Shown one piece after another: positions 1 to 64,000 of a stretch of DNA of 64,000 nucleotides. How positions within the stretch are numbered: position 1 is the stretch's first letter; the number at the start of each line of letters is the position of its first letter. Made by a program: the position numbers and the translations under genes. Source of the DNA: Antedon mediterranea (Eukaryota; Animalia; Echinodermata); the NCBI RefSeq assembly GCF_964355755.1, contig NC_092672.1:31192437-31256436 (forward strand), in the 5' to 3' direction. The notes under the pieces are model-generated. The model saw nothing but the letters and a program-made list of their open reading frames with translations, did not search any database and was not told the origin of the DNA.

Positions 1-129
1 GGTGAGTTGATTAAATATATAAATTTTATTACACAAATCACATTATAATTATATTTCATTAAATAATAAAATAATAGGCCTAGGCCTAGCTAAATTACAA
101 AATTGCAGGTCAATATATAATACACTTAC

Positions 130-335
130 CATTCTCGAGCAAGTGATTTGTACGCACGTTTTATATCTTTCAGGCTAGCAGTCCGGCGAACGCCCAGAAC
201 ATTATAGGGGTTGGGTGTTTCTTCTGCCGCGGCAATAGTTGAGCTGCTTTGGCGTTCGTCGGTTCTGAGCTCGAGGCCTACAAATAGAACTTGATATAAC
301 GCTAAATGGAGAAAAGTTAAACTAAGTCGAGCCAT
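130..335 (-). CDS. DNAJC16: First coding exon of an ER-type DnaJ protein (DNAJC16-like); the gene continues off the left edge
   Basis: Hydrophobic signal peptide followed by the J-domain start NPYNVLGVRRTASLKDIKRAYKSLAREW, then a TG|GTAAGT donor at 129. Closely resembles DNAJC16 (DPYRVLGVSRTASQADIKKAYKKLAREW, recalled). Confidence 0.8.
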
Positions 336-856
336 TTAGTTATATACATTTACTATTTCATTAACTATAGAACGGAAAACATGCTTCACGAAGTGGATAA
401 ATATAGAACAAAAGCATTTATTTATTATGAATATATTCGTGCTGCGCTGCCTACTGAAATTTCTTCGAAGACTGAACAAAATCTTTTCTCAGATCATCTA
501 AACAATAATGTCGCCCTCTATAAATCGTAAACAATCTTCTTTTTCAATTGATCCCCCCGCCGTGTGATGAAAACACAATCCAACTGGCTGACGCTAGCTC
601 GTACCTAGCTGCCTCCTGGGTAGTTGTGCAACTTCCTCATAATAGGCCTAGGAATTGCTGGTAGGTACATATCCTAATTGTTTTCTCAATAATATTAATT
701 ATATATTACTAGATACTGTACTGGCTCCTATTTTACAGTCTCTTTTTAATTTAATTGAGAGTAAGAAAGAATTAAACTTGATTATAAAGAGTATCAATTT
801 CTATTTGGTGTATTTAATTGATTTATTTTAGTATAGAATACTCCTTAAATAATAAT

Positions 857-3800
857 ATGGCTGGAAATGGAGGACAACACCATGAACTATATGGTGGTGC
901 AATGACTGTAATGCTACCTGTAAATTTTGAAGATGTTAGGTGAGTATTAAGCCTGTCACGCCAAATGAGGTGCCACTGCCAAATAATGTAACCGCACTTA
1001 ATTTGGCGTCTATAGACGCCAAATTAAGTACTATTGCAATATTTGCTCCCAAACCCTTCCCACCACCATGCGTCCCGCATGCTATTTGCGATAAACCTTA
1101 TTAATTAGCCACAGTACAAAATGTTGGCATGATACTGTTCTATACAAATTGGTCATTTGTACAGAGCAGGTCCTGCTGTATTGACATCGCTTTTGTGCTA
1201 ACAACAATAACCAGGTTTCACTTCAAAATGTTCACGTCGTATACGAACACAGTTCCGAAATTTGTAAATTTTTCTAAATTTGTTTTTTTCTGTAATTGTG
1301 TTCTAGTCAAATTCGCCAGGTACCTGACAATCAAGAAGTATTTTCACACCCATCAACGGATCAAAGCATCATCATAGAGCTACTAGAATACCAACAAATA
1401 ACAGATGACTTGGCTGCCAAGTAAGTGCACTGTACAAAATAGTACTGGCACAGTTCACAGAAAACTCTGCGTATAATGTATTATTTTCTATCTGCATCTG
1501 ATCGACTGCATTGTAAAGTTTTCTATCAGCACAGGCCGGAAATAAGACGTACAGGCAGCTGATAGAAAACAAGGCATTATGCGTCAATAGCCTCAACACC
1601 AAATATTGACTATCGGCACGACAGAAAAGTTGATATTAATGTACACGCATGGTCGACCAAACCTTTAAAATGCCCTGTTAACTATCCAGCCATAACATAC
1701 AGTAAACTCACCCAAATTACTAATAAATTAATTAATTCACTTGATAATTAACCATACTTGTGTGGTTTATTTGCAGGTATCATTTTCAGGAAATGGCTGG
1801 CAGTAATGAAGCAACAAGTTTTGAAGTAACATCAGAAGAACAAGTGTCAACCAGTGAAGTCACAATGCACCAGTAAGTCACAATTTAAGTCACAATTTAA
1901 GTCAAAATGCACCAGTAAGTCACATTTTAAGTCACAATACACCATTAAGTTACATTGCACCAGTGACAATTTAAGTCACAATGCCCAACAGTAAGTCACA
2001 ATGCCCAACAGTAAGTCACAATACCCAACAGTAAGTCACAATGCCCAACAGTAAGTCACAATACCCAACAGTAAGTCACAATTTAAGTCACAATGCCCAA
2101 CAGTAAGTCACAATGCCCAACAGTAAGTCACAATGCCCAACAGTAAGTCACAATACCCAACAGTAAGTCACAATACCCAACAGTGAGTCACAATGCCCAA
2201 CAGTAAGTCACAATGCCCAACAGTAAGTCACAATGCCCAACAGTAAGTCACAATGCCCAACAGTAAGTCACAATACCCAACAGTGAGTCACAATGCCCAA
2301 CAGTAAGTCACAATGCCCAACAGTAAGTCACAATACCCAACAGTAAGTCACAATACCCAACAGTAAGTCACAATGCCCAACAGTAAGTCACAATACCCAA
2401 CAGTAAGTCACAATGCCCAACAGTAAGTCACAATGCCCAACAGTAAGTCACAATGCCCAACAGTAAGTCACAATGCCCAACAGTAAGTCACAATACCCAA
2501 CAGTGAGTCACAATGCCCAACAGTAAGTCACAATGCCCAACAGTAAGTCACAATACCCAACAGTAAGTCACAATACCCAACAGTAAGTCACAATGCCCAA
2601 CAGTAAGTCACAATACCCAACAGTGAGTCACAATACCCAACAGTAAGTCACAATGCCCAACAGTAAGTCACAATGCCCAACAGTAAGTCACAATACCCAA
2701 CAGTAAGTCACAATGCCCAACAGTAAGTCACAATGCCCAACAGTAAGTCACAATACCCAACAGTGAGTCGCAATGCCCAACAGTAAGTCACAATGCCCAA
2801 CAGTAAGTCACAATACCCAACAGTGAGTCACAATGCCCAACAGTAAGTCACAATGCCCAACAGTAAGTCACAATACCCAACAGTAAGTCACAATACCCAA
2901 CAGTGAGTCACAATGCCCAACAGTGAGTCACAATGCCCAACAGTAAGCCACAATTTAAGTCACAATACCCAACAGTGAGTCACAATGCCCAACAGTGAGT
3001 CACAATGCCCAACAGTAAGTCACAATTTAAGTCACAATGCCCAACAGTAAGTCACAATGCCCAACAGTGAGTCACAATGCCCAACAGTAAGCCACAATTT
3101 AAGTCACAATACCCAACAGTGAGTCACAATGCCCAACAGTAAGTCACAATGCCCAACAGTAAGCCACAATTTAAGTCACAATGCCCAACAGTAAGTCACA
3201 ATGCCCAACAGTAAGTCACAATGCCCAACAGTAAGCCACAATTTAAGTCACAATGCCCAACAGTAAGTCACAATGCCCAACAGTAAGTCACAATGCCCAA
3301 CAGTAAGTCACAATGCCCAACAGTAAGCTACAATTTAAGTCACAATACTCAACAGTGAGTCACAATGCCCAACAGTGAGTCACAATGCCCAACAGTAAGC
3401 CACAATTTAAGTCACAATGCCCAACAGTAAGTCACAATGCCCAACAGTAAGTCACAATGCCCAACAGTAAGTCACAATGCCCAACAGTAAGTCACAATGC
3501 CCAACAGTAAGTCACAATTTAAGTCACAATGCCCAACAGTAAGTCTCAGTTTAAGTAACATTGCCCAACAGTAAGTCACATTGATTCAGATTCAGATAAT
3601 ATTTATTTAGATAATAATGAATGAATATATACAAAATAGAAAAAAGATATTAAAGTGAACATAGATAAAGCAGTAATTGGTAGTCATTATTATCATGGAT
3701 CCCTTCTAGAAGTTAAAAACTTGTCTCGTAGGGACCCATAACAAAACACATTACTAAAAAAAATAAAAATAACCTAGAATATATAATTATATAATTTAGG

Positions 3801-6023
3801 ATAAAAAATTACAGTATAATAACATAACTAACATCTTCTTTATAAAAATTATTTAAATTATATTTCAATAGTTTCATGATAATTATAAATGAAATAACTA
3901 CCGATATTGGTAAATAAAAAAAAAATATGTATACATAAATTATAATTCCAGTATATATATAGTATATACTATATATACATTATATATAGTATAGATTAAA
4001 GATTGCAATAATAAACAACAACTAATATTTTGTGTAAGACATAAATAGTATATGAGTATAAATAATGATAATAAGCATATTAACTAAGCAGTATAATATT
4101 TAGATATATAATGATTCTTTAACTTTTTTCGGAAAGTAAATAATGATATTGACGTTTTGATATTTGGTGGGATATGATTCCACAAATTAGGACCTGATAT
4201 AGTTATAAAAAATTTAGTTTTTGTAAGTCTAGCAAAAGGAATGTTTAAATGAGAAGTTCTTAAATTGTAATTGTGAAATTTGGTACGTTTACAGAGCATA
4301 TCAATCATAGAAATAGGAAGTTGGTTTTTAAAATAATTAAACATAAAACTGGCAACTTGAACATTGTGGATATCCGTTAATTTTAATATACCAAGACGTT
4401 TAAAAAGGGGTTCAGATGAGGTTCTATATGGTGAAAAAGTAATAATTCTAGCTGCACGTTTTTGTAATTTAGTTAATCTAGCAATATTAGAAGAGTAATC
4501 TGCAGCCCAAATAATGTTACAATACTGGAAATAAGGAAGTACAAGTGTGTTATAAAGAGAAATTAAAATATTTAGAGGGAAGAAGTGCTTAAGTCTGTTA
4601 ATAATACTAATAGATCTTGATATTTTTTTCGAAACGTAATTTTGATGACTGGTCCATTTGAGGTTTTCATGAATATATACACCTAAAAAAAGTGTTTCAG
4701 TTTTGCGTTCCAAACAGTAAGTCACAATGCCCAACAGTAAGTCACATTGCCTACAGTAAGTCACAATTTACAAGATCCTTTTTGTAAGTTAAATGTTATC
4801 ACTATTTTTTCATTCATCTACAGATGCTCTAGCATTTGGTTGCTACATGGAAAACAGATGGTGTCAAAGTTCAATGAAGAGGTAGCGATATTCTTATTAC
4901 AGTACAGTACTCTAAAGCCTCTTTCTCACAGGCATCCCAAAATGACAGTATAGAATAAGAGATGCCTGACAAATTCACACCAAAGACATTGTGATACACT
5001 TTACTGCACAAGGCATCACACATCAGACAGGAGATATATAACAGAAGAGAATATTCCAATAATATTACTTGGTCTTGAGCAGGTATGGATGCCTCCTTGA
5101 CCCGTTCTAAAAACCCATACCATCGTGGCATTAGTGTATTTCCCGTATATCCCTGGAACAAGTACAATTTTGTGAGAAAGAGGCTTTATCTAAACATTGC
5201 AAAAATTTAACTTAAATAATATTTGTTTTGCCCATAGATTAGTAGTACAGTAATTAGTTGTGAATATTCTAAATTTTGTATTTTCAGGCTAAAAATGTGT
5301 TAAATGTGAATATAGCCTTATTTCGTCTACCTCAGTATACAACAGATGTTCTTGTGACCTTCAATGACCCTATGCAAATTAAGTAAGTCCAAAAAACACA
5401 TTGATCATACATACATCGCTGTCATACTATTTCCCCTTCAATAATCTAGGTAGGCCCCTTACAAAGATCAAGTTGATATAGCCTAGCTTTACAAACATAC
5501 CTTTCTGCTCCAAGTTTGACAATAACAACTACCTGATAATATCCTTTAGTCTTGCATTTTTTGTATAATAATTAATAATAATAATAATTAAATAAATGAT
5601 TAATTTAGTTCTGTGCATCGCTACACTTGCACACATGTTCTTGATTAAGTTGTCTGTAAGTTGACAAAAATATCTGCACTCTGATTGGCTGAATCTTCAG
5701 AAATTCATTCATGCATGAAAAAAATGATAAATTTGTTTTTTACCATATTGTACAGACCCTTGTCCCCACCAAAAATGTTTTTAAAAGAGGTAGGGGTGGA
5801 GGTAGGAGTTGGGGATGAAACCACAATATTTTGAACTGATATATCTTGTTGTAGATATAATTTTATTTTATTCAACCTAAAATATTTTTATATTACTTTT
5901 TGTAGCCCTGATAGTAGCAGTAGCACAATGCCAACTGGACAGAGGAATGCCTGGACAATGATGCAATTTAAGACGGTCATCTGTACTCTGAACCTCATTG
6001 ACCCTTCACTCTTTACATCTTGA
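857..6023 (+). CDS. RANGRF: Ran guanine nucleotide release factor MOG1; exons 857-939, 1307-1420, 1777-1872, 4824-4881, 5288-5382, 5906-6023
   Basis: Hand-spliced product [55 protein letters not shown]...YHFQEMA...[18 protein letters not shown]...[19 protein letters not shown]...[23 protein letters not shown]. All introns are GT-AG with compatible phases, and the MOG1 motifs VPDNQEVF and RLPQY are present. Confidence 0.92.
1873..3582 (+). repeat. 20-bp minisatellite CAGT(A/G)AGTCACAAT(G/A)CCCAA, roughly 80 units, in RANGRF intron 3; about 3 more units resume at 4711-4770
   Basis: Directly visible tandem array with occasional AATTTAAGTCAC variant units. Confidence 0.97.
3583..4710 (-). mobile_element. 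5'-truncated LINE (CR1/L2-like group): C-terminal part of ORF2 plus 3' UTR
   Basis: ORF 4084-4764 contains [15 protein letters not shown]...[18 protein letters not shown]...LQKRAARII...GPNLWNHIP, typical of the post-RT region. The minus strand ends in AATAAA followed by a (TCTGAA)2 tail at about 3583-3608. Confidence 0.88.
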
Positions 6024-8978
6024 CTTAAACAGAATGGTCAGAATGAAGAAAAAAAATGTGATGTGTCCAAATAGAGGCGGAGGATGTACTCCAACATTAA
6101 GAAGATCGAAAGGTTGAATGTTCGAATCAAGTTGGCTACTATAATAGCTGGTTCAGAGATGTTGCATGAAACTTCTGATCATATAGGCTTACTATTATAG
6201 GCATGCACAAATAACAATTTACTAACATTTCTAAAAGTTATCAGGGGCGGATCCAAGGGAGGCTCCAAGGGAGGCCCAGTCGGCCCGGGCCCCCAATTCT
6301 AATGCTAAAGATAAGACATCAAATTAACCTCAGCCCTTCAACTCGCTATTTTTAGGCCCTCTGCCCCACCTATTTCAAAATCTTGGATCCGCCAATGTTT
6401 ATTAGAGGTGCGTTGCGCTATTTATTCTAGCAACTAATTGGATGTAATATGTATTGAGACAGAAACAACCTTCTAAAAAACAAAATTCAGACATAAAACG
6501 TAGGTTTGAAAAATATTTTAATCTTAAACCAAAATTTTAAGGAGTTATTCAAAATTCGAGAGGTCGGAAGATTTGATGAAACATCGAGAGGCTCCTAGAG
6601 AAATCAGGAGGATTGGAACTTATGTCAAAACGTCAATGCAGTTGATTTTTGACACAATATTCTTACAAACCAAAGGAGAAGGCTAAAATAAGATTTAAAT
6701 ACTGGAAAACAATAAAATATTTATCAAATATTAATACATTGGTCAGTGGGATTAATACAAAACATCTTTGGGACAAAGTGTCTCCTTAATAGGGGTATCC
6801 CACTGTTCAGCTGTTTTAATGTACGTTTTTCTATTTTATGCAGAGAAATAAATACAATCAAAAAATAAACAATATCTTGGAATCGTTATGTTGTTGAAGC
6901 TTACAAATAAAGAGGTTATAACCAAGTAGAGAGTGAACTAGTTCATTGCCAATGGTAAAATAATGTCTTGGTATAATATATCCTATATTTTCATGAGGAT
7001 CATATAAAGCTCTCTACACTATTAAACTGGTTTGACAAAAAAATGTGATGTTCCTAAATATGGTAGTAATATGACATCATCGTATCCATATATGGGCATA
7101 GCATTTTTGTCACCATTTTTTATAGTGTAGACATAGCCTAAGAACGCATTCTCGCGTTAATACGCTGGTGTAATGGTGTGTGACTGAATAGTGAGCGTGA
7201 CTTCACATTGGCATGTCTGATTAGAGTTCAGACTCTAGTTAGTTATGTAACCTCTTTGACAGATAAATGTACTTATAGACACATAATGGTTTTACATCAT
7301 TAATATCTGTTATCAGTTTTTTATCACACACAGTATGGTTTCACAGTGGAATAATGTGTTTTTATGACCTTGAAAGTGATTTCTTTTTTACTATTTTGTA
7401 AAGACATATTTACCAAAAATCAAGGTCTTGTAAATTGACAACACTTTCAAAAAATCATCTGCCTAAAATTGTTGGGAAATTTAAATGAAATAATAAAAAA
7501 AAAAATGTTTTAAAGATAACAATAGCCTCTTATTTCAGATGGAGCAAATAACTTTATAATTATTGCATTTTAAAATGGCGGTATTTGAGCCCTAATCAGA
7601 CATAAGTCTATTTACCAACTCCTTTATTATATACATTGCTAATACAACAGAAACCTCCTTTAGAACACCTCCTTTAGAACACCTCCTTTCCCGTGAAACA
7701 AACAAGGTCACAAAATCTCAAATTTATGCCTAAAAAATGCATTAAATAAAATGCAAAGAAAACTCAACTTCCCAAAAAATACAGACCTCTTCTTAAAACT
7801 AGAAGAAAATATGAGGAAGAACTAAATTCAATTGTTCAAAAAAGATAAATTCCTAATTACTTTACCAATAAAATTTAGTGCTTACAAATTTTAACTTATT
7901 TTATATCAAATAAAAGAGACTCTAATAAACAGAAATGTCAAATACTCTTAATGGAAGTAGACATATTATTATTGTATAAAATATTTACCAAATCTGTGGT
8001 TTTAAAATAATTGGATCTACTTTAAAAATATAAATACCCTGTCATATATCTGTGTATTAAAATAATATTGCATTATATAATATTTAATAAATTGAGGACA
8101 CTAGTATAATAAATGTCCAATTAAATACCCAATTTATCACCCAATTCTAAACCTTCTTTCTATTACCCAGATGTAAAGTACAAAAATATTCCTATTAAAA
8201 GGAAATAGGGAAATACTGAAATATTGATTGAGTTAAGTGAAATACTTAATATTTAGGAGAAATATCTCACCCGAGTGTGATTGGTGAATACGGCCACAGG
8301 GGCCTGGATGTATAGCTATTAGTCTTTATCCAAGAAGACTTGTTCTACCACCAGAACCATGGAGCGAGTGCTGTAAAACCTTGTCGATATTAAGGCAACC
8401 ATTCTCTAAAGCGTGGTTCCCACTAGGACGCAACAGAAGGACATAGATGTTACGTATTAACCCAAAGTGCTGTAAGAACATGCCCTTGCGGGAACGACAT
8501 CAGCATGTTACCGTAGACGTATATTTAACACCATTTTGTGCTTTACAAATTTTATAGTCGCAACTTCTTGATAGATCGGAGTATTTCCTTATTGCATTAT
8601 TACAGGCAGATTTTTAGTGGGAACCAAGCTTTAACCGCTCTTATTGAGGTCTTTTTACATTTATGTTTGTTGGTGTTTTCCTTTAAAGACGGTCTTACTG
8701 AAAAACAACTTTCAGTTGAGTTAAGTATCCGTGATTAAATAAAGCTTATTATTATTATATTATTATTTGGCATCATACATATTTTTTTTTTATTTATTTC
8801 CTACATGAAATATAGTTAAGAAAGAATGTTCTCTCTTTGATATACAATACTGTATGTAAAATATTATTCAAAAAGAAATAATAAATAATTTATATCAAAG
8901 ATGTTTGATATAGTACCATATGCATTATGTAAATAAGCAATAATATTATGTAAGCTGGTTTTATTATGTAAGCCGTTT

Positions 8979-18217
<9,239 letters not shown>

Positions 18218-19283
18218 TTCGGTTAATTAATTACAAAAAAATTGGTTGATTTAGCTCCATTAACTGGTATCCCAATCAAACAGCTGCAGCAGCATGTGTT
18301 TATACCACAACGTAAATAAAAACAAACGTGTAGTAGTAGTTGAGCTTGAGCGGCAAAACAAACGATGGCGCTGTTCAATGAAATTAAAAACAAATGAAAT
18401 GTTCAGTATATTATATTTATATATCTCCCTCGCTTGATTTCGAATACAGTACGTTTTTAAACGAAATTGATTGTTATTAAATAGATACTATTTTATCCAC
18501 AAATAGGCCTATGTCTACTTATTTGTTGTATCACATATTATGATTAGCGCATGGGAAACGCGCGTGTCGTGGACCCATTTAACGCGTGACACTATTATTA
18601 TTGCTGTCAGAGACTTTGGCGATAACAAGTTATGGAAGCTTAGTAGGTGGTGATTTCTAGTAGGCCTACAATCAATTTGAATATACCTAAGTACGCGGTC
18701 TCTCAGACACAAAAAATGTTAGACAATAAACGTTTTGAATTGAATTGACTAATTTAAAAACCTTAAATATCGATTTATTTTTGGTAAATCTATTTAAATA
18801 TCGAATGATTGGAGATTTCAGGATACAGTCACTGGGCCTAATCGCCATGTTGCACGTCACTGAAAAATTCTCTTCTACGTCATGTATGATAATGAAATGT
18901 TCAATTCTTGCCTCCTATTAGATCAATATTTTCTGTTATTGATTTGAAATTTGATCGATCAAAGAATTCGATTCCAGCTTCTAGGTCGAGTAATGATATT
19001 GAATTTACATTCAGATCAGCATAATCGATAAATATTTTACGTTCGAAGTATATTTTGCTAAATTGGAATGTAAATATATTAAAATAATCAATAACAACAT
19101 TGCTCTTGGACAGTTATTGAAGAAACTTGACCCAATAGCCACAATCATTCTCATTACAAATTGAAGCGCAATCGAAGCACCGCCTTAATATCAATAATTC
19201 CCCGATGCACTGCACTTAGTTAGTAGTGCTCTCGAGCCCGTTTTTAGTAGGCCTAAAAGTTATATCAAAGAAGAGGCGTTGAA

Positions 19284-22200
19284 ATGGCAAACTTCTTTGA
19301 AACTAGAATGTTTAAACCAATTGCTTGTATCGCTCTGTTGATGTTAACCCAGTGTTATGGGTATGTGGAATGCGATATAAAGCCACCAAAAACGTCGTCT
19401 TCTCAATTCTACGGTCACCCTAACACAGCAATGTCAAACGAGATTGGCATATTGAATGCGACCCAATTAGAGTGTATGCAGCTTTGTCGAAAGGACGCAC
19501 GTTGCCTAGCTTTTACGTACGCTGCTGATACGCAAGAGTGCGCGACGTTTGATCAGGATAGCCTCACTGGACCGGAACACATGGAGACGGTATCTGGTGT
19601 CTGGTTCTATGACATGCAGGGAAAGAATTTAACCCAGGTAAGAATGGAAGGATTGGTCTCCACTCTATAGAGACGCAACGCAAGAAAGCACAACGTAAGC
19701 GTGGTTCCCACTAGAACGCAACGCAACGTAACGCAGCGACGTATCGACGCAAAGTGATGTATTGCGTAATCGCAAGTGGGAACCGAGAGGAAGAAACATT
19801 GCTGTAAAAATCGCAGGTTTGATTTCACGCAGGTGGAGGCAAACACAATGATTGGAAGGGCATTTTCTTACGTTGCGTAGATTGCGTTACTTTGCGTCGC
19901 AAGTGAGAACCAAGCTTAGGTGATTTGACCAATCTCAAGCGCTGGGTTACAATAGTCGCTTGTCATTGGTCAAACTTACTTGAGTTGCGCGCGTTTACGT
20001 TCTTGCGTTTCGTCCTAGTGGGAACAAAGCTTTATAAACATTACAATTAAATTGATTATTATCATTTTTCATAGATATTTTGTCGTTTTTTATTATCTTG
20101 ATGGTTTGGCTCACCTTTCTACTATGCCAATAAATATTATATATAACCTAATAATATTTATTGGCATATAAAGGTGCGTCAACCCACACCAAGATATCTA
20201 AGTGTTATGTTTAAGATATTTTAATAGAAAGTAATGATGTTTTACTGATTCATTTCCAAGTTTTAGTAAAAATGTTTTACAGACCGTTTTACCACCACGT
20301 TTGTATTGATTCAATTAGTTCAGATCTGTCATTATTTAATATAACATACGGGTTATTCGATAGGATGAGACTACTGTATTGGTAAAGTCAACTATAATTA
20401 TAAGTTATATAAGCACGGTCGACCATGCATGGAAATCAATATCTGAAATAACGATTCATGGTTAGATTAAATTTGAATTATTAATTAAATACAGTATATC
20501 TTTGTACAAAATGTCCGAATCATTTATAGTTACAATACTACGACACGTCTGTTTCGAAAATACGTTCGTAAAGCTATGTCTACACTATCAAACTAGTTTG
20601 ACAAAAAAGTGTGATGTGCCCAAATGTGGTAGTGATATATGCCCAAATATAGTAGTGATATAACATCATCATATCCATATATGGGCACATCACATGGTTT
20701 TTGTCACGTAAATACAAGTTTGATAGTGTAGACAGAGCTTAAGGACGTAAGCGCAAAGTAAGTAATTTGACCAATCACAAGCGATGGATTATTTGAACTA
20801 TCACTTGTCATTGGTCAACTCGCTTACGTTGCATAGTATTTCTAATGGGAACCACGCTTTTTAAACTTAAATGTTATAATGATTTTACAGAGTTACTTTA
20901 AAACTTGCCAAACAAGCAACGGATGTCGAAACGGCGGCTCGTGCATCAACGATTGCTCTGATCTGGGATACAGTTGCGCATGCCGAAAACAATTTTATGG
21001 ACGATTTTGTGAAAATGGTATGTGCATTATTTTTACTGACAAGCCAAATCTATGCTGCTCTACAAAATAAGGGGTATGATCAGCGTGAGCGATGCATGAT
21101 GGGACGGAATTGAGAGAAATAGCGGCCTCACAGTTTTTATTATATATATTAGGCGTGGTAACCGTAAAAATATTAACACTAATACTAACTCTAACATTGG
21201 CATAAGTATTGCATTCAATAATGTTAACAGAATCAAAAACAAATTATATGAAATTAAGAATTTTTTAATTAATTGTAAAATTGACATATTTGGTATTGCC
21301 GAAACTTTTCTTAAATCAAATGAGTCTATAAGGATAAATGGTTTTAAATGGTATGGTAAAAATAGAGTAGGAAAAGGGGGAGGAGGTATTGGCCTACTTG
21401 TCTCAGATAAAGTAACTGTTTTAGATGATAATCTTTATGATTCGTTTTGTGATGACATTGAGAGATGTTGGATTCGTGTTAAAATTTGTGATAAATTGCT
21501 TAATATTGCTGTGGTATATTTTCCAGTAGAGGGGTCTAATCCTGACCTTGCTGATGAACTATATAACCAACTACTCTCTGAAATAATTCAAATTGAAAAT
21601 GAAGTTGAAAATTGTGACCCACTTATCTTAATTGTAGGCGATTTTAATGGCAGAATAGGTAATAATGTAAGTAATGGTGATCCCATAATTAATTCTAATG
21701 GGGAGCGTTTGATAAATTTTAGTATTGACACAGGGCTAAATATTCTAAACTGCTCACAAAAATGTTTTGGAAAGATAACTTGGTTTAGACACCCACACTC
21801 AAGCTGCATTGATTATGTGCTTTCCTCGTGTAGTGTCGATAAATTTATACATAAAATGGTCATCGATGAGGAAAGAAACTACCACATGGGTAGTGACCAT
21901 AATGTGCTACTAGCCTATCTTAAATTTGAATATAATACTAATGTAAAAAATTCGAATGATAATAAACGACAAGTTTGGAATATTAAAAGCGATCAAGACT
22001 GGTCTGCTTACAAAAATTCAATTATTGATAAATTTGACAACATTTGGTTTAATAATAACCTTGAGGATATTAGTGATATAAATTATGGTTGGGAAAAATG
22101 GAAAGATACTCTTATTTCAGTTACTAATAATACAATTGGCTTTAAGGATGTTAAAAGCAAAAGTAAACAATGGTGGGATAAGACAATAGACACTGCCATT

Positions 22201-25200
22201 CAAGAACGTAAACGTGCTTGTAAGGAGCATCGTGCATGGTCTAAACATAATAGGGCAGATCTTGATAAGGGGGATGCTTTATGGAAGGATTATAAAATGA
22301 AAAAAACTCAAGCGAAAAATGTAATAAAAAATAAAATGATGCAATTGAAAGTTGACAAAAGTGTTGCCATAGCGAAAGCAGGTGGTCAGAGTTCTAAAGA
22401 CTTTTGGAACGAATTAAGGGGGCCTAAGAAGGTAATTGTTCCTTCTAACCTAAAAATTCCCGACTCTACACAAGTTACCTCAGACAAACAGGTTATGGCT
22501 AACTTGATTAAAATTTATTGGAGTAACTTGGGTAATCAAACTGGTGTCAATACTTATAATGATATAGTTATCAATAGTCATGTTTCTGATATTAGGGAAA
22601 ATTATATAAATTATGTTAATGATGATCCACAAAAAGTACTGGATGATATAAGAATTTCATTTGAAGATGTTAAAAGTTCAATACTTCGTTCTAAAAACAA
22701 TAAAGCACCTGGTGTTGATGGCATCACTAACGAATTGTTAAAGAACGGAGGTGACTGCCTTATTAGGGCACTTACATATCTTTTTAACTATTTTGTTAAA
22801 TCAGAGAAAATTCCCACCGAGTGGAATAAAGGGATCATTATACCTATCCATAAAAAAGGTAGCAAGAACGATTTAAATAACTATAGAGGTATCACATTAT
22901 CATCATGTGTTGCTAAAATTTTCAATCGTATTATTTGTGATCGTATCTCAGAATTTCTTGAGAGTAATAGTATTCTTACGGAAATCCAGGGAGGCTTTAG
23001 GAAAAATCATAGATGTGAGGACCACATATTTACACTTAAAAGCATATTGGCTACGCGAAATGCGGAAAATAAGTTAACATACTTAGCCTTCCTGGATTTC
23101 CGTAAGGCTTTTGACACGGTTTGGCGTAATGGCCTTTTGTCAATAGCATGGAATACTGGTATCCGTGGTAAAGTCTGGAAAATTATTGATAAACTTTATA
23201 CAAACGTCAAATGTAATGTTAAGTTTGGTGATATTGTAACTGATTATTTTGATGTCGATGAAGGGGTTAAGCAAGGCTGCGTATTATCACCGACCTTATT
23301 CTGTATTTTTATAAATGAACTCTCCAAAATGTTATATAATGAAAATGTCGGATGTCATACTTTAGGCACAAAAATTAGCTGTCTTTTTTGGGCTGACGAC
23401 GTTGTCTTGATTGCTAAAGATGAAAATGATCTGGAGAAAATGTTATCTATCGCTGGAATTTTCTCCAAAAAATGGAAACTTAACTTTAATTATGACAAAT
23501 CAAATGTTGTGGTTGTTGGTAAACGTACTAATAAAACTAAACAATGGCCTCTTGTAAACCACTTCATCAAAGAAGTAGATTGTTACAAATACTTGGGAGT
23601 GAATATTTCAAGAAACTTCTCCGAAAGTATACATGTTAATGATGTAGTTAGAAAAGGAAATAGATTAATTGGATATATCAAGTCCATTTTTAATGAGCAA
23701 GAAGATTTTAATAGGATTTATTTTGGTAATATCTTGTGGAAAACTATAGCACTACCTTCAATTAACTATGCATGTGCAATATCAGCTTATAGTGCCAGTG
23801 ATTACAAAAAAATCGAAAACATTCAGCTACAAATGGCTAAAACACTACTAAAAGCACCGAGGAACACGCCATCATTGGCTCTGTTGGGTGACTTAGGATG
23901 GGATAGCATTGAAAATACCCATAATGAAATAAAAATTAAATATTTTGACAGGCTTATCAACTACTTAGAAGCCCATCGTTGGCCAAAGCTGCTGTTGCAT
24001 GCATTATTTACCTTGCATGACAATAATGTTAATATAAAATGGCGATGGTTAAACTCAATTAAAAGTATTCTGAATAATACTGGATTTAATCATGTATTTT
24101 CAAATAACATACCTATAGATTCAGCATGGTTTAAATCTTTTAAGTGTGTTAATCGTCAAATGTATGAATTGGATTGGTTTAATAAAAGCTGTACCAAACC
24201 ATCATTATCACTTTATGTTAAATTTAAAAAAATGCCTGAGTTAGAAAATTATCTTACTGTTAAAACTGATTTTCATGGTGCTCAATTGAAATTTAAGGCA
24301 AGGTCAAATACTCTTCAACTTGAAAGTAGATTAAGTAAATGGGATATGAATAATACTGGTAATTGTATGTTATGTAAGGATGAACCTGAAGATTTATATC
24401 ATTTTATGTTAAATTGTAAAGTACTACAAGAAGTGCGAATTTCAGAATTTGAATGCTTGGAACAAAACCTTAATGATTCTGGTCTTTCAGATCTATGGAA
24501 TTCACTCCAGTTAAATAATTCAGAGGTTATCTTAATGATTATACTTGGTGGTGATTGTTCTGTTCTCATTCCAACAATGTCGATTAATATGGTAAACAAA
24601 GCCCATGACATTCTTGATAAATTCTGCAAATCATATCTTAAGAAAGCATGGGCCTTTAGACAACGTATAAAGTCTAACATTATCGAATGATTTTTTTTAA
24701 TTTTTTTATTGTATGTAAGTTGGTTTAGTTATCTTAATTCTGTTTACAGTCATCAAATAATTCACCACAGCTGAAATAATTTAATCTATGCTTTCCTGTT
24801 TATTGATGTCCCTAATTTGGGTTCCTATTGTTCCTTATTATTTTTGCTGGTAGACACTGTGTATCAAGAATGTGTATATCTTAACATAGATTCTAAGTAC
24901 TGTATATTCCTTTGTTCATATACTAATTGATATGCTAATTTAGTGTCCAAGCTTATGTATGTGGGTTGCATTTAATTGGTTTTAGTATTACAGTTTATTT
25001 TTAATTTGGTTTTATCGAACTTCCGTTTTATCTGAGTATTATCTGTTTTAATCTAGTTTATCTTTATTTTTATACTCATATTTTTTATATTGTATGTTTA
25101 ATTGTTTTAAGGATGCACCATTATTATGTGTGCCGCTGTTCAAAAAGCGTTTTCCAAATAAATTATTATTATTATTATTATTATTACTGGTGGCCGACCC

Positions 25201-28200
25201 CTGGCTGTGTCCGTCCTACGCTATATTGCTCCCAATTCCTTCCCATCGTGCATCGCTCACGCTATTTGCGATTTTTTTTTAAAATACTGAAAAGTTTGTT
25301 CTTTTTTATTCAGAGTTTATCCACGAATATGTTTTTAAAACAAACATTGTTGGGATATCTTCAAGAAGCAATACGGCATTCACCTACAAGAACAATCACT
25401 ATCTGGTGATCGCCGGATTGTAAGTATTTTTGGGCGAAACGAGAAAAAATGACGATGTAAACTATGATATAACGACGGAAACACGATGATGACGAAACAA
25501 AGCATAGTGGGAAGGATTTGGGAGCAAACGTCACGACGCGTACGTGATGTGTTGTTTATACGTTCGCGTCGTGACGTTTGCTCCCAAACCCTTCCGATCA
25601 TGCATTGTGCAATGACGTTCCTCGCGAAATCAAGCTATAATTTGCGATAAACCTTATCGACGAAGATGAAATTTACAATGACGATCCGACACAATACGTA
25701 ATCGACGACAAAATAGACGTCATCGACGACACATCCGGGTAGTGACAATAATGACGGCAAACGAAGATGATTACGACGAAAGTGAATCATCTTCAGCGAA
25801 TAAAACGACATTGATGCCAATAGTAAATCAAAGCCTGTTTTCCACTAGGCGGCGAAATTATTCGACCGAATCCAATGTTTCGCAGACAAAAAATAGCGCT
25901 ACTGCAAGAGCAATAGCTGCATTGTTTGCGAAACTTTTCGCTTCGCAAAAGTTAAGTAGAAATAATTCTACAAACGATGGAAAAATGAATGCGCATTCGT
26001 ATAAACTGACGCTTTCGATTCGCACGAACAAATTCGCCTAGCTGAAACAAAGTTTTAAAAATGCGTTGTCATACAAAATCCAAGGAACTGGAATCAACAA
26101 AATTGGGTCAGACAACTTGATAAAAATTGCCAAACCATGACGTCATAGGTCCTATAGGTTGTCGGAAATCAAAAGGTCCCTAAAGCTTGGTTCCCACTAG
26201 AACGTAACGCAAGGACGTAAACGCAACGCAAGCGTTTTAACCAATGACAAGCGAAGTTATAGACAGTTAGCAATCACAAGCGAATAAGCCATCGCTTGTG
26301 ATTGGTCAATTCACTTGCGTTGCGTTACGTCCTTGTTTTGCGTCGCTAGTGGGAATCACGCTTAAAGCTTCGTTCCCACTAGCGACGCAACATAACGCAA
26401 TCTACGCAACGTAAGCAAATGCCCTTCTAATAATTGTGTTTGCCTCCGCATGCGTGAAATCAAACCTGCGATGTCTGGCAGCACTGTTGCGTCGTCGGTT
26501 CCCACTTGTGATTACGCAATACAGCACTTTGCGTCAATACGGCGTTGCGTTGCAGTAGGAACCAAGCTTAAGATTGGTTCCCACTAGCGACGCAACGCAA
26601 CGCAACCTACGCAACGTAAGAAAATACTCTTCCAATAATTGTGTTTTCCTCCGTCTGCGTGAAATCAAACCTGCGATATTTGCAGCACTGTTGCATCGTT
26701 GGTTCCCACAATCGTCAATACGTCGTTGCGTTGCGTTCTAGTAGAAACCACGCTTTAATGACTACTTTAAGTGTGGTTCCCACTAGCGACGCAACACAAG
26801 GACGTAACGCAACGCAAGTGAATTGACCAATCACAAGCGATGGCTTATTCGCTTGTGATTGCTAACTGTCTATAACTTCGCTTGTCATTGGTTAAAACGT
26901 CCTTGCGTTACGTTCTAGTGAGAATAACAACAACGTGTTTTACGTCACGTCGAGTAATTGAAATGTTGCAGTTCTTTGTCTCATTGTTCTGATCTGGTTT
27001 TCATAAATGTTCGTGTTCAGTGAAGAAATCTATACCACCGTATGGTGAAATACAATGACGACACTGACGTCATTCAGCGATGAACAACGACAACATATCG
27101 ATATCGGATGACAATGACGCTCAAGTCGAGGTGTTGATACGCAATAAATACGGTTGACCAATAGATGACGACTAAAAAGTGGGTTTATCAACGGCGACGA
27201 TGACTAGTCTAATCGACAACGTCTTGGTCCTACGGCACTTTGAAATGTTCGGTTATGAGACCGGTATAGGCCCTACGTCTTCTTCCTATTAGCCTGATCT
27301 AATTATCATCAGTATATTTTCAGCGAAGGCGTGTCCGAATCCCTAACAAAGGTTTACAAATACAGTAACACTGATGACGTTTATGAATATCACCAAGAAC
27401 TGACTGGAACAAGTGACGTAGGAAAACTTGAGAAGTTTATAATTAATGGACAACTTTACATATTTGCTGCCAACTATAAGTCATATGGACTTACAGACTA
27501 CATCAGAAATTCTTACCTTTACAAGTTCAACACGCAAACAGGTAATATAAATCGGTATCCGGATGGTAAAGCCTGGTTCCCACTAGCGACGCAACCTACG
27601 CAACGTAAGAAAATGCCCTTCCAATAATTGTGTTTTCCCCCTGCGTGAAATAAAACCTGCGATTTTGGCAGTACTGTTGCGTCGTCGGTTCCCACTTGTG
27701 ATTACACAATACATCACTTTACGTCGATACCTCGTTGCGTTCTAGTGGGAACCACCCTTTAGGGATGTTTATGGTCATTAATTCTAATTATCCAATTGAA
27801 TTTCCGATTATCCTGTACCTTATCAAAGATATATTGATACACTAATTATATTCACATTTTTGGATGATTAATGAAGCCATTTTCCCTGACTGTGTACTCT
27901 TGTTGGCATGGCATTATACTTTGTACTCGTTGTATTGAGAATATGGCATAATGTTATACTTTTATTTATTTATTTACTTTTATTAGGTCTATTTGAACAA
28001 CATCAAACATTTTCAACACAAGCTGGAAATGACGCGTCATATTTGGAATTCGATTCAAACCATTACCTACTTGTTGTTAATCACTACGGCACAGCAGTAG
28101 TATATGAGGGAAACCAGGCCAAAATATAATTTTATACCCCCAGGGCAGAAGTATTCCAGGCCCGAATGGAATGTCATATCCCCAGGGCATATTTCATATT

Positions 28201-31200
28201 TCTATTGTTTAATTTCCAGGTATTGTATTAATAATTAGTGAAAGGTCATTCTTTGTACCAGACCGGAAAGGAATGTCATATCCCCAGGGTATATATTATA
28301 TTTTCTATTGTTTAATTTCCTGTTATTGTATTATTAATTAGTGTAAGGTCATTCTTTGTTAGAGAAATGGTTTGTTATTTTGGCGGGGTTTCTGTTTTGG
28401 CCTGTGCTATATTCGTAAAGAATTTGTATTTTTAAAAATTATTGAAAGGTCATTCTTTGTTAGGGAAGGGGGTTTGTTATTTTGGCGGGCTTTTCGTTTT
28501 GGCCTGGGCTATAATTGTAGTTGGTGATGAATTTGTATTTTAAATATATTAGTGAAGGTAGTTCTTTGTTTGAGGATTGCTATTGTTATTTTTAGGCGGT
28601 TTGACCATTGCATAGGTCACTTTTGTTTAGTATATCCTAATTTCTTTTGTTCATTGTTCTTTTTGTTTGGTACAATAGTTTTGTTTTTGATATTTTAGAG
28701 CCGTTTCTTTTTAGACATTGTAAGAAAGGGGACTGCTTTTTGTGACCTTTCCAGTTGCTTTGTCTATTTTAACGTAGAGTTACAGTATTTCGCTATGTCT
28801 GGAAGTATAGATTTTTCGCAAGGTAGATGTGTAGATACAGTTATAATTATTAGCGATGATGAGGAGACTGCTGTTACAGGTAGCGATATCGGTGATCGGT
28901 ACATGCGGACCAATGAGGGTGTACCCACCGGTGTTGATGAAGGAGATGAGAGGGGTAGCCGGGCTACAAGTTGTATATTTACGTACGTAGATGAGGTAGA
29001 GAGAGAATTTTTATTGAAATTGGAATATTTAGCCAGATAAGCGTTTGTTTCTCAAGTGTTAAACAAGTGTTGGATGTTAAGTCAAGCGGCTTGTTATGGT
29101 TGCGAATTTGATAGGCCTGGTCAAAAAGATCATGACTTCTGTTTAATGAAATCTCCAGAAGAACAGATTGACTATTTTTATCGGGAGGTTCTGGATAAAG
29201 AGTATGTTACAGACGATACCGTGTACAGTGAGCTGAATAAGTACGAGGAATATTCATTACCACGGTACAGACATTTTGTTTACTTTCTCGTCAGTACCTT
29301 GACTAATTCAGAGAACCTGTATAAGTTATTGTGTGAGGATATCTAAAACGTGTTTCGCACGTGCCACGGAAAAAACGATTGACCGGAAAACAAACAATTA
29401 ACAATACTTTAATCCGCACGCGTTGTAAGGAGACAATTGACAGGTAAAACAATTAATATCACTTTAGGCTAATTACTGTAAAGAGCTACGTAAACTGTAA
29501 ATATAATATAGGACCTGATTCAAGCGAAGTTAAGACCTGTTTGTATGCAGTCGCCGAGCACAGTTATTCATTTTAGACTTACAGCGATGATTTGTATCTC
29601 GCTTTCTCTCTCTCCATTCACCGTCATTGTATTTTCTAAAGCTTAGCCAGATTAAAGCCTAAAGATCACTTTCTATATTTATGAAAAACTGTCAGCAGGA
29701 TTTTTAGAATGTACTTTAAAGATCAATACAGCGATTCCAAAAGAAAACGCACAGAATACAAGAAATCTTCAAAAAAAGTTCCACATGGAAGAATTACGTG
29801 AAAGTACAGAAACAGATTCTAAACGGAGCGTATTTAAAATCAAAACAACAGTTGCTATCCCCCGATAGGTTATTGGTGCAAAAGATATTAAGAGAAAATT
29901 TAGATTGTGATTACCTTCAACTTCTTGATAAAGGAGCAGCCGATACATTGTTTAATAAATGTGAGGAAGAGATTGACTGTTTTACCGGTGATCTTGCAAA
30001 GGTGAAAGTATACGGAAAGTGGTTTAATATTCCTAGAAGACAGGTTGGTTCCATTATATTTGTTCTTCATCGTGGTTTTGTATTATTATTAATGATGTAC
30101 TAGTATTTCACTTCCTTTTTTATTTACCGTTGAGTAGTTCGGTGCTATTTACTCGCTTACTGTAAATATTTTTTGTGCGTATTCATTTTCATCTTACCAG
30201 ATAAGTTTCATTAATTACTTTCTTTGTATGATTTCCCCTCTGCAGGTTTCTTTCGGCGATTCGGGCTTAACTTACACATTTTCAGGTAATACAGTACCAT
30301 ATTTACCGTGGCCTTCATTCCTGGAAGATCTCCGCGATCTTTTAAAATCGGTTACAGGACATTACTTCAACTTTGTTTTGGTCAACCGGTAAATATTCTT
30401 GTTTTTTTGTTTTTTTTGATTGATTAAAAAGGTCCAGCGTTTACCTCTAAAACTATACGCATGAACAATGATATCAGTGGTCAAACTGAGTAATTTTTTA
30501 CAATTTGCGGGATAAGATTGTTCTAATTGTATTATGCAAGTGTTTATTTTACTTTACACCCCCGATGGATAATAGGTTTTCTTTGGTCTCATGTTATTGT
30601 ATTTTGTCATTACTCAGATATGCTACTGGTAGTGATTACATTGGTGAACACAAAGATGATGAGAAAGACATGAATCACTTTAGTCCAATCGCCTCTGTAT
30701 CATTGAGGCAAACACGTATGTTTAGATTTCGGCATGGTGATGCACGGGGTCAGAGTCCCAAAAGAATCATTAAGCCAGTAACTGTTGATCTTAAACACGG
30801 TACATTATTAATGATGAATTATCCCACTAATGAGTACTGATACCATTCACTACCTAAACAGCAGTCCATCAAGCTACCAAGAACAAATCTCACGTTTAGA
30901 GATATTAAAATATGAGAGAAATTTCACGCAAACATTACAGTCTTTAATAGTTGTCGCAGATCTCAAGAATATTTACTGTTCATGATCTGTTTAGTATAGT
31001 AGTAAATCATTTTTGTGATGCTATTCCTACAAATAGCTGTATTTATTGAAATTCACTTAGATCTATACCTAATTCCATTGATCGCTAATATTCATGTGAT
31101 TGTTTCTCATTGTGTGCATAAAAATTAAATAATCTCTTAAAAGTAAATTGTATTGTATTTCTAATTGTTATAAATACATGTGTAACAGTTTCTTATGTTT

Positions 31201-34200
31201 TTAACAAGTGTGTAAGTTTTTCTTTAAAGCGTTTTAACCGTTTAGTTAGTAATTTCAAGAGAAACAGGTACTTGAAACGGATAAATGATGTCGTAACGTG
31301 GGAAACGGACTGGTAGATTAAAAGAAACGTTATAGGCCTAATAACACTAATAATAACAAACATATATTTCGTACATAATCGATAAGTTATCTAAATATGT
31401 GTGATTAATATTATTACAATAAAGACCATGTAGATCTACAGTAGTTTGACTGTAAGTGGTATTGTAAATAAATTTTGAATTCAACGGTGAGAAATAACAG
31501 ATGTCTGCGTATTATTTAATATTACTTTTATCATAATTGCAAACACAGGTCGATCATAATTTGAAGGCAGGAAGACGTTTTGGTTGCCAATTGTATTTTC
31601 TTTACACTTAACACATTTTAACAGAAAAACAGGAAAGCTAGACATTCAACCGGAGCCCAAAAATTGAAATTTGTTTACAAGCAGGTTATTTGCATTAGTT
31701 ATTATAAGGCCTACTTTTTTTTCTACATGTTTATCTTTCGACTATTTAAAAAAATTTTTTTTTTTATGAACCTTCCGCTGTTTCGTTAGCAATTTTACAG
31801 GCCTGTGTCTTCGCTCTGTAGGCTTAACCTTATAACGACATATATTTTAACGATTCTTTGTAAATGCTTTCTTATTGATGGTTACCTATAGCTCTCTCAC
31901 ATCCCTTAATCTAGCACCATTTTATGAAAGATTCCTCAGTAAGGGGTTTATTACTGGCGCTAGGTATCATCGACAGGGAATATTAGACAAAACATGACGT
32001 CAATATTTTTAAAAGGTTTTCTCATTCAAGAACAGCTGACGTCAATGAAGAATACGTTACAACACGATAACTACCGGACAGCAGCAAAAAAAACATCAAC
32101 CAATCACAAAGCTGAGCTACTAGTTAAATAATAAATAAATGAAACAAAGACAAAAGAAAAGGAAATACACCAAACAAATCATTTTCGTCTCGAAGTTATA
32201 TTAACGTAAATTTTTCCTTCACAAAATCACAGGAGACGCGTTTTTAACGTTTCCAATTGTAAAGCAGTTTAAAATTGCGTCGCATTTAGTACTGCTAGTA
32301 CCTTACTGTAAAATAGTATCTACCGATATATATTTTGCTGGTCACTCATCATTTTTATTACATCACATTATTCAACTCATCAGGTGTAATATCTTTACAC
32401 AAATCCTTTATATCTTTACTTTTATTTCTTACCAGCTCATAACAAACATGAATATTACTCTAAAGGATTTATACTCAATGTATGATAAACCCCCCTTTTT
32501 TAAAGTCTGCATAGCGGCACGAGAAAACAATTGATAATGGGGATAAAAAGTTTGTCTTACATTGTTATACCGTAACCTGTGTTTTTCTTTGTTTACACCA
32601 TCTCATTGTTTATAATTATGTATGTTAATGTCGATAGTGTTTTCGCTAGTACAGTTTATTACTTGTTTATACTCGTAAAGTTTGCAGGCCTCCATGTTGT
32701 TGGTATATTTTGTAAAAATTGTATTTAGGCCTATGTTTACTTTTTAAAAATCGTTTTATTTGCATTTTATCTCCTCCTGGTTAAAATGAGTGTGATGAAA
32801 AAAGTTAACAAGTATAACCACTAAAACGGTTCATTACCTGTAGGAAATCATCAATATTGTAACATGCGGTAAACAATACAAATTAGTTTCACAAATTATT
32901 TAAACAATAACACTAACAAATTATTAGAATTTAAAAAAATGTGTACAGATTTTATTTCGATAAAAAAGTGTACAAAGATAACTTTACAAAAAGTGTACAG
33001 AATAAAATAACAACAAAAAAAGTCCACACATAAGCTAATTCTTATAAATGTGTACAGTGTACATTGGCTACAGACATTCTTAAAACAGACGTGTACAGAT
33101 TGTAGTTCGAAAAAAAGTGTACAAAAATAACTTTACAAAAAAATGTACAGAATAAATTAACAACAACAAAATCACACATTAAACTAATTCTTATAAAGGT
33201 GTACAGTGTACATTGGCCACAGACATTCTTAAAACGAGGTGTACACAGCTTTTATTTAAAAAAAAAAGTATACACAAATAATTTTACAAAAAGTGTATAG
33301 AATAAATTTACAAAAAAAGATCACACATTAAACTAATGCTTATAAAAGTGTACATGTCGATGTGTACATGTAACGTGGCATTACCATTAAGAAACAAATA
33401 CAAACCAAACACTTAACAGCTAAAACAGCATAGCGATCGTTTTCGTACGAAAAACAATACCTCCAGCAGGTATATCAACTTTAGTATTTTACGTATAGGG
33501 CATACACGTGACAAATACACACACCCTCTTGAATTGTAGGTACAGGCCTTTTACCGTTCGTAATTCAAACTGTTCGGAAAATTGAAGTTAATATTCTGAG
33601 ATTAGGCCTATAGCCTATGATTGCATTCTGCCTTCCCTCTCAGGAGCTTAGACTTTGTCAACGGTCTAAAAGAGCTGTAATGCAGGATGCGAAACATAAA
33701 CGTTTATTAATAAACAGTATATTATAACGATAAAGAAACGAATGTACGATACACCAATATAACAGTACAATAACTGATTAACTGAAGACTTGAAGTCTAC
33801 TGTATTCCTACAATCATTCAAGTAGACATTGTTTGCTGAGTGTATGATACTTTCTCCAAAGAGAATTCGAACGATGTGTTTCTACGGTTATCAGAACGGG
33901 TCAATAGTAATATAAAAAAAAACAAAAAAAAACAAAAAAAAACAAAAAAAAACGAGCAGCCTACTAACTTCCAAAAAATCAATACCTAAATAAGCTGAAC
34001 CTAACCCACTAATTAATCTCTTCCATACATCAAAATCGGTCGAAAATGATCTGAACATTGAAAAGTGGACACGGTCGTCTGTTCTTCTTTTCTGTTTCCA
34101 CGGCTGGCTTGTGACATCCTCGATGGTGATAAAGCCATGCGGTCTACACACTTATGAAGACCACATCGCATAACATGTTCAGGGAACTTATTTTTCAACT

Positions 34201-37200
34201 CTCTGATACAATGTTGAAATACAAGTGGACTGGAAACCATTTAGGAATAGGGTTTTCTAATAATAAAAGTTGTGTAAAACTTTAGTTATGGTCAAGGGGA
34301 TTGGTCAAGACTTGAAGTAAATGGTCGAGACTTGGAGTAAATGGTCGAGACCGGGGGGAAAATGGTCAAGACAGGGAGAAAAATTAATGTACACCATTTT
34401 ATAAGTTTATATTCACTTATTGTGTTAAATTTCATTTATGATTAAACCTGTATACGTATTCAATAATAAAAAATTAATTTTCTTACACTTAATATCATGA
34501 ATAACATATGTTTAGTAGTTAAGGTATTATATTATTTCTCTGTATACTGACCTCACAAATATAGATAAAGAGAGACTGTAACTAAATGTTTATTGATTAT
34601 TAGGGTTACAGTGAGAGTTCTATGCAAACATTAAAAGGCCAATTAACGAGCCACCCAACTTAATTAAGTACCGGTACCTAGCAAATGCGCTCAAACTCAA
34701 TAAGGGTTACAACTCTACAAAAGAGGACATTTTATTTTTAAACAGGGTTAAACATAAAAAGGTCAATTACTTAAAAAGGGTTGTGTCAATTGACACTTGA
34801 ACTTTACCTCTATACAAGGACGAATGGACAGTGACAATTAACCATTAAACTCTGGTCACAAAAGCATGGGAGTTTCAATTTTCGACTTCGTCGAAATTTG
34901 AGAGCCCCCCAATAAAACGGTTGACCAGAGTTTAATGGTAAATTGTCACTGTCCATTCGTCCTTGTATAGAGGTAAAGTTCAAGTGTCAATTGACACAAC
35001 CCTTTTTAAGTAATTGACCTTTTTATGTTTAACCCTGTTTAAAAATAAAATGTCCTCTTTTGTAGAGTTGTAACCCTTATTGAGTTTGAGCGCATTTGCT
35101 AGGTACCGGTACTTAATTAAGTTGGGTGGCTCGTTAATTGGCCTTTTAATGTTTGCATAGAACTCTCACTGTAACCCTAATAATCAATAAACATTTAGTT
35201 ACAGTCTCTCTTTATCTATATTTGTGAGGTCAGTATACAGAGAAATAATATAATACCTTAACTACTAAACATATGTTATTCATGATATTAAGTGTAAGAA
35301 AATTAATTTTTTATTATTGAATACGTATACAGGTTTAATCATAAATGAAATTTAACACAATAAGTGAATATAAACTTATAAAATGGTGTACATTAATTTT
35401 TCTCCCTGTCTTGACCATTTTCCCCCCGGTCTCGACCATTTACTCCAAGTCTCGACCATTTACTTCAAGTCTTGACCAATCCCCTTGACCATAACTAAAA
35501 TTTTACCCAACTTTTATTAATGGCCAGTCTCTCTTTATCTATATGTGTGACGTCAGTATACAGAGAAATAATATATTACCTTAACCACTAAAGATATGCT
35601 ATTCATGATATTAAGCGTAAGAAAGTTATTTTTTTTTTTTTATTATTATTGAATACGTATACAGGTTTATTCATAAATGAATATTAACACAATAATTGAC
35701 TATAAACTTATAAAATGGTGTACAATGATTTTTCTCTCGGTTTTGACCATTTCCCCCCCCCCCCCCCCCCCGGTTTTTTTACCATTTACTCCAAGTCTTG
35801 ACCAATTCCTCTTGACCATAACTAAAGTTTTACACAACTTTTATTATTAGAAAACCCTATTCCTAAATGGTTTCCAGTCCACTTGTATTTCAACATTGTA
35901 TCAGAGAGTTGAAAAATAAGTTCCCTGAACATGTTATGCGATGTGGTCTTCATAAGTGTGTAGACCGCATGGCTTTATCACCATCGAGGATGTCACAAGC
36001 CGGCCGTGGAAACAGAAAAGAAGAACAGACGACCGTGTCCACTTTTCAATGTTCAGATCATTTTCGACCGATTTTGATGTATGGAAGAGATTAATTAGTG
36101 GGTTAGGTTCAGCTTATTTAGGTATTGATTTTTTGGAAGTTAGTAGGCTGCTCGTTTTTTTTTGTTTTTTTTTTGTTTTTTTTGGTTTTTTTTTATATTA
36201 CTATTGACCCGTTCTGATAACCGTAGAAACACATCGTTCGAATTCTCTTTGGAGAAAGTATCATACACTCAGCAAACAATGTCTACTTGAATGATTGTAG
36301 GAATACAGTAGACTTCAAGTCTTCAGTTAATCAGTTATTGTACTGTTATATTGGTGTATCGTACATTCGTTTCTTTATCGTTATAATATACTGTTTATTA
36401 ATAAACGTTTATGTTTCGCATCCTGCATTACAGCTCTTTTAGACCGTTGACAAAGTCTAAGCTCCTGAGAGGGAAGGCAGAATGCAATCATAGGCTATAG
36501 GCCTAATCTCAGAATATTAACTTCAATTTTCCGAACAGTTTGAATTACGAACGGTAAAAGGCCTGTACCTACAATTCAAGAGGGTGTGTGTATTTGTCAC
36601 GTGTATGCCCTATACGTAAAATACTAAAGTTGATATACCTGCTGGAGGTATTGTTTTTCGTACGAAAACGATCGCTATGCTGTTTTAGCTGTTAAGTGTT
36701 TGGTTTGTATTTGTTTCTTAATGGTAATGCCACGTTACATGTACACATCGACATGTACACTTTTATAAGCATTAGTTTAATGTGTGATCTTTTTTTGTAA
36801 ATTTATTCTATACACTTTTTGTAAAATTATTTGTGTATACTTTTTTTTTAAATAAAAGCTGTGTACACCTCGTTTTAAGAATGTCTGTGGCCAATGTACA
36901 CTGTACACCTTTATAAGAATTAGTTTAATGTGTGATTTTGTTGTTGTTAATTTATTCTGTACATTTTTTTGTAAAGTTATTTTTGTACACTTTTTTTCGA
37001 ACTACAATCTGTACACGTCTGTTTTAAGAATGTCTGTAGCCAATGTACACTGTACACATTTATAAGAATTAGCTTATGTGTGGACTTTTTTTGTTGTTAT
37101 TTTATTCTGTACACTTTTTGTAAAGTTATCTTTGTACACTTTTTTATCGAAATAAAATCTGTACACATTTTTTTAAATTCTAATAATTTGTTAGTGTTAT

Positions 37201-40200
37201 TGTTTAAATAATTTGTGAAACTAATTTGTATTGTTTACCGCATGTTACAATATTGATGATTTCCTACAGGTAATGAACCGTTTTAGTGGTTATACTTGTT
37301 AACTTTTTTCATCACACTCATTTTAACCAGGAGGAGATAAAATGCAAATAAAACGATTTTTAAAAAGTAAACATAGGCCTAAATACAATTTTTACAAAAT
37401 ATACCAACAACATGGAGGCCTGCAAACTTTACGAGTATAAACAAGTAATAAACTGTACTAGCGAAAACACTATCGACATTAACATACATAATTATAAACA
37501 ATGAGATGGTGTAAACAAAGAAAAACACAGGTTACGGTATAACAATGTAAGACAAACTTTTTATCCCCATTATCAATTGTTTTCTCGTGCCGCTATGCAG
37601 ACTTTAAAAAAGGGGGGTTTATCATACATTGAGTATAAATCCTTTAGAGTAATATTCATGTTTGTTATGAGCTGGTAAGAAATAAAAGTAAAGATATAAA
37701 GGATTTGTGTAAAGATATTACACCTGATGAGTTGAATAATGTGATGTAATAAAAATGATGAGTGACCAGCAAAATATATATCGGTAGATACTATTTTACA
37801 GTAAGGTACTAGCAGTACTAAATGCGACGCAATTTTAAACTGCTTTACAATTGGAAACGTTAAAAACGCGTCTCCTGTGATTTTGTGAAGGAAAAATTTA
37901 CGTTAATATAACTTCGAGACGAAAATGATTTGTTTGGTGTATTTCCTTTTCTTTTGTCTTTGTTTCATTTATTTATTATTTAACTAGTAGCTCAGCTTTG
38001 TGATTGGTTGATGTTTTTTTTGCTGCTGTCCGGTAGTTATCGTGTTGTAACGTATTCTTCATTGACGTCAGCTGTTCTTGAATGAGAAAACCTTTTAAAA
38101 ATATTGACGTCATGTTTTGTCTAATATTCCCTGTCGATGATACCTAGCGCCAGTAATAAACCCCTTACTGAGGAATCTTTCATAAAATGGTGCTAGATTA
38201 AGGGATGTGAGAGAGCTATAGGTAACCATCAATAAGAAAGCATTTACAAAGAATCGTTAAAATATATGTCGTTATAAGGTTAAGCCTACAGAGCGAAGAC
38301 ACAGGCCTGTAAAATTGCTAACGAAACAGCGGAAGGTTCATAAAAAAAAAATTTTTTTTAAATAGTCGAAAGATAAACATGTAGAAAAAAAAGTAGGCCT
38401 TATAATAACTAATGCAAATAACCTGCTTGTAAACAAATTTCAATTTTTGGGCTCCGGTTGAATGTCTAGCTTTCCTGTTTTTCTGTTAAAATGTGTTAAG
38501 TGTAAAGAAAATACAATTGGCAACCAAAACGTCTTCCTGCCTTCAAATTATGATCGACCTGTGTTTGCAATTATGATAAAAGTAATATTAAATAATACGC
38601 AGACATCTGTTATTTCTCACCGTTGAATTCAAAATTTATTTACAATACCACTTACAGTCAAACTACTGTAGATCTACATGGTCTTTATTGTAATAATATT
38701 AATCACACATATTTAGATAACTTATCGATTATGTACGAAATATATGTTTGTTATTATTAGTGTTATTAGGCCTATAACGTTTCTTTTAATCTACCAGTCC
38801 GTTTCCCACGTTACGACATCATTTATCCGTTTCAAGTACCTGTTTCTCTTGAAATTACTAACTAAACGGTTAAAACGCTTTAAAGAAAAACTTACACACT
38901 TGTTAAAAACATAAGAAACTGTTACACATGTATTTATAACAATTAGAAATACAATACAATTTACTTTTAAGAGATTATTTAATTTTTATGCACACAATGA
39001 GAAACAATCACATGAATATTAGCGATCAATGGAATTAGGTATAGATCTAAGTGAATTTCAATAAATACAGCTATTTGTAGGAATAGCATCACAAAAATGA
39101 TTTACTACTATACTAAACAGATCATGAACAGTAAATATTCTTGAGATCTGCGACAACTATTAAAGACTGTAATGTTTGCGTGAAATTTCTCTCATATTTT
39201 AATATCTCTAAACGTGAGATTTGTTCTTGGTAGCTTGATGGACTGCTGTTTAGGTAGTGAATGGTATCAGTACTCATTAGTGGGATAATTCATCATTAAT
39301 AATGTACCGTGTTTAAGATCAACAGTTACTGGCTTAATGATTCTTTTGGGACTCTGACCCCGTGCATCACCATGCCGAAATCTAAACATACGTGTTTGCC
39401 TCAATGATACAGAGGCGATTGGACTAAAGTGATTCATGTCTTTCTCATCATCTTTGTGTTCACCAATGTAATCACTACCAGTAGCATATCTGAGTAATGA
39501 CAAAATACAATAACATGAGACCAAAGAAAACCTATTATCCATCGGGGGTGTAAAGTAAAATAAACACTTGCATAATACAATTAGAACAATCTTATCCCGC
39601 AAATTGTAAAAAATTACTCAGTTTGACCACTGATATCATTGTTCATGCGTATAGTTTTAGAGGTAAACGCTGGACCTTTTTAATCAATCAAAAAAAACAA
39701 AAAAACAAGAATATTTACCGGTTGACCAAAACAAAGTTGAAGTAATGTCCTGTAACCGATTTTAAAAGATCGCGGAGATCTTCCAGGAATGAAGGCCACG
39801 GTAAATATGGTACTGTATTACCTGAAAATGTGTAAGTTAAGCCCGAATCGCCGAAAGAAACCTGCAGAGGGGAAATCATACAAAGAAAGTAATTAATGAA
39901 ACTTATCTGGTAAGATGAAAATGAATACGCACAAAAAATATTTACAGTAAGCGAGTAAATAGCACCGAACTACTCAACGGTAAATAAAAAAGGAAGTGAA
40001 ATACTAGTACATCATTAATAATAATACAAAACCACGATGAAGAACAAATATAATGGAACCAACCTGTCTTCTAGGAATATTAAACCACTTTCCGTATACT
40101 TTCACCTTTGCAAGATCACCGGTAAAACAGTCAATCTCTTCCTCACATTTATTAAACAATGTATCGGCTGCTCCTTTATCAAGAAGTTGAAGGTAATCAC

Positions 40201-43200
40201 AATCTAAATTTTCTCTTAATATCTTTTGCACCAATAACCTATCGGGGGATAGCAACTGTTGTTTTGATTTTAAATACGCTCCGTTTAGAATCTGTTTCTG
40301 TACTTTCACGTAATTCTTCCATGTGGAACTTTTTTTGAAGATTTCTTGTATTCTGTGCGTTTTCTTTTGGAATCGCTGTATTGATCTTTAAAGTACATTC
40401 TAAAAATCCTGCTGACAGTTTTTCATAAATATAGAAAGTGATCTTTAGGCTTTAATCTGGCTAAGCTTTAGAAAATACAATGACGGTGAATGGAGAGAGA
40501 GAAAGCGAGATACAAATCATCGCTGTAAGTCTAAAATGAATAACTGTGCTCGGCGACTGCATACAAACAGGTCTTAACTTCGCTTGAATCAGGTCCTATA
40601 TTATATTTACAGTTTACGTAGCTCTTTACAGTAATTAGCCTAAAGTGATATTAATTGTTTTACCTGTCAATTGTCTCCTTACAACGCGTGCGGATTAAAG
40701 TATTGTTAATTGTTTGTTTTCCGGTCAATCGTTTTTTCCGTGGCACGTGCGAAACACGTTTTAGATATCCTCACACAATAACTTATACAGGTTCTCTGAA
40801 TTAGTCAAGGTACTGACGAGAAAGTAAACAAAATGTCTATACCGTGGTAATGAATATTCCTCGTACTTATTCAGCTCACTGTACACGGTATCGTCTGTAA
40901 CATACTCTTTATCCAGAACCTCCCGATAAAAATAGTCAATCTGTTCTTCTGGAGATTTCATTAAACAGAAGTCATGATCTTTTTGACCAGGCCTATCAAA
41001 TTCGCAACCATAACAAGCCGCTTGACTTAACATCCAACACTTGTTTAACACTTGAGAAACAAACACTTATCTGGCTAAATATTCCAATTTCAATAAAAAT
41101 TCTCTCTCTACCTCATCTACGTACGTAAATATACAACTTGTAGCCCGGCTACCCCTCTCATCTCCTTCATCAACACCGGTGGGTACACCCTCATTGGTCC
41201 GCATGTACCGATCACCGATATCGCTACCTGTAACAGCAGTCTCCTCATCATCGCTAATGATTATAACTGTATCTACACATCTACCTTGCGAAAAATCTAT
41301 ACTTCCAGACATAGCGAAATACTGTAACTCTACGTTAAAATAGACAAAGCAACTGGAAAGGTCACAAAAAGCAGTCCCCTTTCTTACAATGTCTAAAAAG
41401 AAACGGCTCTAAAATATCAAAAACAAAACTATTGTACCAAACAAAAAGAACAATGAACAAAAGAAATTAGGATATACTAAACAAAAGTGACCTATGCAAT
41501 GGTCAAACCGCCTAAAAATAACAATAGCAATCCTCAAACAAAGAACTACCTTCACTAATATATTTAAAATACAAATTCATCACCAACTACAATTATAGCC
41601 CAGGCCAAAACGAAAAGCCCGCCAAAATAACAAACCCCCTTCCCTAACAAAGAATGACCTTTCAATAATTTTTAAAAATACAAATTCTTTACGAATATAG
41701 CACAGGCCAAAACAGAAACCCCGCCAAAATAACAAACCATTTCTCTAACAAAGAATGACCTTACACTAATTAATAATACAATAACAGGAAATTAAACAAT
41801 AGAAAACATAATATATACCCTGGGGATATGACATTCCTTTCCGGTCTGGTACAAAGAATGACCTTTCACTAATTATTAATACAATACCTGGAAATTAAAC
41901 AATAGAAATATGAAATATGCCCTGGGGATATGACATTCCATTCGGGCCTGGAATACTTCTGCCCTGGGGGTATAAAATTATATTTTGGCCTGGTTTCCCT
42001 CTACCTCTACTCACAGCTTACGGAGTTTACTCAGAGGTGTATAAATGGGATTTCGCCAGTAATCAATTCCTAGCAGACTATTCCCAGATACAAAGTCACG
42101 GCGCTTTCTCTGGAAAATTATTCGCAGTGGATGGTACGCTGTACGCGGTAATAGTAAACTACTACGACGACGCAGCAGGTTACCACGCGGTTAAATCTCA
42201 AGTTTGGAGAATAAAAGAAAAAAGTAAGTAAATTTAAAAAATGATAATCAATTCAGTGTATAATTGAAGTACGAAAATGTTTAGGTAATGTTACCAGACA
42301 ATGAGTGTGTATGCGTACGTATGCATATTTTAAGCGTGGTTCCCACTAGCGACGCAACGCAAGGACGTAACGCAACGCAAGTGAATTGACCAATCACAAG
42401 CGATGGCTTATTCGCCTGTGATTGCTAACTGTCTATAACTTCGCTTGTCATTGGTTAAAACGCTTGCGTTGCGTTTACGTCCTTGCGTTACGTTCCAGTG
42501 GGAACCAAGCTTAAGAGTTCAACTTATCTTCAGTGAGTGAGTCTGTGCCATCAACGATTAGGCCGAATGTTTACCGGAGCGCGATGTTTAAATAACACAT
42601 TTGAGGCGCATTTGATAATGTGATTGTAGGTAGGTCTACTTATTTTCCGCTTAAAACTCTTTGTGTCAAAGTTTGATGTGCCCAAATATGGTAGTGCTAT
42701 GTTTAAATATGGTACGGTGGTGATATGAATGACATCATCATGTCCATTATGGTCACATCACATTTAGACAGACAATGTAAACCGGGTTCAACACACGATT
42801 GTGACACAACACAAGGCGTCCTTCATAATCTATAATAGATATATTGCAATGTGCCGCTTACAAATAATTCGTAGCTGTTTTAAAGCTCTGTCTACACTAT
42901 CAAACTAGTTTAACCAAAAAAAGTGATTTACCTAAATATAGTAGTGATGTGCCCAAATATGGTAGTGATATGAGGTATGTGCACATCACATATTTTGTCA
43001 CATAATGTTTAAGAAGATTCAAACACTGAATGTGCTCATATGTCATCCAATTTTTAAAAACTTCTGGACTAAGTTCTGCAGCAAATATTTACTCTAAATT
43101 AACTTTCTGTCAATCAATTGAATTATAATGTGAAAGAAATAAAACTAAATAACTACGACAAATGATGTTGACATATTTTGCTTGATTCAGGGCGTTATAT

Positions 43201-45178
43201 AGGCTGTTTTAGAGACCAACAAACCAGAGCAATGACAGGGGCTACAGTCCAGAGTGGAAGCATGACAATAGATTACTGTTTAGACTATTGTTCGGGCCAA
43301 GGCAGTCCATATTCTGGTGTGCAGCTTTCAAGCCACTGTTTTTGCGGAACAGCATACTCAACATACGGCGAGAGTGCTGATAGTGAATGTAATGTTGTGT
43401 GTGCAGGAAACCCGCACGAAAAATGTGGTGCAGGCTGGAGGAATTCAGTATACCATACAGCAGGTAAAAAAAAACACACTTATACTTTTGTTATGCTGTT
43501 CAAGTAATCTCAAATAGTGTAATGAAGCTGTAGCTTGGTGTGGTTAACGTGCTTGCCAATCCCAAGGTCCAGAGTTCAATCCTGACCTAGTGCCAGGGTT
43601 GTAATTCACGACTCTTTACTTTCAACTTCACTCCCTAAGCCTCAAATGAGACTATAGCTTATAAGCACGATACATTATTAAATAGTTTATCAATCCTGTA
43701 ATTGGGGAGCTTTACTCGCTTTTGAGTGCGTATGAAATACAAAAATAATACACTGAGTAGGCATACTATGATGCCAATCAATAATCTTCTAAGTACAAAA
43801 CAACGGTAATCATCTAAATTCATTTAAACTTTATTCACAATCTCGTTTGTACACATACTGGACTCTGACAATGAAATACGTCATTCATTAGTTAATCACG
43901 CATAACGGATTGTAACTAGAACCATCTCTTCAGGTAGCAAAGGATTGATACAGTCACTCGACGAATCAAATGCTGGCTCAACTGGAATCGACATTTTCAC
44001 AAATGACGGAGATACTTACTTTGTTGTTGTCAATCATTTAAGTTGTGTACAAAATACAATAGTGTACATATGGGACGAATCGACTGATGAATTCAAAATT
44101 CATCAACGTATTCCTTTAGAACATTGCCCTGTCAGCACTACAGTTTTCAAAGTAAGTACAATTGTAAGTAAGTACCATTGTCAGCAGTGAGTAGGCCTAT
44201 ACCATTGTAAATAAAGTACTGTAAGACCATTGGAATTATGTGCCATTATAAGTACCATTACCATGTGTAAGTAAGTACCATTGTAAGTACAATTGTAAGT
44301 AAGTACAATTGTAAGTAAGTCCTTTATAAATAAGTACCATTGTAAGTACATTTTAATTCTTTTCGTCTTGGGGCCCCAATTGTAATATCCCCATATCAAT
44401 ACCAAACGCATAATCAGGGGCGGTCGCAGGACGATTTTAAGGGGGTTACCCAAGATTCCTCAGAGAGCCGTAGCTACTGAGTATTTGCGCCACAGGACGT
44501 CCGTAATTATTACAGAAATTCGCCCAAATATTACGGACGTAGGGAAATGAAGATAAATATAGTCGTCTTTTCCAACCCTGGACTTCTATAACGTTAACAG
44601 TTAATATATAATATGATGAAATGGGATCTAAATTTTAATTTAGTGGCAGAAAAAAACATTTAGTATGAAATTAAGGGTGTTGCCCGGGCAACTGGGGAAA
44701 CACCCCTGCGTCCGCCCCTGATAATCCTTCTGTAAGTGTATAGAGGGAGGCGCTATCCTCACAGCGCAAAATAATATGGACCTCTTTCTTATACATTATT
44801 ATAAGGTTGGTTTAGAAATCTCCCGCGTTCTCTGCAGAACATGCCATGGAAAGTACGTCTAGATTTAATTTAATCCACCTTCACGCATTGAATGTTATTT
44901 ATTTACAGGTTGGTGGAGAAGTATTTATGATAGTACCCACACTCAGAAAATTATGGAGTTACACTAATGTTGACGCCGACCTCTTTACTACGACATCGCC
45001 AATATTTAAACTGGAGGGATCAATGTTCGTAAAGTACGGAGACATGACGTCGCACTCGTGTTATGGTATAACGTTTTTTGAGCGAGATGGGGAGTACTTT
45101 TTAGGTCAGTCAAATCAACGAAATGGTATTGATGGTACCAAAACTGATCCAAGTTTTAACATTTACCAATGGGTGTAG
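19284..45178 (+). CDS. Secreted PAN/apple - EGF - EPTP(EAR) repeats - WSC - EPTP repeats protein, interrupted in exon 5 by the palindromic element; exons 19284-19637, 20891-21017, 25314-25419, 27324-27541, 27987-28095 + 42018-42223, 43191-43463, 43934-44150, 44909-45178
   Basis: Signal peptide; PAN cysteines (ECMQLCRKDARCLAFTY); EGF (CRNGGSCINDC...YSCAC...YGRFCE); EPTP-like repeats (SYLYKFN...FEQHQTFST, VYKWD...F, IVYIWDESTDEFKIHQRIP); WSC (YIGCFRD...MTIDYCLDYC...HCFCG...CGAGWRNSVY). All junctions are GT-AG and in phase. Confidence 0.82.
21127..25187 (+). mobile_element. LINE with an uninterrupted ORF2 (APE endonuclease + reverse transcriptase + C-terminal CCHC finger), possibly RTE-X-like, in intron 2
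   Basis: The frame is open from 21100 to the stop at 24690. Motifs: GIAETFL, VGDFNGR, IDYVL, SDHN, APGVDGI, NYRGITL, QGGFR, FLDFRKAFD, GVKQGCVLSPTLF, FWADD, YKYLG, CMLC...EDLYHFMLNC. AATAAA + (TTA)n tail at 25157-25187. The 5' boundary is approximate. Confidence 0.93.
26182..26925. mobile_element. Cluster of four adjacent MITEs of the AAGC(G/T)TGGTTCCCACTAG family; other copies at about 8409-8631, 19697-20031, 27569-27760, 42331-42513, 45925-46125
   Basis: Repeated inverted termini GGTTCCCACTAG...CTAGTGGGAACC, ACGCA repeats, and two alternative internal sequences. Confidence 0.85.
28168..28630 (+). repeat. Subterminal ~100-bp repeat ladder of the element (mirrored at about 41477-41939)
   Basis: AAGGTCATTCTTTGT near 28242, 28345 and 28446, with a variant near 28555; GGAATGTCATATCCCCAGGG twice; TTTTGGCGGG twice. 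Confidence 0.85.
28795..29346 (+). pseudogene. ~183-codon ORF with acidic N-terminus and a CxxC...H..C motif, broken by one in-frame TAA (29038-29040); left arm
   Basis: ORFs 28795-29040 and 29056-29346 are in the same frame. Motif CYGCEFDRPGQKDHDFC. Confidence 0.68.
29722..30915 (+). pseudogene. ALKBH2: ALKBH2-like Fe(II)/2OG dioxygenase with introns; exons ~29722-30043, 30246-30388, 30618-30915; premature TGA at 30838-30840; left arm
   Basis: Spliced: ...ENLDCDY...KVKVYGKWFNIPRRQ|VSFGDSGLTYTFSG...PWP...VTGHYFNFVLVNR|YATGSDYIGEHKDDE...SPIASVS...LKHGTLLMMNYPTNEY*YHSLP...PRTNLTFR. HxD, distal His and RxxxxxR are present, and TGA replaces the conserved Trp. The start codon was not located. Confidence 0.9.
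32941..33370 (+). repeat. ~150-bp unit repeated about 2.8 times, rich in the palindrome TGTACA (mirrored at about 36737-37166)
   Basis: Units begin GTGTACAGATT at 32941 and 33091 and GTGTACACAGC at about 33239. Confidence 0.85.
34859..34921. other. 63-bp central spacer of the palindrome, itself an imperfect hairpin
   Basis: CAATTTTCGAC-TTC-GTCGAAATTTG at 34876-34900, with loop TTC at 34887-34889, 2 nt from the arm symmetry axis (34890). Confidence 0.88.
39192..40385 (-). pseudogene. ALKBH2: ALKBH2-like gene, mirror copy in the right arm, with the same premature TGA
   Basis: ORFs 40004-40309 and 39267-39602 translate identically to 29798-30103 and 30505-30840. Confidence 0.9.
40761..41312 (-). 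pseudogene. Mirror copy of the CxxC...H..C ORF, with the same in-frame TAA
   Basis: ORFs 41067-41312 and 40761-41066 are contiguous and in frame. Confidence 0.68.
43529..43745 (+). mobile_element. Possible tRNA-derived SINE
   Basis: tRNA-like head GTAGCTTGGTGTGGTTAACGTGCTTG...GAGTTCAATCC (A/B-box-like) without a complete cloverleaf. Boundaries are uncertain. Confidence 0.4.
44151..44350 (+). repeat. Degenerate GTAAGTA(CAATT/CCATT) repeats starting at the exon 7 donor
   Basis: GTAAGTACAATTGTAAGTAAGTACCATTGT recurs through about 200 bp. Confidence 0.75.
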
Positions 45179-46642
45179 TTTGTCGAAGATCTTGCGTAGT
45201 ATCCACGATGGTTGTGACGTCATAGCTTTTAGAGAAAATGGTCAACAACATTATTGCTTACAATGAAAGAATAATGCAATCATTGTTATCTCATTTGTCT
45301 GTTTTATTGTAAATTTTAAAGATGTATTGTCCCCCAAAAACATGAAAAATGAAGATTAATTAAATCAGACTTTGAAGTGTTATTTTGTAGTTTTAATAAA
45401 GTTATTCACATCCATAGAAAAAAAAACAAACAAAAAATAATGTTTTCACTTATAAAATGACAAAAAATGGTTAAATTCAAACAAAAATCCATTGGCTGGC
45501 AGCCAATTTGACAATTTTTGGCTTTAAATTACATTTTTTTCAGGTAAATACATTTTTTTTCTCGATCCAATTTTTTATCAAAGTGGATAACAATGGAATA
45601 TTCAACAACAATTTGTTTAAGAATTATTTTTTCAGGGGGACAATACATCAATATATTTCAGCGTGTTTGACCTTTGATGATTCTCACATTTTATAAAAAA
45701 TATGAAATGCATTCAAGAGGTGTGTGGCGCAGTGAGTTCGAATCCAACGCCTTGTCGCATTATCCAGACACTTTACTTACGTTTGCCTCTCTTCACCTAT
45801 GCGTAAAAATGGGTACCCAGTATTAAAGGTCAAACATACAATGTGGTGATTACTAGCTGGAGCATATATTAATATGGGAGTATGTTTCCATACGTTGATG
45901 ATCGAAGTAATAATGTGAAGCGTTTAAGCGTGGTTCCCACTAGGACGCAACGCAGCGACGTATTGACGCAAAGTGCTGTATTGCGTAATCACAAGTGGGA
46001 ACCGACGACGCAATAGTGCTGCAAACATCTCAGGTTTGATTTCACGCAGGCGGGGGCAAATACAATTATTAGAAGGGCATTTTCTTACGTTGCGTAGATT
46101 GCGTCGCTAGTGGGAACCAGGCTTTAGACTAGACTCGGATGCTTTGTGCATTAAGCACTATATAATATCCATGTATTATTATGATGTATTGTTGGTATAA
46201 TAAAAAAATTAAAACATTTTTATTAAACATAATCAAAATGTCCTTTAGAAGAATTTAAACACTTATAAATATGTATATTATTATTTCATAAATCTATTAT
46301 ATTTACATATTATTTTGACAACTAAAAACAGGAGTTGACTTAACCCCTGACCTCACTCAAGTTTGTGTGTTTTTAAAATTTATTCTATCATTTGATAAGA
46401 ACAACTTTCTCTTTGTGCATAGTCCATGTTGCTTAAATATTTTGAAATTATAGATTCTGTAAAAATGTTTTATTGCACTAATAAATAGTAAATGTTTTCT
46501 CGTTATTTATGAATTATTATGTTAAGTACAAATTAAACGGATTTTTAAAATTATAAGTGTTATAGATTGGTCATCAATTAAATATTTACATACTTACAAT
46601 CAAAATATTCTGTTACAACAGCAGAACCTAAAAACCAACAAA

Positions 46643-47140
46643 GTGTCCCCTAATAGAGGTTTCCCTTGATTAGAGGTGTCCACTGAATAGGTGCCCACTG
46701 ATTAGAGGTGTCCCCTTAATATAGGTGTCCTCTCAATATAGGTGTCCCCTCAATAGAGATGTTCCCTTAATAGGTGTCCCCTCAATATAGGTGTCCTCTC
46801 AATATAGGTGTCCTCTCAATATAGGTGTTCCCGCCCCCCACTCCCCCGCAATAGAGATGTCCCCCCAATATAGGTGTCCCCTCAATATAGGTGTCCCCTT
46901 ACTAATTATAGGTATCCCCTCAATAGAGGTGTCCCCTCAATATAGGTGTCCCCTTAATAAAGGTGTCCCCTCAATAGAGGGGTGTCCTCTTAATAAAGGT
47001 GTCCTCTCAATATAGATGTCCTCACAATATAGGTGTCCTTTCAATATAGGTGTCCCCTTAATATAAGTGCCCCCTAATACAGGTGTCCCCTTAATATAGG
47101 TGTCCCCTCAATATAGGTGTCCCCTTAATAGAGGTGTTCC
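46643..47140 (+). repeat. 17-bp minisatellite AATATAGGTGTCCCCT(C/T)
   Basis: Visible degenerate tandem array; ORF 46791-47015 is a by-product. Confidence 0.9.
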
Positions 47141-47669
47141 AAAGCAGGGTTCTACTGTTCATGGCAGAACATCACTATTTAACAAACTGTTTTAACAAGT
47201 TAAACAATTTCATTATACTGAAGTTACTGCAGTAACAACATTTTATTTACTCTCTTTAACATGTTTATGCAATATATTTAGCAAGCCTTTTTTTGTAGTT
47301 CATACGCACTGTTTATTTCAGTGACTGCCCTCATGAACTTCTACATTGAAACAAACTAAAATCACATGTTACTGCTAAAACAAAATGTAGCTACTGCAGT
47401 AACTGCAGTATACTAGTTTTCACATGATCCCTATATTACAAGTCAAACTGGAATCTACACAATAACAAATGTTTAAACGTAAGTCAATCAGGTGTTCTTA
47501 AACATCACAATAAATTTTCATAATGACTAATTCCACACAAAAAATCAGTATTACAAATACAAAAAAGTAAAACAAATTTATACAAAAAACTTAAAAGTGA
47601 GAATGTTTACCATATATATACAAATATCAGTGCAGTGTTTGAAAATATGTTACAGTTGCGATATGATAT

Positions 47670-50086
47670 CTAGAATATTAATACCAGTGCTATTATTATT
47701 CCGTATACAATCAGCGATGGTAACCATGTTTTCACAATTCCGCAAGCACTGAAAAATGGCAAAAACCAATTGTAATTTATATGACAGAACAAGTATAGTC
47801 AGCAAAATGGAGTGGCCAGACAGTAAGGCTTGGCAATACACACTAACAAGTATAGTTTTATAATGACAGGAAAGTTAAGTGGCCAAGTAGTAACTATAGC
47901 CATAAAATTGGCGCAGGTTCAAGTCACTCCTCAATCATAGTTCTGGTGGTAGAAGATTCTTGGATGAGATCTTATTATGCACTTTAAAAAACCAGTGTAT
48001 TTTTCAGAAGAGTAGGGAGGGGACCCTTAGAGGGGAGTAAAGTTGTCTGTGTAGAATCCAGCCAAGTGGGTAGGTTATTAATCTTGCATTTAAAAATAAG
48101 ATTTTTAATTTTTAGGACACTATTGAATGTAATAGAGAGAAAAGGAGACACTAATTTATACACTCAACTCTCCCAATACCGGACTCTCTGAAAACCGGAA
48201 CTCTCCCAATACCGGACTCTCTGAAAACCGGAACTCTCCCAATACCAGACTTTTCCTGAACTCCAAACAGTCCCAAATTCATTTTTACCATTAAAAAACC
48301 ATTCCGAATACCAGACTTTCCAGAAAACAAGGCATATTTGGCTAGCCCAAATGCATCCGGTATTGGGAGAGTTGACTGTATCAATAATTAATATAAAACA
48401 ATATACGTACCCAACATATTTGCCTTGAACGAACATCTTGGCTGCCAATTTAACCATGTTCCAATGTTTGCTCTCCTGGTAACGCATATCATTTAGTGCC
48501 ATAGCAACATGAGAGTGACAGTTATCACAGCATAAATTATGCTAATGAGGTAAATAAATTATCCTTTATTATCAGATTTATTATTGATTTATCAATTTTA
48601 TTTCATGTCATTAAAAAAATTGTTAAAAATAGTACAGTTTTAGGAAGAATAATATCTTAGCATTTATACAATAATTAAGCATCATATTGTGAAGTGATTA
48701 TCGTTAAGGTTGAACGTGCACCTACTTCTTTGATTGGCTCTGCACCAAATAATCACTATATCGCATGGTTAACCATGCCGATAGACAATCTACATGCACA
48801 GTGAGTTGACCATACTGATAGCCTCATTACATACGTATAAACAAAATGTTGGTTTGTAAATGATTCAATATTTTTTAATTCTTACTATTCGTGTTTTATA
48901 TTCTTCTGATGCGTCAAATATTGATTGATCCCATAGACCTGGTTTTTCCATCCGTGGTGTACATATCAGGTAACGTGTTGGTTTACCAAATGCCATACAA
49001 TCCTCCTATTCCACAGTAAAAAGGAACATTAGTGGTGGTGCTGTGCTAAAAGCAACTAGTTTGACAACAAAAGTGTGATGTGCCAATATATGGACATGAT
49101 GATATCATTACTACCATATTTTGGCACATTACTATCATATTTGGGCACATTACTATCATATTTGGGCACATTACTATCATATTTGGGCACATCACTACTA
49201 TATATTGGGCACATCACTACCATATATTGGGCACATCACTACCATATATTGGGCACATCACATTTTTTTTGGTCAAATAGTTTGATAGTGTAGACAGAGT
49301 TTTAAAAACTGTAAACATTGCATTGTAAATTTTCTAAAAATAAGAGGAGCTCAGGCCGGGTGAGGGTCACCCGACAGAGTTACACTGCAGATTTGTAAGT
49401 TAAATTGTTTTCAGACTGTGAAAAAACACACAATAATATTTAAATTTGCCTTGTCTTACCGATACGTAATATGGTCCTGCAAAGTCACGTATGATGCCTG
49501 CAGACGTTGCAATACCCATGTGTCCAATGAATGGAAATAGCCACCTATTATTATTATGCATAAATTGAAATTTAAAAAAGACATAAAATGTTTCAAATCT
49601 TAATTATTTTAAAATAATAATATAATTAATTTAATAACATTTTCGTATCAATCAATAACAAAATATGGAGATAAAATGCAGGTTAGGGGGTGTTTATTTA
49701 TTTATCGTTCTCGCAATCCTTTACATGTTCTAAGGCCCTATAGCAACTTACAATACGTATGGATGATGCACCAATCATACTAAAAAGTCGGGCTAGGCCT
49801 AGGCGCGCTGGGAACCTTTGACTTGATTCCGGTCGACCGGCTTCTTTTGCTTGCTTGCCGATCAAAAAGTCAGTGACGTGTAGGCCTAAAAAAGTATAAC
49901 AACTTACGTTAATAGAGGAATTGGTGTCCATACTATACAATAAGGATATCTAGACCTTTTGTGATCAATTAATGGATGCTGAAACATTTGAACATTACTA
50001 GAATGATCCATTTTATTTCGTTTATTTGCTTCGTGAATTTCAACCTCAACTCCGTCTTCGCTGTCAAAATTTTGGTTGTCGGCCAT
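47670..50086 (-). CDS. TMEM222: Transmembrane protein 222; exons 49908-50086, 49460-49544, 48886-49005, 48411-48541, 47670-47748
   Basis: RYPYCIVWTPIPLLT|WLFPFIGHMGIATSAGIIRDFAGPYYVS|EDCMAFGKPTRY...WDQSIFDASEEYKTRI|HNLCCDNCHSHVAMALN...WNMVKLA...GKYVG...KTWLP. Introns are GT-AG. Confidence 0.95.
48159..48380. mobile_element. Tc1/mariner-like MITE (TA-flanked CA(C/G)TCAACTCTCCCAATACCGGA termini)
   Basis: TACACTCAACTCTCCCAATACCGGA ... TCCGGTATTGGGAGAGTTGACTGTA, with internal 33-bp repeats. Confidence 0.72.
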
Positions 50087-50274
50087 TATTTTTTTGTTTG
50101 TGCTTACTGTATATAGAGGGCGACATCCATGTTGAAAAAAGTTAACGCAACACAATCATCAAATTTTAAAACGAAACACAGTAGGCCTAGCCTAGGCCCT
50201 AGGCCTAAATATGATGTAGAAATTGTTACAAATAAACGTTTTTTTGTAATTGTACGAATTTGTTTTTTTTTACT
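50087..50274. promoter_or_regulatory. Compact bidirectional promoter/5' UTR region between TMEM222 and PEX14
   Basis: Divergent predicted start codons are only 188 bp apart. The region contains TATAGAGGGCGACAT and TAGGCCTA repeats. Confidence 0.7.
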
Positions 50275-53200
50275 ATGTCATCAGATGTTAAGGTAGGCTT
50301 TAATAAAGGAGAAAATGTATCATTTAGTAATTATTACTCATAGTAAGTGAGGCAAAAGTCTCTCAACCAACCAAGTCCACTTTACAAGCAACACACTAGG
50401 CTAGGGCCTAGCTATAGAGTAGACACACAACAGGGGGAACCTACAGGCAGGTCAGCCAAGTGGTTGAATTTGCATTGTGCCACCACCACCACCAGTTTAG
50501 TGCAGAGGGTGTGTGGTGAAGAACCTTCTTCAGCGAGCCCTCAGCTTTGTACTTTTTAAAGTAAAAAAAACACATAAATAAATATAGGCCTAGCTAGACC
50601 TAGGCTAAATTATTAAATATTTAATATTAATATTAAAATCACTAATATTTATTAACAATAATTTTAATAATATATATTTTAAATTGAAAAATTAACCATT
50701 TTTATTCTTACAGTCACCTGTTCCGCAGATGGATAATCCACTGCTGCCAAGTGAAAATACATCTGATATTCCACGGGAAAAGTTGGTAGGCCTATGTCAT
50801 TTTATGAATGATTAAACATATTTTTAAAAAATATACCATATATTAGACTGTTTTTTTTCTGAAACAATTAATCTTTATTTATTTTTTTCTTTTTAGATCG
50901 AAACAGCTATTAAATTTTTGCAGAATCCACAAGTACAGTCCAGTGCTGTCTCGGCTCGTAAAGCTTTTCTGGTAAAAAAAGGTTTGACCGATAAGGAGAT
51001 AGAAATCGCAATTAATAGGTCCGGCGTTAATCAGGTCGCTCCGTATAATAAAGTAACACCTGCTGTCCCAGTCTCACAACCAATTGGTAATATATTGATT
51101 ATTATTGTTTTATATTTCAAATTTATGATATGGGCAATTCCATGGTCACTCGCATTACACATTACAGTCATTTTTGTTAGTCTAAGCTTTGTACTTTCTA
51201 TACTAATTGGATTTTTAAGTCAATGTTTTATATGAACATACTTTAGGTGCAAGTCTTTAATAAAATACTATAAAAAAAATTGTATGTCTTTTACTTCGAC
51301 AATGACGCCATTGCGAAATTCTGTCACACGCATTACACAAAAAGGACACAACAAAAATTTGATTAGATTTGATAAGAACGTGTCCTTAAACTAAAAATAT
51401 ATGAATCAAAAGATCTTATTATATTTTTAATTGCTGTACTTTTAAAGTATAAAATAGGATAATAAAAAAATTCAACATTACATAGATTTTAAAAATATTT
51501 TACATTTTAACAAAAAAGTCCCGTCACTCGCATTACTGTCACTCGCATTACCGTAAGAAGTGAACTTAGTATTTACTAAGCAAAGCAGAAAGAAAAGTAG
51601 ACAATAATTAAATAATGCAAAATTAAACCACTCAAAGAATGTTATATCAATTTTCAAGTAAAAACTTTTATTTCAACTCATTTGGATGAAGTTCTAAAGG
51701 ACATCATCTATTTTTAACACTAACAGAACATCTTGATTTTTTACAAACACAGTAACAGAACACTTTAAATACGGTCACTAAAAATGAAAATAGAAAATTC
51801 AAACAGCCATTTTACAAATTATGGAACTCAAAGTTCTTCGCAAACCAGCATCAAGCATTCTTTTTGCCCTGGTAGTGGCTTTAGCGCAGCCATAGCACTT
51901 CTAAAAGGTGATGGCCCGTCTAATGCCAAAGCAGCCTTCTTTGCTCTGAACTAATAGCCACACGTTTTCTATTAGCAACTTTAAGAGCATCAATCTTCTG
52001 CTTCTTCAAAGCTAGTGGCAGAGCTAGAATTTTCTCTTTTCTTTTACTTTTTTACTTCTTTTCGAAATTTCATTTTGTTTGTTTCTGTATGAGGTGTATT
52101 TTCCCTCGGCTTTCAGTTTTTCTAGGTACTTTCTCTGTCGTTCGGCCATTTCTAAAGGCAGGATGCAAATGTGAATGATAATTTAAAATTATTTTTAAAT
52201 AATAAGCAATTATATATTTTGTTTTTAAAACTACAATGCTTTAGACCTGGTGGTTTAAAATATGCCTAGTAAATAATAATATATAAATAATAATATATAA
52301 ATAAATTATTATAGCCTTAGGCCTATGCGGTGTTTTCAAATTATAGAATTTGAAATAATTAACACTAACAATATAAGAAAAAAAAAACTTTAAAATTGTG
52401 ATTAAATATAAATGTATACTTATTCTTACCTTCTTATCTTCACAAAAGATTGTACCAAATTTGATAAATCTCACCAGATTTAGTGTTTTTTATTTAATGA
52501 GCTCTTATAATGATTTGATTTTTCAAATGATTTAACTGCAAAAAGGTTGTTGCTAGGGATTGTGCCCTCAACAAACCTAATGCTATAATTATTATACTGT
52601 AGTGCCTCCAAATAAGGGCCAAATCACACATTGTATTATGAAATTAATGTATATACTAATTCTGGGACTAATTCATAACTAATGATAGATTAATTACTAT
52701 TTTACTTTACAAAAAAAAGAGTTTTAGTAATGTCACTCGCATTACATTGTCCATTTTTTAACGTCACTCGCATTACATGTCACTCGCATTTCACTTTTCA
52801 ATGTCTCAACAATTTTGTATTTACGGGGATTTTTTATTTTTATTTGTCAAATTTTAATTGTTCAAAGTAGTATAGCTAAATTATAAAATTTCATTAAAAA
52901 AAATTATCATCATGATGGTATAAAAAAAAAAAATCATTTTTTTTGTCACTCGCATTACATACCCTAATATATAACGGAATATACACAGCACTCCTATATG
53001 GGATATTCAACATTTGTAGTTATATCATATTTTCCATATATCTTAAGTGTACTACCGTATTACTTAGACATGTTACTTTATAAATATTGCTTTGTTGGGA
53101 AAATAATAATCAGTTAACGTAATTACCTATTTTTCACACCTAAAAAAAAATATATATTCAACATTGAATAAACGTAATTTTTTGGCTGCAAAAAGTCATA

Positions 53201-55901
53201 AATGAATTGAAAAAGTTAAAAACCTAGTTCCCACATATTCAAAGAGTAACATAAACACAAATTTTGAGCTGACTAATTAATTTGAATTTTTTTGGTCATG
53301 TCCATGTTTGCATGGAATTGCCCATATGCTACAGTAATTATGGTTCATTACGCTATTTAAATTTTGATGAGGTCATCAATATAAAATTATCAAAATTAAA
53401 TTTTAGTTAAACTATATGAAAATATTTTCAGAAAGTTTAAGTTCGGCCTTTTTTCGTTTTTTTAAATGTTTTATCCTATTCTCTTTGATCGTTTATTTAC
53501 AAATAGTTTCTTTGTGAAATCATGTTGCCAAAATGACGACTTGAAATGAAAAATATCTAGGCATCATATTAAAATAAGAAAACCTTTAATTTTGATGTGA
53601 TTTTCCTTATTATTTTGTATAGTATCCTATCGACCCCAAGGATGGCGTGGATATACGGCTCTTGGCGTGGTTGTTGGCAGCCTTGCCTATTGTATATACA
53701 AGTTCTATCAGGTGATATTCATATTTGTGTATTTAGTTATCTTTTAGATCTGTATGTACATCTATTATTTTTTTTACATTTCATGCCAGTTTCAAATGTA
53801 TTTCCATTTTTTATAATTGCAGCCATTTTCAAAACGTGAAATTTTTTTTTAAATACAATAAAATTTGTATAAAACCAAACTAAAAGTTGACATTAAAACA
53901 GACAAATACTTACTTTGAAATTACAGTAATGATTGTATTGTAATAGTGTAATTAAAACAATTTTTGTCTATCACTATTCAGTCTTAACCAAATCAATTTG
54001 AAAATATAGAATTGATGTAACAACTCTAATTGCTACTTTTTTTTTTCAGAATGTAATTGCACCATTTTTAACGAGGAAACGTGAACAGGTTGAAGCCCTT
54101 AAGGCAATGCAAGAGGCAGTGAAAGAACTCGGGGACAGTGTAGCAGAAACAGGTAAAGGTTTTAAGATTCACCATGATGCGATATTTCTTTTCATACATA
54201 AGTTGGAGACCCTTCATGAAACGTCACAAAATAAACATGAATATTCATTAGTCATATCCATAAGGTGTGACGTATGAATTGAGCTTACTACAATTCCCTA
54301 ATGCAACTCTTTCCATCGAATCGTCTGTGTAGTCGAGTAGATTAGACTATGTACTTTACATTTCTATGTATGGGATTTGAATCCTATGGGCAACTTCTTT
54401 TACCTATAATGAGAGAGATTATTTAGAGGGTTAGGTTTAGATTAGTTATATTTAGGAAGTAGTTTTCACATAAGGGGTCCCCAACTAATGTACAAAAAAT
54501 AAATTCACCAGTAAAGTATCCAGTATGTCTGACAACGTAACAACAAAAGAAACTGGGTGTAGCATCAAATTTCTTTATACCTCTTTTTTATGAATGGATG
54601 CAGATTTCTTAATTTAAAAAAAATGTATAATACTGTAGTTTAGGGGACTAACATGTCAGTTAAATTCCAGGGCAACACACATGCACAGTACAAACACAGG
54701 ACATCTCGGAATAAAAAAACAGGTCTCGTCTGTGTGTTTTTCTTGGGAGATTTTCCCGAAAATTGTCTTCACACTATGCAAACCTGGCTACAAAAAAAAA
54801 AAAAACCTGGTTACAAGTTGTTACATTTTGCAGATGTGAAAAAAGTTTATTTACATTTTTCTGAAGATAGTTAAAGTTTATTTAACTTCCTTTCCCATAG
54901 TGAATGAGGTTCAGAAAATGGTCGACAGCATGAAAGTAAGTCTGAATAAGCAAGATCAAAAGCTAGACCAGCTAACATTGGATGTTGCCAGGAATAAAAC
55001 AATGGAAACCACCGTGAAAAGTATTGACATCGGTGATATCAAAAGTGAACTTGTTTCGCTCAAAGGACTTGTGTTAAGCAGGTACAAGATATGACATAAT
55101 CTGGGGAGTAGTGTAATACCTTGACACCTGAAACATGTTATAGGTTGACTTTTAGTGTCGTAGTAGAAGTTTCATGCATCACATTACTGTGAAACTGGAC
55201 ACATTACTGTGACACTTAAAACATGTTCTAGGTTGACTCATAGTGTTATTATAGATGTTCCATGTGTCACATTACTGTGACACTTGCAACATCTTCTAGG
55301 TTGACTCCTAGTGTCATGGTAGAGGTTTCATGTGTTGCATTACTGTGACACTTGCAACATGTTCTGGGTTGACTCCTAGTGTCGTGATACAGGAGAACTT
55401 ACTGCAGTATTTTATTTTTAATGAATCCTCTTGATTGCCCATCCATGCCCACAATTCCTCTTCCTGAATTTTACATAATTCCTAAAACCTAATCATCTGA
55501 TGTATTTTTACCCACAATTCCTCCTTATTTTTGTCTGCTTTAGAAACCAATTTCCTCGTACACCGAAACCAAGCCCAATCCCAGCATGGCAGATGGCGTC
55601 CAGTAAACCGAATGGCGATACAACATCGACAACCGAAACTCCGCCTGCAAACCACGTAGAACAGAGCGTTGATAGTGAACAAACTAGCGAGGCAGTATTA
55701 TCAGAAACCGCTACTGATGGCCAAGGCAAAATTGCAAGGTCTTTAAGCGGTTCTTTCGAGGGGTCACTCAGTCCAAGTAAAATTGTACAGGGTACATATG
55801 AGAACGGTGGAATGCCGATTAATAATCACTTGGTCAACGGAGATAATTTCTCCGAAAATCACCATGACGATTCAAATAAAAGCGATGATTCTGTTGATTA
55901 G
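50275..55901 (+). CDS. PEX14: Peroxisomal membrane protein PEX14; exons 50275-50292, 50714-50785, 50897-51086, 53623-53711, 54050-54152, 54901-55081, 55544-55901
   Basis: PREKLIETAIKFLQNPQVQSS...RKAFLVKKGLTDKEIEIA; TM segment WRGYTALGVVVGSLAYCIYKFY; coiled coil; IKSELVSLKGLVLSRNQFP...IPAWQ. The first micro-exon is less certain. Confidence 0.94.
51132..53323. mobile_element. 2.2-kb non-autonomous DNA transposon with GGGCAATTCCATG TIRs and 4-bp TSD ATAT (Sola2-like signature)
   Basis: ATAT at 51128-51131 and 53324-53327. Motif GTCACTCGCATTAC recurs near both ends. A degraded basic coding-like remnant lies on the minus strand at about 51830-52160. Confidence 0.75.
55118..55390 (+). repeat. ~70-bp minisatellite in the last PEX14 intron
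   Basis: CATTACTGTGACACTT...AGGTTGACTC(C/A)TAGTGT repeated about 4 times. Confidence 0.75.
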
Positions 55902-56786
55902 ATTAACATAAATAATATTTTTAATTATAACAAAATTTAATTGTACTTTTTAAATGATTATTGGTCCTTTATTGTTGTGATTAACTATGTCACCAAAGAC
56001 TACTAGAAAACGTAACAAAAATGATAAAGAATATTTATTTTAAAATAATTTTAGACTTTTTAAATACTGTGAATTCTGAAAATCACTGGACAACCAAGAA
56101 AAACATAAATTTAATATGTCTAAATATGGTGTAATAATCATGTTTTTAAATACAGTAATAATTCAAGTATTTTATGTTTATATGTTTGTTTTTTCAAGGG
56201 CCCTTTCCTTCACTCACTAAAGATGGTCGATCGAATAAATAAATATATTAAACAGATTATTTTTGTTGAAATTCGAGTGACTGGTGCTTTTAAAATTAAA
56301 ATGTGTAATTCAATAAAAAATAAAATGTATAAGAATTTGTTGTATACTTGTGTTTGTGTTCTCTGACCCAAGAAAACATTTACAAAAAAACAGAAAATTT
56401 CATAAATTCTTTATTTAATTATCAACAATAATATACAGGTATTATATTTACAATTTTGTTGTAGTCACAATATTTATATAAAACTAGATTATACCTTTCA
56501 TTTTTTAGGACGCGCCACATGAGCATGCAGTATAAAGTGCACACACTTTTAAAAAAAGGGCATTACATGTATAGAATGACTGTTAGACTCGATAGCTGCT
56601 GAATCATGTGGCACAATGTGAAAAAGAATTGCCTGTTTTGAAAATAATATGATAAAAATGCATACAAATTATATATCATTTAGATACTGTATTACAAACA
56701 TACAAATTAGACTGTACATCATTCAAACACTATACCAACCGAGTTTCATATTTGTTTATATACACTTTACACACATTTTGTCAGTA

Positions 56787-59700
56787 CTATGTTGCAATGC
56801 TCATGTCAGGCCCATAAGACGGCGTCCAATAGTAGTGCCGTCGAATTCCATGGTTCAACTCGGATAAGTATGTCTGTCCGTCCACTACGTAAGCTTGTAC
56901 ATCAGTATTCTCCTCTTCTAGTCTCTGTGACTCAATCAGTTCACTAAATGCCTTTTTAAAAATCAAAACAAAACAAATTGTTTAGTAGGAACGTGTTCAG
57001 ACAATGAGAACAGGTAAATGTATATATATAATGCAGGGCCTACAATCATTTCCATGGCATCAACTGCTGAACATCCCATCGGAAGGACAAGGGAACAGGA
57101 GTAAATGATGTCTCAAAGGACAAAAAACAAAATGGTAACATTTACAGTGCTTTTAACACAGCAAAATAAATCTATTCATTATAGTAGGCTAGACAGCGAT
57201 TTGACTTAATTTTTGTAAAACAAACACTTTACATTTTGGCACACATGGCTTGTCATAACTATACTTAAGCACCAATTTAATTTTGGGACAAACCGAATTC
57301 CTGCTGGTGGCAGGCAGGTAATGTAAAACAAAAATAGAGAGAACCCTTGGAATGCTTACGACGCAGGCAGGTTCCTCCAGTTTGTTCCCCCAGATGAACA
57401 CACTCTCTAGACTTGGGTTGGAATGCATGCTCTTTGCAATAGCCACCAGCCCTGCGCCTTGGATGTTGTTGCTTGTTATAACAAGGCTGTAAAAATAAAA
57501 AATGACATTATATAAAACCTGTTCTACACTAGCAAGACACATGAATCAGCCCATTGTGTGATACATGGCAAACCTCTTTTCCATTGAAATAAAATATTTT
57601 TACGTTTTTAAAGTTCGGTTAAGTTGCGTGAGGGCTTCGCTGATATACACAGCACCATCATCTTCAATCCTATTGAACCCAAGGTCAAGCACCTCAAGCG
57701 GTGTATTACGCTTCAGTAGTTTTGAAATTGCGAGGGCACCATCTCTTGTGATACGATTGCTGTCAAAGAAGAAACAATTATGTACGTATTACATTAGAAC
57801 CAGCTTATTTTTATATACAGCTTTAAGACTTTTCCATTGAAAAAGCACTTTTTGCGTGTTCTGTATATATATCAGATCCTGATCTTTTACATTCATCCAC
57901 ACACTTTTCAGAGTGTACTCGTATACATATGTTTCTCATTTTTTTTGCAGTACAAAAAAAAATATGAATATGCATAAAAACCAAAACAAACATATTCATA
58001 GAAAAAACAAGTTTTATAAAGTTCAATGTACTGCACCGAGTTTTGAAAAACGAAGGTGTTTTGAACTCCAGAGTTTTTTTAATTGTTATAGTCATATTAA
58101 ACAAAATGCCAGGGTTGACCCCTGGTGTGTGCAAACTCTGAGGTGTACTGCATATGAAGAAAAAATTTAGCAGATTCAACTGAAGTCTTACCAACTAAGA
58201 TCCAGATATTTTAAGCCAATGTTAAGCACAAGAGCATCGACCAGACGCTCTGCTCCAAAATCTTTAATATCGCACTTTTGTAAATGAAGTTCACATAGAT
58301 CACTGTTCACTTTTAGCATCAAAGCGTAATGAACTGTTGTTTCTTCTTGCTGACTGAACAATAGAGGGCGGTTCATGTTTAGCTTCTTCAACGTGCAGTT
58401 TCGATTCAGAACGGTTGCCATAGCTATCATACTTTTTGTGCCCTTTAAAGAAATCAATAATTGAGATTATCAAGTGTTTGTAATATAATTGATGAAATAA
58501 GAAATTGACCTCTGATACTGAGGATGGCAGAGATCAGGACTGAATAGAGGTCAAATTCACTTTGGCTCCCTATTTTCTAAACTAAATGAGTACTCTTCTA
58601 CAATTGGCAACAATATTGACATTCTACAAACATGTAACGGCTATGATAGCTCACTGGCTAAACCCACGGGCCTCGGGGCTTATGGGGGCCCCTGAGCAGT
58701 GCCCAGAGGAAAAACAGGTATCAAAATATGTCAAAAAAGGCAAAAAAACGCCAGAGGCCTCCAGCATTGGAGGGCCTCTTAGGGTTCCTAAACGAGGGCC
58801 TCTTAGGGTTCCTAAACGAGGGCCTCTTAGGGTTCCTAAACCAGACGCCTCTGCATTACACCACTGCACATCACCTGCAGAAATCCGAAATTGCAAAACG
58901 ATTGGCATGAGATTTTGACTTCACAAATGTTAACTATTTCTCTCACCTGGTCAGTGTCTCCCAGGTCAAGATCTTCCAATGCCGTGTTCACCTGAAGGGC
59001 CTCAGCAAAACCCATTCCTCCCTTGTTTCCGATCTTGTTCCCATTTAACCGGAATGAGATGAGTGTTGCATTCACCTTGATAAAAACGGAAACTGTTCAT
59101 TAAAATTAATATGGTGATATAACCTCTACATCCTTTCAAAAACTGGAAAATTCCTGTTAATATCCAACGATTATTAATGATTTGTACCTGGATTCCGGCA
59201 CACAGGTATGCAGCACCATCAGGGCCAATGTCATTACACATAATGTTCAAATGTTTCAGACCACATGTATCCTGTGAAAAGAAAAAAGCTGTTTTGTTCT
59301 TTTTAACCAAAATAATTACTTTGCTTAAAAGAAAAACAAATTCTACTAATTTTTATATACACAAAAAGACCAGGCTTTACAATTTGCCTAAAATGAGAAT
59401 AAAAAAAAAAGCTCTTGACAAAAAAATGATGTGCCCAAATAGGGTAGTGACATGCACAAATATGCTAATGATATGACATCGTCATGTCCATATAAGAGCA
59501 CATCACATTTTTTTTCTACATAAAATTTGATGTGTTGACAGAGCTTTAGTTTACTCATAACTAGTGGGTCTGGTGTGACATTTCGCAAACAATGTATGGG
59601 TAGCTGGGCTTAATCGTAAGAACTGTACTTTAAGCAACAAAAAAAAAAAACAAGTTTGTGGAATGCTGGTCTAGTGGGTTCCATACTTTGCTTCTAAGTA

Positions 59701-62272
59701 ACATTAATTTAATTTTTGTATATAAAAAGGCAATTTCCAAGGATAACCATAAGTTCACTGTACTTCTCAAAGTATCAGATATCTAAAACTTTCAACCAAT
59801 CAGAAGCTCAGGATGAGTAAGTGAAATGCACTATTTAAGATGAAGTTGACTGAATGACTTTAGGACAGTCAATTCTCATTCTCAATACCATTGTGAATGC
59901 CAAGTTAATATTAGTATAATATAAGAATAAGAATAAGATATCAGCTATATGGACTTTTAGGTACAAGCTAACCCACCACTTTCAATGCTTAAACATTATT
60001 CCAAATTTAAGAGAGAGCACACGGCAGCATCCGATTGACTTCTCTGTCTTACCTTAATCAGATTTCCAATATGTTTAGCACCCTCATCGGAGATATTATT
60101 ATATCTGAGGTCAAGTGAGGTCACATACGTACTGTTCACTAATGACTTGTAAAGAATCAATGCGTCCTCATCCTGAAGTCTTGTATCTGTCAAGAGGTGA
60201 TTGTTGCCTGGCAACTTGATCGCCATATTGTCTTGTGGATCTCTAGATCAACCAATGAAATGTGTTTAAACTTTTTGTGATATTTCAATGATTGATTTAT
60301 TGAATGAATACATGATTGATTGATTGATTGACTAATTGAATGATTGACTAATTGATTTAATGAATAATTAATTAATTAACTGATAGATTAATTGATTGAT
60401 TAACTGATTGATTGATTAACTGATTGATTGATTGATTGATGAATTGATTAACTGATTGATTGATAAGAGTGATTGATTGACTGATAGATTGATTAACTGA
60501 TGGAGTAACTAATTGATTTATTAATTAATTGATTGATTGACTGATAATAGCTTGACTGACTGATAGATTGACTGATTGATTAACTAATTGATTTATTAAT
60601 TGATTGACTGATAGGTTGATAGATTGATTCATTGACTTATTGACTGATTGATTAATATATATTGATATTTATTAATAACATATGCATATATGACATAAAT
60701 GAAAACAAAAAATTAAACATAAGAATATATGGGTAGTTAAGTAACTTATTACTTATTAAAGTAAGTAAAATCTAAGGAAAGAATCAACATTAAGTATTTC
60801 CTAATAAAAGATATAAAGCATTATTAATTTGTTCATTCGTTTTTTTACACATAGAACAGAAAACAAATTAAAGTATTTAAGATTGACATAACACAACACA
60901 TAATAAATACATTATCTTGAGAGAAAAGGACCAGTTGCATAATGCAAAGGCATGAAGCTCCTGGTTTAGGGACGCTAACTGGCCCTCAACGCTGGAGGCC
61001 TCAGCCTTTTTGACATATTTTAATGCCTGTTTTTTCCTCTGGGCACTGCTCAGAGGCCCCCATAAGCTCTGGGGCTCGTGGGTTTAGCCAGTGAGCGCTC
61101 ATAGCCGTTACACCACTGCAAGGATTTTCTCTATCCAGATTTCCCTCAAAACTTAGTAAGTTAAGAATTAGTTAGAAAGGTATTTGTTGTTTCAAAAGAA
61201 TAATTGAGAAGGTTTATCATGCAATATAATAGCACTATCCAATTTTTAATATATGGCTAAAATGCTAAGCAAACTAAAGTATGGTTTAAAATTATAAAGT
61301 TAAATTTAATTATAAAAAGTCAGCAATTCATTAAATAAGAATGGCATGGAGGGAATATTGAAATACATATTCATGAATATGAAATTATGTTGGATATGAA
61401 ACACTGCACATGCTAGGAAATCATGCATATTCATGAATATGACTTGCATAATATAATATTCATGATTGGATCATGCATAATTCATGGTATTTACTTACTC
61501 ATTGTTTTTAGCTCTTCTGAAAATTTAAACAGTTACATTTTAATATTTATATAATTATATAGTACTAAAAAAAGCAATGAAATGAAATATTGAGAGTGCT
61601 TACATTGTGAGGGTGGAACATGACCCTTGAAACCCTTATGTAACACGATCTACCTACATGCAGTCTGCTATTTTTCCATCTACAGAGCAGTGTGAGATAG
61701 CAGTTTAAGCAGCCCAGAAATTAAAATTTCAATTACAAAAATGAGACCTTAATACACTTGTCAATTGTATGACCCACTATATGACCCCGGGAGAGGTGCG
61801 CCATTTGTCCGATGTGGGTCATACCTTGTGAATACAATGACCTACCCCTGCATAAAAAAAGTGACTATACCTTTAGGTGACCATGACGCACCCATTTTGA
61901 CGCATTGTGTTCATGATATGGTGGGTGGTAAAGTGATGGACATTGACACACCATTGTTCATTGATGTGACGTACCATTTGAGTTTTTTTACACCCCTGCA
62001 TACAGTATATAATTATTTTTAAAAGACGCATCCATAACGCACATCTCCCGGGGGGTCGTATAGTGGGTTATACAATTGACAAGTGCATAAGAAACACCAA
62101 TAAACGTTTCACTTAAAATCTACATTAATCCCCAAAAAAAGTCCAACTATACTTACATAATTTGTTCTTGCCGTTCCATGTCCAGGACTTTCATGATAAA
62201 TTTATTTGGTTTTAAATCAAGTTCTTTACAAGTCTCAACATAACGGTTCTGTACTCCACTTGGATCTGACAT
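56787..62272 (-). CDS. LRRC34: Leucine-rich repeat-containing protein 34 (multi-exon)
   Basis: Exons encode KLPGNNHLLTDTRLQDED...LDLRYNNISDEGA, LNIMCNDIGPDGA, LNGNKIGNKGGMGFAEALQVN, LNMNRPLLFSQQEETTVH, LDLGFNRIEDDGA, IWGNKLEEPAC, and the C-terminus TDVQAYVVDGQTYLSELNHGIRRHYYWTPSYG, which is characteristic of LRRC34. Confidence 0.9.
60288..60675 (+). repeat. Degenerate (ATTG/ACTG)n microsatellite
   Basis: Visible tetranucleotide array. Confidence 0.9.
61748..62091. mobile_element. MITE with ~55-bp inverted termini
   Basis: CACTTGTCAATTGTATGACCCACTATATGACCCCGGGAGAGGTGCG vs CGCACATCTCCCGGGGGGGTCGTATAGTGGGTTATACAATTGACAAGTG. Confidence 0.75.
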
Positions 62273-63229
62273 TCTACAAAAAAACTTGATTTAGCCTAAA
62301 TTAAATTGGTATATTGTTAAATGTACTGTATAATACAAACTCATTCATTCAATAAAGATGCTAACAGTGACGTGTCATTATTTTTTTGGATTTGTTTTTT
62401 TTATTACCTTCATTAATTATCATCTATCATAGTTGAAATGTTTCTAGGCCTCTTAATAGTCAGTCTCCCTCCCACACCGTCTCGAAGAAGACGATATACT
62501 ACTGTATATTTATAACACACCTGATTGTATTGCAATTTGATTGGCCAATCGCGTCAAGAGTGTCATTTGGAATTGAGAGAATTTTGTTATTTCATTCGAT
62601 GAAAAATTGACTGCTCTATTTTCTTCAACTCGCCTTCACTTCTTCACTTCACAGCAGTCAATTTTTCAACTCATCATGAAATATTCTCACCATCCAACTC
62701 ATAAATATTCATTAGGCCTAGTTGTATACTATTATAGTATACTATAGTATTAGGCTTAGGCTAGGCCTACTTAATCTTGACACGGATAACAAACCGAGCC
62801 GCCGATTCTGTACTCCAATGCTAGTAGGCTTTATCATGTAGGTCTAGCCTAGCCTAAGCCTAGGCCTAGTAGTAGTACACACGGTACGTGTGAAAATGAT
62901 TCAGACTCAGACAGAGAGTGGGAAGTCTTGTCTATCTAGGCTTACTTGTTAAACTATTCTATCTATCCTATTTATCCCTTAACTACCGATAGACCTTGTT
63001 GGTATTATAAGTTTTAACGAAACAACACCTTCAAACCAAATTTTAAAAGAATAATTTCAACTCCGAAAAAGAAGAAACTGGCTTCGTTGGTTGCCAATGT
63101 GAACGACCTATGACCTGATGTGTACTGAACCATAACGAATAATTATAATTCATTTATATTGATCTCTCACAACAAACATAAGTGGATCGTTTTTCGTTCC
63201 AATTTTTCTTAGAACCATTTTTTGAAATA

Positions 63230-63978
63230 ATGAAATTACAAGTTTTAGCAATACAATCAGTTTTTTGTGCGTGTATTGTTGCTGTTTGCAGTACTAAAGT
63301 CTGTTCATATTATGGTAATTATACTTGATTTTATCGTGTTATAAATGCTAGGCAGAACCAGTGTGATGTGTATGGAAATTCCTATTCTTATTTATTATTA
63401 ATAAACTCCTTCTTGTCTTGCATAGCAGTCAGTGTAGCCTCTCATGTGTTTCATTTGTGGCCTGGCCTAGCGCTCGCCTACTGTATAGTTTTTCTTCAAT
63501 TGATCTTTTAAATAGTACTATATAATAGGCCTACGTATTTATAATAATTTATAATTAAAAAATCTACATTTTGCAGATCTAGGAGATATAATTTATAATA
63601 TAGTTATTGTTGAAAATAATTATAATAAATGTTTTCATAATATACTGTACAGTATGTTTCCACCTCAACTATGTTAAGATACTGTCCTATATCATTTTAA
63701 ATACACATTTTTAACAATATAATAATAGAATACCAATAGTAAAATAACATGATACAAAACGTACATTATTTTTCAGGTGAACAACGCTATGCAGCTCCAC
63801 AATCAAGTTTATCGAACTGTTCATGGTTCAGCGACTCGGCGTGTTGTCGTCGTACAGAGGTGACATCGGTCTTAGGTGGTATGTACAAAATCAACAAAGC
63901 ATCGCAAGAGTGCAAGAACAGATTAAATTACATGATGTGTTACTTCTGCAGTCCAAATCAAATGGATTGGTATGATGA
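63230..63978 (+). CDS. Secreted Cys-rich folate-receptor-like domain protein, first two exons (63230-63314, 63777-63978); continues off the right edge
   Basis: Signal peptide MKLQVLAIQSVFCACIVAVCS, then CSYYG|EQRYAAPQSSLSNCSWFSDSACC...ECKNRLNYMMCYFCSPNQ, a cysteine pattern like Folate_rec/NPC1-NTD/HHIP-N. Confidence 0.65.
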
Positions 63979-64000
63979 GTAAGTAGGGTCAGCTTGGTCA

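Follow-up and report, generated by a model that had tools for sequence, protein, structure and literature searches.

A 13.9-kb palindromic element of Antedon mediterranea with Polinton-type ends and doubled cargo genes

Intact vertebrate Mavericks end in (AGT)2//(ACT)2 or (AG)3//(CT)3, are flanked by a 6-bp target site duplication (TSD) and span 12.7–24.6 kb, according to PMC8097293. Autonomous Polintons/Mavericks have terminal inverted repeats (TIRs) of 46–1,447 bp and eight intronless core genes, as described in PMC8097293 and PMC10748475. Lepidopteran Polintons carry gene-containing TIRs of ~2 kb and include mobile derivatives without polB (10.1101/2025.02.07.637071), and intron-bearing cargo adjoins the left TIR in nematode Mavericks (10.1101/2022.07.12.499685). 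No description of a Polinton palindromic over its whole length was found in the literature searched, bioRxiv supplements lying outside it. Among protein-primed linear plasmids, Vierula and Bertrand reportedly described in 1992 a palindromic/hairpin form derived from kalilo, and Kikuchi and colleagues are said to have described a yeast hairpin plasmid in 1985.

The DNA analysed here is a 64-kb stretch of the Antedon mediterranea genome (the window). The first-pass annotation had noted in it two reverse-complementary arms separated by a 63-bp spacer, and alignment recovered the palindrome, as assembled, at the same coordinates. The whole element measures 13,916 bp (~13.9 kb) and interrupts a host exon:

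27987..28095, forward strand: 5' part of the interrupted host exon (EPTP/EAR repeat), PF03736 at E 2.5e-5; putative start taken from an AG acceptor in the sequence
28090..28095, unstranded: left TSD copy, CACAGC, exact 6 bp
28096..34858, forward strand: left arm, 6,763 bp
28096..28105, forward strand: left terminus, AGTAGTATAT, starting with (AGT)2
34922..42011, reverse strand: right arm, 7,090 bp, reverse complement of the left arm
42002..42011, reverse strand: right terminus, AGTAGAGGTA read inwards, differing from the left end at positions 6–10
42012..42017, unstranded: right TSD copy, CACAGC, exact 6 bp
42018..42223, forward strand: 3' part of the interrupted host exon; putative end taken from a GT donor

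The 6.76-kb inverted repeat makes up 97% of the element and leaves an interior of 63 bp. Global alignment of the two arms revealed 13 substitutions, two one-base indels (both in A/T runs) and one 327-bp indel. Five of the substitutions are consecutive, at terminal positions 6–10; the other eight are scattered internally and correspond to 0.12% divergence over 6,753 bp (CI 0.05–0.23%). The first-pass annotation, which had spotted a handful of arm substitutions, had missed the 327-bp indel and the clustered five-base difference at the ends. The AGTAG...CTACT ends and the exact 6-bp duplication were both borne out by the end and TSD scan. The termini are of the Polinton AG(T) type proposed before, but the fuller motif is exact on one side only: the left end is an exact (AGT)2 and the right end agrees in 5 of 6 bases (AGTAGA). 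When lengths of 4–9 and offsets of −3 to +3 were tested, nothing matched besides CACAGC and a 4-bp stretch contained in it; the chance of such an exact duplication is ~3e-4.

The two halves of the host exon are unique, collinear and undecayed, the 3' part matching PF03736 at E 0.005, which falls short of the cut-off. When the empty site was reconstructed, the frame of the EPTP-repeat exon ran open across the junction. Together with the TSD, the restored frame indicates that the element was inserted as one unit, as had been claimed. The insertion is recent, and the present copy disrupts an exon of a host gene.

The arms contain several tandem repeats, and the spacer can fold:

28156..28592, unstranded: subterminal tandem repeats, 103 and 109 bp long, with a mirror copy in the right arm
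32941..33354, unstranded: 149-bp tandem repeat, 2.8 copies, 86% matches, mirrored at 36754-37176
34261..34578, unstranded: single 318-bp unit of the left arm, chimeric between the two diverged units of the right arm
34859..34921, unstranded: 63-bp spacer, an imperfect hairpin with a perfect 7-bp stem at 34880-34886/34890-34896
35202..35846, unstranded: two tandem ~322-bp units of the right arm, 84% identical

The 327-bp arm difference is explained by the two ~322-bp units on the right against one chimeric unit on the left. The extra segment of the right arm lies at 35500-35826 and the indel junction is of recombination type; the left-arm unit contains 20–21-bp TGGTCRAGAC repeats. The 103/109-bp subterminal repeats are candidate origin or protein-binding sites. 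The spacer stem is centred 2 nt off the palindrome axis, that is, coaxially, an arrangement that arose in 122 of 20,000 shuffles. The stability of the spacer fold is modestly above chance (z −2.1/−2.4, with 9 and 5 of 200 shuffles equally stable). Rfam gave no match within 26000-44000.

Only short ORFs are present, as reported before; the longest stop-to-stop ORF of the element is 127 aa. When the left arm and centre were translated in six frames, with stops read as X, and scanned with Pfam, PF13532 was the only match and no remnants of a polymerase, integrase, ATPase or protease turned up, in agreement with the stated absence of replication and integration genes. Neither pPolB nor an rve integrase occurs among the ORFs (≤127 aa) or the Pfam matches. 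For ATPase, protease and major or minor capsid proteins there is likewise no fitting intact ORF and no Pfam match, a result that a strongly decayed capsid gene could escape. The coding content instead consists of two cargo genes, each present once per arm:

28795..29349, forward strand: ORF-A, an acidic N-terminus followed by a CxGC-x5-[PS]xQxxHxxC domain; internal stop at 29038-29040
40758..41312, reverse strand: ORF-A mirror copy, same internal stop at 41067-41069
29885..30043, forward strand: ALKBH2 exon 1, domain part, matching 3rzg_A 8-60 at E 2.4e-11; GT donor at 30044
30246..30388, forward strand: ALKBH2 exon 2, matching 3rzg_A 62-108 at E 6e-12
30618..30915, forward strand: ALKBH2 exon 3, matching 3rzg_A 109-204 at E 3e-30, and PF13532
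39192..40222, reverse strand: ALKBH2 mirror copy, same premature stop at 39267-39269

Each arm thus holds a three-exon spliced ALKBH2 gene, in which GT-AG introns of 202 and 229 bp flank exon 2. Exons 1 and 2 match ALKBH2 only, and exon 3 matches it far better than ALKBH3 (E 3e-30 versus 3e-10). The three exons tile residues 8–204 of the solved chain of human ALKBH2 (PDB 3rzg), with its HxD..H and distal Arg motifs in alignment. Unlike the human gene, the element copy is broken in exon 3 by a premature stop (30838-30840) and is present twice on a mobile element. The introns indicate that genomic DNA was captured.

ORF-A belongs to a widespread Cys/His-motif family with 37 relatives at E≤1e-3, in whose alignment C, G, C, Q, H and C are invariant; homology to the relative P0020 continues past the internal stop. 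PC4 fusions occur among these relatives. None of the 38 family members gave a meaningful Pfam family, and ORF-A itself had no PHROG, NCBIfam or PDB sequence match. Its predicted structure was confident (pLDDT 86.9), and a VIA fold search with this model reached a best Z of 4.5, with 0 of 48,161 chains at Z≥5. The ESM Atlas gave a single match (0.75) and one blank return, neither of them informative. Word-indexed protein searches returned nothing, or only four proteins already known. Scanning viral_contigs returned no locus, one scan counting 4 of 11 stretches as related. A metagenome scan yielded four loci from 28 candidates. Two of them, L001 and L002, are genuine relatives, but their contigs are too short to show context. 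The other two were set aside as chance, L003 reading as ordinary bacterial genes and L004 having only nine matched residues. Genome scans gave 0 of 3 in one case and one locus (L005) from 18 candidates in the other.

At L005 the ORF-A relative is part of a virus-like gene cluster that is compact, lacks introns and includes a YqaJ exonuclease. The last ORF of this cluster, which may be the N-terminus of a Polinton polymerase, runs off the contig end; it had no PDB, phage, NCBIfam or PHROG match and a single-sequence model pLDDT of 38.5. PF03175 was not found in G001, where the controls were equally silent. The connection of ORF-A to Polintons, made through the virus-like cluster and the presumed polymerase assignment, is a candidate one.

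ALKBH2 and ORF-A each contain a premature stop that recurs identically in the mirror copy, which places the equalisation of the arms after the onset of gene decay. Two stops in 380 codons correspond to a neutral decay of ~3–5% (CI 0.4–18%), an estimate resting on two stop events, compared with the 0.12% arm divergence. Since the cargo was broken before the last equalisation, it is predicted to be dispensable for movement.

The element shares with autonomous Polintons/Mavericks the 6-bp TSD and an AGT-type end, as the first-pass annotation had remarked, and a length within the size range (PMC8097293). It differs in its 63-bp interior, intron-containing cargo and lack of core genes, and its 6.76-kb arms far exceed the TIRs given there, again as anticipated. 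Lepidopteran Polintons resemble it in having genes doubled within inverted repeats and in moving without their own polymerase, but retain core genes and a large unique interior (10.1101/2025.02.07.637071). Nematode Mavericks similarly place a spliced host-type gene a few kb from the element end; those in 10.1101/2022.07.12.499685 are full elements, complete or pseudogenised, with single-copy cargo, in contrast to the mirrored ALKBH2. The nearest precedents for the whole-element palindrome are gene-containing TIRs, intron-bearing cargo and plasmid hairpins. The fungal linear-plasmid hairpin derivatives are reportedly helper-dependent, with one end region inverted and duplicated and with hairpin and duplex forms; they are extrachromosomal and have no integrase step, unlike the present element, which lies between TSD copies inside an animal gene.

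We consider it probable that the element arose from a Polinton/Maverick as a non-autonomous snap-back derivative and that a putative helper copies and integrates it in trans. The argument draws on the TSD and restored frame, the (AGT)2 motif, the size range and the missing core genes, on the stops mirrored despite 0.12% divergence and the coaxial spacer stem, and on the PC4 fusions and virus-like YqaJ cluster among ORF-A relatives. The intron-bearing cargo by the left TIR of nematode Mavericks adds to it (10.1101/2022.07.12.499685). The Polinton satellite suggested at first pass is upheld in part, namely in its unit insertion, ends and TSD, size, lack of core genes and exclusion of other 6-bp-TSD superfamilies by the termini; neither the element ends nor the centre recurred within the 64-kb window. 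Counting against the snap-back reading are that single copy, the 5/6 match of the right end to (AGT)2, the modest folding energy of the spacer, the candidate status of the link between ORF-A and Polintons and a decay estimate from two events. A further point is the five-base end mismatch, which persists although efficient repair of a panhandle could be expected to remove it.

In the proposed mechanism, an ancestral Polinton end region with accessory or captured genes would fold back during protein-primed strand-displacement synthesis, replacing the interior with an inverted copy of one end. The displaced single strand could then self-anneal into a ~7-kb hairpin whose open end forms a complete double-stranded origin, which a helper pPolB could copy efficiently. 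Copying round the hairpin, or repair inside it, would equalise the arms and mirror old mutations; one tandem unit would escape, as would the first ~10 bases, which are prone to slippage. The resulting 14-kb duplex would have correct ends on both sides, and its insertion by the helper's retroviral-like integrase would produce the 6-bp duplication.

A one-off rearrangement in place would also account for an intact TSD, for lesions mirrored between the arms and for outer bases (positions 6–10) that escaped conversion, and fits the lack of a second copy in the window. Here a short-TIR non-autonomous Polinton would have inserted, and fold-back or template-switch repair, or arm-to-arm conversion, would later have overwritten one half with the other in inverted orientation. 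We regard these routes, taken together, as unlikely, for besides an insertion they require an inversion-duplication of 7 kb and a separate deletion of 327 bp between units that are 84% identical. All three events would have to fit into the interval over which the arms diverged by 0.12% and the host exon stayed undecayed. Foldback elements such as Galileo show TIR expansion, and the intron-containing ALKBH2, as captured genomic DNA, would suit a foldback-type cut-and-paste transposon of another superfamily that acquired host DNA in a Pack-MULE-like manner. This origin appears quite unlikely: the ORF-A relative at L005 has a virus-like context, and the termini do not agree. IS3EU and GingerRoot do generate 6-bp TSDs, but their termini are TA..TA or TG..CA, which rules out membership for an element ending in AG..CT (PMC10045372). 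Ginger1/Ginger2 are likewise ruled out by their 4-bp TSD and TGTNR termini, against the 6-bp TSD and AGTAG..CTACT ends found here. As for an assembly or read fold-back artefact, which the very high arm identity might suggest, the flank would then be mirrored too; unique collinear host exon halves and a TSD border the element instead, and the arms differ by the recombination-type 327-bp indel, the eight scattered substitutions and the termini, making this explanation highly improbable.

To our knowledge, Polinton replication by protein-primed strand displacement via a panhandle has never been observed; the model was deduced from the genes these elements carry and from their terminal motifs. An all-panhandle element is the defective parasite expected under that model, and the snap-back reading gives something concrete to look for, namely snap-back DNA of 7 kb whose tip is defined. 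Surveys begin from core-gene matches and cap TIR length, for example at 2.5 kb with a long minimum loop (PMC11131425), so whole-palindrome elements are invisible to them by design. It is conceivable, though we hold this only tentatively, that the element represents an undescribed class of Polinton satellites. In their free form they would be ~7-kb hairpins, capped by protein at one end and covalently closed, with incomplete pairing, at the other; the 63-bp centre would resemble a hairpin telomere and the 14-kb palindrome would be the opened dimer. They might serve as vectors, taking up spliced host genes and doubling them, and ALKBH2 might once have shielded the DNA of the element from alkylation while it was single-stranded or in hairpin form. 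Spliced host-type genes such as ALKBH2 can travel on, and be doubled by, palindromic Polinton-type elements.

Self-comparison of the window revealed a single giant inverted repeat. Together with alignment of the arms, it upheld the element coordinates of the first-pass annotation, which had overlooked a 327-bp indel and an asymmetry of the ends.

28096-34858: left arm, 6,763 bp (self-comparison and alignment)
34922-42011: right arm, 7,090 bp (aligned as reverse complement)

The arms differ by 13 substitutions, two single-base indels and a 327-bp segment found only in the right arm. Five of the substitutions form an unbroken run over terminal positions 6-10 (left, AGTAGTATAT; right, read inwards, AGTAGAGGTA), and the other eight give an arm divergence of 0.12% (CI 0.05-0.23%). 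The right arm contains two tandem units of ~322 bp, which share 84% identity. A single unit is present in the left arm; ~297 of its bases match the inner unit of the right arm and the last ~20 match the outer unit, a pattern that, as read from the alignment, marks a deletion between repeat units that had already diverged. The 6-bp target-site duplication (TSD) CACAGC is exact at both element ends (chance ~3e-4), and lengths of 4 to 9 and other boundaries yielded no independent match.

The 63-bp spacer between the arms folds back on itself as an imperfectly paired hairpin (z -2.1 and -2.4; 9/200 and 5/200 shuffles as stable). The fully matched 7-bp stem has its midpoint 2 nt off the palindrome axis; such an axis-centred stem occurred in 122 of 20,000 dinucleotide shuffles and a stem anywhere in 824. 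Because this stem shares the palindrome axis, the spacer is better read as the hairpin's own tip, left incompletely paired, than as a leftover of a unique interior; it may be comparable to the flip/flop ends of poxvirus and parvovirus hairpins. Three perfect 10-14 bp palindromes lie within 200 bp of the centre (34658-34796 and its mirror), with 15 in the whole arm.

A Pfam EPTP match closes the left flank (E 2.5e-5), and a weaker one, below the cut-off at E 0.005, resumes in the right flank; PAN, WSC and more EPTP exons (Pfam) lie nearby on the same strand. Removal of the element with one TSD copy restores an uninterrupted frame, ...HYLLVVNHYGTAYGVYSEVYKWD..., indicating that the element inserted in one piece and that its target was an animal gene's coding exon. 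Gene and repeat content would fit a marine invertebrate as host. Judged by the interrupted exon, which is without decay, the insertion is recent. An assembly artefact is unlikely, since the flanks are unique and collinear and the 327-bp arm difference reads as a deletion between diverged repeats. The host gene (19257-45178, + strand; PAN, EPTP and WSC exons) carries the palindrome in an exon along with many other insertions, and could represent a single gene or a tandem pair of paralogues. Among its insertions, a LINE at 21100-25190 has an uninterrupted 1,196-aa frame (endonuclease, RT and zf-RVT; Pfam) and an (ATT)8 tail; bracketed by 40-bp inverted repeats (21082-21121 and 25224-25263), it seems to have landed in a small palindromic element. 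The window also contains small, MITE-like inverted-repeat elements of one family, with GGTTCCCACTAG ends and some of them nested:

19697-20034: GGTTCCCACTAG-ended element
26176-26924: GGTTCCCACTAG-ended element
27570-27760: GGTTCCCACTAG-ended element
42332-42514: GGTTCCCACTAG-ended element
45924-46124: GGTTCCCACTAG-ended element

Elsewhere in the window, a 20-bp minisatellite of ~80 copies (1857-3580) adjoins a 227-aa frame (4084-4767, - strand) that has no Pfam match and may be a LINE C-terminus. A direct tandem duplication of ~1.25 kb with 98.8% identity (10464-12961) is either recent or an assembly effect, a frame near 14400-15323 may be cytidine-deaminase-like, and ordinary host exons occupy 48164-59352 (RTE1/TMEM222-like, PEX14 and an LRR protein; Pfam).

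The longest stop-to-stop ORF in the element is 127 aa. A Pfam scan that covered the left arm and centre in all six frames (stops as X) was free of polymerase, integrase, ATPase and protease families, bearing out the earlier view that replication genes are missing; its only match, a 2OG-Fe(II) oxygenase domain, serves as the positive control. Rfam gave no match in the element region. Each arm carries two genes, ALKBH2 and ORF-A, the latter a cargo gene with a Cys/His domain (CxGC-x5-[PS]xQxxHxxC).

28795-29349: left arm, ORF-A, internal stop at 29038-29040
29885-30043: left arm, ALKBH2 exon 1, human ALKBH2 chain 3rzg_A 8-60
30246-30388: left arm, ALKBH2 exon 2, 3rzg_A 62-108
30618-30915: left arm, ALKBH2 exon 3, 3rzg_A 109-204

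The ALKBH2 introns are GT-AG with compatible phases; exon 3 contains a premature stop (30838-30840), and exon 1 is listed as a domain part without an assigned start codon. ORF-A is one broken gene, because homology to one of its relatives, P0020, spans the internal stop.

Among 1.84 billion representatives, 37 are related to the C-terminal half of ORF-A at E<=1e-3; the best reaches 1.5e-9 and none 1e-10. They share an invariant C-x-G-C...Q-x-x-H-x-x-C motif, likely metal-binding from its residues. Among the 30 of 37 whose records were looked up, the informative named relatives are crinoid XP_033103520, whose N-terminus is acidic like that of ORF-A, and sea cucumber KAJ8041318. An N-terminal PC4 domain occurs in two of four additional cluster members scanned and is absent from ORF-A itself. 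The domain model is all-helical and confident (pLDDT 86.9), and a fold search returned no structure match at Z>=5. Another relative lies in a compact run of intronless ORFs on L005, a 10.9-kb contig in a bacterial MAG, where positions 3900-10887 encode C2H2 fingers, the ORF-A relative and a YqaJ exonuclease, with a repeated promoter-like motif before several ORFs. This content appears animal- or virus-like, and the contig is likely host-derived contamination. Its last ORF, cut at the contig end, may correspond to the N-terminal part of an animal Polinton polymerase; we treat this as a lead only, checks for polymerase identity being silent or uninformative. In adintoviruses, 'Oncoid' genes, which are small and carry Cys motifs, are described as lying upstream of PolB (PMC8502044).

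The stops in ALKBH2 and ORF-A are both mirrored in the two arms, as are diverged 103-bp and 149-bp tandem repeats. With two stops among 380 sense codons, neutral substitution since the loss of constraint comes to ~3-5% (CI 0.4-18%), an estimate that rests on those two stops, versus 0.12% between the arms. Thus, the arms were made identical after gene decay began, and ALKBH2 and ORF-A were dispensable to the element by the time it inserted.

The element ends point to a Polinton integrase, as TSD length and AG..CT termini favour Mavericks over IS3EU, GingerRoot or Gingers; the left end is an exact (AGT)2. Intact vertebrate Mavericks are reported to span 12.7-24.6 kb, with 6-bp TSDs, TIRs of 46-1,447 bp and core genes that lack introns; their (AGT)2 or (AG)3 ends are considered sites of jumping-back initiation (PMC8097293). 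IS3EU and GingerRoot, the other 6-bp-TSD superfamilies, have TA..TA or TG..CA ends (PMC10045372), and Gingers have 4-bp TSDs (PMC2836005); all three were rejected on termini or TSD length. We consider the element probably a helper-dependent snap-back satellite of Polinton type. The pPolB of an autonomous helper would prime at either end and displace one strand. By self-annealing, that strand would become a ~7-kb hairpin in which the origin is fully duplex; copying of the hairpin would regenerate the 14-kb duplex for insertion by the helper integrase. Counting against such a cycle, the right end fits the (AGT)2 motif at five of six bases, the mismatch between the ends persists, and the window contains neither a second copy nor a helper. 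The mirrored lesions fit continual equalisation during replication; they also fit a recent fold-back. Fold-back in place of an ordinary non-autonomous copy is an origin we regard as unlikely. By its sequence, the giant palindrome is genuine and young; its ends are of Polinton type and its cargo is broken in mirror image.

An autonomous Polinton was rejected on both core-gene content and TIR size; in its workings the element resembles a defective, helper-dependent one. Protein-primed fungal plasmids, with their hairpin and duplex derivatives, offer a partial precedent. So do butterfly Polintons, described with ~2-kb gene-containing TIRs and polB-less mobile forms (10.1101/2025.02.07.637071), and nematode Mavericks, described with intron-bearing cargo beside the left TIR (10.1101/2022.07.12.499685). 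A search limited to a literature library found no description of a fully palindromic Polinton-ended element or of AlkB cargo. Non-autonomous Polintons are named in Repbase, so an earlier description may exist there. A coral survey limited TIRs to 2.5 kb (PMC11131425), a ceiling that shows how such palindromes escape surveys.

Follow-up and report, generated by a model that had tools for sequence, protein, structure and literature searches.

We found that a 64,000-nucleotide stretch of the Antedon mediterranea genome (the window; contig NC_092672.1, positions 31,192,437 to 31,256,436) contains a palindromic insertion with Maverick ends, each arm of which carries a dead, PC4-less and decaying copy of an intron-containing ALKBH2 gene. 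The window gene is likely a decayed member of an element-borne ALKBH2 family, and we incline slightly towards the reading that intact members of this family, in which two PC4 stretches are joined to the dealkylase, would repair alkylated bases on the single-stranded DNA (ssDNA) replication intermediates of the element.

A palindromic insertion with Maverick ends splits a host exon

The element is a gene-poor palindrome of the Maverick/Polinton type that spans 13,916 bp (28096..42011). Its left end, AGTAGT, matches the (AGT)2 motif in full, and its right end, read as AGTAGA on the opposite strand, matches it at 5/6 bases. The element is flanked by two copies of the hexamer CACAGC (28090..28095 and 42012..42017, both on the + strand), which was the sole match among 625 register pairs tested and lies in the register set by the end motifs. 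Mavericks are defined, in the available part of PMC8097293, by an (AGT)2 or (AG)3 end motif and a 6-bp duplication. The arms form terminal inverted repeats of about 6.75 kb that are 99.8% complementary: the left arm (28106..34858, + strand) differs from the right arm (34922..42001, - strand) by 8 substitutions, 2 one-base indels and an extra stretch of 327 nt, a duplication in the right arm aligned at 35500-35826, and the centre of the palindrome is formed by 63 unpaired nt (34859..34921). Subterminal tandem repeats of 103-109 bp (28156..28592) and 2.8 copies of a 149-bp tandem repeat (32941..33354) were found on the + strand, and no Rfam family was detected in the left arm.

We then considered the insertion site. 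The sequence to the left of the element (27987..28095, + strand) encodes the 5′ half of a host EPTP/EAR-repeat exon (EPTP, E 1e-4), and the sequence to its right (42018..42180, + strand) encodes the 3′ part of the same exon in the same frame (EPTP, E 0.004). With the element and one CACAGC removed, the flanks form one open frame, which is lost in 4 shifted registers. Since both flanks match EPTP and the frame is open across the empty site, the insertion splits a host coding exon. Taken together, these results establish the palindrome as an inserted element that has Maverick ends and is flanked by a 6-bp duplication. The ends, the duplication and the split exon bear out the proposal of an earlier sequence-only reading that a Maverick-type element carries the ALKBH2 gene as cargo.

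No pPolB, integrase, ATPase, protease or capsid gene was found in 28096-42011, where there is no ORF long enough for one; the only ORFs of at least 120 aa in the element are ALKBH2 exon 1 and its mirror. Given the lack of a core Maverick ORF, the palindrome is at most a non-autonomous Maverick derivative. Moreover, the end sequence of the element had no match among viral contigs. The element resembles Mavericks/Polintons (adintoviruses), as the same part of PMC8097293 describes them, in its ends, its duplication, its accessory genes near the end and its length, which lies within their 12.7-24.6 kb range; unlike them, the whole element is one palindrome, core-gene ORFs are missing and the cargo contains introns.

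The ALKBH2 copies in the window are broken in both arms

The left-arm gene lies on the + strand and consists of exon 1 (29720..30043), an open frame lacking an ATG in which homology is clear from about 29800, exon 2 (30246..30388) and exon 3 (30618..30915), which encodes HKD, the distal His and the final arginines (Pfam 2OG-FeII_Oxy_2, E 7e-15). Intron 1 (30044..30245, phase 0) and intron 2 (30389..30617, phase 2) both begin with GT and end with AG. The core, with its 2OG-FeII_Oxy_2 domain, falls within the animal ALKBH2 clade. The sequence-only reading had described three exons with GT-AG introns that splice to a clear ALKBH2 homologue, and the exons, the introns and the HKD, YH and RTNLTFR motifs are indeed all encoded in the window DNA; the intact spliced protein is not. 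An in-frame TGA (30838..30840, + strand; codon 230 of 255) lies upstream of YH and RTNLTFR, so that the second iron-binding His and the final arginines follow the stop, and HxD..H and the final arginines do not occur together in one reading frame. The mirror copy (39192..40385, - strand), which the same reading had placed correctly, is identical at 1194/1194 bases and carries the same stop at 39267-39269.

A second defect lies in the 5′ part. No ATG occurs in the exon-1 frame from 29720 on, and the ATG at 29709 opens another frame of 30 codons (29709..29801, + strand) that is out of frame with the catalytic core. Without correction for 39 comparisons, this ATG frame is weakly similar to the N-termini of PC4 proteins of the crinoid element type, with p values of 0.004 for P0158 and 0.021 for P0005. 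The 5′ region also shows a weak likeness to host-type N-termini, spread over three successive frames. There may be an upstream exon that we did not see. Whatever its start, the gene is broken, because two catalytic elements are lost through the stop alone; the view that the window copy could work as a repair gene fails for both arms. Six of the 11 residues private to the window copy (stop counted) fall in columns at least 90% conserved among 114 other ALKBH2-like proteins. A tblastn search with 25 proteins found no PC4 match in the arm. The window core shares 4/15 of its non-family residues with the host-type rows, so the window copy may represent either a recombinant or a PC4-less branch that split off early.

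The second cargo ORF, a Cys-rich frame with a CYGC motif (28795..29346, + strand), is likewise interrupted by an in-frame stop (29038-29040). It matched no Pfam family, none of 21 candidates was a homologue (0/21), and its best Atlas score was 0.75, which does not count as a match. An apparent similarity to two viral loci was rejected as chance, since the match covered 23 residues only and one of the two, L001, is a phage tail module.

Intact relatives group with the crinoid host gene

The proteins closest to the window gene are other A. mediterranea models, with 92-93% identity over exon 3. The family comprises a 12-member cluster and 4 further models on 7 contigs of 22-41 Mb; RefSeq models favour open frames, and some of these may be isoforms of one locus. 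The full core is present in 13 models, with a median pairwise core identity of 98% (copies are 91-100% alike), and HKD, YH and NRY are kept in 13/13 of them and NLTFR in 12/13, so that the intact relatives implied by the earlier interpretation do exist. An intact relative matched animal ALKBH2 structures (human, PDB 3rzg, 3btx and others) with an E of 5e-71.

Two further ALKBH2 types occur in Antedon: P0022 is a host-type gene resembling that of Anneissia, and P0005 and P0023 make up a third type. We built a tree from 35 rows over a 196-column core, leaving out truncated models and short isoforms. The window gene and the 13 models formed one clade (100/98) with the third type as its sister (94/84), P0022 joined next (94/86), Anneissia fell outside, and all crinoid rows came together (100/99). 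This nesting within crinoid ALKBH2 agrees with a capture of the host gene in the Antedon line.

Two isoforms of the host-type gene differ by 12 residues ending exactly at window intron 1, which points to a host intron at that place, and in run X6 the alignment of a divergent contig, judged by eye, breaks off at the intron 2 acceptor. Together, the host intron at the position of window intron 1 and the X6 contig at the intron 2 acceptor support capture at the DNA level, as had been argued from the presence of introns, and the crinoid clade agrees with this. Overall, as far as sequence comparison can tell, it is well supported that a crinoid host ALKBH2 was taken up as DNA, together with its introns, after the lines of Antedon and Anneissia had parted.

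Arm sequence and contig depth suggest that the relatives belong to a multicopy element family

We next asked whether the relatives are element-borne. Models P0010 and P0002 end in unusual C-terminal tails that have counterparts in the arm, 1.2-1.5 kb downstream of ALKBH2, with 14/16 residues matched behind an AG acceptor at 32435 and 10/11 at 32088; the best control matches were 6 residues over 50 kb of sequence beyond the element and 7 over 30 shuffles. In run X1, the flank bin had a summed contig depth, which does not amount to a copy number, of 249; 28/29 element bins reached 4,367-30,848, and the ALKBH2 bins among them 6,643-17,029. The remaining bin, 29508-29751, had a depth of 1,134 and coincides with the place that PC4 occupies in the family models. 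At the stop position, all depth in runs X1, X5 and X6 represented another letter, in contigs that drop rare variants, and X9 gave no cover. These results suggest that the element is a multicopy family, given a depth in X1 far above that of the flank and arm sequence in other gene models, and make the window gene likely a decayed member of an element-borne ALKBH2 family.

Most scanned relatives join a tandem PC4 unit to ALKBH2

Of 7 family models scanned, 6 contained two PC4 stretches (PF02229) and the other contained a single weak one. Among the best 120 of 417 hits, the PC4-ALKBH2 architecture occurred only in Antedon, and an AlkB domain was present in 0/47 PC4 relatives scanned (140 found). 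A high-scoring Mytilus protein (P0026) was rejected as a repeated ALKBH2 model lacking PC4. Five Anneissia japonica proteins, which lie in separate 50% clusters, and ENA proteins are among the sequences nearest to the PC4-only model P0027. Three of these Anneissia proteins have the same N-terminal motif as the fusion (p 0.001-0.003, uncorrected), and three carry a motif of the DENDNG type, behind which ALKBH2 begins in the fusion. The first residues of the third ALKBH2 type also resemble crinoid PC4 proteins (p 0.001, uncorrected for 39 comparisons). As the third type and, weakly, the window ATG frame resemble PC4 N-termini, the three derived types may start from one element gene.

The PC4 part had low confidence (pLDDT <50) in the full-length fold of P0013, and with a deeper alignment AlphaFold gave the tandem PC4 (residues 101-250) a pLDDT of about 90 or more. 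It is predicted to form two four-strand-plus-helix repeats in one chain, a topology that, in the accessible part of PMC7549692, makes up a complete PC4-like unit. Its PDB fold matches were PC4/Sub1, with a best E of 0.002 and none below 0.001; against human PC4, the model had an rmsd of 1.5 A over 68 columns (E 0.004). The best viral fold match was MOSUB of a Branchiostoma lancelet adintovirus (E 1.2e-6, 197 columns). MOSUB is drawn once beside the ITR in the supplementary maps of PMC8502044, and is not mentioned in the main text as far as available. The fold match and this position beside the ITR make it likely, at the level of structure models, that the crinoid PC4 genes are Maverick genes, and the tandem PC4 is predicted to fold as one ssDNA-binding unit. 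It resembles PC4/Sub1 and MOSUB in its four-strand-plus-helix repeats and differs from them in that both repeats belong to a single chain, which is also joined to a dealkylase. No relatives of P0027 or P0140 were found in viral contigs and none of P0027 in phages; metagenomes yielded only a 34% AlkB in an unrelated gene-dense contig.

These features bear on the kind of DNA that the relatives would act on. At the place in the ALKBH2 sequence which we take to be that of the RKK motif, a second-strand contact, the motif is absent from 7/7 crinoid rows (host-type included) and present in 3/3 non-crinoid rows. The RKK triad is named in the part of PMC8508711 at hand, and PMC2965238, again in part, gives the hydrophobic F1 hairpin of human ALKBH2 (V99, V101, the aromatic 102 and G103), which is kept as VKVYG in the window and the family; the same source describes human ALKBH2 as about equally active on single- and double-stranded DNA. 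The PC4 domains of the relatives, the missing RKK and the near-equal activity of the human enzyme move the emphasis from duplex to ssDNA, and the dsDNA-preferring dealkylase put forward by the sequence-only reading is not upheld. The family shares with animal ALKBH2 (human; crinoid host-type XP_071945810) the core, HxD..H, the final arginines and the hydrophobic F1 hairpin; unlike it, the family is multicopy and dispersed, most relatives have two PC4 stretches as their N-terminus, and the window copy is broken. The missing RKK sets the family apart from human ALKBH2 and is common to the crinoid host-type genes.

Protein-level tests suggest constraint on the family

To compare the family with its orthologues, we used 114 non-crinoid ALKBH2-like rows with 80 conserved columns. 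The family core diverges from the host-type core by 18%, and 6/35 differences fall in conserved columns against 14.3 expected (p 0.002; the host's branch is included in this comparison). The 14 changes shared by the family relative to both host-type rows avoid conserved columns (P 0.018), and 12/14 of these residues are found in other orthologues. The 11 window-private changes, by comparison, do not avoid them (P 0.55), with 4/10 found in other orthologues. Between two subfamilies, 192/196 core positions are identical and 116/139 in the PC4 part, a core conservation that recent amplification or gene conversion could mimic. There was no constraint signal in the 5 changes unique to the element stem (P 0.46) or on the branch of the third ALKBH2 type (n=9, P 0.83). 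Overall, these protein-level tests suggest that the family is under constraint.

Discussion

Based on the anatomy of the element and its relatives, we propose how the cargo may have arisen and how it could act. The palindrome would have arisen by snap-back of one Maverick end, and the polymerase and integrase of a helper would move it. The captured host ALKBH2, judging from the protein anatomy, would have landed in the element's own PC4/MOSUB gene: the fusion opens with the N-terminus of the PC4 gene and passes into ALKBH2 directly behind DENDNG. The tandem PC4 is predicted to hold the dealkylase on strands displaced in protein-primed replication, on which 1meA and 3meC would block the polymerase, and the predicted activity of the fusion would remove them. 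The fusion would be made from intact copies and act in trans, and the window copies would be decayed passengers. That the element benefits from its ALKBH2 cargo is something we infer. In its widest form, the proposal is that a feather-star Maverick lineage joined a captured ALKBH2 to a PC4-type protein, and that the resulting ssDNA-tethered repair enzyme, spread by palindromic satellites, repairs replication intermediates and possibly DNMT damage too; we put this forward tentatively, at slightly less than even chances.

The main competitor is a neutral passenger: part of the host ALKBH2 would have been carried into the terminal region and multiplied by hitch-hiking, and the fusion and the intact frames would be products of annotation bias and of recent amplification. 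In the window neither cargo ORF is intact, the family copies are alike enough to be young, the test on the element stem alone (n=5) gave no signal, and truncated and PC4-only models exist (P0010, P0020, P0021, P0027), all of which would be in keeping with a passenger. However, the family has diverged by 18% from the host-type core, yet has changed conserved columns less than half as often as expected; conservation in these genes is far higher in the core than in the PC4 part; and the fusion is in frame, with all catalytic residues in 12/13 models. We consider a neutral passenger unlikely, at about one chance in four. That the insertion is an assembly artefact or a foldback element other than a Maverick is very improbable: the closeness of the arms, the lack of any Maverick core gene in the window and the absence of a fold-back joint among 15 of 23 joints could be read in this way, but the arms differ by their 8 bases, 2 indels and 327-nt stretch, runs X5 and X6 both contain a matching go-back joint close to the centre, and the end motif, the 6-bp duplication and the in-frame split host exon all agree.

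Two further explanations accept a functional enzyme and assign it another role. The fusion might serve counter-defence, removing DNMT-made 3meC or oxidising 5mC on the element and so letting it escape damage or silencing. DNMTs make 3mC and co-evolve with ALKB2 (PMC9246332, as far as available), ALKBH2 weakly oxidises 5mC in vitro (PMC8508711, in part), and three stretches outside the element have a CpG observed/expected ratio of 0.61-0.64, compared with 0.91 in the arm. A ratio as high as that of the arm is, however, also expected of a young or unmethylated element, the in vitro oxidation of 5mC reaches at most 9% in that same portion of PMC8508711, and PC4 indicates ssDNA rather than methylated duplex, which leaves counter-defence improbable. 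It is rather less probable still that the extra copies add repair capacity for the animal, with the element as a mere vehicle. Many intact models on several chromosomes and a conserved catalytic core would suit such a host benefit, but the copies are scattered and almost identical, unlike long-fixed paralogues, the element in the window interrupts a coding exon of the host, and the host retains its own ALKBH2 (P0022). Repair of the element's own ssDNA intermediates is the role we prefer.

Parts of this arrangement are already known, namely intron-containing Maverick cargo in nematodes (bioRxiv 10.1101/2022.07.12.499685) and AlkB-family genes in giant viruses (PMC10598087), both cited from their available portions. 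The nematode Mavericks, with a wasp protease and the krma kinase as cargo, likewise carry host-derived, intron-containing genes close to the terminal repeat; they differ in that here a repair enzyme is fused to an element-type gene on a non-autonomous palindrome. Viral AlkB proteins (of giant DNA viruses, with plant RNA viruses mentioned) also place an AlkB-family enzyme on a mobile replicon, but according to the same part of PMC10598087 they are scattered among bacterial and protist clades, whereas here an animal ALKBH2 was probably captured recently, with its introns. Among the papers listed by our literature search, none dealt with ALKBH2 in Mavericks or with a PC4-AlkB fusion; such elements may be described in Repbase entries or subscription journals. 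The available parts of PMC11131425, PMC6431247, PMC10748475 and PMC11414722 added nothing on palindromic elements or AlkB cargo.

Maverick accessory genes are mostly unexplained. The ssDNA intermediates of Maverick replication, reportedly proposed by Kapitonov and Jurka in 2006, are a model rather than an observation. A conserved in-frame pairing of an ssDNA-binding module with a direct-reversal enzyme would, if true, be indirect evidence for such intermediates in Mavericks, and it would tie a known cost of DNA methylation, 3meC, to the conflict between host and element.

Insertion of the element into a host gene

The host gene split by the element (28096-42011) encodes EPTP/EAR repeats; the insertion falls within one of its coding exons, the two parts of which flank the element at 27987-28095 and 42018-42180. 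Domain search placed a signal peptide and a PAN domain, marking a gene start, at 19257-19670, and an EPTP continuation at 44816-45175, and the split exon probably belongs to this same gene. The allele carrying the element looks knocked out. Exons of other host genes were also detected by domain search, namely those of a cytidine deaminase (14928-15323) and of an RTE1-like protein (48164-48541, minus strand).

Several other repeats occupy the window. Between the PAN exon and the EPTP exons lies a LINE-type ORF of 1196 uninterrupted codons (21100-24690), in which domain search identified endonuclease, reverse transcriptase and zf-RVT domains. Near both palindrome ends, at 26180-26914, 27567-27762, 42326-42515 and 45924-46127, are several short MITE-like elements with inverted repeats, all belonging to a single family. 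There is also a 1.25 kb tandem duplication with 98.7% identity (10464-12961), together with 20-bp and 17-bp minisatellite arrays (1850-3525 and 46673-47156, respectively).

Cargo of the element and related ALKBH2-like genes

The element's second cargo ORF (28795-29346, mirrored in the right arm) encodes a CYGC..H.C motif. It is broken in the window, while contigs from three sequencing runs carried another letter at the stop position over most of their depth. This ORF matched no Pfam family and had no homologue among 21 candidates.

Among the ALKBH2-like family models, P0013/P0016 and P0012/P0018 have identical cores within each pair, with each pair on one contig, and P0017 is a single sequence under two distant accession numbers. 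Such duplicates would be expected of mirror pairs like the window's. An AlkB-family gene without introns was observed at 998-1573 of a gene-dense metagenome contig (L003), amid unknown proteins; this contig is possibly viral.

Two models of a third ALKBH2 type (P0005 and P0023) have an N-terminus similar to that of the element-type PC4 proteins. Over 29734-30917, run X6 yielded divergent contigs that fit this type and whose depth is roughly sixfold that of the element, a value that reflects contig depth rather than copy number, and the third ALKBH2 type may therefore be carried by a different repeat.

What the first reader, a model, noticed from the sequence alone, without database searches (positions are those of the whole stretch)
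34859..34921. Centre of the palindrome is an imperfect hairpin resembling a hairpin-telomere or concatemer junction
Seen: pairing breaks at 34858/34922, yet the spacer contains a nested stem CAATTTTCGAC-TTC-GTCGAAATTTG, with weaker GGGAGTTTCAA/TTGAGAGCCCC pairing outside it, nearly on the same axis. Established: poxvirus, asfarvirus and parvovirus genomes end in incompletely paired hairpins that appear as imperfect palindromes in replicative dimers and occur in flip/flop orientations. Inference: the element may be the opened dimer of a linear molecule with one hairpin end and one protein-primed end. Alternatively, this stem triggered the polymerase turn-around.
Basis: partly seen in the sequence, partly recalled or inferred. 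Interest (0 to 1): 0.75.

Follow-up and report, generated by a model that had tools for sequence, protein, structure and literature searches.

The report
Hairpin turn-point of palindromic Polinton satellite
The 63 bases at the middle of a 13.9-kb mirror-image jumping element in an animal genome (likely a feather star) are predicted to fold into an imperfect DNA hairpin, which is likely the place where the polymerase of a virus-like Polinton transposon once turned back on its own strand and which would be the loop whenever a copied strand snaps back on itself, rather than a poxvirus-style telomere.

Summary
The stem is real: 15 of 19 Watson-Crick pairs (34868-34908), 2 bases off the arm axis, matched by 4 of 5000 shuffles; on the minus strand its tip is a C-GAA-G triloop. 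It sits at the centre of a 13,916-bp whole-length palindrome (28096-42011) with AGTAG ends and a 6-bp target duplication, i.e. Polinton/Maverick integration marks, but no polymerase, integrase, capsid or resolvase gene. Each arm carries a broken ALKBH2-like gene with introns, 83-96% identical per exon to a many-copy family annotated in the crinoid Antedon mediterranea, where the 4 most alike protein pairs all share a contig, as expected if other copies are palindromes too. No second copy of the centre could be examined, so conservation and flip/flop are untested. Poxvirus-telomere features fail (57% A+T, no resolution-site motif, no resolvase). Best reading (0.5): a founder fold-back junction that now serves as the passive loop of a snap-back replication intermediate, which has one hairpin end and one protein-primed end without any cutting. 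A selected, resolved hairpin end remains possible (0.2).

The parts
28090..28095 (.). Left copy of 6-bp target-site duplication (CACAGC), inside an exon of a host EPTP-repeat gene
   Evidence: longest flank repeat over all end positions tried; host frames hit Pfam EPTP; frame is open across the empty site
28096..34858 (+). Left arm (6763 bp) of the whole-element palindrome; begins AGTAGT
28101..28105 (.). Tip bubble: 5 of 5 bases differ from the matching right-tip bases at 42002-42006
28156..28592 (.). Subterminal tandem repeats (103-bp and 109-bp units)
28795..29346 (+). Small gene of unknown function with an invariant C-x-G-C...Q..H..C motif; in-frame stop at 29038-29040, present in both arms
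   Evidence: no Pfam family and no fold match
29837..30915 (+). ALKBH2-like gene, three exons with GT-AG introns; in-frame stop at 30838-30840, present in both arms; no PC4 part
32941..33354 (.). 149-bp tandem repeat, 2.8 copies, rich in TGTACA
34261..34590 (.). Single, chimeric copy of the 327-bp unit in the left arm; crossover lies in 16 identical bases at 34281-34296
34859..34921 (.). 63-nt central spacer (the finding)
34868..34908 (.). Imperfect nested stem, 15 of 19 Watson-Crick pairs, axis 34888
34880..34896 (-). Perfect 7-bp core with 3-nt loop (34887-34889); reads C-GAA-G on the minus strand
34922..42011 (-). Right arm, mirror image of the left with 8 substitutions, 2 one-base indels, the extra 327-bp unit and the tip bubble; ends CTACT
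35520..35846 (.). Outer, 79%-identical second copy of the 327-bp unit, kept only in the right arm
42012..42017 (.). Right copy of the target-site duplication

Best explanation
The spacer is the centre of a 13.9-kb whole-length palindrome with Polinton-type ends and no replication genes of its own, and it is likely the frozen fold-back junction where a helper Polinton's strand-displacing polymerase once turned round at a pre-existing imperfect hairpin; it would now act as the passive loop each time a displaced strand snaps back. Steps: (1, shown) the element was inserted by an enzyme that leaves 6-bp duplications at AGTAG ends and encodes no enzyme for this itself. (2, inferred) A helper Polinton primes synthesis at an outer end with a terminal protein and displaces one full-length strand. 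(3, follows from the sequence) That strand can pair with itself over 6.7 kb, giving a half-length duplex closed by the 63-nt stem-loop: one hairpin end, one open end. The two strands give two complementary loops, flip and flop in form only. (4, inferred) Priming at the open end copies round the loop and restores the full-length duplex, so nothing has to be cut; mismatches in the snapped-back strand are repaired, which keeps the arms alike, except at the loop and the tip. (5, inferred) The full-length duplex is what the helper integrase inserts.
For: Ends and 6-bp duplication match the Maverick signature (PMC8097293 passages). 1 of 64 frames of the left arm and spacer hits Pfam, and it is AlkB. 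Arms differ by 8 substitutions in 6763 bp, yet share two premature stops, while the AlkB exons are 79-96% identical to the close relatives: arms are copied from or corrected against each other. In A. mediterranea 4 of 4 protein pairs at 99.5% or more share a contig (16 of 153 pairs do; 13 of 100000 label shuffles), one of the four in a more distant subfamily. A short spacer between inverted arms is the known scar of fold-back (PMC3907307 passages); strong hairpins cause template switches and self-complementary genomes in AAV (PMC7397707 passages; snap-back genomes with and without a loop, 10.1101/2020.10.20.346957 passages). Panhandle priming and homology restoring are the standing model for protein-primed replicons (PMC11886824 passages). 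The stem lies on the axis more than chance allows.
Against: One copy only: no other centre, no reads and no helper Polinton were seen, so steps 2, 4 and 5 are untested. A single fold-back gives identical tips, yet 5 adjacent tip bases differ; this needs a later priming slip (the right tip holds a 6-nt tandem repeat) or recombination with a second end. The C-GAA-G tip is the only one among 127 triloop stems of 5 or more pairs (2 among 402 of 4 or more) in the window without the mirrored arm, which fits a selected hairpin at least as well as an accident; this test was made after seeing the loop. Direct evidence for panhandles is still lacking even in adenovirus and PRD1. The left end is (AGT)2 but the right is AGTAGA, so the published end motif is met fully on one side only. 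The same-contig pairs could be isoforms, tandem copies or duplicated haplotypes; positions and orientations were not seen.
Confidence: 0.5

Rival explanations
1. The centre is a selected hairpin end: the element lives outside the chromosome as a half-length duplex with one closed hairpin and one protein-primed end, the loop is bound or cut by a helper or host protein, and the inserted form is the opened dimer.
For: On-axis stem beyond chance; C-GAA-G triloop on one strand, rare in the window; G:A-closed three-base loops cap the telomere hairpins of terminal-protein replicons in Streptomyces and resemble parvovirus rabbit ears (PMC4513846 passages); mismatched loops are needed for poxvirus packaging; shared stops in both arms are explained directly.
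Against: Not A+T-rich (57%), no resolution-site motif nearby (motif recalled), no resolvase or HUH nickase encoded. A resolved monomer carries one tip, so a family-wide tip bubble would not survive. Only 15 pairs in 63 nt. Earlier notes on similar elements elsewhere report spacer-less, gene-holding and deleted centres (unchecked leads).
Confidence: 0.2
2. The element is an ordinary two-ended Polinton derivative whose terminal repeats grew inward by repeated arm-to-arm conversion until only 63 bp were left; the stem is the decayed remnant of an older centre and does nothing.
For: Explains two different tips without extra steps. Polintons with about 2-kb terminal repeats that hold whole genes are described (10.1101/2025.02.07.637071 passages). 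Pairing falls off from the loop outward (7 perfect pairs, then 8 of 12), as decay could give.
Against: Does not explain the GNA-type tip or the abrupt step from 99.9% arm identity to an unpaired 9 x 13 loop with a better-paired core inside it.
Confidence: 0.2
3. The palindrome arose once in the chromosome after insertion, or is an assembly or amplification artefact, and the stem is the local fold-back site only.
For: No reads or second copy were seen; long palindromes are prone to mis-assembly and polishing can make arms look alike.
Against: Both ends join one host exon with a clean 6-bp duplication and an open frame across the empty site; arms carry distinct differences including a 327-bp deletion at a 16-bp direct repeat; same-contig near-identical gene pairs recur in the family.
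Confidence: 0.08

Closest known systems
Polinton/Maverick elements (polintoviruses, adintoviruses) and gene-depleted derivatives
   Same: Terminal inverted repeats, AGT-type ends, 6-bp target duplication, about 14 kb, subterminal repeats.
   Different: No polymerase, integrase, ATPase, protease or capsid gene; the repeats fill all but 63 bp; carries a host-derived gene with introns; tips differ at positions 6-10.
AAV snap-back genomes and self-complementary AAV vectors
   Same: Helper-dependent, self-complementary genome with a small central loop; hairpins promote the turn-around.
   Different: Outer ends are Polinton-type, presumably protein-primed, not T-shaped hairpins nicked by Rep; three times longer; inserted with a target duplication.
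Poxvirus flip/flop hairpin telomeres and concatemer junctions
   Same: An imperfect palindrome with unpaired bases between long perfect inverted repeats; the two strands would give two complementary hairpins.
   Different: 57% A+T against 84-93%; no resolution-site motif; no Holliday-junction resolvase; one such centre per element, the other ends open.
Fold-back inversions (inverted duplication with spacer)
   Same: Inverted arms round a single-copy spacer.
   Different: Here the product is a mobile, many-copy element; the spacer (63 bp) is shorter than the 766 bp to 70 kb of the human cases and is itself structured.
Streptomyces and parvovirus telomere hairpins closed by G:A sheared pairs
   Same: Three-base GNA-type loop on a linear replicon with terminal proteins.
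   Different: One hairpin at the centre, not a cluster in a 3' overhang; no binding protein known.

Membership tests
Polinton/Maverick (non-autonomous derivative) | 6-bp target-site duplication | tested here: met
   CACAGC on both sides
Polinton/Maverick (non-autonomous derivative) | (AGT)2//(ACT)2 or (AG)3//(CT)3 end motif | tested here: inconclusive
   Left end is (AGT)2; right end reads AGTAGA, 5 of 6 bases (motif)
Polinton/Maverick (non-autonomous derivative) | Terminal inverted repeats | tested here: met
Polinton/Maverick (non-autonomous derivative) | An autonomous Polinton with the same ends in the same genome | not testable with these tools
   No genome is held; end motifs found no related viral contig
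Polinton/Maverick (autonomous) | Protein-primed polymerase, integrase, ATPase, protease, capsid genes | tested here: not met
   1 of 64 frames hits Pfam, AlkB only
Poxvirus-type hairpin telomere / concatemer junction | Incompletely paired hairpin between long inverted repeats | tested here: met
Poxvirus-type hairpin telomere / concatemer junction | A+T-rich hairpin (84-93%) | tested here: not met
   57% against the values
Poxvirus-type hairpin telomere / concatemer junction | Conserved resolution site next to the hairpin | tested here: not met
   0 matches of the recalled motif in 34501-35280, 27 in the whole window; an unrelated site would be missed
Poxvirus-type hairpin telomere / concatemer junction | Holliday-junction resolvase | tested here: not met
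   None in the element; a helper or host enzyme is not excluded
Poxvirus-type hairpin telomere / concatemer junction | Flip and flop forms and monomer-length closed molecules | not testable with these tools
   No reads or further copies of the centre were available
Parvovirus rolling-hairpin terminus | HUH Rep/NS1 gene and a nick site beside a T- or Y-shaped hairpin | tested here: not met
   No HUH domain; the spacer folds as one unbranched stem
Snap-back defective genome | Self-complementary over nearly the whole length with functional outer ends | tested here: met
   (end function inferred from the target duplication)
Snap-back defective genome | Replicates outside the chromosome with a helper | not testable with these tools
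   No extrachromosomal data

The most novel reading that the evidence does not exclude
A Polinton satellite with a hybrid chromosome: one terminal-protein end and one selected, GNA-capped hairpin end, kept and perhaps packaged as a half-length duplex in flip and flop forms and opened to a dimer only for integration; the family also carries a captured DNA-repair gene (ALKBH2, in most relatives fused to two PC4 domains) suited to protecting its single-stranded intermediates.
Probability: 0.2. Interest if true: 0.85.

Novelty: new variant of a known kind. Interest (0 to 1): 0.5.

Why it matters
How Polintons/Mavericks copy their DNA has never been observed; whole-length palindromic passengers are a natural record of it. 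If the centre is a passive loop, the displaced-strand and panhandle model becomes testable by looking for half-length snap-back DNA in an animal. If it is a selected hairpin end, it would be a linear replicon that joins adenovirus-like and poxvirus-like ends, which I found in no paper searched. The cargo adds a second point: an intron-bearing host ALKBH2 has been amplified to about 18 annotated copies in a crinoid, most fused to PC4, apparently by this element family.

Tried and rejected
No genome is held and no read data could be had, so other copies of the centre were not seen. End motifs in viral contigs: 0 and 18 matches, the 18 without extension. Small-ORF scan of viral contigs gave 2 loci, phage tail regions with spurious 23-aa matches; the PC4-AlkB protein gave none. 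Word-index protein searches for the small ORF found nothing; the full HMMER scan found 37 weak relatives, 2 of the 10 looked up named, one from the crinoid Anneissia. Its model (pLDDT 86.7) matched nothing at E 0.001 in viral or PDB folds; the Atlas hit (0.75) is uninformative. Rejected: the stem arms as degenerate copies of the GGTC(A/G)A repeat unit (score 5.0, background 2-3 per kb); the spacer as a copy of other window sequence (best match 11 nt); an RNA family (0 Rfam matches); extra structure in the inner arm (z -0.44); a MITE or simple duplication behind the 327-bp difference. Not held: Kapitonov and Jurka 2006, Krupovic and Koonin 2015, the phi29 palindrome paper, Savilahti and Bamford 1993, the d(GCGAAGC) minihairpin paper, the folded-DNA review; what I say of them is recalled.

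Full report
OBSERVATION. The inner arms pair up to 34858/34922 and leave 63 nt. Inside is a perfect 7-bp stem with a 3-nt loop at 34880-34896 that extends, without gaps, to 15 of 19 Watson-Crick pairs at 34868-34908. Its axis is 34888, two bases from the arm axis. An equal score appears in 10 of 5000 dinucleotide shuffles of the spacer, in 4 of 5000 near the axis, in 0 of 320 arm windows and in 9 of 792 host windows, 2 of them on axis. By energy the fold is modest: z -2.1 and -2.4 for the two strands, and 21 of 792 host windows fold as well. The stem is real and its position is unlikely to be chance.

On the minus strand the tip reads C-GAA-G. Among triloop stems in the window without the mirrored arm, this is the only C-GNA-G among 127 stems of 5 or more pairs and one of 2 among 402 of 4 or more (counted after seeing the loop). 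That such loops are unusually stable in single-stranded DNA is recalled; that G:A-closed three-base loops cap the telomere hairpins of Streptomyces terminal-protein replicons and resemble parvovirus rabbit ears is in PMC4513846 (passages). The folding program gave both strands the same core energy, so it does not show this stability.

THE ELEMENT. The true ends are 28096 and 42011, flanked by a 6-bp duplication, inside an exon of a host EPTP-repeat gene whose frame is open across the empty site. Both ends begin AGTAG; the left is (AGT)2. Vertebrate Mavericks have (AGT)2 or (AG)3 ends and 6-bp duplications (PMC8097293 passages). The arms differ by 8 substitutions, 2 one-base indels, the 327-bp unit and 5 adjacent tip bases. 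The single left copy of the 327-bp unit matches the outer right copy up to position 36 and the inner copy from position 21, so it is a deletion between 16 identical bases. Of 64 frames of 38 aa or more in the left arm and spacer, one hits Pfam: AlkB. The element is therefore non-autonomous. No second copy lies in the window.

THE FAMILY. The last AlkB exon is 91-96% identical to ALKBH2-like models of the feather star Antedon mediterranea, 77-79% to more distant Antedon copies and 73% to Anneissia; that the window is from an Antedon crinoid is my inference. The close group is 16 proteins (18 accessions) on 7 contigs of 22-41 Mb. Two that I scanned carry two PC4 domains before AlkB, the presumed host gene does not, and this copy has no PC4 match. 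The mis-predicted tails of 2 models match non-coding element DNA 1.2-1.5 kb behind the gene, so they sit in related elements. Among 18 proteins (the 16 plus a more distant pair; I left out the two isoforms of the presumed host gene and the three non-Antedon proteins), 4 of 4 pairs at 99.5% or more share a contig, against 16 of 153 pairs overall (13 of 100000 label shuffles); one more protein has two accessions on one contig. This is what two-armed copies would give, but I saw neither positions nor orientations, and isoforms, tandem copies or duplicated haplotypes would look the same. The small upstream ORF has 37 weak relatives with an invariant C-x-G-C...Q..H..C motif and no known family or fold. 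Both genes have a premature stop that is present in both arms.

MECHANISM. A strand displaced from a whole-length palindrome pairs with itself and is then a half-length duplex with a hairpin at the spacer and an open outer end. Panhandle priming and homology restoring are the standing, still unproven model for adenovirus and PRD1 (PMC11886824 passages). For origin, a spacer between inverted arms is the scar of fold-back (PMC3907307 passages), hairpins cause template switches and self-complementary genomes in AAV vectors (PMC7397707 passages), and wild-type AAV makes helper-dependent snap-back genomes, for which those authors favour end joining over template switching (10.1101/2020.10.20.346957 passages). 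I put 0.5 on fold-back origin with a passive loop. Against it: one fold-back gives identical tips, and the tips differ; the right tip holds a 6-nt tandem repeat, which a priming slip could give (inference). A selected hairpin end gets 0.2 (for: axis, GNA loop, shared stops; against: 57% A+T, no resolution motif, no enzyme, two different tips). Inward growth of terminal repeats gets 0.2 (2-kb gene-holding repeats are known, 10.1101/2025.02.07.637071 passages). A local or technical origin gets under 0.1.

ON THE PROPOSED TEST. Conservation of the spacer is expected from common descent under every model; inversion of a spacer between long arms follows from recombination; and the 327-bp marker may be private. 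Flip/flop in poxviruses is defined on free hairpin ends cut from junctions by a resolvase next to a conserved site (PMC8956199 passages). The tests that separate the models are covariation across subfamilies, the tip state across copies and half-length molecules outside the chromosome. None could be run: no genome is held, no reads were available, and motif and protein scans of viral and metagenome contigs gave only chance matches.

NOVELTY. Searches for Polinton or Maverick with palindrome, hairpin, non-autonomous, AlkB or PC4 terms (search listings) showed no paper on whole-length palindromic Polintons or on such a centre. The nearest is short terminal palindromes in protist virophages and Polinton-like viruses, proposed to prime replication (10.64898/2026.07.28.741278 passages). 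PMC6431247, PMC8502044, PMC10924063 and PMC4938981 were read as passages only and add nothing on this point. Subscription papers, Repbase and Kapitonov and Jurka 2006 were not available, and I opened no supplements; those of PMC8097293 and of the two preprints could list such elements. Earlier notes of this scan report the same class in other genomes (12 findings in at least 3 genomes), among them spacer-less, gene-holding and centre-deleted forms; these are unchecked leads, and if right they argue against one universal hairpin end.

VERDICT. Observation confirmed; interpretation partly supported. New variant of a known kind; interest 0.5; the hybrid-end reading has probability 0.2 and would deserve 0.85.

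Noticed in passing
proteins P0002-P0004, P0011, P0013-P0024 (Antedon mediterranea models): A many-copy ALKBH2-like family on 7 contigs; the two scanned carry two PC4 domains fused before the AlkB domain, with open frames, while the presumed host gene has none. Looks like a captured repair gene amplified by this element family.
   Followed up: partly
window 28795-29346 and its mirror: Small gene with an invariant C-x-G-C...Q..H..C motif, 37 weak relatives (one named from the crinoid Anneissia), confident helical model, no family or fold match; likely a zinc-binding site.
   Followed up: partly
window 28101-28105 and 42002-42006: Tips differ at 5 adjacent bases; the right tip contains a 6-nt tandem repeat, as a slip during protein priming could leave.
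   Followed up: partly
window 27298-28095 and 42012-42231: The insertion interrupts an exon of a host EPTP/EAR-repeat gene whose frame is otherwise open; the insertion is probably young.
   Followed up: partly
window 21100-24690 +: Open frame of 1196 codons that looks like the endonuclease and reverse transcriptase of a non-LTR retrotransposon (motifs recalled, not scanned).
   Followed up: no
window 13371-14149, 19790-19918, 26180-26899, 42329-42515, 45315-46126: Several families of short inverted-repeat (MITE-like) elements in the host DNA on both sides.
   Followed up: no
window 34783-34796 and its mirror: Perfect 14-bp palindrome 62 bp from the spacer; GGTCA-type motifs cluster at the element's ends and next to the centre.
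   Followed up: partly
window 28096-42011: CpG observed/expected is 0.90 in the element against 0.69 in the host flanks.
   Followed up: no
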